From positions 33,170,001 through 33,234,000 of the forward strand of contig CM059449.1 in the NCBI GenBank assembly GCA_030390025.1: DNA of 64,000 bases, written 5' to 3'. The position numbers were made by a program, and so were the translations under genes. Source of the stretch: Squalus acanthias. Its lineage: Eukaryota. The notes beneath the pieces were generated by a model, which did no database searches, was not told where the DNA came from, and saw only the letters and a program-made list of their open reading frames with translations. Below, piece by piece: positions 1 to 64,000 of the stretch (positions within the stretch are counted from its first letter, which is position 1; each line of letters begins with the position of its first letter).

Positions 1-3000
1 TGATATCGGAGGTTTAATTCTGATATTAACTCACAGTAACTTTAGCAGTGATATCAGTGCTGTAATTCTGATATTCACGCAGCGAATATACCTGTAATAT
101 CTGTGCCTTAATTCTGATAATCATACAGTTACTGTGCCTGTGAAATCCTTGCCTTGTTTCTCATATTCATACACTGAATGTACCATTGATATGAAAGCTG
201 TAATTCTGATATGTATGCCATGACTGTAACTCTGATATCGGTGCTATGATTATGATATGTACAGTGACGTTTCTGTGACATCAGTGCTGTTATTCTGTTA
301 TTTACACAGACTGTTACTGTGATATCGGTGCTATAATACTAATATTCAAACACTGACTGCACCAGTGATATCGGTGCCGTAACTCTGATATTTACACAGT
401 GACCGTATATGTGATATCAGTGCTGTAATTCTGATATTGACACATTGACTGTACCTGTGATCTCAGTGCTGTAATTCCGATATTTACTCTGTGACTGTAC
501 ATGTGATATCAGTACTGTAATTCCGATATTTACACAATGAATCTACCTGTGATATCAGTGTTGTAATTCTGATATTTTCACACTGACTGCAGCTTTGATA
601 TCAATGCTGTAATTCTCATAATTTACAGTGACCGTACCTGTGATATCATTGCTGTAACTATGATATTAAAGCAATGTCTGTAACTGTGATATCGGTGCTG
701 TAATTCTGCTATTTACACAATTATTGTACCAATGATATCTGCGCTGTAATACTGATATTTAGAGATTGACTCTACCTGTGATATCGGAGCTTTAATTTTG
801 ATATTTACACAGTGACTTTAGCTGTTATATTAGTGTTGTATTTCTGATATTCACGCAGGGAATATACCTGTGATTTCAGAGCTTTAATTCTGCTATTCAT
901 ACAGTGACTGTGTCTGTGATATCAGAACTTTAATTCTGATATTCATACAGTGATTGACCTGTGATATCAGTGCTGTAATTCTGAAATTTATGCACTGAGC
1001 GTACCTGTGATATCGATTCTGTAATTATGATATCTACAGTGACTTATCTGTGATATCAGTGATGTAATTCTGATATTTACATCGACTGTAACTGTGATAT
1101 CAGTGCTGTATTGCTGATATTCACACACTGTTTTTACCTGTTACATCAGTGCTGGAATTCTGATATTTCACACTAACTGTACCTGTGATATCATTGCTAT
1201 GATTCTGATATTAGAACTCTTACTTTACCTGAAATATCCGTGATGTAATTGTGATATTTACACAGTAACAGTAACGGTGATATCAGAACTCTTTTTCGGA
1301 TATTTGCATGTCCTTATATTTATGCCCTGACTGTACCTCTGATATCGGTGCTGTAATTCTGATATGTACGGTGACGTTTCTGTGACATTAGTGCTGTTAT
1401 TCTGTTATTTACACGGAAAGTTACTGTGATATCGGTGCTGTAATACTGACATTTACACGGACTGTTACTTTGATATCGGTGCTGTAATACTGATATTCAC
1501 ACACTGACTGTACCTGTGATATCGGTGCTGTAACTCTGATATTTACACAGTGACCGTATCTGTGATATCAGTGCTGTAATTCTGATATTTACACATTGAA
1601 TTTAGCTGTGATAACATTGCTGTAATTCTGATCTTTACACAGTGACTGTACCTGTGATATCTGTGCTGTAATACTGGTACTTAGACAGTGACTGTACCTG
1701 TGAAATCATTGCTTTGTTTCTGATATTCACACATTGACTGTACCATTGATATGAGAGCTGTAATTCTGATATGTATGCCCTGACTGTACCACTGATATCG
1801 GTGCTGTAATTTTGAAATGTACGGTGAAGTTTCTGTGACATCAGTGCTGTTATTCTGTTATTTACACGGAAGGTTACTGTGATATCGGTGCTGTAATACT
1901 GATATTAACACACTGACTGTAGCTGTGATATCGGTGCTGTAACTCTGATATTTACACAGTGACCGTATCTGTGATTTCAGTGCTGTAATTCTGATCTGTA
2001 CACAGTGACTGTACCTGTGATATCCCTGCTGTAATACTGGTATTCAGACAGTGACTGTACCTGTGATAGCAGAGCTTTAATTCTGATATTCATACAGCAA
2101 TACAGCCTGTGATATCAGTGCTTTATTTCTGCTTTTCACACACTCACTGTGCCATTGATATGAGTGCTGTAATTCTGATATTTATGCACTGACTGGAACT
2201 GTGATATCGGTTGTGTAATTTTGAAATGTACAGTGAGTATTCTGTGATGCCAGTGCTGGACTTTTGATAAATACACATTGACTGTACCTGAGATATCATT
2301 GCTCTAATTCTGATATTTGCACACTTACTGTGCCCGTGATATCATTGCTGTAATTCTGATATTTACCAAGTCACTGTACCTGTGATATCAGTGATGTAAT
2401 TCTTATTTAACACACTTAGTTTATCTGTGATACCAGTACTGTAATTCTCATATTTACACAGTGACTGTTCCTGTAATATCAATGCTGTAATTCTGATATT
2501 CGATCAGTTACTGTACCTGTGATATCAGTGCTGTAATTCGATTATTTGCACATTGAATGTACCTGTGATAACAGTGCTGTAATTCTGTTATTTACACAGT
2601 GAATGTGCCTGTGCTATCTGTGCTGTTATTCTAATACTTATACACCGACTGTACCTGTGATATCATTGTTGTAATTCGAATATTGACCCAGTCACTGTCA
2701 CTATGATATAAATGCTGTAAATCACTGAAGTAATTCTTATTTTTAAACACTGCGTTTATCTGTGATACCAGTGCTTTAATTCTCATATTGACACACTGAC
2801 TGTACCTGTGATATCGGTGAAGTAATTCTGACATTTACACACTGACTGTTCCTGTGATAGCAGTGCTGTAATTCTGATATTCACATACTGCATTTACCTG
2901 TTATATCAGTGCTGTAATTCTGATACTGAACCAGTGACTCTACCTATGATACCAGTGCTGTAATTCTGATATTTACACGGACTGTAACTGTGATATCAGT

Positions 3001-5160
3001 CCTGTATTCCTGATAATCGTACGATGAATATACCTCTGATATCACCTGTGATATCAGAACTGTAATTATGAATTTTGCACAGTGGGTGTACCTTTGATAT
3101 CGGAGCTTTAATTCTGATATTTACACACAGTAACTTTAGCAGAGATCTGTGCTGTTTTTCTGATTTACACACAGTGAATTTACCTGTGATATCAGTGCTA
3201 TAATTCTGATATTCATTCAGTGAATTTATCTGTGATATCGCTATGTAATTCTGATAGTTACACAATGATTGTACACGTGATATCAGTGCTACAATTCTAG
3301 TATATACCCAGTCACTCTACCTGCGATATCAGCACGGTAATTCTGATTTTTACACACTGAGTTTATCTGTGATATCAGAGCTGTAATTCTGATATTCACA
3401 TACTGCCTGTACCTGAGATATCAGTGCTGTAATTCTGATATATACTCAGTGACTATAGCTGCGATATGGGTGCTGTAATTCTGATATTCACATACTGCCT
3501 GTACCTGTGATATCCGTGCTGTAATTCTGATAATCACGCAGTGACACATCCTGTGATATCAGTGCTATAATTCTGATACTTATACGGACTGTAACTGTGA
3601 TATCAGTGCTGTATTACTGATATCCACATAATGAATGTACTTCTGAGATCAGTGCTGTAATTCTGCTGTTGACACAGTGACTGTTATGGGATTGCATACA
3701 TGTAATTATTATATTTACACAGTGAAAGTACCTCTGATATCACTGCTGTAATTATTATATTCATACACTGACTGTACCTGTGATATCAGTGCTGCAATTA
3801 TGGGACTTCCACAGTAAATCTACCGGTGATATCATTGCTGTAATTCTAATATTCAACCAGTCACTGTACCTGTGATAGGATTTATGTAATTATGATATTT
3901 ACTCACTGCGTTTATCTGTGATACCAGTGCTTTAATTTTCATATTGACGCAATGACAGTACCTGTGATATCTGTGCTGTAATTCTGATATTTGCACAGTG
4001 GCTGCAGCTGTGATATCAGTGCTGTAATTCTGATATTTACACAGTCACTCTACCAGTGATATCAGTGCTTCCATTCTGATGTTTAATCACGAAGTTTATC
4101 AGTGATACCATTGTTTTAATTATGATATCGAGACACTGACTGTAACTGTGATATCAGTGATGTAATTCTGATATTCACATATTGCCTTTACCTGTTATAT
4201 CAGTGCTGTAATTCTGATAGTCAACCGGTGACTCTACCTATGGTATCAGTGCTGTAATTCTGATATGTACACGGACTGTAACTGTGATATCAGTCCTTTA
4301 TTACTGATGAAGACGGATATACCTCTGACATCAGAGCTGTAATTTTGATTGTTGCTCAGTGGGTGTACCTGTGATATCGGAGCTTTAATTCTGATATTTA
4401 CAAACAGTGACTTTAGCAGTGAGATCTGTGTTGTACTTCTTATATACACGCAGTGAATTTACCTGTGATATCAGTGCTATAATTCTGAAATTCATTCTGG
4501 GAATTTTCCTTTTATATCGCTGCTATAATTCTAATAGTTACACAATGATTGTACATGTGATATCATTGCTGTAATTCTGGTATATCCCCAGTCACTCTAC
4601 CTGCGATATCAGCACTGTATTTCTTATTTTTACACACTGAGTTTATCTGTGATACCTGTGCTTTAAAACTGATATTCACACATTGAATGTACCTGTGATA
4701 TCAGTGCTGTTATTCTGTTATTCAGACAGTGACTGTACCTGTGACATCGGAGCTTTAATTCTGATATTTACACACAGTGATTTTAGCTGTTATATCAGTG
4801 CTATATTTCGGATATTCATACAGGAAATATACCGGTGATATCAGTCCTTTGATTCTGATATTCACACACTGATTGTACCTTTGATATCGGTGCTGCAATT
4901 ATCAAATTTTCACAGTGATTGTACCTGTGATATCATTGCTATAATTCTGATATACAAACGTTGACTGTACATGTGCTATCAGGGGTGTAATTATGATATT
5001 TGCACACTGACTGTTCCTGTGATATAAGTGCTGTAATTCTGATATTTACAGTGACTTTGTCTGTGATTTCAGAGCTGTAATGAAGATAATTATGCAGTGA
5101 CTGTACCTGTGATATCAGTGCTGTAATTCTGATGCTCACAAACTGACTGCACCTGTGATA
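1..5160. repeat. Satellite/minisatellite array, 46-bp unit (consensus about ACCTGTGATATCAGTGCTGTAATTCTGATATTTACACAGTGACTGT), roughly 110 diverged copies, truncated by the window start
   Basis: TGCTGTAATTC recurs at a 46-bp period (e.g. 421 and 467). GATATC occurs in most units. The short ORFs here are repeat artefacts. Confidence 0.97.
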
Positions 5161-6487
5161 ACAGGGTACTTAGAAAATCATAATTTGATTTGACAGAGTC
5201 AACATGGTTTTCTGAAAGGTAAATCGTGTTTGACAAATTTATTAGAGTTTATTTTAGGATGTAACTTGCAGGTTAGATAAAGGGGAACCCATGAATGCAG
5301 TACATTTGGATTTCCAAAATGACATTCGATAAGGTGCCACATAAGAAGTTGTTAAGCAAGATAAGGGCACATGGGGTTGCGGGTAAGATATTAGCATGGA
5401 TAAAGCATTGGTCAACAGACAGAAAACAGATAGTATGGAACAACGGGTCATTTTCAGATTGTCAGGCTGTAACTAATTGGGTGCCACAAGGGTCAGTGCT
5501 TGAGTCTCAGCTAATAATAATCTATATTGATGTCTTCGATGAACGGACCCAGTACAAGGTATACAAGTTTGCTGACAATACAGAGCTAGCTGGAAAAGTA
5601 CACTGTGAGGAGGACACAAAGTGCCTGCAAAGGGATAAAGACAACTTAAGTGATTGGGCAATAAGGTGGCAGATGGAGTATAATGTGGGGAAAAGTGAGG
5701 TTATTCACTTTGGTAGGGAGAACAGAAAAACAGAATATTTTTTAAATGATGAGAAACTATGAAATGTTGGTGTTCAGAGAGATTTGGGTGTTCTGGTACA
5801 AGAAGCACAGAGAGTTAACATGAAGATAGAGCAAGCAATTAGGAAGGCAAATGGCATGTTGGTCGTAATTGCTAGAGGGTTGGAGTACAAGAGTAGGGAA
5901 GTCTTGCTGCAATTTCACAGGGCTTTGGTAAGACCACACCTGGAGTACTGTGCACAGATTTGGTCTCTCTATTTAAGGAAGGATATACTTACCTTAGAGG
6001 CGGTGCAACGAAGGCTCACTAGATTGATCCCTGGGATGAGAGGGTTATCCTATGAGGAAGGATTGAGTAGATTGGGTCTATACTCTCTGGAGTTTAGAAG
6101 AATAGGTGGTGATCTCATTGAAACATATAAGATTCTGAGGGGGATTCAGAGGAAAGATGCTGAGAGATTGTTTCACCTGGCTGGAGAGTCTAGAACTAAG
6201 GGGCATAGTCTCAGGATAAGGGGTGAGATGAGGAGGAATTTCTTCACTCTAAGGGTTGTGAATCTTTGGAATTATCTGCCCCAAATTGCTTTGGATGCTG
6301 AGTAGTTGAGTACATTCAAGGCTGCGATAGATAGTTTTTTGGAATCCAGAGTAATTAAGGGATATGGGGATCGGGCAGGCAACTGGAGTTGAGGTCGTAG
6401 ATCAGCCATGATCTTATTGAATGGCGGAGCAGACTCGAAGGGTGCATGGCCTACACCTGCTCAAAATTGTTATGTTCTTATGTTCTT
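5155..6487 (+). mobile_element. 5'-truncated CR1-clade LINE (RT domain to 3' UTR), degenerate
   Basis: FDKVPH, VPQGSVL, KFADNT and RPHLEYC motifs with frameshifts and stops. Ends in a (TATGTTCT)n-type tail. Confidence 0.95.
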
Positions 6488-6895
6488 AAAAATCCTAATG
6501 GAATGTTGGCCTTTATCTTAACGGTGCTGGAATACAAAGAGGGCAAGTGAAGTTACAGTTAAACAAATCTAGTTAGCCCCCATTTAGAGCACTGCATTCA
6601 GTTCTGGGCACCCCACCTGAGGAAGCATATATTGCCCTTTGAATGGGTGCAGCACAGATTCCCCAGAATAATGCCAGGGTTAAAATGCTTAAATTATAAG
6701 GACAGGTTGCTCATACTAGGCTTGTAATTCCTTGAGTATAGAATATTAAGGGTGATCTATCTGAAGTGTTTAAGATAAATAAAGGAGGCGAGTGGTTAGA
6801 TAGAGAGAAACTATTTCCTCTGGTGGGGCATAACCGTAAAATTAGAGCTCCACCGTCCAGGGGTGATTTCCGGAAGCTCTTCTTCATGCAAAAGT
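6488..6895 (+). mobile_element. Older CR1 3' fragment, left half; continues at about 9667-9735 after a nested insertion
   Basis: Degenerate LDREKLFPLVG...RKLFFMQK. The expected continuation (AAATCGGGAACTCTCTCC...AAGCTGTTGAG) resumes at about 9667. Confidence 0.75.
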
Positions 6896-9666
6896 TGGAC
6901 TCAACATCCAGGGGTACTCAATATTCAGGAAAGATAGGCAAAAAGGAAAGGGAGGTGTGGTATCATTGCTGGTTAAAGAGGGGACTAACACAAATGAAAG
7001 GAAGGATATTAACTCTGATGATGCGGAATCCGTATGGGTTGAACTGAGAAATGACATGGGGCAGAAAACGTTAGTGGGAGTGATATATAGACCTCCAAAC
7101 AGTAATGCGGAGGTTGGGGATGGCATAAAAAGGGAAATTAGAGAAGCGTGCAATAAGGGCACAGCAGTCATCATGGGTGACTTTAATCTACATATAGATT
7201 GGGCTAACCAAATTAGTAACTATACTATGGAGGAGGAATTCCTGGAGTGTTTACGGGATGGTTTCCTGGAACAACATGTCGAGGAACCAACCAGAGATCA
7301 AGCCATCTTAGACTGGGTAATATGCAATGAGAAAGGATTACTTAGCAATCTTGTTGTGCGAGGCCCCTTGGGTCGGAGCGATCATAATATGATAGAATTC
7401 TTCATTAGGATGGAGAGTGAAGTATTTGACTCCGAGACCAGGGTCCTGAAATTAAATAAAGGAAACTACGATGGTTTGAGGTGCGAGTTGGGTAGGATTG
7501 ATTGGGGAATGTCACTCAAAGGGTTGACGATGGATAGGCAATGGCAAACATTCAAAGATCGCATGGACGGACTACAGAATTTGTTCATCCCAGTTTAGCA
7601 TAAGAATAAAACAAAAAGGGTGACTCAACCGTGGCTAACAAGGGAAATTATGGATAGCATAAGATCCAAAGAGAGGGCATATACATTGGCCAGAAAAAGC
7701 GGTAACCCTGAGGATTGGGAGCAGTTTAAGATTCAACAAAGGAGGACAAAGGGATTAATTCAGAAGGGGAAAATAGAATACGAGAGTAAGCTTGCAAGGA
7801 ACATAAAAACTGACTGTGAAAGCTTTTATAGATATGTGAAGAGAAAAAGATTAGTGAAATCAAGCATAGGTCCCTTGCAGTCAGAATCAGGGGAACTTAT
7901 AATGGGGAACAAAAAATGTCAGACTATTTAAATACATATTTTGGTTCTGTCTTCACAAAGGAGGACACAAATAACCTCCCAGAGATTTCGGGGAGCCTAG
8001 GGTCTGAAAAAAGGGAGGAACTGAAATAAATCAGTATTTGTAGGGAAATGGAGTTAGGGAAATTGAAGGGATTGAAGGCCGATAAATCTCCAGGGCCTGA
8101 TAATCTGCATCCTAGGGTACTTAAGGAAGTGACCCTAGAAATAGTAGATGCATTACTGATCGTCTTCCAACATTCGATGGAATTTGGAACAGTACCCATG
8201 GATTGGAGGGTAGCTAATGTTACCCCACTATTCAAAAAGGTTGGTAGAGAGAAAACGGGGAATTACAGACTGATATCGGTAGTGGGGGAAATGCTAAAGT
8301 CCGTTATAAAATAAATAATAGCTGAACACTTAGAAAACAGTGACGGGATCGGACAAAGTCAACATGGATTTACAAAAGGTAAATCATGCTTGACTAATCT
8401 ACTGGAATTTTTTGAGGATGTAACTGGTAAAATAGATAAGGGAGAAGCGGTGGATGTGGTGTATTTGACTTTGAAAAAGGCTTTTGATAAGGTCCCGCAT
8501 AAGAGATTAGCGTGTAAAGTTAAGGCACATGGGATTGGGGGCAAGGTATTGACTTGGATAGAGAACTGGTTGGCAGACGGAAAGCAAAGAGTTGGAATAA
8601 ACTGGTCTTTTTCCGAGTGGCAGGCAGTGACTAGTGGGGTACCGCAGGGATCGGTCCTTGGACCCCAGCTATTCACAAAATATATTAGTGATCTAGACAA
8701 GGAAACTAGATGTAATATCTGCAAGTTTGCAGACGACACAAAACTGGGTGGGCGTGTGTGCTGCGAGGAGGATGCCGAGAAACTCCAGTATGATTTGGAC
8801 AGGTTGGGTGATTGGTTAGAAGCGTGGCAGATGCAATATAACGAGGATAAATGCGAGGTTATCCACTTTGGTGTCAAAAACAAAGAAAGGCAGATTATTA
8901 TCTGAATGGCAATAGATTGGGAGAAGGGGAAGTGCAACGAGGCCTGGGCGTCCTTGTGCACCAGTTGCTGAAGGTAAGCATGCAGGTGCAGCAGGCGGTT
9001 AAGAATGCAAATTGTATGTTTGCCTTCATAGCGAGAGGGTTTAAGTACAGGAACAAGGATGTCTTTCTGCAGTTGGAGAGGGCCTTGGTGAGACCACACC
9101 TTGAGTACTGTGTGCAGTTTTGTCGCCTTATCTGAGGAAGGATGTTCTTGCCATGGAAAGATTTCAGCGAAGATTCACAAGGCTGATACCTGGGATGGCA
9201 GGAATGACGTATGAAGAGAGATTGGGTCGATTGGGCTTAAACTCGCTGGAGTTTAGAAGAATGAGAGGGGATCTCATTGAAAGTAATAAAATTCTGACAG
9301 GACAGGACACACTAGATGCAGGAAGGATGTTCCCGATGGTCGGGGAGTCCAGAACCAGGGGTCACCGTCTAAGGATAAGGGGTAACCCATTTAGAATAGA
9401 ACTGAGGAGGAATTTCTTCACCCAGAGAGTTGTGAACCTGTGGAATTCTCTGCCACAGAAGGCAGTAGAGGTCAATTCATTAAATAGATTCAAGAAAAAG
9501 TTGGATATATTTCTTAAGGCTAAAGGGATCAAGGGATATGGGGAGAAGGCAGGGACAGGGTACAGAATTTGGATTATCAGCCATGATCGCATTGAATGGC
9601 GGAGCAGGCTAGAGGGGCCGAATGGCCTACTCCTGCTCCTATCTTCTATGATTCTATGATTGTATG
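6896..9666 (+). mobile_element. CR1 LINE truncated within the APE endonuclease; frameshifted ORF2 (APE plus RT) and 3' tail
   Basis: GVIYRPP, MGDFN, SDHN, KSPGPD, SGVPQGSVLGP and KFADDTK motifs. Tail TTCTATGATTCTATGA. Confidence 0.96.
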
Positions 9667-10360
9667 AAATCGGGAACTCTCTCCACCAAAAAGCTGTTGA
9701 GTTTAGGTCAATTAAAATTTCAAGACTGAGATTAAAATATATAAACCGTGACCCACTCGAAATTCTGGTTCAAAAACCCGCCAGAAAGTCTCCTTTTCAC
9801 CATCCAATTGCTGAACTTTGATGGCCATAAACTCCCACATCCCTTTCAAACGGCTATTGAGATCCTTATCCACATTCACTTTCTCACACCCGGTACATAT
9901 CAGACGAGACCCTGTCTCCTTCCCCTCCTCCCAACGCCTGTTGATGCTGAAATCCAACATCTCAGCATATCCGCGGAGTTGCTCAGCTGTATACAACTGA
10001 CTATCTCACTTTCTGTGTGTATCTCGGAAGGCTTTTCGATCTCAAGTGCAAAACGGAGCCTCCTTGTATCTATATTATGTAGAGTGAAGTAAAAAGAAAA
10101 TCTAATGTATCTACAATTTAAATGCTACTAATCTATCACGAATGTGCGCATTTAATTCATCAAATGTCTTCCCTGCTCTTATAAACGAATATCCTCAGCT
10201 TCAGGAGTCGGTGCTATTAATTAAGGAGTGAAGATTTCAAAATATTTCATTTATAAAATAAATTCCAACATTAAATGTTATTGCAAAATATCCCACTCTC
10301 TGACCAGCAGCACTAAATACGGCTCAGCTGCACCTGTTTGTTAAATGACTGTAACTAATG

Positions 10361-10412
10361 CCAATCATTGTGCAATGCTCGTGTGTCACTCGAGGTTTAC
10401 CTCAGGTATAAA
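10361..10412 (+). promoter_or_regulatory. Putative GPCR core promoter: CCAAT (10361) and TATAAA (10407-10412)
   Basis: TATAAA lies 78 bp upstream of the ATG. The context CTCAGGTATAAATA is conserved in the paralogous copy near 37570 (-). Confidence 0.6.
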
Positions 10413-10484
10413 TATGATTTTATTTTGAAAGCAAAAGATCTGCGGCTCCGAAACACGAACAGACAACGTCACTTCTCTCCGAAA

Positions 10485-10554
10485 ATGGGACAGCCGGTGA
10501 TCATACAGATAGAAAATATTTTCTACCCTATTCTTGCAATAGTTGGTGTTCCTG
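10485..10554 (+). CDS. GPR139/GPR142-like orphan class A GPCR, exon 1 (MGQPVIIQIENIFYPILAIVGVP plus 1 nt)
   Basis: ATG in AAAATGG context; 70 nt ending in a phase-1 G|GTAAG donor; joins in frame to the acceptor at 11913 to give GVPANL in TM1. Confidence 0.88.
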
Positions 10555-10834
10555 GTAAGCCGCTTCTAATCAGTTAATATACACATTTAATAGTGTCTCA
10601 CTGTGTCACTGTTCCTGCTGTCGGTGTATTGATAATATGTGTTTGTTTTGATGTGATTGATGTGCAAAAAAAGATTACCACCATCAAACATATAATAATT
10701 AGAAAACTCCAAGTTTCTAACATATTCTAAATGTAATAACCTGATGGGCAGCAGAATTTCTTCTGAATTATTAAATGAAACAATTTAGGTGGAATTGCGT
10801 CTCCTTTGTAGAGATTGTTATCATTTTCAGGAGC

Positions 10835-11015
10835 GAAATACTGTGGATTATGGAAACCTCGGCAGGCGAGGTAACACATGTGGAGAGAGAAACACAGTTA
10901 AAGTTTCAGGTCGATGAACAGGTCTGATGAAAGATCGACCTAAAACATTAACTATGTTTCTCTCGCCACATATGCTGTCTGACCTGCTGAACATTTACAG
11001 CATTTTCTATTTTTT
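10835..11015. mobile_element. Small palindromic Penelope-tail-derived element in the GPCR intron
   Basis: Arms GAGAGAAACACAGTTAAAGTTTCAGGTCGAT and ATCGACCTAAAACATTAACTATGTTTCTCTC are inverted copies of the tail seen at 22290-22420. Confidence 0.7.
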
Positions 11016-11913
11016 TTGTAATTTTCTATCCAAGCCACATACTAGCATCGCACCTGGGTTCTGGTTGGTGAAAATTGTTGAAAAGTTTAAAATATCCATC
11101 AAGGTATGTTTCGCACTAATTTTCTGGGTATGTGCCCGCAGCACCGATTGTTTGTCACTGTTGCCAGATATCCGTAAACTATAGACGCATTTGCCACTGT
11201 GTTTTGGTGAAAGGCGAGATCTCGAAAAGCGGCAACTACGCGGATTAGTTACACTCACAGGGCAACCCTGAAGGCTGCGTGTGTGAAACTGAGCGATATT
11301 GGATTCTGCATTAAATTAAGGCCAGCTAATGGTGTGAGCCAGCACAGTAAAGGCCAACACGCTGCTTGAATCCCAAAGTCAAGGTGCGGCAGAGTTTGTA
11401 ATGATCGCACCGGCAGCTATGGGGGAGATTTTATTCTCTACGGCCGGGTCGGTCTGATACGAAAAACTGGCGGCTGGAACCACCGCCTTTGCATAATCCG
11501 ATGGATTTCCCTGCCAGTTAATATCCAACGAAGGAAAAAGCGGCGGGTTAACAGGTGATCCTTGGTCAGGATCTCCTTTCGGCGCTCCAGCCAATCAATC
11601 TCCCGCTGTGGGGCGATATTAACCAAACCCGCCCCTCGGTAAACTGACAGGATAGTGAGCATCGCTGGCTTAACACTGTGCCGATTCCACTTTCTACTGA
11701 AGGTAATGGAGAGTAATGTTGGTCTGGGAGAAAACCAAGCGTTGCCCTCAATCCCGTGGGGTTTCCAAGTTGCATGTTCGGTTATAACAATCGCCGGAGA
11801 GACTTTTGAGGGCCAAGGTTAGAAATTCATTAATTATCATGCCAATAAACTGACGAGTGATCATCCTCTAAATATAAGGAGAGTCAGTAATTTAATCTTC
11901 ATCCTCTTTGCAG

Positions 11914-12818
11914 CTAATTTAGCGACAATTGTGGTTCTCTCCCTTGGAAGGTGCGGTCTCTCCAAATGCATCACCAGTTATCTGGTGGCCATGGCAACGT
12001 CTGATCTACTGGTCCTGATATTTGCTGTAACCCTGTATCAGATTAATGATGCTTATTTTCCATATTCATTTATGAATTACACTCCCATTTGCAGTCTCGA
12101 TCTCGCCTTGTGTTTTGTTTCCTTTGATTGTTCTGTCTGGTTAACTGTTGCTTTCACCTTTGATCGATTTCTGGCGATTTGTTGCCAAAGATTGCGATCA
12201 AAATATTGCACTAAAGAAACTGCAACTGTGGTGATAGCAGTGGTGTGTGGGCTGAGCGTTTTAGAAAATGTTCCAATCTATTTTATATATGAACCTCGGG
12301 ATGTAATTGACAATGTACCATGGTCCTGCATTGTAAAATCAAGCTTCTTTAACTCACCTATATGGGCAACATATTGGTGGTTCGAAACAGTTTTAACCCC
12401 ATTTGCTCCATTTCTGTTCATTTTACTGCTAAATGCTCTTACCATCAGGCACATTGTATTGGCCAATAGAGTGAGAAGGCGACTTCGTGGGAACAACAAT
12501 GCTGAGAATCAAAATGATCCAGAGACGGAGAACCGAAGGAAATCCATATTTTTACTGCTCGCCATATCTGTCAATTTTATACTTCTATGGATGGTTACAT
12601 TCATATCTTTTATAGTTGTACAATTTGCAGATTCTCAATTGCTAGCAGCAAATTACAATGACCCTTTCACTATTATGGAACAATCCGGGTATATGCTTCT
12701 CTGTTTGAGTTGTTGCACCAACACATTTATTTATGGAGTGTCCCAGAGTAAATTCAGAGATGAGCTGATAAATATCATTAAGCGTCCCCTGAGATTAATA
12801 ACGTTTTTATTTAAGTAA
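11914..12818 (+). CDS. GPR139/GPR142-like GPCR, exon 2 (rest of 7TM); spliced protein about 324 aa, intact
   Basis: TTTGCAG acceptor. Open frame with YLVAMATSDLLV (TM2), SVWLTVAFTFDRFLAIC (TM3 DRF), ECL cysteines, ENRRKSI (TM6) and CCTNTFIY (TM7), ending in TAA. Confidence 0.92.
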
Positions 12819-14619
12819 GTTAAATGGCTTCTCCGAATTAAAACACAACAGGAATCATTTTAACTGTGGGAATGAATGCAAAAGGAGCGATATCGAATTG
12901 ACCGCACACCAGGCAGCATTGTCTGAAATACAAAGGAAACAGGAAGTGGTGTAAAATGGGCGGCTAATGTGATAGAATCCATTCGACACTATCGTCCAAA
13001 ACTAAAATTACTCCAATTACAGCCCTGCAAATGGACCCAAATTGTTCAATAGAAATGTGCACAGAGTAACTTCCCGTCGAATTCCTCACCCTCAGTGAAA
13101 GCATATGGACTGGCGTTTCCTGTTTCTGCGCTCACCAGCCTGATTTTATTTTCAATTAAAATGAAAAAACGGGGGACAGGGCTTTCTCGTTCGAGAGCGC
13201 GGAAACTGCAAACCGCGGCCATTGTAATTTAGAATTACAGAGGGTTTCAGCTCGATAAGAATCATTCAATACTCTCACTGCTACTGGTTTAAGGTAACTG
13301 AGTAAGACAATTTTATTACATGTTGTCCTTGTTTTGTACCAGTATTCAGGCAAATAATTTACTGTTTCTGTCCATTCCTGCTAGAACACGGAATCCGTGA
13401 TCGTATTTCTTATTGAAAAAGACGTGAGATACGATCTGAATTCATGTCTTACCTGTTTACAACCTCTAACACACAATAAAGTGTTCGAGAAGAGATAACA
13501 CGATGAAGCACTGTCTCCACCACTTAATGATCATGGTGGGGGTGATGGATTGTTGTGAGCTTCGGCAGGAGTAGGAGGGTGGGATAGATTTTAGTAATAT
13601 TGGTGGTGTTCCAGAAAAGCAGAGCGCTGGTGTGGGAGTCCTGCGGCTCACTTGCAGGGCAATGGGTGAGCTTAGACTTTACCCAGTGGAGGCAGAGGTC
13701 TAACACTTAGTAATGCTGCGACTCGATTTGTAGATTTAGAGAAATCAGATTATGGAACCAGGACTAAATGCAACAGTTTTGCTGCAGGTGTGCTGAGGTG
13801 TGACAGGACAAAGTGATGACCCCGGGTTCTGTAGCGCTGCGGTAGCGGTTCTGAGGTTAATTTACACTGGGGGGACGGTGCTTGGGTTTAAACCGAACTG
13901 GGAATGGAGTATTCGGAGAATTGGTCCGTGGACAATCCTTTCCTTTGGCAGTATCGCAGAAGTAGAACCGGAGTCTTGCAGAAGTAGTGAGTGGTGACTG
14001 TTTTCTGGCGAGGGAGCAATCGGAAGTGTATGACACCATTGGTGGGAGTGGGAGGATCCCAGGATCTGACAACATTTCGGTGGATGGCCATGAATGTGAA
14101 ATTAACTTCGTCAGAAATCTCTCTGTAGATACTGAAGTCAGCGATTTCTCATCGGTTCTTTGAAAATTACTAAAGGGTTTCAGACGTTAACAACATCTGA
14201 CTGCTTTAACAGACAAACGTTCAATAAATTCACAAGCGCTCACCGGATCATTTTATTTCAATGATTGAATAAAAACTTTAAAATATTTTATACTGTTGGC
14301 TTCTGAATATTGCGATGCCGAAGTGGCAAAAACTCAACATAAATTATCGAATGTTTGTTTTTAAAATACAAATGTACAGACAATCGTCAGGTAAACATAC
14401 TAAACCGAACAAATAGAAACAACACAGCGAGTAAGTGCTTTAAACAGGGAATTTCCTCTGAGCCAGATTTAATTATAACACAATGAAGGAAGTGGAAATG
14501 ATCTTTCTGTTAAATTAACTTCAAATATGTGTTTAAATTGATTTTGTTTCAACATAATTTGAAACAATGGATTCAATATACACTAGGGAATATACAATTC
14601 AACAAATAATAAAATAACT

Positions 14620-15081
14620 TGCAGACTGGGCAGTTACTGGCAAATTAACTTCAACATAAATAATTGTGAGGTAATTAACCTTGGTAGGAAAAGTATAAAC
14701 ATCCACTAAACCTAAAAACATAAGAAACTAATTGGGGTAAAAAGCAAATGGAAATCAGGGATACAGGTTAACACATCATTTAAAGCAGCATCGCAGGTCA
14801 CCAAAGCAATTAAAATGCTAACAAAGTACTGGGATGAATTTACAAGAGTACAGAATGCAAAAGTAATGCAGTTATGTAAAATTTGTATAGGCCCGTGGTC
14901 AGGCCGCACTTGGCTCAGTTTTGGGCTCCATACTATAAAAAGGGCATCGAAGCACTGGAGAAAGAGCAGAAATGATTTACAAGGCTGCTACCAGCATGGA
15001 GCGATTGCAGCTATCGAAAGAATGAACAGTTTGGCGCTTTACTTAATTATAAAAGAGAAGACTTATAGGTAACCTGAGCGA
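14620..15081 (+). mobile_element. Old CR1 RT/3' fragment; probable continuation at about 22725-22945
   Basis: Degenerate WQINFN..CEVI and RPHL-like segments. The WNSLPQEVVEA segment resumes after the nested block. Confidence 0.65.
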
Positions 15082-18000
15082 TAAGAACATAAGAACATAA
15101 GAAATAAGAGAACATAAGAAATAAGAGCAGGAGTAGGCCTTACGGCCCCTCGAGCCTGCTCCGCCATTCAATAAGATCATGGCTGATCATCGACCTCAAC
15201 TCCATTTTTCTGCCAGATGTCCATATCTTTGATTCCCCGAGAGTCAAAAATCTATCTAGCTCCGCCTTCACTATATTCAAAGACTCAGCATTCACAGCCC
15301 TCTGCTGCAGAGAATTCCAAAGATTCACAACCTCTGAGTGAAGATATTCCTCCTCATCTCGGTCTTAAATGGCCTAACCCTTATCCTGAGACTATGTCCC
15401 CTAGTTCTAGACAATCCAGCCAGGGGAAGCAACCTCTCAACATCTACCCTGTCAATCTCCTTAAGAATCTTCTATGTTTCAATGAGATCGCATCTCATTC
15501 GTCTAAACTCCAGAGAGTACAGGCCCATTCTACACAATCTTTCATCATAGGACAGCCCTATCATCCCAGGAATCAATCTAGTGAACCTTCGTTGCACCAC
15601 CTCCAAGGCAAGTATATCCTTCCTTAGATAAGGAGACTAAAATTTTGCACAGTACTCCAGGTGTGGTCTCACCAAGGCCCTGTACTATTGCAGCAAGACG
15701 TCCTTACTCTTATACTCCAACCCCCTTGCAATAAAGCACAACATGCCATTTGCCTTCCTTATTGCTTGCTGTACCTGCATGCTAGCTTTCTGTGTTTCTT
15801 GCACGAGGGCACCCAAATCTCTCTGAACATCAACATTTGAAAGTTTCTCATAATTTAAAAAAAATATTCTGCCTTTCTATTCTTCCTACCAAAGTGAATA
15901 ACCTCACATTTCCCTACATTATAATCCTGCTGCCAACTTACTGCCCACTCACTTAGTCTATCTATATCCCTTTGCAGACTCTTTGTGTTCTCCTCACAGC
16001 TTACTGTCCCACCTCGCTTTGTATCATCAGCAAACTTGGATAAATTACACTCGGTCCCTTCATCTAGGCCATTAATATAGATTGTAAATAGCTGAGCCCC
16101 AAACACTGATTCTTGCGGCACCCCACTAGTTACAGCCTGCCAACCTGAAAAAGATTCGTTTATCCCCACTCTCCGTTTTCTGTCCGTTAACCAATCCTCT
16201 ATCCATGCTACTATATTACCCTCCAACCCCATGAGCCCTAATCTTGTTTAATAACCCTTTATGTGGCATTTTATCGAATGCCTTTTGGAAATCCAAATAT
16301 ACTACATCCACTGGTTCCCCTTTATCTACCCTGCTAGTTACATCCTCAAAAATCTCTAATAAATTTGTCAAACACGATTTCCCTTTCATAAAACCATGTT
16401 GACTCTGCCTTATCATGTTATGATTTTCTAAGTGCACTGATACCATTTCCTTAACAATGGATTCCAGCATTTTCCCGACGACTGATGTTAGGCTAACTGG
16501 CCTGTGTTCCCTGTTTTTTTCTCTCCCTCCTTTCTTAAATAGTGGTGTTACATTTGCGACCTTCCAATCCGCTGGGACCATTCTAGAATCTAGGTTTTTT
16601 GGAAGATAAAAACTAATGCATCCACTATCTCTTCAGCCACCACTTTAAGTACCCTAGGATGTAGGCCGTCAGTTCCAGGGAATTTGTCGGCTTTTAGACC
16701 CATTAGTTTCTATAATACTTTTTCTCTACTTATAGCAATTATATGAAGTTCCCCCCTCTCATTCTATCCTTGGTTCCCCACCATTTTGGTATGTTTTTTG
16801 TGTCTTCTACTGTGAAGACAGATACAAAATATTTGTTTAACCTTTCTGCCATTTCCTTATTCCCCATAATAATTTCTCCTGTCTCAGCCTCTAAGGGACC
16901 AAAGTTTACTTTTGCTTATCTCTTCCTTTTTACATATGAATCGAAGCTCTTACAATCTGCTTTCATATTTCTTGCTAGTTTTCTCTCGTATTCTATTTTT
17001 TCCCTTTCTATCAATTTTTTGGTCAACCTTTGCTGGTTTCTGAAACTGTCCCAATCCACAGGCTTACTCTTCTTCTTTGCAATATTATAAGCTTTTTCTT
17101 TTAATCTAATGCTATCCTTAACTTCTTTAGTGAGCCACGGTTGGATCACTTTCCCCGTGGAGTTTTTCTTTCGCAATGGAATGTATTTTGCTGAGAATTA
17201 TGAAATGTTTATTTAAATGCTAGCCACTGCTTTTCTACCACCATACCTTTTAATCTTTTTCCAATCTACTTTAGCCAACTCACCCCTCATACCTATGTAA
17301 TTGGCGTTATTTAAGTTTCAGACTCGAGTTTCGGACTTAGGCAAGTTAATCTCAAAATTAATGTTAAATTCTATCATATTATGATCACTATGCCCCAAAG
17401 GATCATTTACTATGTGATTGCTAATTAACCCAGTCTCATTACACAATACAAGATCTAAAGTAGCCTGTTCCCTGGTTGGTTGCATGAAATATTGTTCTAG
17501 CAAACTTTCTCGAATGCATTTCATGAACTCGTTCTCCAGATTACCTTTGCCAATTTGATTTGTCCAGTCTATATTAAGATTAAAGTCCCCCAAGATTATT
17601 GCATTACGTTTGTTGCAAGCTCCTAATATTTCTTGGTTAATATTCTGTCCAACGCTATAGCTACTGTTAGGGGGCCTACATACTACACCTGCCAATGATT
17701 TCTGCCCCTTGTTATTCCTTATCTCCAACCATACTGATTTATTTCCTGATCTTCTGAGCCGAGATCCTTTCTCGCTACTGTGCTTATGTCATCCTTTTTA
17801 ATCACGGCTACAACCCCACCCCACCCTTTTCCATTCTGCCTGAGCAATTGAAACGTCGAGTACCCTGGAACATTTAGTTCCCAGCCTTGGCCACCTTGTA
17901 ACCACGTCTCTGTAATGGCTATTAGATCAAACCCATTTATCTCTATTTGTGCCAACAGTTCATCTATCTTTTTAGGAATGCTTCGTGCATTCAGATAAAA

Positions 18001-19118
18001 AGCCTTTAATTTATCTCTTATACCATTATTCCCTGCTTTGACCTTATTCTTTGATGCATTGCTACCGGTGAACTCTCTGTCCCTTCCTGTCACAATGCTT
18101 ATTTTTACCAAAATCGCTACACTGCTCTATTGCCATGACCTTTCTATTTAGATTTCTAAATTTCACCTCACCTGATGTCCCACCTCATTTTTTTTACTTT
18201 AAAACCCTATCTACAGCCCTAGTTATTCGATTCGCCAGGACTCAGATCCCAGTCCAGTTTAAGTGGAGACCGTCCCAAGGGAAAAGCTCCCTCATTTCCC
18301 ACTAATGGTGCCAGTGCCCCATGAATTGAAAACACTTTTTCCCACACCACATTTGAGCCACCCATTTAACTCTCTAATCTGCTTGACCCTATGCCATTTT
18401 TCTAGTGGCTCAGGTAATAATCCAGAGATTATTACCCTTGTGGTTCTGCTTATTAGTTTAGACCATAGCTCCTCCAGCTCCCTCATCAGAACGTCATTAT
18501 TAGTTCTCCGTATGACGTTGGTTCCTACATGGATCACAACAACTTGATCCTCCCCCTCCCACTCCAAGATCTTCTCCAGCCACGAGGAGATATCCTTAAC
18601 CCTGGCACCGGGCAGGCAAAAGAGCCTTTGGGACTCTCTTTCGCGGCTGCAGAGAAGAGTATCTATCCTCCTGACTATATAGTCTCCTACTACTATCACA
18701 TTCCTTCCTTCTCCCCCAACTTGGAAGTCCCCCTGTACCACAGTGCCATGATCAGTTTGCCCATCCACGCTGCACTCCTTTTCCTCATCCATACAGGTAG
18801 AAAGTACCTTGTACCTGTTGGACAAGGTCCAGCGCTGAGGCTCCTCCATCACTACATCCTAAGTCCCCATACCTTCCCGACTCGCAGTCACACCCTCCTG
18901 TCCCTGACCACTGACGAACTCTAAAGTGCTACTTAACTTAAAGGGTGTGACTGCCTCCTGGAACAAAGTGTCCAGGTAACTTTTCCCCTCCCTGATGCAT
19001 CGCAATGTCTGCAGCTCGTACTCCAGCTCAATAATTCTGGGCCGAAGTTCCTCGATGCAGACACTTACTGCAGATGTGGTTGCTCGGGATCGCGATGCTC
19101 TCCACAATCTCCCACATG
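15082..19118 (-). mobile_element. Near-full-length CR1 LINE: ORF1 (zinc finger plus SGNH/esterase-like) and ORF2 (APE plus RT), decayed
   Basis: VVGDYIVR..CLPGARV..HVGTN (ORF1); YLNARS, AITETW, GDFN, SDHN, KFADDTK (ORF2); (TTCTTATG)n tail read on the minus strand at 15082-15125. Confidence 0.96.
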
Positions 19119-21228
19119 GAGGATAGAGCAGATGAATGCGTGGCTAAAGAGTTGGTGCAGGAGGGAGGGCTTTAGTTTCCTGGATCATTGGGTCTGCTTC
19201 TGGGGAAGGTGGGACCTGTACAAGTCGGACGGGTTGCACCTGAACCGGAACGGGACCAACATCCTTGCGGGGAGGTTTGCTAGTATTGTTTGGGGGGGGA
19301 GAGGGGATACGGAGAGGAGCAATAGTAGGGGGTGATGCACAGCCAAATATAGAGGAAAATACAAGTCAGCCAGGAAGGAAGAGCAAATATGTAACGGCAC
19401 AAGGGAGTATGGCAAGGCTGGATGGCATTTATTTTAATGCAAGGAGTCTTGCGAGTGAGGAAGATGAATTGAAGGTGTTGATGAACACATGGGAGTATGA
19501 TATTGTTGCTATCACAGAGACATGGTTGAGGGAGGGGCAGGACTGGCAGCTCAATATTCCGGGGTATAGAATCTTCAGGCGAGACAGAGGGGGGTGTAAA
19601 AGAGGAGGGGGTGTCGCAGTATTAATCAAGGAGTCAATTACTGCTGTAAGGAGGGATGATATCTTAGCAGGTTCCCCTAATGAGGCCATATGGGTAGAAC
19701 TTAAAAACAAAAAGGGGGCAAGCAAACAGTCAGGGGGAGATAGAGGAACAGATATGTCGGCAAATTTCAGAGAAGTGTAGAAATAATAGGGTAATAATAG
19801 TAGGGGATTTCAACTTCCCCAATATTAACTGGGATAGTCAGAGTGTGAAAGGCTTAGAGGCTGAGGAATTCTTGAAGTGCATCCAGGAGAGCAATTTGAG
19901 CCAGCATGTAGAAAGTTCGACAAGAGAGGGGGTGGTACTGGACCTAATTCTAGGAATATAGCCGGGCAAGTGGTAGAAGTGTTAGTAGGAGAGCATTTTG
20001 GTGACAGGGACCATAATTCAGTGAGATTTAAGGTAGTGATGGAAAAGGACAAAGATGGACCGGAAATAAAGCTTCTAAATTGGGGGAAGGCCGATTTTAA
20101 TATGGTAAGGCAGGATCTGGCCAAAGTGGACTGGGATCAGCTACTTGTAGCAAAATCCACTTCAGAGCATTGGGAGTCTTTCAGAAAAGAAATAGAGAGA
20201 GTACAACGCCAACATGTTCCCGTAAAGGTCAAGGTGGGACCAACAAGCCCAGGGATCCCTAGATGTCAAGGGATATACGAGAATGGATTAGGAAAACAAG
20301 GGAGGCTTTTGGCAGTTACAAAGAACTAAAAAGAGTAGAAGCCCCAGAGGAGTATAGAAAGTGCAGGGGGGTACATAAAAAAGAAATTAGGAGAGCGAAG
20401 AGGGGGCATGAAAAAACACTGGCGGGCAAACTAAAGGCAAATCCCAAGGTGTTTTATAAGTATATTAAGGGCAAGAGGATAACCAGGGAAAGAGTAGAGC
20501 CCATTAGGGACCAAAGTGGCAATCTGTGTGTAGAGCCAGAAGATGTAGGAGAGGTTTTAAATGACTATTTTGCATCTGTGTTCACCTTGGAGAAGGACGA
20601 TGTAGGCTTAGAAATCAGGCAGGGGGATTGTGATATACTTGAACAAATTAGTATTGAGAGGGAGGAGGTACTAGCGGTTTTAAAAGTGGATAAATCCCCA
20701 GGCCCAGAAGAGATGTATCCCAGGCTGCTGTGTGAGGCAAGGGAGGAGACAAAAATTTTCAAAACCTTTCTGGCCACAGGGGAGGTGCCAGAGGACTGGA
20801 GAACAGCTAACGTAGTACCATTATTCAAGAAGTGTAGTCGGGATAACCCAGGGAATTACAGGCCAGTGAGCCTAACATCAGTGGTAGGGAAATGATTCGA
20901 AAAAGTTCTGAGGGACAGAATTAGTCTCCACTTGGAGAGGCAAGGATTAATCAAGAATAGTCAGCATGGCTTTGTCAGGGGGAGATCATGTCTGACCAAT
21001 TTGATTGCATTTTTCGAGGGGGTGACTCGGTGTGTGGATGAGGGTAGTGCAGTTGATGTGATCTACATGGACTTCAGTAAGGCTTTTGACAAAGTTTCGC
21101 ATTGGAGACTGGTCAAGAAGGTAAGAGCCCATGGGATGCAGGGCATCTTGGCACATTGGATCCAAAATTGGCTCAGTGGCGGGAGGCAGAGGGTGATGGT
21201 CGAAGGTTGTTTTCGTGACTGGAATTAT
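19119..21228 (+). mobile_element. CR1 internal fragment from a different subfamily (ORF1 end, APE, RT start), head-to-head with the preceding element
   Basis: DGLHLN, YFNARS, AITETW, KSPGP and DFSKAFDKV motifs; truncated at both ends. Confidence 0.92.
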
Positions 21229-21978
21229 GGAAACCTCAACTGAGGATTCCCCTCTACAGTGGTTGACACGGCCCTCGACTGTGTCGGTTCTATCTCCCGC
21301 ACTTCTGCCGTCACCCCTGCCCCACCCTCCCGGAACAACAATAAAGTTCCCCTTGTACTCACCTTTACTCCACCAGCCTCCACATTCAACGGATCATCCT
21401 CCACCATTTCCGCCACCTCCAGCTTGATCCCTCCAACAAACGCATGTTCCCCTCACCTCCCCTTTCAGCTTTCCGTCGTGACCGCTCCCTCCGTGACACC
21501 CTAGTTCACTTCTCTATCACCCCCAGCACCCCTTCCCCTTCGCCCGGCACCTTCCCTTGCAAGCACAGGAGATGCAACACATGCCCTTTTACCTCCTCCC
21601 TTCCCACTGTCCAGGGCCCCAAACACCCCTTCCAGGTGAAACAGCGATTTACTTGTGCTTCTTGCAATTTAGTATACTGTATTCGCTGCTCACAATGTGG
21701 TCTCCTCTACATTGGGGAGACCAAACGCAGATTGGGAGACCGTTTATGGAACACCTCCGTTCAGTCTGTAAAGGGGACCCCGAGCTTCCGGTCGCCTGCC
21801 GCTTTAATTCTCCGCTCCATTCAGACTCAGACCTCACCATCCATGGCCTCTTGCATTGTTCCACGGAAGCTCAGCATAAGCTCGAGGAACAGCACCTCAT
21901 CTTTCGATTAGGCACTTTGGACTCTGGACTCTGGACTCAACATAGAGTTCAGCCGTTTCAGATCATAACCTCCCCCCT

Positions 21979-21981
<3 letters not shown>

Positions 21982-22016
<35 letters not shown>
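21982..22016. repeat. (TA)n microsatellite
   Basis: Direct reading. Confidence 0.95.
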
Positions 22017-22020
<4 letters not shown>

Positions 22021-22291
22021 CCACACTTTTTGTTCGTGCCTTTTGTTCTTCTCTCCCACATGACAGCTGTCTTTCATTCTGCCAGCGCAACTCACACTTC
22101 ATCTGGAGCCATCCTTTGTTTCTTAACCTGTCCCATTACCATCTCATTTTGCCTTGAATATCTCCTAATGTCTCTTTAATTCTCCTGCCTTTTATCCTAT
22201 CACAGACCTTCCCTTTTGTTCTTTCATCCCCTCCCCCATTTCCCAGCCGCTAAACTTGCTTTAAAATCTGTTCCATTTCCTACTTTTTTCC

Positions 22292-22328
22292 AGTTCTGAC
22301 GAAAGGTCATCGACCTGAAACGTTAACT
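22292..22328 (+). ncRNA. Minimal type I hammerhead ribozyme motif in the Penelope pLTR
   Basis: AGTT-CTGACGA-A-AGGTC-ATC-GACCT-GAAA-CG-T-T-AACT: intact core, stem II, ACGU palindrome and stem I. Confidence 0.7.
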
Positions 22329-22447
22329 CTGTTTCTCTCTTCAAGATGCTGCCTGACCTGCTGACTGTCTCCAGCATTTTCTGTTTTTATTTCAGATTTC
22401 CAGCATCTGCAGTATTTTCTTTTTGTAATAGCTAGGTCCCATTTGGC

Positions 22448-22666
22448 TTTTAATCCCTCCTGCCTTCCATCCTATCACAGACCTTCCCTTTTGTTCGTTA
22501 CTTCACTTCCCACTTTCCCTGCCCCTACACTTCCTTAAAAAATGATTACATCTCTAACTTTTTCCAGTTCTGACGAAGGGTCATCGACCTGAAACGTTAA
22601 CACTGTTTCTCTCTCTACAGATGTTGTCTGATCTGATGAGTATTTGCAGCAGTTTCTGTTTTTACT
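22448..22666 (+). mobile_element. Second partial Penelope pLTR copy containing a hammerhead motif (22566-22601)
   Basis: Repeats about 22175-22390. Flanked by a near-identical direct repeat of about 20 bp, ATAGCTAGG(T/A)CCCAT(T/G)TGG. Confidence 0.8.
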
Positions 22667-23559
22667 ATAGCTAGGACCCATGTGGGCTCCCATAGCAACA
22701 CCTTTTATTTGGAGAACGTGATGATCTTATAATGTGGAACTCGCTACCACAGGAAGTGGTTGAGGCAAGTACCTATGATGCTTTCAAAAGGAAACTAGAA
22801 GATTGCATGGGAGAAAAAGGAATATGCTGAAATACTGAGATGAGATAGATAGAATGGGAACAACTCATGTGGAGTACAAACACCAGCACAGATTAGTTGG
22901 GCTGGATGGCGTGTTTCTCTGCTGTATGTTGTATGTAATATACACAACCCGCCAGGCTGTAAACTGATGGATCGATCGACCACCAGTTTTACACCACACT
23001 CAATTTTACTTACATGGGGTGTGAATGGCCGGCAGATCCTTTCGCCTCAGTTCGCCTCTGGGAGGGATAGATTACAATTAATGACGTATTTGTTTTTACC
23101 AATTTTGAATGGGAACAGATGCTCAGCTGGTACAATCACTCCATTGGATCTTATTAATTATTTTATCATTGCCACTATGATGCAAGAATGTGGGAATAAG
23201 AAGTAACAGTTGCTGAATCATGGGCTTTTCCCGGAGTAAGAGCTAAGTTAACATTGGACGTTAGTGTTAAATGGATGGTCTAGAATTGAGTTCCAATTAT
23301 GCGTAGCAGCTGATTTCTCTATCATTGTCTTCAATGAAAGAGAAAATCGGACGTTTTTTAGAATTGTCCACTTATTCATTGTCCTCCATTTTAAAGTTAT
23401 AATTCCCCCAGGCCTATGGCGGAGGAGTGAAATACAAACCACAATTTCAGGATTTTCACATGAAAAAATCTCGAATTTGCGGTCAATTTCAAAGGCAGAA
23501 AGATGGCGAACGCTGGCAGTTCACCATCATCAGGACCACAAATTGGTGAAACTGATTCT

Positions 23560-23905
23560 TCATAGATATTTAACTTAAATATTGTAATGAAACTGAATCC
23601 CATTTAGTTATTTAATGTACATTGTGTAATGAAACTGATTCCCATTTAGTTATTTAAATTAAATAGTACAATGAAATTGATTCCTTATATTTATTTAATT
23701 TAAATACTGTAATGAACTTTATTCCCTATTTTTATATAATGTAAAATATTTACATGAATTAACTATTTGGAAATCAGTGTCATTATAATATTTAAATTAA
23801 ATAACTATATGGGAATCAGTTTCATTATAATATTTACTTTTCATAACTATATGATAATCAGTTTTATTACAATATTTAAGTTGAATAACTATATGGGAAT
23901 CATAT
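23560..23905. repeat. AT-rich fold-back: about four 42-bp tandem units followed by about three inverted units
   Basis: AATGAAACTGATTCCCATTTAGTTATTTAA recurs at 42-bp spacing, followed by its reverse complement TAAATAACTATATGGGAATCAGTTTCATT. Confidence 0.8.
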
Positions 23906-26900
23906 TCCTGGCGGCTTCTCACACCATTCCCGATATTCCCAGTGTCCCCTCACCCTATGGAAGACAGCAATTTCCCTCTAGTGCTCAGGAATCTCAGGGA
24001 TTCTCTCTGTAGTTCACTCTCTCTCTCTCTCTTCTACTCAATATAAGCTTCAGCTTAAAGCTTTTGAAATGTGCCCTCTCGCTATTCTTCATATCATTTT
24101 GAAAAATCAAACACAGCTTAGTAGAAATGGCTAGAATTACAAAAAATATTCCATCCATTTACCTGATTGAACGGTATTGATGCTCGCTGTGAAATCAGGC
24201 AAAAATATAAAATCCAAGAATAGGCTTTTGAGAGAGGCTGCGGCCTTCAAATGAAAACTTTAATGAAGGCATTTGAAGACACATAGGATACATATATTTA
24301 TGTTTTTGTGAATTATATTTTATTTTCAGTTTCCATAAAACCTAATTTTGGAAATTAGAAATTTTAGTTACTGAGGGTAAAATTGCAGCTCAACATTTTT
24401 TCAGAAAGCATTTTGAGTGAATTGCGGGGAATAAGATAATCAGCACCATGTGCTGCTTTAACATAAAGCCGTGTCAGGTCACTGTTTAGAACAAAGTTGG
24501 AAGTCCTACTATAGTACCACTAAGTGGCATGCTCAGAGTCCCGGCAGCAAGTTTGCACATTGGACACTGGAATTCCCACAGGAACTGTTTCTCTAGGAGT
24601 TTTCAATGATTGCGGAACCAACATAAGTAATGTAAAACACAATATAAACACTAGTGTCTGGTTAAAGGCCTGAAAAGCTGTCATTACAGTTTGAGAATAA
24701 ACAGCAGGCATTGCAATGGGTTATGGGGAGATCAATTTTTCGGACCAGGTAAAATCGGCCTTGGATTCCATGGAGGAGTAAAAGAAAAGTAACAGTGAAT
24801 TAAAACGGCAGCAGGAGGGGAAGATTTCAGAACTGGATGTGATTATTACTACTGTTACCTTTAAGCACTGCCACCCTTTAACAACCCATTAATCTCTCAC
24901 CATCTTAGGAGCTCACAGCTTCCCTGGAGCAAGACATTGCCGCACAAATTGCCAAAAGCCATTGATATCTTGAAGACAAAGAGAAACATTTAATCGACAA
25001 GCTGAAGAGACAAAAGGAGGAATGTCTGCCACCAATGGAAAGGAACTTGGAAAGAATTGAAGAGGAACTGACGTCACTTGAGGAGAACATACCGAACCTT
25101 TGTGTAGACATCGAGCAGCAAGACAGTATCTCTTTTCTCAAGGTGACCCTTTATAACCCAATCCCCAAGCTGTTGGTGTAAGTGTAAACAGCCCTTTATA
25201 ATAGGGCTCAAACCCCATCACAACAATGCACAATGTGCAGTATAACTGAGGACAAACAGGGATCAGTCAGGATTGAGCTCTGAGTGTCGAGCAGACTGTC
25301 CCACACTGTTAGGACCTCACATTGGCCGCAGTTTCACTTGATCGAGAGTGAAGACAACTTTTTACACCTCTTGCTGGTCCCCTTCATGTTATCAATGTTA
25401 GTAAAGAGCTGAGAGTACACTCCATTCTTCGCTGAAACTAAACACTTCACTGACACTGACAACTCAACCAATATCTTTAAATAGAGGTGCACAGACTTTG
25501 GTTACCCCGAGTTTGACTGTGATGTGCTGTCGGCAGAATAACTCAGAGCTGTGCTTACAGATGTTACCAGGGTTACAGACCATTGCTGCTTGAGATCCCT
25601 CTGTGTTTACCGGCACCTGGTTCTGAGAGACTAATTGAGTGAGAGATATTGATCTTGTCCTTGTCCTATCACTCTAACCCTTACACTGTTATTGCAAGCC
25701 AACCAGTGCATACTAGCATCTAGCAATATATCATCAATCGACTCACCATCCGAATATCTCCTCTAGGTTCAAAAGTCTTTGCTCAGGTTCAAGTTTGTCG
25801 CCTCTCAGTTTTCTCCCCTTCCCTCCTGTCCTTAAATTAGTATCAGGCTGGTGACATTTGAGGCTACAGTACCATGGGTGCTAGCTCTGAGAACAGTGAC
25901 TTGTAGGGGTGCAGTCCCATGTGTGCAACCAATGCTCTGCTCAAACAGTGAGCCATAGGGAGCTATTTGAATGTCTGGGCATCACAATAAGCCTAATCCT
26001 CTTCTCGTCTGATGTGTACAGAGGTTAATGTTGCCACAGAGATGCCTGGAAGTGTCCAGGAGCTGGTACATAGGTCGTTGTCTCCATATCGAGAGGATGC
26101 TGAGTTTAGGTGTAACACCACTCCTCCCAGCTCAGATCAGCACAGACCAGAGACAAGCTCTGAATTACTGGGAAATACAGACCAGAAATAAAAGGAACTG
26201 ATCAGTGAACCTTCACAGTCTTCAGCAGCAGAGGAAACCCTATAGATTGTATTAGGGGGTAGCTGACGTGGTATCGCATCACTGGAGCCTGTCAGTGAAA
26301 ACTCCACCCAGATCCCTTCACATTTTACTAAAAGCATTGATTACACTTCATTAAAACTCAATCTAAACAGTTCCGTATATTTATTAAAATGTTTCTGATT
26401 ATCTGTCCTGCAAGAACTGAAAAGATTGAGAGAAAGGTGAGAAAGGTGAAGGGGCAGAGAGAGCTGAGGATGGAGAGATCCTGGTGTCTGCAAGTCTGAA
26501 ATACACAGTGTTTCCAGGCCCGTTACTCTACACAGTGTGGAAAGAAATTAAACAGATCATCTCTTCAGGTATGAAACTCCACAGCTTTGTGTCCACTTTC
26601 TGTAGTGTCCTGCTCTCTTCCCCCTCTCCTGAAGGTGCTGCCTGTTGCTGGGTACAGATCACTGGGGCAGCAGCTCTGGGGCCTCACTCAAGGGGCCATT
26701 CTTTATGTGGGGCCTCAGATTGAGCGATTCAAGCATGAGGTCATCAGAACATCATTTTATTTGACATCCAGACACTCGCAATTCAAGTAGGGTTCACTGG
26801 GCAGTGATCAGACTGGGACCCCTGGCTGGTTGTGTTCCTCTCTGACCCAGGACTCACTGGACAGCGATCAGACTGCGACCCCTGTAATATCTGTTCACTG

Positions 26901-27077
26901 TACACACTAGAGTCCAGGAATATATATAACTGCAAACTTTAACAAATCTGTAATACCTGTTTACTGTACATACCTGAGTCCAGGAATATATCTAACTGTA
27001 CTTTATATCCAGTCTGCACTATTTACTGATACAGAAATTATGGATTGGTTGCCAAGCCCAATAACACAGATATCAGA

Positions 27078-28443
27078 TATGGGAAAATGCTGGAGTCCAT
27101 TATTAAGAAAGTAATGTCAGGACATTTAGAAAATCCAAATACAATCAAGCAGAGTCAACATGGTTTTATGCAAGGGAAAACGTTTTTGACAAATTTACTA
27201 GAGTTCTTTGAGGATGTAACGAGCAGGGTGGATAAAGGGGAACCAGTAGATGTAGTGTAATAGGATTTCCAGAAGGCATTCGATAAGGTGCCGCATAAAA
27301 GCTTACTGCACAAGATAAGAGCTCACGGTGTTAGGGGTAATATATTAGACTGGATAGAGGATTGGTTAACTGACAGAAAACAGAGAGTCGGAATAAATGT
27401 GTCATTTTCAGGTTGGCAAACTGTAACTAGTGGGGTGCCACAGGGATCACTGTTGGGGCCTCAACTATTTACAATCTATATTAATGACTTGGATGAAGGG
27501 ACCGAGTGTACTCTTGTCAAATTTGCTGACGATACAAAGCGAGATGGGAAAGAAACTTGTAAGGAGTACACAAAGAGTCTGCAAAGGGATATAAATAGGT
27601 TAAGTGATTGGGCACAAATTTTGCAGATGGACTATAATGTGGAAAAATGTGAGGTTATCCACTTTGATCGGAAGAATAAAAGAGCAAAATATTATTTAAA
27701 TGGAGAGAGACTACATAATGCTGCGGTACAGAGGGATCTGGGTGTCCTCGTACATGAAATACAAAACGTTAGCATGCAGGTACAGCAAGAAATTCGGAAG
27801 GCAAATGGAACATTGGCGTTTATTGCAAGGGGGATGGAGTATAAAAGTAGAGAAGTCTTGTTACAACTGTACAGGGCGGTAGTGAGACCACATCTGGAGT
27901 ACTGCGTACTGTTTTGGTCTCCTGATTTAAGGAAGGATATATTTGCATTGGAAGCAGTTCGGAGAAGTTTCACTAGGTTGATTCCTGAGTTGAAGGGGTT
28001 GTCTTAGAGGAAAAGTTGAGCAGGTTGGGCCTATACTCATTGGAGTTTAGAAGAATGAGAGGTGATCTTATTGAAACATATAAGATCCTTAGGGTTCTTG
28101 ACAGGGTAGATGCATGGAGGATGTTTCCCCCTCGTGGGGGAATCTAGAACTAGCAGTCTTGGTTTCAGAATAAAGGGTCGCCCATTTCAAACGGAGATGA
28201 GGAGGAATGTCTTCTCTCAGAGGGTCGTGAGTCTTTGGAATTCTCTACCCCAGACAGCAGTGGAGGCTGAGTCATTGACTATATTCATTGCGGAGATAGA
28301 CAGATTTTTGAAAATCAGGGTAATCAAGGGTTATGTGGAGCGGGCAGGAAAGTGGAGTTGAGGCCAAGATCAGATCAGCCATGATCTTATTGAATGGCGG
28401 AACAGGTTTGAAGGTCCGAATGGCAGACTCCTGCTCCTATTTA
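27078..28443 (+). mobile_element. 5'-truncated CR1 LINE (RT to 3' UTR) inside the TRIM pseudogene intron
   Basis: SGVPQGSLLGP, KFADDTK and RPHLEYC motifs; 3' UTR hairpin region. Confidence 0.95.
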
Positions 28444-30803
28444 TAAAATCTAGTCTTGCGTGCTTGCTATTAGCATTTAACGTAAATTTACAGTTTCAAG
28501 TTTCTACAAGGCTTGGGCAGGGCTAAGCAAGCTCTGTGCTGGAGAGCAGGTGAGATTAGTAAATTAATTAACTGGTCTAATCTGGTTCTGTAACTACCAG
28601 AGTGCTCACTCATCTAAATCTCAGGAGTAGAAATAAAGGAGACCAGAGTGCAGTTTGTCCCAGAGTGCAGCTTGGAACAGAGTGTAAACCTGAGAGTTTG
28701 GTGAGTGAGGGAGTGAATCTTAAGGGTTAATCTCTTTTTTTTAAATAAAATCTAGTCTTGCGTGCTTGCAATTAGCATTTAAATTAGATTTACTGTTTCA
28801 AGTTTTAAGTTTCTTCCCAGCTTGGGCAGGATTAAGCAAGATCTGTGCTGGAAAGCAGGTGAGATCAGATAATTAATTAACTGGTCTAATCTGGTTCTGT
28901 AACTGCCAGAGAGGTTACTCCTCTAAATCTCAGCAGTATAAATAAGGGAGGCTAGAGTGCAGTATGGAACAGTATGTAAACCGATGAGTTTGGGGATTAA
29001 TGGAGTTCGGCGACGAGGGGAGGGAGGTGCTCCTTTCTTCTTTTTCTATCTTTGTCAGCCTCCAGGAGAGCAGGAGTTAAAAAGCTGCAAGGGAGAGAAT
29101 AGAGAACCAGCGGGAATTCGGCTCTGTGAAACCCCCCAAACGCATTCGGAGAAAAATAGAAGGTGACATCACAGGGAAAAGGGTCAGTGATTGGTTGGTG
29201 AGTATTTTGCTCACTTATCTAATCTTTTAAAGCCCAGAACATGTATTAGTAATTGTAAAGTTTCATTAGTATTAATAAAGTTTACTAGCAGTAATATATC
29301 TTATTGGGTGTAGTAGGATGTATTAATTATTAATTAATACAAATAAATAAATTAAGACACAATAAGGATGACAGGGCAGGTGATGTGTTGCGACTGCAGG
29401 ATGTGGGGGCTCCTGGACGCCAGTGTGATCCAGGACGAACACGTCTGTGGTAAGTGTCTGCGGCTTGAGGAGCTTCGGCTCAGAGTTGATGAGCTGGAGG
29501 CCGAGCTGCAGACTCTGCGATGCAACGGGAGGGGGAAAGTTACCTGGACACTATATTCCAGGAGGCAGTCACACCCCTTAGGATAGGGTCTTCTGATTTG
29601 GTCAGTGGTCAGGGACAGGAGGATGTGACTGCGAGTGAGGCAGGTATGGGGACCCAGGAGGTGGAGGAGCCTCAGCCTTTGCAATTGTCCAACAGGTTTG
29701 AAGTTCTTGCGGCCTGTATGGATGAAAGCGGTGGCTGCAGGGTGGATGAGCAAACTGACCATGACACCTTGATACAGGAAGCCATTCAAGCGGGGGGTGT
29801 AAATAGGAATGTAGTGGTAATAGGGGACAGCATAGTCAGGGGGATTGATACAGTTCTCTGTCGCCAAGAGCGAGAGTCCAGACGGCTAAGTGGCCTGCCC
29901 AGTGCCAGGGTTCTGGAAATCTGCTCTGGACTGGAGAGGAATTGCAGTGGGAGGGGGAGGAGCCAGTGGTCGTGGTCCACGTAGGTACCAACGACATAGG
30001 TAGAACTAGGAAAGAGGTTCTGCTGAGAGTGTATGTGCAGCTAGGGGCTAAATTAAAAAGCAGAACCTCAAGGCTAATATTGTCTTCATTATTAACTGAG
30101 CCACGAGCAAATTGGCATAGGGTAAATAAAATTAGTGAGATGAATGCGTGGCTCAAAGACTGGTGTGGGAGAAATGGGTTTCGATTGCTGGGGCACAGGC
30201 ACCAGTACTGGGGAAAGTGGGATCTCTATCGTTGGGACGGTCTTTACCTGAACCATGCTGGGACCAGTGCTCTGGCGAATCATATAGCTAGGGTGGTAGA
30301 TGGAGGGGGGGGGGGGGGTTCAATTAAATAGTGGGGGAAAGGGATCAAATTTGGGAAGATGTGGTAAATCAATGTGCAGGGAGAAGGCAAGAGAGAAAGG
30401 TATTAATATGTAAAATGATAAACAGACCGTGACAGGAAGGGATAGAGAGTACAAATCGAAGAGGAAATCAACAGATAAGAGCGGAGGTTACAAAAATAAT
30501 AAAAGGACAAAAATAAAGGCTCTGCATCTGAATGCACGTAGCATTCAAAACAAAACAGCTGAACTGATAGTGGAAATAGAAATAGAAATAAATAAGAACC
30601 ATCTGATAGCCATTAGAGAAACATGGCTGCTGGATGACTTAGATTGGGACCTGAATATTGAAGGGTACATGACTTTTAGGAAGGACAGGAAGCTAGGAAA
30701 AGGTGGAGGGCTGGCTCTGTTAATTAATGATGGTATTAGCACAATAGAGAGGGATGGCCTAAGTTCAGGAAATTAGGATATAGAAGCGGTTTGGGTAGAG
30801 ATG
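28444..30803 (+). mobile_element. CR1 5' half: 5' UTR with a tandem duplication of about 303 bp, ORF1 (29368 to about 30330, frameshifted) and the start of ORF2; 3' end lost
   Basis: CCDCRMW..HVCGKC..LEELRLRV zinc finger/leucine zipper; IGDSIVR, HVGTND, DGLYLN; LHLNARS. TAAAATCTAGTCTTGCGTG occurs at 28444 and 28747. Confidence 0.92.
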
Positions 30804-31834
30804 AAGACCGGACCAATGTGAGACTCGGTGAGAGAGAATTACAGCTTCCTGATAACCTGGAAGGATTCAATGCTGCTGTCTGTGTCCAGGGGTCACAGGG
30901 ATTCAGATCAGGGAAATAATACTGGTCGGTGGAGTTCAGGGTTAAGACTGGGTGAACTTTGGGTGTGGCAGAGCGTCATCCAACAGGAAAGGAGAGTTAA
31001 ACATTGGGCCTGAACTGCGATACAGGATTGTGCATCCAATAAATGGGAATGAATATAGAGCTGCTGAAAGCCAATTAGTGCCACTGACCCCGAGTGTGAA
31101 TCCCAGGACTATCGCATTTTACTTGGAATAAGAGGGAGGGCAGGTAACCTTTCACAATGCTGATGATATGTACAATCTCTACAGTTTCACTGGCACATTC
31201 ACGGAAAAACTCTCCTTTGTTGTATCCTGGATTGTGCGATCAGGATAAAAATGTTCCTCCTCTTAATCCGCTTCATTTCGAAACATAGGTTGCTAAACTG
31301 ATGTGTCAGAGTACGGAGAAAATGTGTCCATTGCACATCTCACAGCAGGAAACAGCACTGGGAAAGGGGCCTGGCAATGAATGGTGGGGTTAGAGTGTTG
31401 GGCTGGAGAATTGTAAGTGTTCCTTGCGCTGAGCTCTTGGGCTGTGATCACGGACTGGGACGTGTGTTACTGTGCAGGTTGATGAGGTTCCAATGTGAGC
31501 TCCTGGCCGCTCGCACCACCTGTCCAATCTGGAACTCTTCACTCCTGGTCATTCCACCTTGAGAGGCCCTGCTGCTCATTATGAATCCGGGGTCCGTGTT
31601 ACAAATTCCAGAAGTTCTGGTCACCATCTGTAAACCGGAGTAGCGGGATCCCGGAGTCACATTGCACTGTTCGCACGCACACAGGGGCTAGAAGAGTATA
31701 AATACATAAAATTTACAGCAGTTTTATATAAATGGGCAAATTTGGTGCCGGATAGGCTCAAGCAACAACGGGTCGCTGAGTTACACATCGTGGTTGTAAT
31801 AAGAGAAGAAAAGCGCACGATAGAAACTTGCATA

Positions 31835-32300
31835 ATCTGGCTCCAGAACAGCTGAAAATCTACATAACATGGCCACAGACAAGCTGAAGATCGGCAAAAG
31901 CTAGCTCCAGACAAGTTGAAGATCTCTATAACCTAGCTCCAGAACAGTTGAAGATCTCCATAACCTGGCTCCAGAACAGCTGCAGATCTCCATAACCTGG
32001 CTCCAGACCAGCTGAAGATTTCCATAACCTGGCTCCAGACCAGCTGAAGATCTCCATAACCTGGCTCCAGACCAGCTGAAGATCTCCATAACCTGGCTCC
32101 AGACCAGCTGAAGATCTCCATAACCTGGCTCCAGAACAGTTGAAGATCTTCATAACCTGGCTCCAGAACAGCTGAAAATCTACAGTAACCTGGCCGCAGA
32201 CCAGCTGAAGATCTCTACAACCTGGTTCCAGAACAGCTAAAGATCTACATAACCTCGCCACAGACGAGCTGAAGATCTCCATAACCTGTCTCCAGACCAG
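31835..32300. repeat. 32-bp minisatellite (CCAGACCAGCTGAAGATCTCCATAACCTGGCT), about 14 copies
   Basis: Near-identical central copies with diverged edges. Confidence 0.95.
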
Positions 32301-33369
32301 GTGCTACACCACAACCAGGGGGCAGCGAGATATTTTGAGGGCCTCCGCACGCCTGAGCCAACAATGTGTGGAGGTAAAACTTTCATTAAGATCTTATTCT
32401 GGGTCAGGCCTTTGTTTTCAGATAAGGGAACCCATTTCGGGAGTTCTTATTGTTGTTAAAACAATTCTAAATCCTGCATCAATTTTGGATATTATTTAAT
32501 TCTAATGCGGTATTTTCTGCTATGTAATAAATCACTCTTTTGTTTATAAATCCAAGAGTTATGCCTGAAATTTCTTATTAGCTAAAAGAGCCACTAAGTT
32601 GATTTTAAAGGAGTAGAGTTTCTGCTTGTTTTATCAGTGCAATCCTGGGGAACTTAGCTGAACCAGTGCAAAAGCTCGTGGAAAATCAAGTGTGAGTTAC
32701 GTCAGCGTAAACCAAATTTCCACGATCTTTAACGCTGGCTTGGAAGTCATTTTTCCCGAAGCCGGCCCCGCCCACAAAGCTGGACACGCCCCCAGATGGA
32801 AATAATGAGCACGGCGAGTTTCCGACCATTGCGTCCGTTCGAGGAGAATCGTCGAATTGAGCTTTTCTCAGACGCTCAGGCCCCAGTCGGCAGGTTAAAA
32901 AAGTTTCTACAGTTAAAAAATTAACTAATTTACTAAGAAACTGACTCGTGTACACCAATAAAACTACTCAATGGTTCAGCCTCCTTTTTTAAGTAATTTT
33001 CAGTGCATTAACATTCAGAGGTGGGAGTGTCTCACTAACAGCTGAAACTCAGTTCCCAGCTCCAACATTCATTTGTATTTCCCCCTGATTCCTTTGCTTC
33101 AGGAGAGAGACGTTTCCGAGTTTGGACCACAGCAACCAAGTGGCCCAATGGCACCAGTCTTACTCGAGAGGGCCATCTTGGCCCAGTCGGTGGCACTCTT
33201 GCCTTTGAAGCAGACTTTAAGTGCCCAAAATTGCTGGGCTGGAGCTTATCTCAAGCGGAATTTCAGTCCGGGAGGGGCCTGAAAAGGGGAGTGGTTCCTG
33301 GATCCATCCTAAATTCTGTCACAGGTTCGAGAAAGGTGCTATATAAATGCAAGTTATTTCCATCATATT

Positions 33370-34075
33370 AAAATCTGCTTTCCGGGACACTGCCTTCAAC
33401 CTGTTAGCGATGCGCATGCGTGAAAACCCTAAATTTTAGAACTGACAAGTTTCAGCCTGACAGATCGTACAAATCCGGAATAAAGGGACATTCCCTGGCA
33501 CAGAGGCTATTTGCCCAAATACTGCCCAGCAAATGCCGACGGAATTCTAATGCCTATTAAAAGCAAGCGTAAGGTTTTCTTTTACAAGCATAAGGGTTTA
33601 AATAAATATTAAAATACATTTTTAATAATTATTTAAACATTCAAAAACCTTTAAAATTATTTTAGGTTAATTTTGCCCCCTTTAAAAATGTTTAAATTTA
33701 TTTTTCTAAAAATGTATTTTTTGTTTCAAATGTTTAATTGTATTTCAATTAATTTTAAACGTGATGATGTAGTTTTATTTAGGTTGCGTGAAAATGTATC
33801 TTTTATGTGATTCCTATTATGCTTATGGCGATTCGGAATGTAAATAGAATTTCCAGATATTGATTGGTTGGGCCAGCCCACGTGATACCAGGCACGCTTG
33901 AGACCCGCATACACCCCTGGGATATGTGGGCCTTTATGCAGCCGAATCCCTGCAGGCCCAGAAGTGCGAGTCTTTGTCGGTCCGGGGCCATTAAGTAAGT
34001 ATGGATTTTACTTTAGGTTCAGAGTTATTCACCCGCGGGATGCCTCCAACGCAATTTCATGTCCGATATTAATTG
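33370..34075. mobile_element. MITE-like non-autonomous DNA element related to those at 35101 and 42338
   Basis: GC-rich ends with a GCGCATGCG palindrome, an AT-rich core, and GATTGGTTGGGCC..CACGTGAT. Confidence 0.55.
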
Positions 34076-35100
34076 CACAGGTTTTTAATGTAACACCTTG
34101 ACCATGGTCACCGTCTTCCTCACATTTTTTATCTACTTTTTCCAAACCTACTCCATCCATGTCCCCACTTTCCAGACCTTGCTTTGTCCTTGGGGATGCA
34201 ACCACCAGCTGAACTCTCATGGTTCAGAGCTGCCATGAGGCAATTGCAATTTCTGTTCCAGGGGGTTCCTGCTGCAAGGCATCAGCCATCCATCTCTGAA
34301 CATACTGCCACTGAAGGAACTACGCAGACAAGTAATATGATGGACAATAAATAATGAAAAGTGAAGTCTCCAAAGCTGGGCACGGTGGAAGTAAAAAAAT
34401 ATATTTGTTTTACAAAATTATTACGAATGTTGGACATCCTGGAGAGATGTATCTTGAATATATTGGCGAGTTAACGGTTAAAGTAGAGCTTCTTTGTATC
34501 TTGGAGCAACATTTCTTTCAAGATAAACAGGATGGCTTTGAAGTATCGTGAGTGGAATGCAGAATTTGTCTTCCGATAAGAAAAGCGCTGTTTAAACAAA
34601 TAAGTGACAGAAATGACGTCAGCTGTGAGTGATTAAAGTTTAACTTTAGGGACTAAGGTAATAAACAAAAACAGTGATATCCATTAGCTCTAGTATTTTA
34701 AGATAACAGTTAACAAAGCCTGTTCTTAAGCAAGATTAAGAAGTTTGAGGTCAGGAAGTCTTGTTTGAGGAAAGTAGTTTTGGAGTAAACAACTACAAAT
34801 GTTTACATGAATAGATTGTCTTCAAATGATTTAGGAGAAGATAAGTCATGAGGTCTTTCTATGACGTGTACCATTGATACAGGAAAAAATGGTTTATAAA
34901 GGAGCATGTTTTTCTGCAGTTCTTCAGAGAGCTCAAAAGATACATAAACCGAAAAGCGGCTCTCTCTGCACATTGTTAGGCTGATCACTGAGCTGTTTCT
35001 CAATAAAGTCTGTTCTGTATAACCTATCATCAAGTGTCTCGTGCTTAGGCAAAATGTGTTGTTTTGAATCATCGAAGGAAGGAGGTTGAATACTAACATT

Positions 35101-35884
35101 TGGGGCCGTGAACTTGACCGACAAATACACAGACGGTGAGTATGATACGAAAATTAGACCTAATACGCGAGAGTACGCACTGTGTACTCTCGCGTTTTAG
35201 GTCTCCAATTGCCGGTTTCCAGCATGCACTGCGCATGCGTGGGAAACCGGCACTTCATGAACTCAAAAGGGGGCGGTTCCTAAGTGAACCGCGTGTGCGC
35301 TACAGGCTGCGCGCACGCAGTGCACTTAGTGCTTTGAACGCGCAGGTAAGCATGGAAGATTTTACACATGAAGAAAGGAGGCGTAAGACCCTCTTTTAAC
35401 AAGGTAAGTAGTTAATTAAGTATTATTTTAAATTTTTTCAACAGGTTTATCTTTTTTAGAGACTTTAAAGAAAGGTAAGTTTAATTTTATAACTTTTAAA
35501 AAGATTTTACATTTTTTCAAAAATTTAAATTTTTGTTTAAAGTGGTTAATTTATTTAACTATAGTTATTTTATTAATGTGATGGTTTTTTTTTAAATTTA
35601 ATTGACGTTTAGCTGTTCTTTTGGGGGTAAGTTGTATTCATAGGTTTGACAGTTCTCCTGTCAAAACTATGAATGAAAGATGGTGTGCTGCCATTGGCTC
35701 TAACTGAATCACGTGATCCCAGAGCTCGCACGAACTAACTGCGTCTTTGGGTCGCAAGCACTGCAGAGCTGCAGCCTTGAAACTAAAGTTTGTGTGGGCC
35801 CGGAGGGAAAAGGTAGGCGCGCAGTGAGAAATCGCGGGGAAACCTTACCCCCGCAGGAACGCTCCGTGTTTAATTTCTGGGCCA
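35101..35884 (+). mobile_element. MITE-like element of about 780 bp, copy A (probable PIF/Harbinger derivative)
   Basis: Imperfect TIRs GGGCC..AA(C/A)TT and AATTTCTGGGCC; internal hairpins; reverse-complement match to 37810-38575. Confidence 0.8.
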
Positions 35885-37425
35885 ATAGCGCCACTCTACC
35901 CCTGGATGTAGAAAGGAAAATCTGTCAGCTATGACCGCAGGTGTTAACAGAACCTGCCCGAATTACTGCCATTAACAATAATGGAGGACAATCCGCTGTT
36001 TTTTTAATGGAAGACTCTCCTCTGCGGAGGATTTGGATTTTTGTACTTGATCCAGGCGATGCACAACACCCCGGATGTATCGGTTCAAATCTATCCCATG
36101 GTTACCGGGGAAATCAGCACTTGGATTTAGAATTACAACAGCGCAGCCGTAGCTGGACGTGCTTTAGTAACACTTGTCTCATTTTGCTTTGCGGCCTCAG
36201 AACACGAACTGACTCTAGCTTAAAGCAACATAATATATCGCACAGTTTCAGAATGAATCAAGCGCTTCGGGTTTCACTATAAAGGCAATTACTGAGTAGT
36301 TGCCGCGATCAATGACCTCGCCTGGCAACAACACATACACCCACGGATTTCCATAGTAAGTTGCAGTGTAAAATTGGTTGCTCCAGTCCCTAATCAGAAA
36401 ATTAGTGACCATGGACGTAAATTGGTCTTCGATGGTGGTATAAAACTGGCGATAGTGAATCGGCGGACCATTTTGCACAAATTACATTTCCATTGACTTC
36501 CTCTGCACCGCTCTGCGCTCCACCAAAGTGATTCAAAATGTCCAGGTGGTAAAGACCATAATCTACACTATAGTCTATAGTTATAGTATAAATGCACCGG
36601 AAAATTCGAGTTGCACCCAAAATGTGTTCTCCACGTAAGGCATGCCAGATTCAGGGGTAAAATTGGTCTTCGCCAGTCGCCTGAAATGAGCTCATAGCTC
36701 ACAGGCAGTCTGCTTTACAATGCGCCCGATTTCCCTTTCCATTGACCTCAATGTAAACGGACATCAGACTGGGTGTAAAATGAGCGACCCATTCGCTCCG
36801 ACTCCGTCTCGCGCTGCTGAGGAAGACCAATTTCAGCGCCTGAGGCTCGGCTTTCAGCATTGTTCACACGCTGCTGGCCAGCTGAATGCGCCAGAAGGGC
36901 GCCCGGAGCTGCTCCCGGTTGGGAAGCGCGGGGAATCAATCTGGCAACGGGCGGGAATCAATCCCGGTGAGGCGACAATACGCCAATATTGCGCCAGAGT
37001 GTTTTTGTGTGTGCGGGAGGATCTCTTATATTTCTCCTGGATTCACAAATATATATTTAAAAACTCCTTTGCCTTTTCTTGAGCAGCCCCCGTGAATCCT
37101 TTTAAGAATTGCTGGTATGGCTACTCGATCCGATACTAATACTTGTACCAGATACAGAACTGCAAGACTGTCTGTCGAGGCCAAGGATTCTTCACTAAAT
37201 TGATAAATTTAAATAGTCAGAGTAAAGAGCTTCCACTCCGGTTGGTACATTAACAATATGCCAGAAACTTGAAGCCATTTTGAGTGATTTTTTTGATGCC
37301 GGTAATTATTGTCTGCAAATAAAACACATCAAAGCAAACAAATAATATCATTACACCGACAGCAGGAACAGTAACACAGTGAAGCACTGTTAAAAATTAG
37401 CATTAACTGATGATAAGCGGCTTAC

Positions 37426-37495
37426 CAGGAATACCAACTATTGCAAGAATAGGATAGTAAATGTTCTCTATCTGTATGATCACCGGCTGTCCCAT
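37426..37495 (-). pseudogene. Orphan exon 1 of a second GPR139-like paralogue (MGQPVIIQIENIYYPILAIVGIP plus G|GTAAG), with its promoter
   Basis: 21 of 23 aa identical to exon 10485-10554. Promoter, 5' UTR and intron homology extend from about 37695 to about 36090. No exon 2 was found downstream on the minus strand. Confidence 0.85.
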
Positions 37496-37809
37496 ATTCG
37501 GAGAGAAGCGACGTTGTCTGTTAGTGTTGTGGACTCGCAGAACTTCTGCTTTCAAAATAAGTTCTTATTTATACCTGAGAGAAACCTCAAGTGACACATG
37601 AGCATTACATAATGTTTAGCGTTAGTTACATTCATTTGAACAAACAGATTGAGGCAAGTCATATTCACTGCTACTGAGCAGGGATATTTTGCAATGATTT
37701 TGCCCGTTGATAGAGGAAGGATTGAAGAAAAAATTTTCGTCATACGTTCGTACATGATCATGAAATTTCTTTAAGACAATTCGATTATTCTCATAGTAGT
37801 GATGACATT

Positions 37810-38575
37810 GGCCTAGAAATTCGCGTGGCCGGCTTGCCGCGGGGGTAAGGATCGCGCGCGCTCTTTCTCACCACGCATGCTGTTGTGTTTTGGGCCCACA
37901 GGAACTTCGGGTCCTGGGCCTCTACCAAGAGCCGGTGCGCAGTGCTTGCGTGTTCCAGGGCCGCAGTTAGTGCAATGCGACCCCTGGAATCACGTGGGCC
38001 ATGGAGAGCCAATGGCAGCAGACCATCTTTCATTCATAGATTTGACAGGAGACCTGTCAAATCTGTGAATTGAAATCGGCCCCAAAAGAACAGCTAAACT
38101 TCAAATATTTTTTTTTTAAAAACCATCACATTTATAAAATAACTATAGTTAAATAAATTAACCACTTTAAACAAAAATTTTAATTTTTGAAAAAATTAAA
38201 ATACTTTTTAAAGGTTATAAAAATAAACTTACCTTTCTTTAAAGTATCTAAAAAAGATAAACCTGTTGAAAAAAAATTAAAATTATACTTAATTAACTAC
38301 TTACCTTGTTCAAAAGGGGTCTTACGCCTCCTTTTTATTAGCATAGAATCTTCAATACTGACCCTCCCGTTGAAACCGGAAAAAAAATCTAAGTGTGCTG
38401 CGTGCGCGCAGCCTCTAGTGCGCACGCAGTTCACCTAGGAACCGCCCACTTCACCTTACCGGAAGTTCCGGTTTCCCGCGCATGAGCAATGCATGCAGGA
38501 AACCGGCACTTCGGGAATGAATACGGGTGAGCACGGACTGTGTACTCACCCGGGAACGGCCGAATTTTTGGGCCC
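37810..38575 (-). mobile_element. MITE-like element of about 770 bp, copy B, inverted relative to copy A
   Basis: TIRs GGCCTAGAAATTC and GAATTTTTGGGCC; core TAACTATAGTTAAATAAATTAACCACTTTAAACAAAAATTT is the reverse complement of about 35525-35565. Confidence 0.8.
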
Positions 38576-39433
38576 TTAACTGTGCAGATCATCAGTCTGT
38601 GTAAAATTATACATCATATAAGCTTGATGGGGTTTGCTTTGTCTTTGTCCGAGACCGTGTTTAAAAATTAATTAAGCAGAAAAGTAACCAGTTGTGTGTT
38701 GAAGAGGACAGCCTGGTTGGAATGTTAATGCACATGACTTGACACTCGATGATGACTGGGGAATATTAAAGCATCTTTTATTTGAAGGGACAAGTATATA
38801 AAGACAATAAAACAATGCCTCATAAACTCTGAAGTCCGTCAACTTCCCACGTTGTTGAATTCAAGAGATTCACTGTTACAAAGTCGGATGGCTTCAGGTC
38901 GATCATGGCCAAGGAAAGCTCCTGCTGATTATTAGCTCCCGCCCTCCCTCACCTGATGTATCAGTACTCCTCCATGTTGAAAATCACTTGGAAGAAGCAC
39001 TGAGGCTAGCAGTTACACAGAATGTACTTTGGGTGAAGGAATTCAATGCCAATCACCAAGAGTGACTCAGTGTCACCACTACTGACCGAGCTGGCCGAGT
39101 CCTGAAGGCCATAACTGCCAGGCTGGGCCTGTGACAGGTGGTGAGAGAACCAACACGAGGGAAAAACCCACTTGACCTCGTCCTCACCAATCTACCTGTC
39201 ACAGATGCATCTGTTCATGACAATATTGGTAGTGGTGACCACCGCACAATCATTGTGGAGTCGAAGTCCCCTCTTCACACTGAGGACACCCTCCATCGTG
39301 TTGTGTGGCACTGCCAACGTGTTAAATAGGATAGATTCAGAACAGTTCTAGCAGCTCAAAACTGTGCATCCATGAGGCGCTGTGGGCCATCTGCATCACC
39401 AGAATTGTATTCCACCTCAATCTGTAACCTCAT

Positions 39434-40263
39434 CATGCGGAGATGCCGGCGTTAGACTGGGGTGGACAAAAATGAGAAGTCGCACAACACCAGGTTATAG
39501 TCCAACAGATTTATTTAAAATTACAAGCTTTCGGAGCTGTCGCCCCCTTCCTGAGGTAAAGCTACAATGAGTGAATCTACAATATTTCACAGTATATAAA
39601 CACAGAAACTGCAGAGATACAATCTTTCAGGGAAGGTGTCCTTACATCAAAGACACACCAAGAGCACAGCCAAGACAATGAGATGTGTCACAGGTTGTCT
39701 AACGTGTCAAATCCTGCTGTCTGCAGTTTTTTTGGGGGTTTGTTTTTTTGTGTTTTTTTTTTAAACTGGAAAGGCAGACAATGATGTCGAGTCGCGTACT
39801 GTAGCGTGACATGAACCCGATACCCCTATTGAGGCCGTCCTCATGGGTGCAGAACTTGGCTATCAGTTTCTGCTCGATGATGTTGCGTTGTCGTGTGTCT
39901 CGAAGGCCGCCTTGGAGAACGCTAACCCGCAGAACGTGACTCGACATCGTTGTCTGTCTTTCCAGTTTAAAAAAAAAACGCAAAAAAAACAAACAAAAAA
40001 AAACTGCAGACAGCAGGATTTGACAAGTTGGACCCCCTGTGACACATCTCATTGTCTTGGCTGTGCTTTTGGTGTGTCTTTGATGTAAGGGCACCTTCCC
40101 TGAAAGATTGTATCTCTGCAGTTTCTGTGTTTATATACTGTGAAATATTGTAGATTCACTCATTGTAACTTTACCTGAGGAAGGGGCGACAGCTCCGAAA
40201 GCTTGCAATTTTAAATAAATCTGTTGGACTATAACCTGGTGTTGTGCGACTTCTCATTTTTGT
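39434..40263. mobile_element. Penelope-like element with inverted pseudo-LTRs (arms about 39466-39801 and 39931-40263) around a GIY-YIG C-terminal remnant
   Basis: Arms are near-perfect reverse complements. The spacer reads VSVLQGGLRDTRQRNIIEQKLIAKFCTHEDGLNR on the minus strand. Flanking direct repeat TGTAACCTCAT. Confidence 0.9.
40171..40208 (+). ncRNA. Minimal hammerhead ribozyme motif (mirror copy at 39521-39559 on -)
   Basis: TTAC-CTGAGGA-A-GGGGC-GACA-GCTCC-GAAA-GC-T-T-GCAA. Confidence 0.6.
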
Positions 40264-42337
40264 AACCTCATGGGCATGTATATATTTCACTCTACAATTA
40301 TCATCAAGCCAGGAGACCAACCCTGCTTCAATGAAGTGTGCAGAAGAGCATGCCAGGAGCAGCACTAGGCGTACCTAAAAATGAGATGCCAAATTGTGGC
40401 AGTTGCAACACAGACTACATGCATGCTAAACAGCGGAAGCAGCGGGCTATACACAGGGCTAACCGATCCCACAATCAACGGAACAGATGAAAGCTCTGCA
40501 GTCCTGTCACATCCAGTCGTGAATGGTGGTGGGCAATTAAACAAATAATGGGAGAGGAGCTTCCCAGAAGTTCCCCATCCTCAATGATTGCAATGTATCG
40601 TGTAATACTGTAATAATCTTAATCAACACTTAGTATTCAATCCTGTCTTTTGAAGACGTGAGTGCAAAAGACAAGGCTGAAGCGTTTGCAACCATCTTCA
40701 GCCAGAATTGTCGAGTGGAAGATTCATCTCGGTCTCCTATTGATATCCGCACCTTCAAAGAAGACAGTCTTCAGCCAATTCGATTCACTCCACGTGATAT
40801 CAATAAGCAGCTGAGCGTACTGAATACAGCAAAGGCTATGGGCCCCGACAACATCTCGCTATCCTGCTATGCTCTGGAACTAGCCGTGCCTCTAGCCGAG
40901 CAGTTCAAGTGCAGCTACATCACTGGCATGTACCCGACAATGTGGAAAACTGCCCGGGTATGTTCTATCCACTAAAAGCAGGGCAATCCAATGCGGCCAA
41001 TTACCGCCCATTCAGTCTACTCTCAATCATCAGCAAAGTGATGGAAAGTTTCGTCAAAAGTGCTAACAAGCAGCACTTACTCACCAATAACCTGCTCACC
41101 CATGCTCAGTTTCGGTTCCGCCTCGACCAATCAGTTCCAAACTTCATTACAGGCTTGGTTCAACATGAGCAAAGGAGCTAAAATCAACAGGCGGTAAAAG
41201 TAACAGCAAACTACAGCTGCAGCAATCATAACGGCCTGCTCAATGTGGGATTGCCTCAGGGAACCAGTCTGCAGGTAATATCGCCCTTATATGGTGCTGG
41301 TGACAAGAAGGATCGCGTTTGGGGCAATTGTTGCGGACAATAGGAGACCTGTTAACTTTGGATGATAATGTAAAATGGGTGATATCGAACTGTCCGCTAA
41401 TTATAGGTCCTGCCCTATTTTCACTTCCATCACTTGAATGGAAAGGGAAATCAGGCCTGGCGGATAATGGGCGGTGAATCCCATATCGCTCAATTTACAC
41501 TGCGGTCCAAAGTTAAAGCTACCGCACAATGCGCGGGGTTTCCACCCGCGCTTTCACTATTTAAAGACTATCAGATGCCTCACAGGAGGTAGTAGAGGCG
41601 GAGCCCATTACTGCTCCATTTTACCGAGTCTTCAGCACAAAAGGGACTCCAATTCAGAATAAAATCCAGCTTCCTGGGTTCAGTTTATCTTTGGCCTCAA
41701 TTAAATTAAGCTTCGGGAGGAGTGTATAACGGGCTGCCCATCCGATATCATTCCTTTTACACTAGCGCCGAAAGTCAAACCCGAACCCTTGTGCCTCGAC
41801 CAAGTGTTAGAATCCCACCGTGAACGGGTATGGCCGAGCTCGCAGTTTTTATTCTTTTCAGGTTAGATGAGAAAAAACAGTTTGCCGATGACTCCCCAGT
41901 GTGGGCCATTACACTGCAGCAAACCCGGAAGCTGTATATGTGTGTAATATACTCCCTGTGCACCGCCGATGCAGCGCCAGCAATCCGTGTCTCATCACTG
42001 GTTCCTTTAACAATCGCCCCAGGTTGTTTTTAGATTTGGCAGCAGCATTGCAAGAGAACCAACTGCTGAAAATTGATTAAAGTGATTATACAAGTCATAT
42101 CGGAATACCTACCTTTCTACTAATTACAATGTACAATATTTAACAGAGCGCAAATCTGGTACATTTCATGAATCCCGCTGCCGAGGTGTGGAGCGGAATG
42201 ATTCTCGGGCTATGTGTAGATGCCCTACAAACCAGTTTGAAATATTTTGATATCATATTAGACCAGAACAACGTCTCACTCAGAAACTTAACTGATAAGC
42301 GTCAGCACCAGGATACCACACTGCGAGAAGTTTCAAT

Positions 42338-42990
42338 GGGCCTATTTTCCGACCCCACACCCGTAGGGGCCTGGCAAGTGCCGATTTCAGGCATGCGAAG
42401 CGCATGCGCTGAAAACCGGCACTTCCGATCTGTTAAGAATTCTCTTGGAGATCCTGCGCCTGGCCTGGCGAAGGGCCTCTGCGGGTAGAGAGATCCGCTT
42501 TCTGCAGAACCTCCGCCCACTGAAAACCTTTAAACATCTTACGCCTGCAGAAGACCTGCTTTTACCAGCGAAAGAGTTTAATATAGTAAAACAATAAAAA
42601 AAATCATTCATTTTTAAGTTAAAAATAATTTTAAAAAGTTAAGGTTATTTTTAGCCCAGTAGAAAACTTTCATTATTTTTTTCAAAAAATGTAATTTAAT
42701 GCAACTTTAATTAATTTTAAATATGTGATAAAAAAAATGTATTTAATGTTTATTATGTTTTTTACGGTGATCCCCATTCATACCTTTGACAGATCTTGGC
42801 GGAGAGACCTATCAAAAATATGAAGGGGGATTCTCTTCTTTCATTGGTTCGCCATGGCCCTCGTGATCCCAGGGACGCTAACGAACCGCATGCGCCCCAG
42901 GGATACCTGGGCCACTGCGCATTTCGTGGAGGAGATGCCCAAAAGCGAAAGTATCGGGACCTCCGGTTACTGCCCACCAACTGCCCAGCA
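42338..42990 (+). mobile_element. MITE-like element
   Basis: Same architecture as the 33370 and 35101 elements; diverged inverse of 43060-43788. Confidence 0.65.
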
Positions 42991-43059
42991 ATTACATCTG
43001 AACATATTCTGGTTAGTGAAAGCAGGCACAGGAGTCTGTTTTACATCTTAAAAGACGTC

Positions 43060-43788
43060 GGGCCTGAATTTGCGATCGGAGGCTTCGCGCGGGATGCATC
43101 CGATCATCAACTTTTCTACGCATTTACCTGGATGTCCAGGAGATACGGAGGCTTGTGATCCTGGGCCTCTCCTGGTAGAGATGCGAAGAAGCCAACGTAT
43201 CCCAGGGGCTCATGCGGTTCGCAAGCGCCCCTGGGATCATGTGGGCCATCCCAAACAATGAAAGAAGGGAATCCCCATTCATACTTCTAACAGTTCGGTA
43301 CGTACTGAACTGTCATAAGTATGAATGGGGATGACTTAAAAAATACACGAACACGGGAAATACATTTTTAAAAATACTTATATAAAATTAATTAAAATGC
43401 CATATAATTAAATATTTTAAACAAAAATTATTTTTTTTTAAAAGAAATTATATGTTTTAACGAGGCTAAAAATAAACTTACTTTATTGGACAAGGTTTTT
43501 AATGTATAAGTGAGCGATAACATTTTATTTTTCTATTTTTTGAAACTCTTATGCTTATACCAGGCGTAAGAATTCCACGGCCTTTCAGCGGGTGGAAGTT
43601 GGGCAAATAGCGCGACTCTCCACCCACAGAGTCCCATCTCCCAAGGACGCGGAAAATCTGATTCTTGACACATCGCAAGTGCTGGGTTTTAGCGCATGTG
43701 CCCCGCATGCCTAAATTCGGCACTTGCGCTGCCCCTACGGGCGCGCGCACACATCGTTCGTACCCGTGGGTGTCGCAAAATACGGCAC
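43060..43788 (-). mobile_element. MITE-like element, inverted relative to its neighbour
   Basis: GGGCCTGAATTTGCG terminus; GCATGCCTAAATTCGGCACTTGC mirrors GCAAGTGCCGATTTCAGGCATGC. Confidence 0.65.
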
Positions 43789-44654
43789 GATATATGTGTG
43801 TATATATTGTCGGTCGAGTTTAATTTTAATTAATTGGAAAGTGAATATGAAATTGAAATAAAGTGAACATCTATCAGATTTTAGTGACAATTCTGTCCTT
43901 TCAGCTAAAACATGAACAACATAACAAGCAATATAATGCATCGATAACAAGAATATGGATTTATCTATTCACAGTCTAAATGAGGTCTGAATATTTTAAG
44001 CATGAAAGTTAACATTGAATATATGGCTGGGAATCTCTATCTGAAGTTCAACAACATTACTTATACCAGTGTTAGATCTTTACTGCGCATCAGAACAGGA
44101 AGCTGTATAAATAGCGCCTACTAAATTGTGAGTTTGGATGAAGAAATACAGCAAAATGCTGATAAACGAAACAAGTCCAAGTGACATTTTAAGTAAAAGA
44201 AAAGTTTCTAAAAGTTTTTAAGATTTAATTTCAATGGAAGAGGCAGAAAGCAGTTTATGTGGGCGTGGCTTAGTCTTTACACCTTTTGTGGGCGTGTCTT
44301 CCCTTACGCACGTTGCTCACCTGCCCTTTGTGATGTCATACGCTGCGCACAGCTCTGCTGCGCCGAAAGCAAGTTTCCGTTCTGGGCCTACCACAAGGTA
44401 AGTTTGTACTCCGAGATACGCCAACGATCGCAATGTTGGAGCCAGTATTTTCCTTTGAGGCTACACAGGCAATAAAGGATGTGGCGTGGTTTGGATAAAT
44501 AGTTCGGCATCCTCAGGATTCCCACGTCGAGGTGGCAAAGAGAGTGAATGATTTGAGTGAAGGGAAAATCCGCATTAATGATTACACTTTTTTTTGATCG
44601 GATTGCTTTTGATGTCCATAATCGTGATTTATTTATCCATTCTCGCACTTGCAG

Positions 44655-45960
44655 CCAACTTGGTGACAATTGTGATTCTATCCCGTGGAAAGTGCGGCCT
44701 CTCCGAATGCATCACTATTTATCTGGTGGCCATGGCAGCAGACGATCTACTTACTGGTCCTGATATTTGGCGGGGTCCTGTATGAGATGAAAGCAAGTTA
44801 TTTATCGAAATCATTCCTGAAGTACACTCCGGTCTGCAGTCTGAATTTCTTCCTAATTTTTTCTTCTCCTGAATGTGCTGTCTGGTTAACTGTCGCTTTC
44901 ACCTTTGATCGATTTGTCGCCATTTGTTGACAAAGTATAAGAACCCAATATTACACCGAAAAAACTGCGGCAGTGGTTGTAGCAACGATATGGGGGCTAT
45001 GCATTTTGGAAAATGTCCTAATGTACTTTAGTTTACAATCACGCGCAATAATTGACAATATACCGTGGTTCTGTGAACCACCTTAAACATTCACAACCTC
45101 CACCACCGGCGTACCGTGGCTGCAGTGTGTACCATTTATAAGATGCACTGCAGCAACTCACTAAGGCTTCTTCGGCAGCACCTCCCAAACCCGCGACCTC
45201 TTCCACCTAGAAGGACAAGGGCAGCAGGCGGGTGGGAACACCACCACCTCTACTTTCCCCTCCAAGTCACTCACCATCCTGACTTAGAAGTATATCTCCG
45301 ATCCTTCATCGTCGCTGGGTCAAAATCCTGGAACTCCGTCCCTAACAGCACTGTGGGAGTTCCTTCACCACACGGATCGTAGCGGTTCAAGAAGGCGTCT
45401 CAACATTACCTTCTCCAGGGCAATTAGGGATGGGCAATAAATGCTGGCCTTGCCAGCGACGCCCACATTCCATAACACGATTTAAAAAAATCAAACCTCT
45501 ATACTCTACCTGTATGGGTCACATTCTTATGGCTTGACATAGTTTTAATGCCTTTAATTCATTTTCTTTTGATTCTGATATTCAATGGTCTGATCATCAG
45601 GCAAATTCTACTGACAAGTAGAATCAGGAGGGGTCTCCGGAGCAGCGACAGTGAGCCAGAAATGGACAAACGAAGGAAATCCATCGTTTTACTGCTGACC
45701 AAATCCAGCAGTTTTATCCTGTTATGGATGGTAAGTTTTATTCAATATATATATGTGTAAATTATTGTTATTCAATATTTGCACACAGATTACAGTACAG
45801 TATTCCTTTCAGAATCATGGAACAAACTGGATATAAGCTTTAACATTTGAGTTTCTGCACAAATAACATTATTTATGCAGTGTCCCAGACTAAATTCAGA
45901 GAGGAGTAAAAGAATCTGTTTAAATATCCCTTGTCTCTAATTATTAGGTTAGGGAAATAA
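44655..45960 (+). pseudogene. GPR139-like GPCR exon 2, pseudogenised
   Basis: TTGCAG acceptor then ANLVTIVILSRGKCGLS. Lesions: 4-nt frameshift near 44751, TGA at 44928 after DRFVAIC, a LINE insertion at about 45080-45488, and further stops. Confidence 0.92.
45080..45488 (+). mobile_element. 3' terminal fragment of a CR1-like LINE inserted in the GPCR ECL2 coding region
   Basis: HHRRTVAAVCTIYKMHC..SFIVAGSKSWNS; GGCAATAAATGCTGGCC 3' end and A-tail. Confidence 0.85.
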
Positions 45961-45971
45961 TTGAAAAGTCT

Positions 45972-48900
45972 GCGCAGAATTTTCATTGACCCGTGGAGGC
46001 GGGTTTGGAGGCGTGTGGGGGGTTTAAATTGCGAAAACTGGTGGGCGGGCAGAAGCCCGCCTCCATCCGGCCTCCACGCAATTTTCATTACATCGTGTCT
46101 GCTGGTTCCGACTCCGTCCCGCCTCCAAGAGGTGGGATAGGCCAATAAGGCCCTTAACAAGCACTAAATTGCCTCTTTAATGCCATTTTGAAAGGGCTTT
46201 GTGATTTAAAATATGTTTCCACGTGAAGCACGCCTGTGCTGAACACGAATGTGAAACCTGGCGGTAGCACATTTGGATTGCTGACTATCAGCTGCAGCTC
46301 AACCATGAAATAGGTGATGTTATCAGCCATCATTTGCAGTTGGCAGGACTTTGTTGTCTGAGGTCTGGGGGAACTTTTATCTGGCATAACCACAGCTGTG
46401 GAAGTTTGGAGCCTGACACCCATCTCCAGTGTGACCTCCTGGGAAACCCCTCTCGCCACCTTGACTGAGCGCTTCCTCAACTGTGGCATATACCAGAAGC
46501 ATGGGAACCATTTATTTCCTTTCCTCCTGGACATCAGCTTCGGACGAAGACTAGCCGTGGCAGCAGCAGAACCATGAACAACAGCACCACCAGCAGCAGC
46601 AGCATCAACAGGCGTGCCAAGCTGCTCCTCACCCACCTGAAGCTGCACAGGCCAGAAGGCGCCAGCGCGCGACCACATTGCTGCCTGAGATGCAAGGGAC
46701 GCACTTGACCAGATTTGCTTAGCCTGCACAATCAAACACTTTTGCCTCTCACCTTCTTATCAGGCCATCGACAATGGCCAGGAACCTGCGGATTCCTATC
46801 ACTCTGACCACCATACTGACAATTGAAAGTCATCCTAAGCCCTCAATGTGGAAGTCCCATTTGCGAAATGAGAGACGCCACAGCTTCAGCAGTTTTCCAG
46901 CAGAATTTTTAATCACACCAAGTAAGTGCTGTCATTTCAAGATTAAACACAACATTACACACAAGTAACTACCCTTGTGACTACTTGTGCATTATTTTTA
47001 TTTTACGCGTGCTCCTACGTGCTGCTTCCCCTGTGGCTTCAGCAGATGTGAAGGCCCCCTGGTCACTTTCTTGCTGCTCCTGCCTCGACACCTTTGGCGG
47101 GCGTCCTCTGGGGTTGCGAGCCTGTGAGGGCTCGGCAACAGTCTGCTGCTCCTGCAGCTGTGCAGGGGTTGAGACGCCGATCTCAATTGGCTGAGGACTC
47201 TGGTGGGGCTCTGACCGAGAGTTTTGCAGTGGCTTGGTCGTGTGAACGCTTGGAGAGGAGCCCCCGCTTCCTTGTTGTCTGCCACCAACATCCCTCTCAT
47301 GGGTCAGCCCCACCTCAGCGCTGGCAAGTAGATTGAGAGCACCTTGCTGCACATCAGAGGGGCCATGGGGACCCGTATCTGCATTGGAAGTCCTACTCAG
47401 AAGGACTTCCATGACGGTCTGGTTTCTGTGTTCAATAGATGACCATCGCTCCTCAAGAGATGCCAGTCTATTCTGAACAATGACCATGTTTTCTCCACTC
47501 TGGCGACTTATCTCCTCCATAGCCGTAGCCATCCTCTCCTCTACTGTAGCCATCCTTTCCACGGAGGTTGCCATCCTTTCCGTGGTAATGCGTTCATGCT
47601 CCAATGACACCACAAAATCTCTGCTCATGTTTGCTATGGACTCCTCCATTCGCTCCACACTCGCAGCGACCCTGGAAACAAAACCTGCCAGAGACTCCTG
47701 CATCTGTTCCTGGAGTTTCAGCACCGCTGATCTTATGGATGGATCCAGAGGCAGAGGTCGACAAGCAGCTGAGCCGAGCTAGGAGAGTCCTGCACCCTCC
47801 GACTAGGACTCTCCACTGCTGTCCCTGTCTCCACTATCTGCTGATGCTCACTTGTGAGCTGTGATACACCAGCTGACAACACTACTCTATCTCGCGATGT
47901 TCCCTCCGAGGTGAGAGTGTCTGCGCTGGTGCTGGGTGCGCTGAATTCTGCTGACGCGGCGACCTCAGAGGTTGCAGCTCTGAGGAGTCGTGAGGCTCAT
48001 GCTCTTCCTCCTGGATGGTGGGGATGGGTGCTCGCGATGGTCCTGGGGGGGAGTAAAGGAAAGTGTCAGAGATGTGAGTCCAAGGTTACATGCACATTGC
48101 ATATTGCAGATGATCAGAAGTCAGTCTGCTGGAGCATCAGAATCCTTATCAGTGACTCATGAAATGTCAATGAGACAGTTGATGAACTATTCTGTCACCA
48201 GCTTGCTCTGATGCACCCGTCTGTCCGTCCCCCACTTGCACATGCTCCCCCAATCACATGATCTCCAGGACCGCCTCCTCCCAGGGGATGAGCTGGGCTA
48301 CTGAGGGTGGCCCTCCTCCTGTCCTCGCACTTTCCCTCTTATTGTGAGCTTTCTTTTCCTGCAATGAGGGAGACAAGTGGAGTTTGAGTGAGAATGAAGG
48401 AGTGAGTATAGAGAATCTATATCATTGATGGTTAGAAGGAGACAAATTCGGAGTGAGGTGGCAAGATCATGGGCCCTCCTTGTGTGTTGTAAGTTGTTTT
48501 CATCGCAACACAGCGATAGGGAGTGTGAGGGCTGCATAGTCGAATAGTTAGGAGAATGTGACCATACAGAGAGAGGGAATGGGTAAGGGTGCAGTGATAT
48601 CAGTGTCAAGTGGGATGTGGAGGAAGAGGTTGTCAAAGCTGAGTGCTGGTGAGGAGAGGCAATGGGGATCAGAATGAGGGTGATGGGAAATTCATACTCA
48701 CTTTTCCAGTGCGCAGCAGGTCATGAAACCTCTTCCTGCACTGAAGCCAGGTTCTGCGGGTTATGGACAACGAGCTGACCTCCTCTGCCACCTGGATCCA
48801 CACAGCCTTGGTTTGATGGGAAGGCTTCTTCCTCCCTGAAGAAAGGGACAGCACCTCCTTATTAGCTCTGTCTCCCTCAATTAAAGCTTGCAGGGCGACG

Positions 48901-49220
48901 TCATCAAATCGAGGTGCAGACCTACGTCTCTGGCTGGCCATTCTTCCTGCAGGTGCCTCTAACATGCAAAGGCAGAAGATTGGCAGTCTGCAGAGGAAGC
49001 AAGGCTTGTTGCAGACCTTACATGCTGCAGCAATGAAGACATCATCGCAAGCGACTTTCAGACTGGAAAAACTCACTGGCCATGGGTTCCCACACGTTGG
49101 AACTCAATTGGCCAATTATGTTAAAATCGCATCAACCTCCCACATCGATTTAGATTCGGTTGGCTAACACGAAATGCGGATTACACGGCACCAGCCCGCC
49201 CCTGAATCAAAATCCAGCCC
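45972..49220. mobile_element. PIF/Harbinger DNA transposon, non-autonomous (transposase core deleted, Myb/SANT gene decayed)
   Basis: Degenerate TIRs GCGCAGAATTTTCATT and AATCAAAATCCAGCCC; Myb-like gene on the minus strand. Confidence 0.8.
46981..48941 (-). pseudogene. Harbinger Myb/SANT-like DNA-binding protein gene, 3 exons (48941-48702, 48358-48199, 48042-46981)
   Basis: APRFDDVALQALI..W..VAEEV..RTWLQCRKRFHDL; EKKAHNKRESARTGGGPP. In-frame TGA at 48256-48254. Exon 3 length implies a frameshift. C-terminal coiled coil. Confidence 0.82.
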
Positions 49221-50119
49221 ACCAGAGCTGACTACAAAGAATTCAAACTCGCTTCCATCTTAATTATTCAACACGGGCAGCAGCCGATCAGCCGCCTGTT
49301 ATTCGCCCAACACGATGTTATTTTCGGTATAGTTTAATGGAGAGGAAAGTCGGGAGGGTGTGTAATCAGCGGCCGACCTGCTGCCGCCTGTTTTGCGCCG
49401 CTGCTGAAGGTGAATTTCACCCCCGGTCGATAGAACTTTCACCTCTGGCGGGAGCGAGGTCAATGGCGTTTATAGACAACAGGTGATCCAATTCTCCCCA
49501 ATTTGCTCCACGCCTAAGTGGAGAGTTCCCTGCAAAAGGTTTCCTAAATCCCTTTTTACTTGTGTGATATTGTAACTTTCAACTTGACTCTGGCGAAGAT
49601 TTTCATCTTGCCGCAGGGGCCTGAAACCGATGTTGCAGATTGTCCACCGGTGATAGAAACCGTCTTATTCTCATTCCCATTGTAACCACAGGGTTAGCAG
49701 CAGAGTATTACACTGGCTTCGCTCCCTTCAGTTACAGAGGGAGAAGTGGCCTCGGGAACTGCTCCGGACCACTGTGTTGACGATGCTGCTGGTGAAATGT
49801 GAGTGTGTGGACAGGATGGGGCTCGGCTGTGTTTCCAGTAATTGAACAGTGTTTGCAGGCACTGTTTCTACTCACAAGTGGAGATGTGTCTACCTGAGGC
49901 CAATGTTGGAGTCAATTGTACTAATTAGGAAGGTATAAATAATAACAAAACATGTTTTAAAATCCCTGGCGTGCCTTTATTCCGTGCCGCCGTTATGTAA
50001 TGTCTAAAGCGCCAGTTTGCGCAATTATAGATGTGATTTGACAATGTTCCTTCAATGTTAAACAAGTTAGTAATATTTTGATAAAGTGACTGAAATATAA
50101 GTCAGGGGTGAAATGTTTA

Positions 50120-51116
50120 TGCAAATTGAGTTGTTTCAGTAATAAAGCAATTGCACTTAGATGAATACATAGAAAGACATATATCCAAATTTGCCGACGA
50201 CACAAAGATAGGTGAAATTGTATGCATTGTTGATGGAAGCATAAAATTACAAAGGGATATCGACAGATTAAGTGAACGGCCAAAACTGTGGCAAATGGAT
50301 TTTATTGTAGGTAAATGTGAGCTCATTCACTTTTGACCTAAAAAGGATAGATCAGGGTACTTTCTAAATAGTGAATGCTACAAACAGTGGAGGTCCAAAG
50401 AGACTTTGGCGTCCAGGTACGTAGATCATTAACATGTCATCAACAGTTACAGACAATAATCTAAAAGGCTAATGGGATGCTGGCCTTTATACCTAGAGGG
50501 CTAAAATACAAGGGGTAGAAGTTATGCTGCAGCTATACAAAACCCTAGTTAGACCACACCTGGAGTACTGTGAGCAGTTCTGGGCCACACACCTTAGGAA
50601 CCACTTATTGGCCTTGCAGGGAGTGCAGTATAGGTTTACCAGAATGATACCCGGACTTCAAGGGTTAAGTTACGAGGAGAGATTACACAAATTAGGTTTG
50701 TATTCCCTAGAATTTAGAAGGTTAAGAGATGATCTGATCGAAGTTTTCAAGGTATTAAGTGATACAGATAGGGTATATAGAGAAAAACTATTTCCACTGG
50801 TTGGGAATTCTAGGACTAGGGGGCATAATCTAAAAAATAGAGCCAGATCTTTCAGCAGTGAAATTAGGAATCACTTATACACACAAAGGCTGGTAGAAGT
50901 TTGGAACACTGTGCCGCAAACGGCAATTGATGCAAGAGTAATTGTTAATATTAAATCGTAGCTTGATAGCTTTCTGTTAACCACAGGTATTAAGAGATAT
51001 GGGTCAAAGGTGGGTATATGGAGTTAGGTCACAGATCAGCCAGGAACTCATTGAATGGCGGAGCAGGCTCCAGGGGCTAAATGGCCTCCTCCAATTCCTA
51101 TGTTCATATGTTCCTA
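50120..51116 (+). mobile_element. 5'-truncated CR1 LINE
   Basis: ISKFADDTK and RPHLEYC motifs; (TATGTTCC)n tail. Confidence 0.93.
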
Positions 51117-51489
51117 GGATTCACGATGATTAGTTCAGTGTGTTCTTGGATCCAATGCAAGACTCGCGTTTGACCCTCTCAGGTTCTGGTTAAACACCGT
51201 TGTAATCTAGGGAGTGAAATCCATATGTTAGACAATCCCGAGATGAAGGTGCAGAGCACAGTATAGAGAATCAAGTGACTTGTTCATTCTCTTTTCATGG
51301 TTCTTCCCCTTATAGGTAGCTCAGAGGCAGTTAGTTTAGAGCACAGGAGTAGCGGGCCTAAAGAGCGGTCGATTCTCACTACCTTCCCCTGGAGGCCGGT
51401 AGCCTTATCGTTCCGTTAATGTTGTGCAGGTTCCAGTCAGTTCCACAGGCGATGAAACCGGAGAGACCTGTTTGCCCTCCGGACTGCCC

Positions 51490-51628
51490 GGCTGCCAAGT
51501 CGCTGTCGCCCAATTTGCCTCCAAGTTGCTCTCTCCCATTTAGTTGCCAAGTCGCTCTCTCCCGTTTTGCTGCCAAGTCGCTATCGCTCAATTTGCTACC
51601 AAGTGGCTCTCTCCCATTTTGCTGCCAG
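51490..51628. repeat. 26-bp tandem repeat (GCTGCCAAGTCGCTCTCTCCCATTTT), about 5 copies
   Basis: Direct reading. Confidence 0.85.
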
Positions 51629-52414
51629 GGCACTCCCTCCCGATTTGAACTACTGCGCAAGACAAATTTATACCCCAATGGAGGTCATTTTAATTGTTGG
51701 CGTTAATGTAAAATGGACGATATCGGGTCGGGTATCTGTTATACACCTCTCCCGATTGTCCTTTCCTTGAGATCAATGGGAAGGAAAGTTGGGAGAGTTG
51801 TGTAACGGGTCGCTGATCCGATGACGCCTGTTTTACACTATCTCCTAATCTGAAAATGACACCCAATGACTCTCCACCCTGTCCTGCCCCTATGAAGGTG
51901 CAATGACCACAGTAGGGACGGACAATATTTGCCTTAATGGGGCACTCCGGGAAATGAAATCTGACGGAAGGTGTTTAACACCTGGGAGTTCCAGTCTGCT
52001 TTGTGATCTTCTGATTATATTTCCACCTTTTATCTTAATGCCACTCGGAAACCATTTACATCACAACATTAGATTTGGTGCGAAGGGATATTCTGGAGGA
52101 GGCAGTCTCCCTCTACTTCACCTGGTAGCCAGGTGGGGTCCTGAGTCTGGATTTACACTAAAACATCTGGCGTTAAGCCAAACCATCCCTCAGGGATCCT
52201 CAGGCTGCAGTATGAATGTGGCCTGTGGGAAGATAAAGTACTCGCTACAATACTGAATCAGGAAGGTTATTAAACTTGCATTGTCACTGAGACAATGAGT
52301 GTGGATCTGTGTCCTGTCAGCCCCCTTTCATTCACCACTAGGCGTTAAGGTTCGCCTTTAAAACGTTCCAGAGGAAATTACCCTTTCCATGGACTGTGAT
52401 GCTGACCTCCTTTC

Positions 52415-52488
52415 TTAAACCTGGGTTTTTTTGAATTGCAGGAGTTGGTGGTGCTGCTTAAGGAAGTATTTGAAATGTCTGCCTTGTT
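52415..52488 (-). CDS. Probable cytoplasmic-tail exon of the MHC class I-like gene (phase 1: EQGRHFKYFLKQHHQLLQFKKTQV*)
   Basis: Strong TTTCTTTTCAG acceptor 1.5 kb downstream of the TM exon; the reading frame is ambiguous. Confidence 0.45.
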
Positions 52489-52899
52489 CTGAAAAGAAAC
52501 ATGTTCAGAGAGAACGCTTGTAATAATACGATGGTATTGGTAATAAAGGTTTTTTAGCAAGTATGCTTCCGTCTTAACATATCAATCAAACATAAATTCA
52601 TGTTGATGCTGATGGTGTTACCATGGGGAAAGTTTTCATGTGTGGGCCACCTGTTACAAAACTTAATGGGGTGAAATTGGGCTCAGGTGGTAGCGCCAAA
52701 TGGCGATAGCGAATCACCAGCCAGTTACACACCTACCCCATGGGCTTTTCTATTGACTTCAATTAAATGACAGCCGATTCACTAGTGGCTATTTTGTGTT
52801 ATCGCTCAATTTCACCCGCTAAATTTGTTCATAAAGAACTGGATTTTAATTTCACTGCACTTGGGGCACATGCTTATCGAATAAAGTAGAAGTTACAAC

Positions 52900-53515
52900 A
52901 TGGAAAGAGATGCTTTGGCCGAACCAGTGCGTATCGGCATTTACTCTACACACCAGTAAATATTACGAATCAGATTTACCCACCCTGTTCTCATATCCCT
53001 TAAACCCCTTTTCCCTTTGTCCACCTTCTCAATCTAATCTTAAATGTTGAGATTGTTTCTGCCTCAACATCTATCACTAGAAGTGGATTCCACAGCCTCA
53101 CAACGCTCTGTGAAAAGAATCGTCTCCTACCCTCTGTTCTAAATCTCTACCATTTAACCTGGTATCTATAACCCCTCATTCTTGACCCTCAACTACTGGA
53201 CACAGTATGCTTCTATCTACCCTGAGCCATCCTTCCATCATTTTAAACACTTGTATTATATCACCCGTAATATGCATTTTTCTAATAAAAATGCGCATTT
53301 TCCAAGTCTTTCCTTGTATTTGTGTTTCCTTCTACCGGGCAGCATCCTAGTGAATCCACCGTGTAGCTTCTCTGAAGCTCAATATCCCCCCTATCGCGTG
53401 AAATTCTATACTGCACAGTGTTCTAACTCCGGTCTTAATGTTTTATAGAGGCTCATATTTACTTCTTGGCTGTTATGTTCTGTACCTCGTGTGATTAAAC
53501 TTAGAGTTCCATTAG
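52900..53515 (-). mobile_element. Old CR1 3' fragment
   Basis: Degenerate RPELEHC..RWIH-like segment and CR1 3' UTR on the minus strand. Confidence 0.65.
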
Positions 53516-53577
53516 TAACTTTCCCTCGATAAAATTCCAGTTGTTCTTACAGAAGTTAACAAATTAACCAATTTAAT

Positions 53578-53870
53578 CCCACTCCAGAGACGTGAGCAGT
53601 AAAATCTAGACTGACACACCAGTGCAGTGCTGAGGGACAGCTGCACTGTCGGAGGTGCTGTCTTTAGATGGGGCGTTAAATCGAGACCCAATCTGCCCTC
53701 TCAGGTGGATGTAAAAGATCTCTGTGCGCAACTTGGCTGCCGCGTTTCCTACATTACAACAGTGACTACACTTCTAAAGAAAGCACTTCATTGTTTGTAA
53801 AGCGCTTTGGGACGTCCTGAGGTCGTGAAAGGCGCGCGATATAAATGCAAGATTTTCTTTTTTTTTCTTT
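53578..53870 (+). mobile_element. DeuSINE-like SINE (SacSINE1/AmnSINE1 type), partial
   Basis: CAGTGCAGTGCTGAGGGA..GCACTGTCGGAGGTGC, CTGCCCTCTCAGGTGGATGTAAAAGATC, and an L2-type tail TGTAAAGCGCTTTGGG..ATATAAATGCAAG. Confidence 0.75.
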
Positions 53871-53983
53871 ATAACAGATATTTAAAATTCAAAATATAAT
53901 CCTGGGGCCGGCCAAAAGATTTTCTGTAAAGCCGCTGTGTCATACTTTTACAAACATGACTGCAGCATATTCTCTCGACTTAC

Positions 53984-54091
53984 CTCTTCGTTTTCTCCTC
54001 CACATATAGATTAAAACTATAACGAAAGCCAGCGACAGCAGTACACACACGACAATCAGCCCCACATGCTTGTCTTTCTCTACTTTTCCAT
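53984..54091 (-). CDS. MHC class I-like heavy chain, connecting peptide/TM exon (DGKVEKDKHVGLIVVCVLLSLAFVIVLIYMWRRKRR)
   Basis: TTTTTCAG acceptor and G|GTAAGT donor, phase 1-1; hydrophobic span followed by a basic stop-transfer sequence. Confidence 0.88.
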
Positions 54092-55079
54092 CTGAAAAAT
54101 ATTAGCAAGGTTTGTATAATTATATGTGCGGATTGACATTTTTATATATAATCCGTGGAAACCTATGGCCCTGCTCATGGTAAGTAGGATGATGCGCTGT
54201 TTTCTAAGAACAGTATCCCCACACCATATAATGCACAATGTAGTATTTCACTAAGGTGGAGCCAGGTTTCTTTAAAACCACAAAAGTTCATTTTTTGTGA
54301 ATAAACACAGGTTCTAGTCAACGAGAGGTGGTCAGGCTGTAAAGGTGTCTGGGTAGGTGGGGGAGGAGCAATGGCTGTGAAGAGTGAAGCATGGTTTCTA
54401 GACTGATCGGGGCTGGGCCAGCGATAGGAATGTGCAGCTGGGAGGACAATGGAAAAGGTTTATGGTCGTGGTGCCCAGCGAGACAGAGGGAAAGCCAGCT
54501 GTCCCCTCCCCCGCAACCCCCCATGGATCGCTGTGTAAGGGGAGCCATGTAGGAAACTAGCAGAGGCCTGTGTCTGCGGGACTGGTGAAAGGGGCAATAT
54601 GAGGGGTAAGTACTGGCAGTTGAATCGATGATGTCACTGTGCCAGCTCCCAGGGCTGGGGGATCGAGCTTCTGACCGTCCCCGCAGCTCCGTGTGATGAG
54701 AGGGAGCTCAAGGTGCAAGACTGCCACTCATGAGAATTGTAAATAAGCAAATTATCTACATAAAAGTTTAAATTTAATAAAGATAGTTAAATGTTTACCT
54801 TCCTTTACTTAACGATAGCAACATGACTGTTGTCTCCAAAACCCTGACTGCTCCACAGTGACACTCAGTGGTCCCATTCTGTAACTGCATACAGACTCCG
54901 TTTCTTTAATTCGAACTCTCAATATACTGGAAAGGCAGCTTTGTGGCATCGTTCAACAATAGGCGGCACCCTATCATTTACAATCTGTCACCTAATGTTG
55001 TTGGATTGGAGTTGCGCTCTGGAAACTTGACTAGACTCAACATTTTCAAAACATTCAGATAGAAATCGCGAGAGAACTT

Positions 55080-55575
55080 TATAGAGAGATANNNNNNNNN
55101 NNNNNNNNNNNNNNNNNNNNNNNNNNNNNNNNNNNNNNNNNNNNNNNNNNNNNNNNNNNNNNNNNNNNNNNNNNNNNNNNNNNNNNNNNNNNNNNNNNNN
55201 NNNNNNNNNNNNNNNNNNNNNNNNNNNNNNNNNNNNNNNGAGCGAGNNNNNNNNNNNNNNNNNNNNNNNNNNNNNNNNNNNNNNNNNNNNNNNNNNNNNN
55301 NNNNNNNNNNNNNNNNNNNNNNNNNNNNNNNNNNNNNNNNNNNNNNNNNNNNNNNNNNNNNNNNNNNNNNNNNNNNNNNNNNNNNNNNNNNNNNNNNNNN
55401 NNNNNNNNNNNNNNNNNNNNNNNNNNNNNNNNNNNNNNNNNNNNNNNNNNNNNNNNNNNNNNNNNNNNNNNNNNNNNNNNNCAGACAGACAGAGAGAGAG
55501 AGACACAGAGAGAGACAGCGAGAGAGACAGACAGAGAGACAGAGAGATAGACAGTGAGACAGACAGAAAGACAGA
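55080..55575. repeat. (AG/AC)n compound microsatellite containing N-runs (55092-55481)
   Basis: Flanks are AGAG/AGAC repeats; the Ns are unresolved or masked bases. Confidence 0.85.
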
Positions 55576-56934
55576 TATGATTATATGAAACTGTGTATAT
55601 GCAGCTTATAAAACTGATTGTAATGAACCGATTGTCTAATTGAAGGTTTTTTATTAAACAACTGGGACCTGCACAGGTTGGGCCACAACATCTGGAAATT
55701 GCCCTCAGCAGAGGATCAGCGCAGTAACCGACCAGAAATACATTTCCAGATCGTTAGGATCATCCTACCTGTTCCCCTGAGGGAGGCACCTTTCCATGGA
55801 AAGACCTGAATGAGCAGCACCGTTATCTATTAAACAATTTGTGGTAGATTTTCACCGCGCCGCTCTGGTGTGAGCCTTCTGCTGTGGTTCAGCCGCCTGT
55901 CACACAAACTGCCCGCTTTTCATTCCCATTGGAGGCTTCTCCGGTTTTACACCCGGGCGGCAGGTTGGAAATCTACCCCGCTGTGTCTAAACCAATAGTA
56001 GGAGGTTCCCCTGGAGACATTTGGTCACCCTGTTAATCACCAAAAGCAATTTCTAGGCTCATTTCCTGGGGCTACATCCCCCCCCCCCCGCCTCCCCCAG
56101 CTGTCGCAACCTCCATTCGTGCTGCAGATTCTTGCTTTCTGGGCAAAGCCCAGCGTCCCCACCTTCCCTGCCTGCAGCTCCCAGTGCACTTCGGCCCATC
56201 CCCGCCTCAGGAGCCCAGCCTCAGACTCACCCTTACCGCTAGGCCGCATTATTTTCACCCCTCCACCCACTGCACTGCATTTTAATGACCTTTCCTCACA
56301 ACACATCCCCTCTCCTCCTCTATTATCCCAAAGTGACCCGTCACCTCCTTCCCCACCTGAACAAAGAGACAAGAGAAACAAAAACACACTGAAACTGCGA
56401 GGGAAATAGCTCAGCACAGAGCAAAAGTTCCAGCTCAGAAACCGAGCAACTCCATCACCACAGTGAAAGGGAAAAACAATGAGAAAGCAGAAACAAAATG
56501 TGAAGCAACAGCAAGTCGGGCAAATAAAGAGTCTGATGTCTGAGAGTGGGTGGTGAATGTAGATTAATCCATTCTCTAACCCAGATAGACTGTGAAAAGG
56601 GATTCATTTGTTATCTAACTCTGAGGCCGTGCGGTGTGTGTGGGGTGTTGGTGCAGAGTGGAGATAAACAGTAAGAAGCAATGGGAAAGATATAGAGAGA
56701 AAGCAAGTGTGTGAGAAGCACACAAGGAGGGGTGGGTGCAGATTATGGAAGAGTCAGAAGATAACTGAAATGGACTAAAAGAGAGAGAAAGAATGAGGAA
56801 CAGTCACAGACAGTCTGCAGTATAGAGATAACAAAAGTGTTGTCTGATGTATAAAAAGAGAGAAAGAGCAAGACAGGTGTGGGTGATTGTTGCTGTTATT
56901 GATGGATGTTCTGTATCGCTGCTCATGTCCTTAC

Positions 56935-57201
56935 CCCAGGAGACTGTCTTCCCACCCGGCAAGCTGCTGTGCTCAATATGACAGGAGTATTGTTTCCCAT
57001 CATACGGATCAAATTCAAGGGTTGTTGTTAGTTGATACGTCCCATCTTCATTGGGTAATAAGCCAGTAGATTTGGTCTCGGGGGCATGTTCTCCATTCTT
57101 CAACCAGGTCACATTGATGGAATGTGGATAAAATCCAGTCGCAATGCAGTGGAGAAACCAACGATCAGCAGCCCTGGCAATAACTGAGACTTCAGGGGAA
57201 A
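56935..57201 (-). CDS. MHC class I-like alpha3 (Ig C1) exon
   Basis: VSPEVSV..LHCIATGFYPHSINVTWLKNG..LLPNEDGTYQ..YSCHIEHSSL; 267 nt with AG/GT boundaries, phase 1-1. Confidence 0.95.
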
Positions 57202-57423
57202 CTACATGATAGAACGACAGTTATTTTCAAATTCAATAAAAGGCGCACTTTTCACAATAGACTGAATGAAATCATTTTAATTTGTGTTACTAGTGTAAAG
57301 CAGGTGATATCGGATCGGCCTGTTAAAGCAGAATGGGGAGTGTATAACGGAAGCTGATCCAATATCGCCAGTTCTACACTGTCACCAAACTTTAAAATTA
57401 CCCCCGGGTTGTTCTGAACTTAC

Positions 57424-57699
57424 CTTTTCTGGTGAGTGATGCATTTCCAAGTGAATAGTATGTCCTCCATAAATCCACACAATCCTTTTCTAACAAGCTC
57501 TTGAAATAAAGGTTCATCTTTGTTTCCTTATCCCATTTCACTTTGAAGGTCTGAGCTACTGGATCATGTACAGTCCAAAACAATTTGTCTTTATCAAAAC
57601 TAAATGCGTATCTTCCATCATAAGCAAACTTCAAAATCCCTACACTAGGATTGGCATCATTCAGTTCACAGCCAAACAGTCCTTGAATGTAATGAGTAC
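57424..57699 (-). CDS. MHC class I-like alpha2 exon
   Basis: THYIQGLFGCEL..AYDG..KVKWD..LEKDCVDLWRTY; canonical 276 nt, phase 1-1, with the C101/C164 pair. Confidence 0.95.
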
Positions 57700-58036
57700 C
57701 TAGAACAGTAATTGAATCCATCAATAGCTACATAATTATCTCATCTATTCACACCAAACATGAGAATTTCAGTTATTTTTTAGTCACTCTTTCCAGGTAG
57801 AAATGGCGTTTAGTGTCTAAAACAAGGTTCATCACACAGCGACATATAATTTACAGCACAGAAAGAGAACAATTGGCACCAAAGTTAAACGGCAGCTGCC
57901 TGCTGTAATATTCTTGCTATATTAGGTGCTCAGAACTGCATGAAAAACCCCAACAGTGGCCTAATCAATGTCTTCTGCAAGTCAACATCAAGTCCCTGAT
58001 GTTATACTCAATGCCCATTGAACAAAATACCGACGA

Positions 58037-58255
58037 GGTGAAATTGGTCTTTCCCAGTAGTGCGAAATGGACTCATATCGAATCAGCACCAGTTTTACAC
58101 TCCAATATTGTTCTTCTATTAACTTCAAAGATGTAAAATGGGCTGTCAATTCACCATGGCCCCAATGGAAGGGAAGATTGGGCGGAGTGTGTAATGGGTG
58201 ACCGATCCAATATCGCACATTTTACACTGTCACCAACAGTTAAAATTACCCCTCA
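58037..58255. mobile_element. Representative of a short palindromic MITE family (other copies at about 36400, 36655, 41350, 49300, 51700, 52668, 57290, 59918, 60395, 61585 and 63000)
   Basis: GGGGTAA(A/T)TT ... GTGTAAAATGGG ... TTTTACAC ... AATTACCCC arms with an often central TTCCATTGACTTCAATGGAA-like motif. Confidence 0.65.
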
Positions 58256-58624
58256 CATAAGCAACACCACAGGAAATTGAGTAAAAAATTTTAAAATCTT
58301 ACATCTGTGTGCAGTTCCTGTCCACAAAAGCATACTTCCTGTTATCATATTTCTATTACATTTGTGTTAACAATTCCCTTTTTAAATTACTATGTACACC
58401 TTTATAATGGAAGCTGCCAGCGTAAGCTCGTCATGCTGTAATTACAGCCTCCCACCGGTGGTGGCACTTTCGGACTTTTCTTTGCATTTCCCAGATTAAC
58501 TGCTGTGCTCCAACCAATTCTACGTCTCCGCTTCCCAAATTGAATAAATGTTGGTATTTAACTGTAAATCTATCTATATTATATTAGAAATGTTATGTAC
58601 TACCTGTCCACACATCCTACTGCG

Positions 58625-59180
58625 TATTGTTTATGTCCCCTTATTTAAGGAGGGATATAGTTGCATTGGAGGCAGTTCAGAGAAGGTTCACTAGGTTGAT
58701 TCCTGGGATGGAAATGTTGTCGTATGAGGAAAGGTTGAGCAGGTTGGGCCTATACTCATTGGAGTTTAAAAGAATGTCAGGTGATCTTATTGTAACATAT
58801 AAGATTTACAGGGAGTTGGACAGGGTTGATGCTGAGAGGATGTTTCCCCTCGTCAGGACATCTCGAACTAGGGGACACAGTCTCAGAATAAGGGGTCGCC
58901 CATTTAAGATGGAGATGAGGAGGAATTTCTTCTCTCAGAGGGTCGTGAGTCTTTGAAATTCTTTACCCCAGAGAGCATTGGAAGCTGAGTCATTGAATAT
59001 ATTCAAGGCTGAGATAGACAGATTTTGAGCAACAGGGGAGTCAAGGATCACGGGGAGCGGGCAGGAAAGTGGAGTTGAGGCCCAAATCGGATCAACCATG
59101 ATCTCATTAAATGGCAGAGCAGGCTCGAGGGGCCGAATGGCCTGTTCCTACTCCTATTTCTTATTTTCTTAAGTTCTTAC
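58625..59180 (+). mobile_element. 5'-truncated CR1 in the class I intron
   Basis: LEAVQRRFTRLIPG..RRNFFSQRVV; TTCTTA tail. Confidence 0.92.
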
Positions 59181-59237
59181 TTCCTCTTGTCACATTTTTT
59201 ATCAACCTTTTCCCATTATCAATTCCTCTGAATTCAT

Positions 59238-59580
59238 GTTCAAAATCATGAAGGAGTTGGATAGAGTGAATATGGAGAGAGGTCGGTAACCAGAGGACAC
59301 AGCTTTAAGGTAATTGGAAAAAGTACCAGACGTGATATGAGGATTTATTTTATGCGGTGAGTTGTTGTGATCTGGAATGCATTACCTGAGAGGGTGCTGG
59401 AAGCAGATTCAATAGTGACTTTCAAAAGGGAATTGGACAAATACTTGAAAGGGAAACGTTGCAGGGCTATGGGGAAAGGGAAGGGGAGTGGATCTAATTG
59501 GATAGCTTTCAAAGACCCGGCACAGGCACGATGGGCCGAATGGCCTCTTTCTGTGCTGTATTATTCTATGATTCTATATG
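59238..59580 (+). mobile_element. Short CR1 3' fragment
   Basis: IWNALPE..FKRELDKYL; TTCTATGATTCTAT tail. Confidence 0.85.
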
Positions 59581-60762
59581 TCAACATTTGAAATGGGAGT
59601 TGCCGATGTAAAGTCAGCATGTTGCAATTGTACCCTCGCTCCAGTGGTGGCGCTGTAATGCCTCAGTTTTTTTGTTGCCCAACTCTTCAGCCTATACTTC
59701 TGGAAAATTCCCGTGTTTTCAATCAACTCTAGTTCGCACCTTCACAATTGTCCAGCAATGTTCTTACTTAACTATAAATAACATACCAGAATATTTGCCA
59801 ATGCTGTCAAAATACATGCCAGAATGTATGACTTTAAATTAGGGACTGAATTATGTTTGCACAGCATAGGCTAACATTATATGTCCTCCAACCTTGTTAC
59901 AATGGACTTGACTCCATGGGGGTAATTTTGACTTTGGCTGAGAGTGTAAAATGGGCGAGATTGGCTCGTCCGCCAATTTTGCAACCCGCCTGATTTTCAT
60001 ATCCATAGAGGTCAACGGAAGGGAAAATCAGACAGGGAGTATATTGGGTAGTCAGTTCGATATCGCTCATTTTACACTATTGCCCAAATATAAAATTTAC
60101 TCCGAATGAATAGAAAACTGCGGGCAATGCATTATGCTTTTCTGATAAGCCACCTGCGGGATATAAGACGGCATTGTAGCCTCAAACTTACACATATACA
60201 TTAAATATCAAATATGTGCTCACCTATATAACTGAGCAAATGCAATGATATGAATAATAATCCTTCAATTCAATATTACCAATATAATTCATCAAACATA
60301 ATATTGTCAGTATGATTCAATAAATGTGTTATTTCCAATGTCATTCAATAAATGTGTTACTAATATCATTCATTAAAAGTAATGTTACCATGAATGGGGG
60401 GTTAATTTTAAATTGTGGTTATAGTGTAAAGCGGACAATATTGGGTCAGTGGACTGTTATAAACATCGTTCAATTGAAAGGGAATCCGAGCGAGCTGCAG
60501 AACGGGCGGTCGGTCCAATATTGGCCACTTTACTTATTTGCTGAAGAGTTAAAAATTACGCCAATAAACATAATATGATTAGTAAAGTGTAAAATAACAG
60601 CAAAAAAATGAAATAAATATAAGATTACAAATATCATAAATTAAATGTAATAATACAAATGTCATTCAATAAACACGGGTGATGGTGGGGAGGGGCGGAT
60701 TTTTAACTTATCCCCATTTGAAATATGACCAGTGCTGAATTGGCCGCCCCATTTACACCATG

Positions 60763-61213
60763 TCCGAGCGTGGAGGAGTCCGTGTTCAATTTATATATCG
60801 AATGTGAGAGGTTGCGGCCCCTCTTCCATTATCTGAAGGGGTTGCTCCTCGATTTTTGGCTGCATTTCACTCCCACGCTTCTGATCTTTGGTCACCCGGT
60901 GCGGAGGGGATCGGGCAGATCGGGGGACATCCTCGTAGGACTGCTCCTGGGCCAGGCCAAAGTGGCGGTCGATGGGGTCGTTCGGCCCGACTTCCTGCCT
61001 TTCTTCCGCGGCCACGTTCGCGCCCGGGTGGCCCTGGAGCTGGAGCCCACGGTGTCTGCCGGCACGCTTGTGATCTTCCACGATCGGTGGATACCGCAGG
61101 GACTGGAGTGCATCTTCACCACCAGTAACCACATTTTAATTTAAGTTGTTTGGTTTCCTTTAATGTTTTTTTTTATTTACACTTTATTTGTTCCAAGTGT
61201 GCACAAAAAAGAG
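60763..61213 (+). mobile_element. 3' end of a Tx1/L1-clade LINE with a 9-bp TSD (TACACCATG)
   Basis: EESVFNLYIECERL..LLIFG..LLLGQAKVA..FHDRW resembles the Tx1 ORF2 C-terminus. TSD at 60754-60762 and 61214-61222. Confidence 0.75.
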
Positions 61214-61790
61214 TACACCATGCTCGATTTTCAGAAAATCGATTAAGGTGTAAAACGACAGCTGATTCACAGGCGCCCGTATTTCGCCCGTTTTCCACCA
61301 CATCTCATTTTATTTATCGACCGAGGTGTAAAACAAAAGCTGAATCACAGGCGCCCGGATTTTATCTGGTGATGAAAGTGAAATTCAACTTCAGCAGGGT
61401 TGCTGAATGGGTGGCAGCGGAAAAGCCACCTGTTATAGACCTCGGCCCATTTTACTGTGAAGTGAATGTAAAGGAAATTCAGGCAGCATGTATAAAGGGC
61501 GGCCTCGCTGATACTGCCCATTTTACACCCACCAACACTGGATTTAACCCCCATTATGAACAATATCATTCATTGGGGTTAATGGTACATTCCAGAGAGA
61601 TTGTAAAATGGGTGATTTTCAATTAGTTGCCTATTATACACCTCGCCTAATGTTCCTTTCTGTTGAAGTCAATGGAAGGGAAAATCAGGCGGATGTATAT
61701 CAGGCGGTTCGATATCACTCATGTTACACTACCCCCCAAGTTTAAATGACCCCTGTCGTTCGCTGCATTTATTCAAACGAATACACTCAC

Positions 61791-62051
61791 TTGATGTTTG
61801 GTTATTCTGCTGCAACCATCTATCAACCTGTCCCTTGATGAGTCCGTGGAAACCAGCTTGAGTGATTGTGTATTCGTCCCAGTAACTCTTCTCAAATGCT
61901 TTCGCCATCCATTGCTGTCTTGGAACAGTTATTTTCATATTTTGGTCGTAATAGTCTATCTCCCAGCCATCCAAAAGCCCCATAATACTATACTCCGGCA
62001 GATCAACACTCCCATGGTTCAGGGTGTAGTAATATAGCAGAGAGTGAGACT
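61791..62051 (-). CDS. MHC class I-like alpha1 exon
   Basis: ESHSLLYYYT..LPEY..LLDG.EIDYYD..PRQQWM..YWDEYT..NNQTS; 261 nt, CTAG acceptor and A|GTGAGT donor. Confidence 0.95.
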
Positions 62052-63912
62052 CTAGGACATAATACAAAAAAATCATTGCCGTATCAAATATCAGAAATGT
62101 CAGTTTGCTAAAGAAATAGGGACAAAATAATGTATTCAGAAAAATGCGAGAAAACTGAATATTTTGCCATCGCTCCCGTGTTAAACTATTGCAGAGAAGG
62201 CAAAATGACCCTTAATATTAAATCTTATCCTTTACAAGAATATTCCCATTTTCGAAATAAATGAAAAATGTGATGGTTCGAATAAATTACATCAGCTCAG
62301 CTCATTTGTAAATCGTAACTTTAAGATTTTAGTCCCACGTCTGACCTGGGGATTCTTTGGTGAATTAGTGAGGAAGTGCACCCAGAATTATGGTACTAAA
62401 CCATGCAGAATCCAGCCCTGGTGCGTGCGCAGTGATCTGCTCCCTGCCCGCTACTTGTAGCGACATTAAAATTGGCCTCAGATTTACTGAGCAAAAGAGG
62501 GGAAAAAGCAGCTTGAATATATGCAAATTGGGGTTAAAGGAAGTTATCAAGTCCTTAACAACATTTTCCTCTCTGCCCACATTGTTACCGCCAGTTTCTG
62601 ATCATGCCAGCAAAGTGGAACCAATCGGGAGGCAGATATTAAAGGAATCCTCAGTTGGTCTCAAATAAAATGCTGGAATATTTGGGAGATATGTTTCTTC
62701 TATTATGTTGTGGGATTTCACTACTTAATCCATTTACAATGCTTGTACTGGCTGCTGAATATTTTGAACTGTTAATGGTCTTCTGGTAATTCCACTCTGG
62801 CATGTAGTGAAGGGTCTGTTGTGATTGGAGGAGAGCCATGGGAAATGGGGAGGAAAGGATTAGTAGTGCAGCGGCTACTCTCAGGCGGTGCGAGGCTGTA
62901 CAGACCGAAAGAGAGATGTGAAGCCGAGTCTGACCTTGGCAGTCCTGGTAAGGTCATTAAGATTCTTCCTGCAATGCAGACAGATTCATGGGGAAATGGA
63001 GTATAAATGTGTCTTGGGCGGCATAGCAGAATGGGCGATAGCGAATCAACAGCCAACTTGGCCCGCCGTCTGAATTTGTATTGGATTGAAGTCAATGGAA
63101 AAGAGAATTGGGCGATAGATCAAAACAGGCTGTCAATTGTCATCAGCCGCTTCCGGATACCAAGCACTTTATACCCAATGTTGCTGCCATTGGCTTGCTC
63201 ATCCACCTCTCGCCATTACTGCTGACTAATTTGACGGACCTATCGTTACACATTAGAGGAGACGAGGTTCTCAATACCGGTGGTAATTTGCTCTACAAGC
63301 GCTTCCACCGCTGCCCAGAGAATCGGAGGACACCTGACCATGTCATGCAATCTGCTGCTCCAATAAGTCGCTCTCCATTAACCATCCTTGAAAAGTGAAC
63401 TTTCCCTTTAAGGGACTGGAGACTGCCTTTAAATCAAAAGGCCTTGGCGCTCATTTCCTGTAAATGAAGCCGGGTCACGAAAATTATACTGTCCCCACCA
63501 ACTTTATCTTTCGCATGGGCGGACAATAGCTTGCCCTCCCACCAGAACTATCCCGGAATCTCCAGGAATTAGAGATTAATCTCCTGGACACAGCTGCGAG
63601 AAACTCGGGAAAAAGATAACAGCAACAGCACAACAATCACAATTATAACAATATTGGAGCTGGGGACAAAAGGCGGGTTGACTGGGCTGGAGGTCATGTG
63701 ATGAAAGCTCCTGGAATGAGTCCAACCAGAGTTGGCAACACGTCGGTCTGAATCACCGCACAAATCCCCATCTATGATTGAGGAACATTACTTCAGACCT
63801 GCAGTAAATCACCGGCACCTTTCTTAAGCGTCCAGCGCCACACGAGCCCCTATCGTCACCTCACCATGTTAACCAACACAGGAGCTCCCCCAGGGCATCC
63901 GCAAGGTTCGAA

Positions 63913-64000
63913 GCAGTCAGTGTAACCCGGGCTAAGCAAGAGGGCAGTCGGTTTATACGGGACTAAATAAGAGGGCAGTCGTTGTAACCCAGACGAAACA
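63913..64000. repeat. Start of a tandem repeat of about 31 bp (GCAGTCGGTGTAACCCGGGCTAAATAAGAGG-like)
   Basis: About 3 diverged copies running off the window end. Confidence 0.6.

Follow-up and report, generated by a model that had tools for sequence, protein, structure and literature searches.

The 64,000-nt window of the Squalus acanthias genome analyzed here (GCA_030390025.1, contig CM059449.1, positions 33,170,001-33,234,000 of the forward strand) harbors an MHC class I gene whose antigen-binding groove departs from the classical type, which raises the question to which lineage the gene belongs and what its product holds. The gene is located on the minus strand. Its alpha1 exon (62051-61791; 261 nt, phase 1/1) encodes the N86 sequon and a private W31, the alpha2 exon (57699-57424; 276 nt) a second N-glycan sequon and a private F132, and the alpha3 C1-set exon (57201-56935; 267 nt) a third sequon. 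They are followed by a 108-nt exon for the connecting peptide, the transmembrane (TM) helix and the basic stop-transfer stretch (54091-53984) and by the last coding exon (51206-51190), which finishes an Asp codon and ends with the tail motif YNGV and a stop. The probable 3' UTR (51189-50300) contains repeats and a first AATAAA at 50306, and its 3' end is approximate. The gene hence exceeds the interval 53984..62051 of an earlier sequence-only reading, because it also takes in the tail exon and, past the end of the window, two candidate leader exons. The alpha1, alpha2, alpha3 and TM exons show AG/GT ends, phase 1 and zero stops, and public contigs splice there, so that the open core exons and splice phases of that reading were correctly called. 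A Pfam search recovered PF00129 for alpha2 (E 6.8e-15) and PF07654 for alpha3 (E 1.1e-19), but no match for alpha1 alone. A four-domain form using an upstream alpha1-like exon is excluded for the four of about 24 such exons that were measured, since each comprises 260 nt and is out of frame.

By its sequence, the window gene is a new member of a named family, the known shark non-classical class I lineage UGA. The best PDB match of alpha1, alpha2 and alpha3 is 9CH4, entitled "Crystal structure of shark nonclassical MHC CLASS I, UGA", with 72-74% identity per domain (62/86, 67/91 and 64/87 residues, counted by eye). The E values are 5e-41 for alpha1 (next match 4.8e-12), 1.5e-43 for alpha2 (next match 2.4e-14) and 8.8e-42 for alpha3. 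A structure search with the model of the Heterodontus ortholog P0001 retrieved 9CH4 with a Z of 27.0, followed by 23.8 for the next entry, and stretches of 9CH4 are identical to "Gcirratum_UGA" from the supplement of PMC10751288. In a phylogenetic tree of 50 rows, which left out nurse shark UGA itself and CD1, the window copy is nested within a 32-row clade with a support of 100/100 together with 17 shark and ray proteins. One of these 17 is the skate protein P0009, which matches "Lerinacea_UGA". A groove signature of F70, W81, G97, F99, Y122, M152, Y155, F156, L159 and L167, derived here from the 17 orthologs and not taken from a paper, is found with each residue common to 14-17 of them.

The sequence-only reading had placed the gene either in a described lineage or in a new one; the first option proved right, the second did not. 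An undescribed non-classical lineage could be defended on the grounds that UGA was identified here via 9CH4 and supplement sequences rather than the authors' primary definition, but it is hardly credible given the identity to a PDB entry titled UGA and the maximally supported clade with proteins matching named UGA queries; barring a mislabelled 9CH4, it is ruled out. Nurse shark UFA (8GM8, identified by eye against "Gcirratum_UFA"), the other shark class Ib molecule termed CD1-like, is the second-best alpha1 match, with an E of 4.8e-12 over only 62 residues, and absent from the best 60 alpha2 matches. Its alpha2 domain lacks the K146/W147 pair (by eye), whereas UGA keeps it, and membership in UFA was rejected because alpha1 and alpha2 are both closest to 9CH4. 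Classical shark UAA (6LUP and the UAA-like gene of the same genome, G000:C3751) has the same exon layout, fold, C101-C164 pair and N86 sequon, but its identity is just 31-35%. The phylogeny, which had been suggested as a check, shows no clustering with the UAA-like gene and places the window copy outside its clade.

Classical class I molecules have nine peptide-terminus residues at positions 7, 59, 84, 123, 143, 146, 147, 159 and 171, of which Y7, Y59, K146, W147 and Y171 bind the peptide ends, and D122 contacts beta2-microglobulin. In HLA-A2 numbering, assigned by visual inspection of the aligned queries in PMC10751288, the window copy retains Y7, Y59 and N86 in alpha1 and C101, K146, W147, C164 and Y171 in alpha2. 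Alterations comprise Q84 in alpha1 and Y122, A123, F143, L159 and L167 in alpha2, and aromatic residues are present with W81 in the former and Y155, F156 and W168 in the latter. This alignment bears out the complete list of kept, lost and aromatic residues that had been drawn up before. Five of the nine classical anchors are shared with the UAA-like gene, which has all nine; those at 84, 123, 143 and 159 are lost, as is W167. The anchor count and the separate clade support the earlier claim of a non-classical molecule and, together with a groove pN/pS of 0.35 among paralogs, set the gene apart from classical class Ia.

The groove had also been described as remodelled and hydrophobic. The remodelling is evident, but the hydrophobicity is weakly shown: the mean Kyte-Doolittle value over 45 groove positions is 0.26 in the window copy versus 0.23 in the UAA-like gene, with 1.37 versus 0.93 for the floor subset and 0.85 versus 0.48 for the inner-helix subset. 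Such residue counts are crude and barely separate this groove from a classical-like one. Nor is the remodelling peculiar to this gene, as L159 and F156 are found in all 17 UGA orthologs and W81, G97 (alpha2 exon), Y155 and Y122 in 16 of them. The near-invariant lining set comprises F70, W81, G97, F99, L114, M152, F156 and L159, and hardly any variation is seen among sharks and rays at G69, F70, G76, Q77, M152, Y155 and F156. Nurse shark UGA is identical to the window copy at 34 of the 45 groove positions (by eye) and has likewise lost Y159, W167, T143 and D122. Differences are W31, F132, W168, Y63, A123 and Y118 in the window copy versus C, V, L, C, I and L in 9CH4. The leucine at position 168 of the solved structure indicates that W168 is dispensable for the UGA fold. 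Position 31 is a cysteine in the other copies and most orthologs, and its tryptophan is private to the window copy.

Transcripts, whose lack had been named as an argument against the earlier reading, were found as spliced contigs in public runs that are presumed, not annotated, to be RNA. These contigs splice at exactly the called joints of the ectodomain exons and of the TM and tail exons. One contig of 795 nt links the TM exon to both alpha3 and the tail exon, the joint 51206/53984 is present in the runs X10, X13 and X20, and contigs run on from the tail exon into the probable 3' UTR. The presumed RNA run X10 yielded exon-restricted spliced contigs with a depth of about 500-1100. They carry all four covered private bases of the window copy and show 0 differences from it over 138, 128 and 226 nt, while all other comparable copies differ. 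The F132 stretch was also found in one run labelled with another organism. The single-cell runs X21-X23, two searched with the ectodomain exons and one with the TM and tail exons, yielded next to no exon reads and not a single joint, and repeat reads dominate in them. The proposal that the window copy is a duplicate without expression or an error of the assembly could draw on the near-identity of some neighboring copies (1-4 differences in 801 nt), on the four broken copies among 16 and on the two private replacements C31W and V132F. It is nevertheless extremely improbable, as the X10 contigs agree with the window copy at its private sites and the copy groups are 28-62 nt apart and too numerous for two alleles; the spliced contigs bearing private bases rule out a pseudogene or artefact for this copy.

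The only unusual point of this gene is its copy number. Contig C26 harbors 16 UGA loci (alpha1 count) within 5.6 Mb, six of them fully intact, and six more alpha1 loci are located on small contigs. UGA has been described as "single- or low-copy" (PMC12562908), so that about 16 loci side by side contrast with the one or few reported; three UGA proteins each were found in sawshark and sawfish. Along with a GPCR pseudogene, the window copy lies in one arm (36232..64000, no strand assigned) of an inverted segmental duplication. Its mirror counterpart occupies G000:C26:33.30-33.33 Mb, with 88-97.5% identity between the arms. Recent segmental duplication of such a UGA-plus-GPCR unit probably gave rise to the 16 loci. 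A divergent, unnamed sister lineage at C26:30.70 Mb may deserve a separate look. The contigs C812 and C3328 carry UGA fragments alongside UBA-like class I genes; a search for class II genes had no match anywhere and is hence uninformative on MHC linkage.

Among 11 C26 copies, pN/pS amounts to 0.30 across all codons and to 0.35 when the groove codons are taken alone. The copies are under purifying selection and the groove evolves no faster; diversification of the groove among paralogs was not seen. The paralogs are predicted to vary at the C-terminal end, with the tails YNGV and YNFV, a read-through tail, tyrosine-less tails and two TM-less forms. One close paralog has lost the TM exon in frame and is predicted to be secreted. 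At least three UGA types are expressed according to spliced contigs from the presumed RNA runs. Given that purifying selection maintains one and the same groove in the paralogs, the expansion most likely alters dose or tissue pattern and not the range of ligands.

In a 2025 review, UFA and UGA have been stated to bind lipids comparable to CD1d ligands on the basis of crystal structures and mass spectrometry (PMC12562908), in one sentence whose source is a personal communication. A literature search for a primary paper on UGA found none, and the title of 9CH4 mentions no ligand. The lipid ligand guessed at by the sequence-only reading fits this second-hand report. In our view, the window gene is a transcribed UGA member that quite probably binds beta2-microglobulin and accommodates lipid instead of peptide. 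The heavy chain would fold with beta2-microglobulin in the ER, and its groove would accept an acyl chain, with floor space likely provided by G97. UGA would then reach the surface and, like CD1 and MR1, cycle through endosomes by means of its tyrosine motif. Innate-like T cells or an NK-type receptor would probably meet a surface that hardly varies. CD1 and MR1 undergo tyrosine-based, AP-2-dependent sorting (PMC13100496), and the C-terminal YNGV of the window copy is a tyrosine-based YxxPhi-type motif; tails of the form YNxV/I are present in 5 of 14 UGA orthologs inspected.

CD1 of mammals, birds and reptiles resembles UGA in its reported class of lipid ligands and in a short tail with a tyrosine-based sorting motif, which most CD1 isoforms have and which is present here as a motif only. 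However, no CD1 chain is found among the 55 alpha1 matches or the best 60 alpha2 matches, where MR1, chicken BF2 and ZAG rank higher, and unlike CD1 the window copy retains the classical-type Y7, Y59, K146, W147 and Y171. Chicken YF1 (3P73, 9EB3, 9EB4) and human ZAG (1ZAG, 6R2U) are class I folds that hold acyl chains according to their entry titles. With their classical-like backbones they may provide a working model for lipid in the UGA groove, but they represent separate lineages with only 28-31% identity to P0001. The five retained residues and a groove hydrophobicity near that of the UAA-like gene are observations that run against a lipid ligand, and the change of D122, the classical beta2-microglobulin contact, to Y also runs against the favored reading.

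A narrow set of hydrophobic peptides, bound in the manner of HLA-E or Qa-1, would agree with the retention of 5/9 anchors and the C101-C164 bond and with a hydrophobicity close to that of the UAA-like gene. Yet Y159, W167, E63, R84 and T143 are all substituted, F143 and W81 leave little room at the C-terminal end of the groove, and the reported ligands of the lineage are lipids (PMC12562908), which makes a peptide binder very unlikely.

UGA might also not present antigen to T cells at all. It could carry lipids or serve a receptor as a fixed ligand, like ZAG, which is secreted, HFE and FcRn, with a groove that is closed or constitutively filled. The near-invariance of groove and helix residues across sharks and rays, a search that found no published T-cell data on UGA and the TM-less paralog are in line with this scenario, but the conserved membrane anchor and tyrosine tail are expected of a recycling presenter and a review terms UGA CD1-like (PMC12562908), so that we regard it as unlikely. 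For the lipid-presenting molecule that we favor, one may tentatively imagine, as a rather doubtful extension, that a single CD1-like presenter gave rise to about ten protein-coding paralogs with one groove and differing tail, anchor and tissue pattern, and hence evolved independently in the way of the compartment-specialised CD1a-e family of mammals.

The gene is ordinary for sharks and belongs to a named lineage for which a structure has been solved. It touches on the question whether the presentation of lipids dates back to the origin of the jawed vertebrates, to which it adds one ortholog and not new evidence. The series of 16 loci could show whether variants of tail and anchor change where a lipid presenter samples.

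The MHC class I gene on the minus strand of the window (53984..62051, hereafter the window copy) belongs, almost beyond doubt, to the UGA lineage of shark non-classical class I genes. Nurse shark UGA (PDB 9CH4, chain 9ch4_A) is the top PDB match of each of its three domains, with the next match far behind, and identities counted by eye are 62/86 (alpha1), 67/91 (alpha2) and 64/87 (alpha3). The structure search was run with the predicted structure (pLDDT 79) of the Heterodontus ortholog P0001 in place of the window protein and retrieved the PDB title “Crystal structure of shark nonclassical MHC CLASS I, UGA” (released 2026-03-18). The stretches of 9CH4 in the alignments have the same reading as the query “Gcirratum_UGA” in the supplement of PMC10751288; a primary paper on UGA was not found in our literature searches. 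Database searches provided 17 orthologs from sharks and rays. The phylogenetic tree (n=50) comprised 15 same-genome copies with three full in-frame exons, five further class I genes from this genome and 30 database proteins out of 36; P0010, P0019, P0027, P0031, P0032 and P0036 were excluded because they are fused, incomplete or redundant. The window copy is located within a clade of 32 rows with 100/100 support, outside of which fall the UAA-like, UBA-like and C3663-type genes, and its nearest named proteins are those of the sawshark Pristiophorus (78–93% by domain). Clustering with classical UAA, which the sequence-only reading had named, together with high allelic polymorphism, as evidence against its proposal, was looked for and not seen, as the UAA-like gene of the same genome is placed in a separate clade. 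The 9CH4 matches and the maximally supported clade identify the lineage as UGA, in line with the first of the two options of this reading, a described cartilaginous-fish lineage or a new one.

The four core exons, all on the minus strand, are open with AG/GT ends and phase 1, as had been read from the sequence: alpha1 (62051-61791), alpha2 (57699-57424; Pfam MHC_I), alpha3 (57201-56935; Pfam C1-set) and the transmembrane (TM) exon (54091-53984). A Pfam search with alpha1 alone gave no match. The last coding exon (51206-51190, minus strand) had been overlooked; it ends the protein with YNGV. Two in-frame leader exons of 52 nt each lie outside the window on contig C26 of the same genome (33234497-33234446 and 33255723-33255672). 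UGA units have two different in-frame leader exons each, both open in most, and the use of alternative first exons is suggested by database models of other sharks, which start with one or the other type. The distal leader is 23.6 kb from alpha1 in the window copy versus 4.3 kb in its neighbour. The alpha3–TM intron contains a GA-type simple repeat (55040-55580) with N runs at 55092-55239 and 55247-55481, which leaves the gene unaffected.

In HLA-A2 numbering, based on the alignment files that accompany PMC10751288, every entry in the earlier list of kept and replaced groove residues is as stated. The changes are traits of the UGA lineage: L159, F156, F99, L114, W133 and W147 are common to all 17 orthologs, W81, G97, Y122, Y155, Q77 and I74 occur in 16, and L167 and M152 in 15. 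The window copy retains five of nine classical anchors versus nine of nine in the UAA-like gene, and it is clear that hydrogen-bonding residues for the peptide ends have been lost and that the groove lining is fixed. The residue changes of the proposed “remodelled, hydrophobic groove” are real, but hydrophobicity is only modestly higher by residue counts, with 0.26 versus 0.23 in the UAA-like gene over 45 groove positions, 1.37 versus 0.93 for the floor and 0.85 versus 0.48 for the inward helix positions.

The window copy itself, with W31 and F132, is transcribed, since the pieces listed from X10, a public run that is RNA by guess, cover four of the five private bases in its alpha1 and alpha2 without any difference. 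X10 consists of contigs, and depth is limited to exons and repeats. Spliced contigs, whose absence would have spoken against the proposal of the sequence-only reading, join 61791-57699, 57424-57201, alpha3–TM and 53984-51206 at a depth of about 500-1100, a poor gauge of expression level in contigs. The TM exon in X10 is of the window type only (498), whereas X13 contains, besides this type (62), one with five differences (43) that corresponds, compared by eye, to the group at 33.31, 33.62 and 33.78 Mb on C26; X20 harbors the latter type (30) together with one that has a 3-nt insertion (13) and resembles that at 34.49 Mb on C26. Exon joints were absent from three single-cell runs.

We consider the following mechanism quite probable. 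The UGA heavy chain would associate with beta2m and hold a lipid, a ligand suggested for the window copy by its ortholog, reach the cell surface and recycle via endosomes by its YNGV motif, and its near-invariant surface would be shown to innate-like lymphocytes. Sorting of CD1 and MR1 is described as tyrosine- and AP-2-dependent in PMC13100496.

A review (PMC12562908) describes the shark UBA and UEA families as expanded and UDA, UFA and UGA as single-copy. In Squalus acanthias, 16 UGA loci are located on C26 (32.75-38.37 Mb) and six on six small contigs, some of the latter probably being alternative haplotypes; the few copies that are almost identical could reflect duplication in the assembly. 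Of the 16 C26 loci, six are intact, each having a tyrosine tail and one or two open leaders, one is interrupted by a gap, three have an open ectodomain and a shifted, tyrosine-less tail, two are without a usable TM exon and four are broken. Eleven C26 copies with three full exons fall into four groups, with 1-62 differences in 801 nt between pairs of copies, and their pN/pS (0.30 overall, 0.35 groove, 0.24 alpha3) documents purifying selection. The expansions look independent between lineages, because the copies of this genome form their own clade (94/89) apart from the proteins of sawshark and sawfish (three each). The closest paralog (C26:32752820-32761530; nine nt differences) exhibits W147C and a 2.3 kb deletion of the TM exon, with no assembly gap there; splicing of its alpha3 in frame to the tail could yield a secreted form.

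Besides UGA, the unit that was duplicated carries rhodopsin-family GPCR genes and, upstream, a dead alpha1 exon; the window copy and its neighbour form an inverted pair. This degenerate exon (51–61% identity) occurs at C26:33262941-33263153 and at about 24 comparable sites; the four that were measured have a length of 260 nt and are out of frame. It is probably what remains of an older tandem copy that the duplications took with them. The window harbors an open GPCR gene (11823-12815, first exon near 10485-10571, plus strand; PF00001, E 2.7e-20), a broken copy with stops (44606-45951, plus strand) and a lone first exon (37552-37409, minus strand). They are of the type adjoining UGA in skate, and the skate gene model P0010 fuses UGA to such a GPCR, which indicates that this neighbourhood is old. 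A Myb/SANT-like domain (PF13873, E 6e-07) and a coiled-coil-like region are encoded by open frames at 46157-49103 (minus strand), which probably belong to a Harbinger-type transposon.

A divergent class I gene with three open exons (C26:30699750-30710390) shares 49/40/49% identity with the domains of the window copy. It groups with sawfish P0020 and skate P0021 (100/100), and this group is sister to UGA (99/100), which places its origin before the shark–ray split. It retains two of nine anchors, and its groove hydrophobicity score of 0.91 is above that of the window copy; a TM exon was not found within the 30 kb examined. Comparison by eye with the named queries supplied with PMC10751288 gave no match, and the gene may hence represent an unnamed lineage. 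Other non-classical class I genes are present on contig C3663, two of which form a separate clade in the tree with proteins lacking the alpha2 cysteines, and contig C2098 contains further candidate matches. Of these observations, the expansion of UGA and its divergent sister gene merit further attention.
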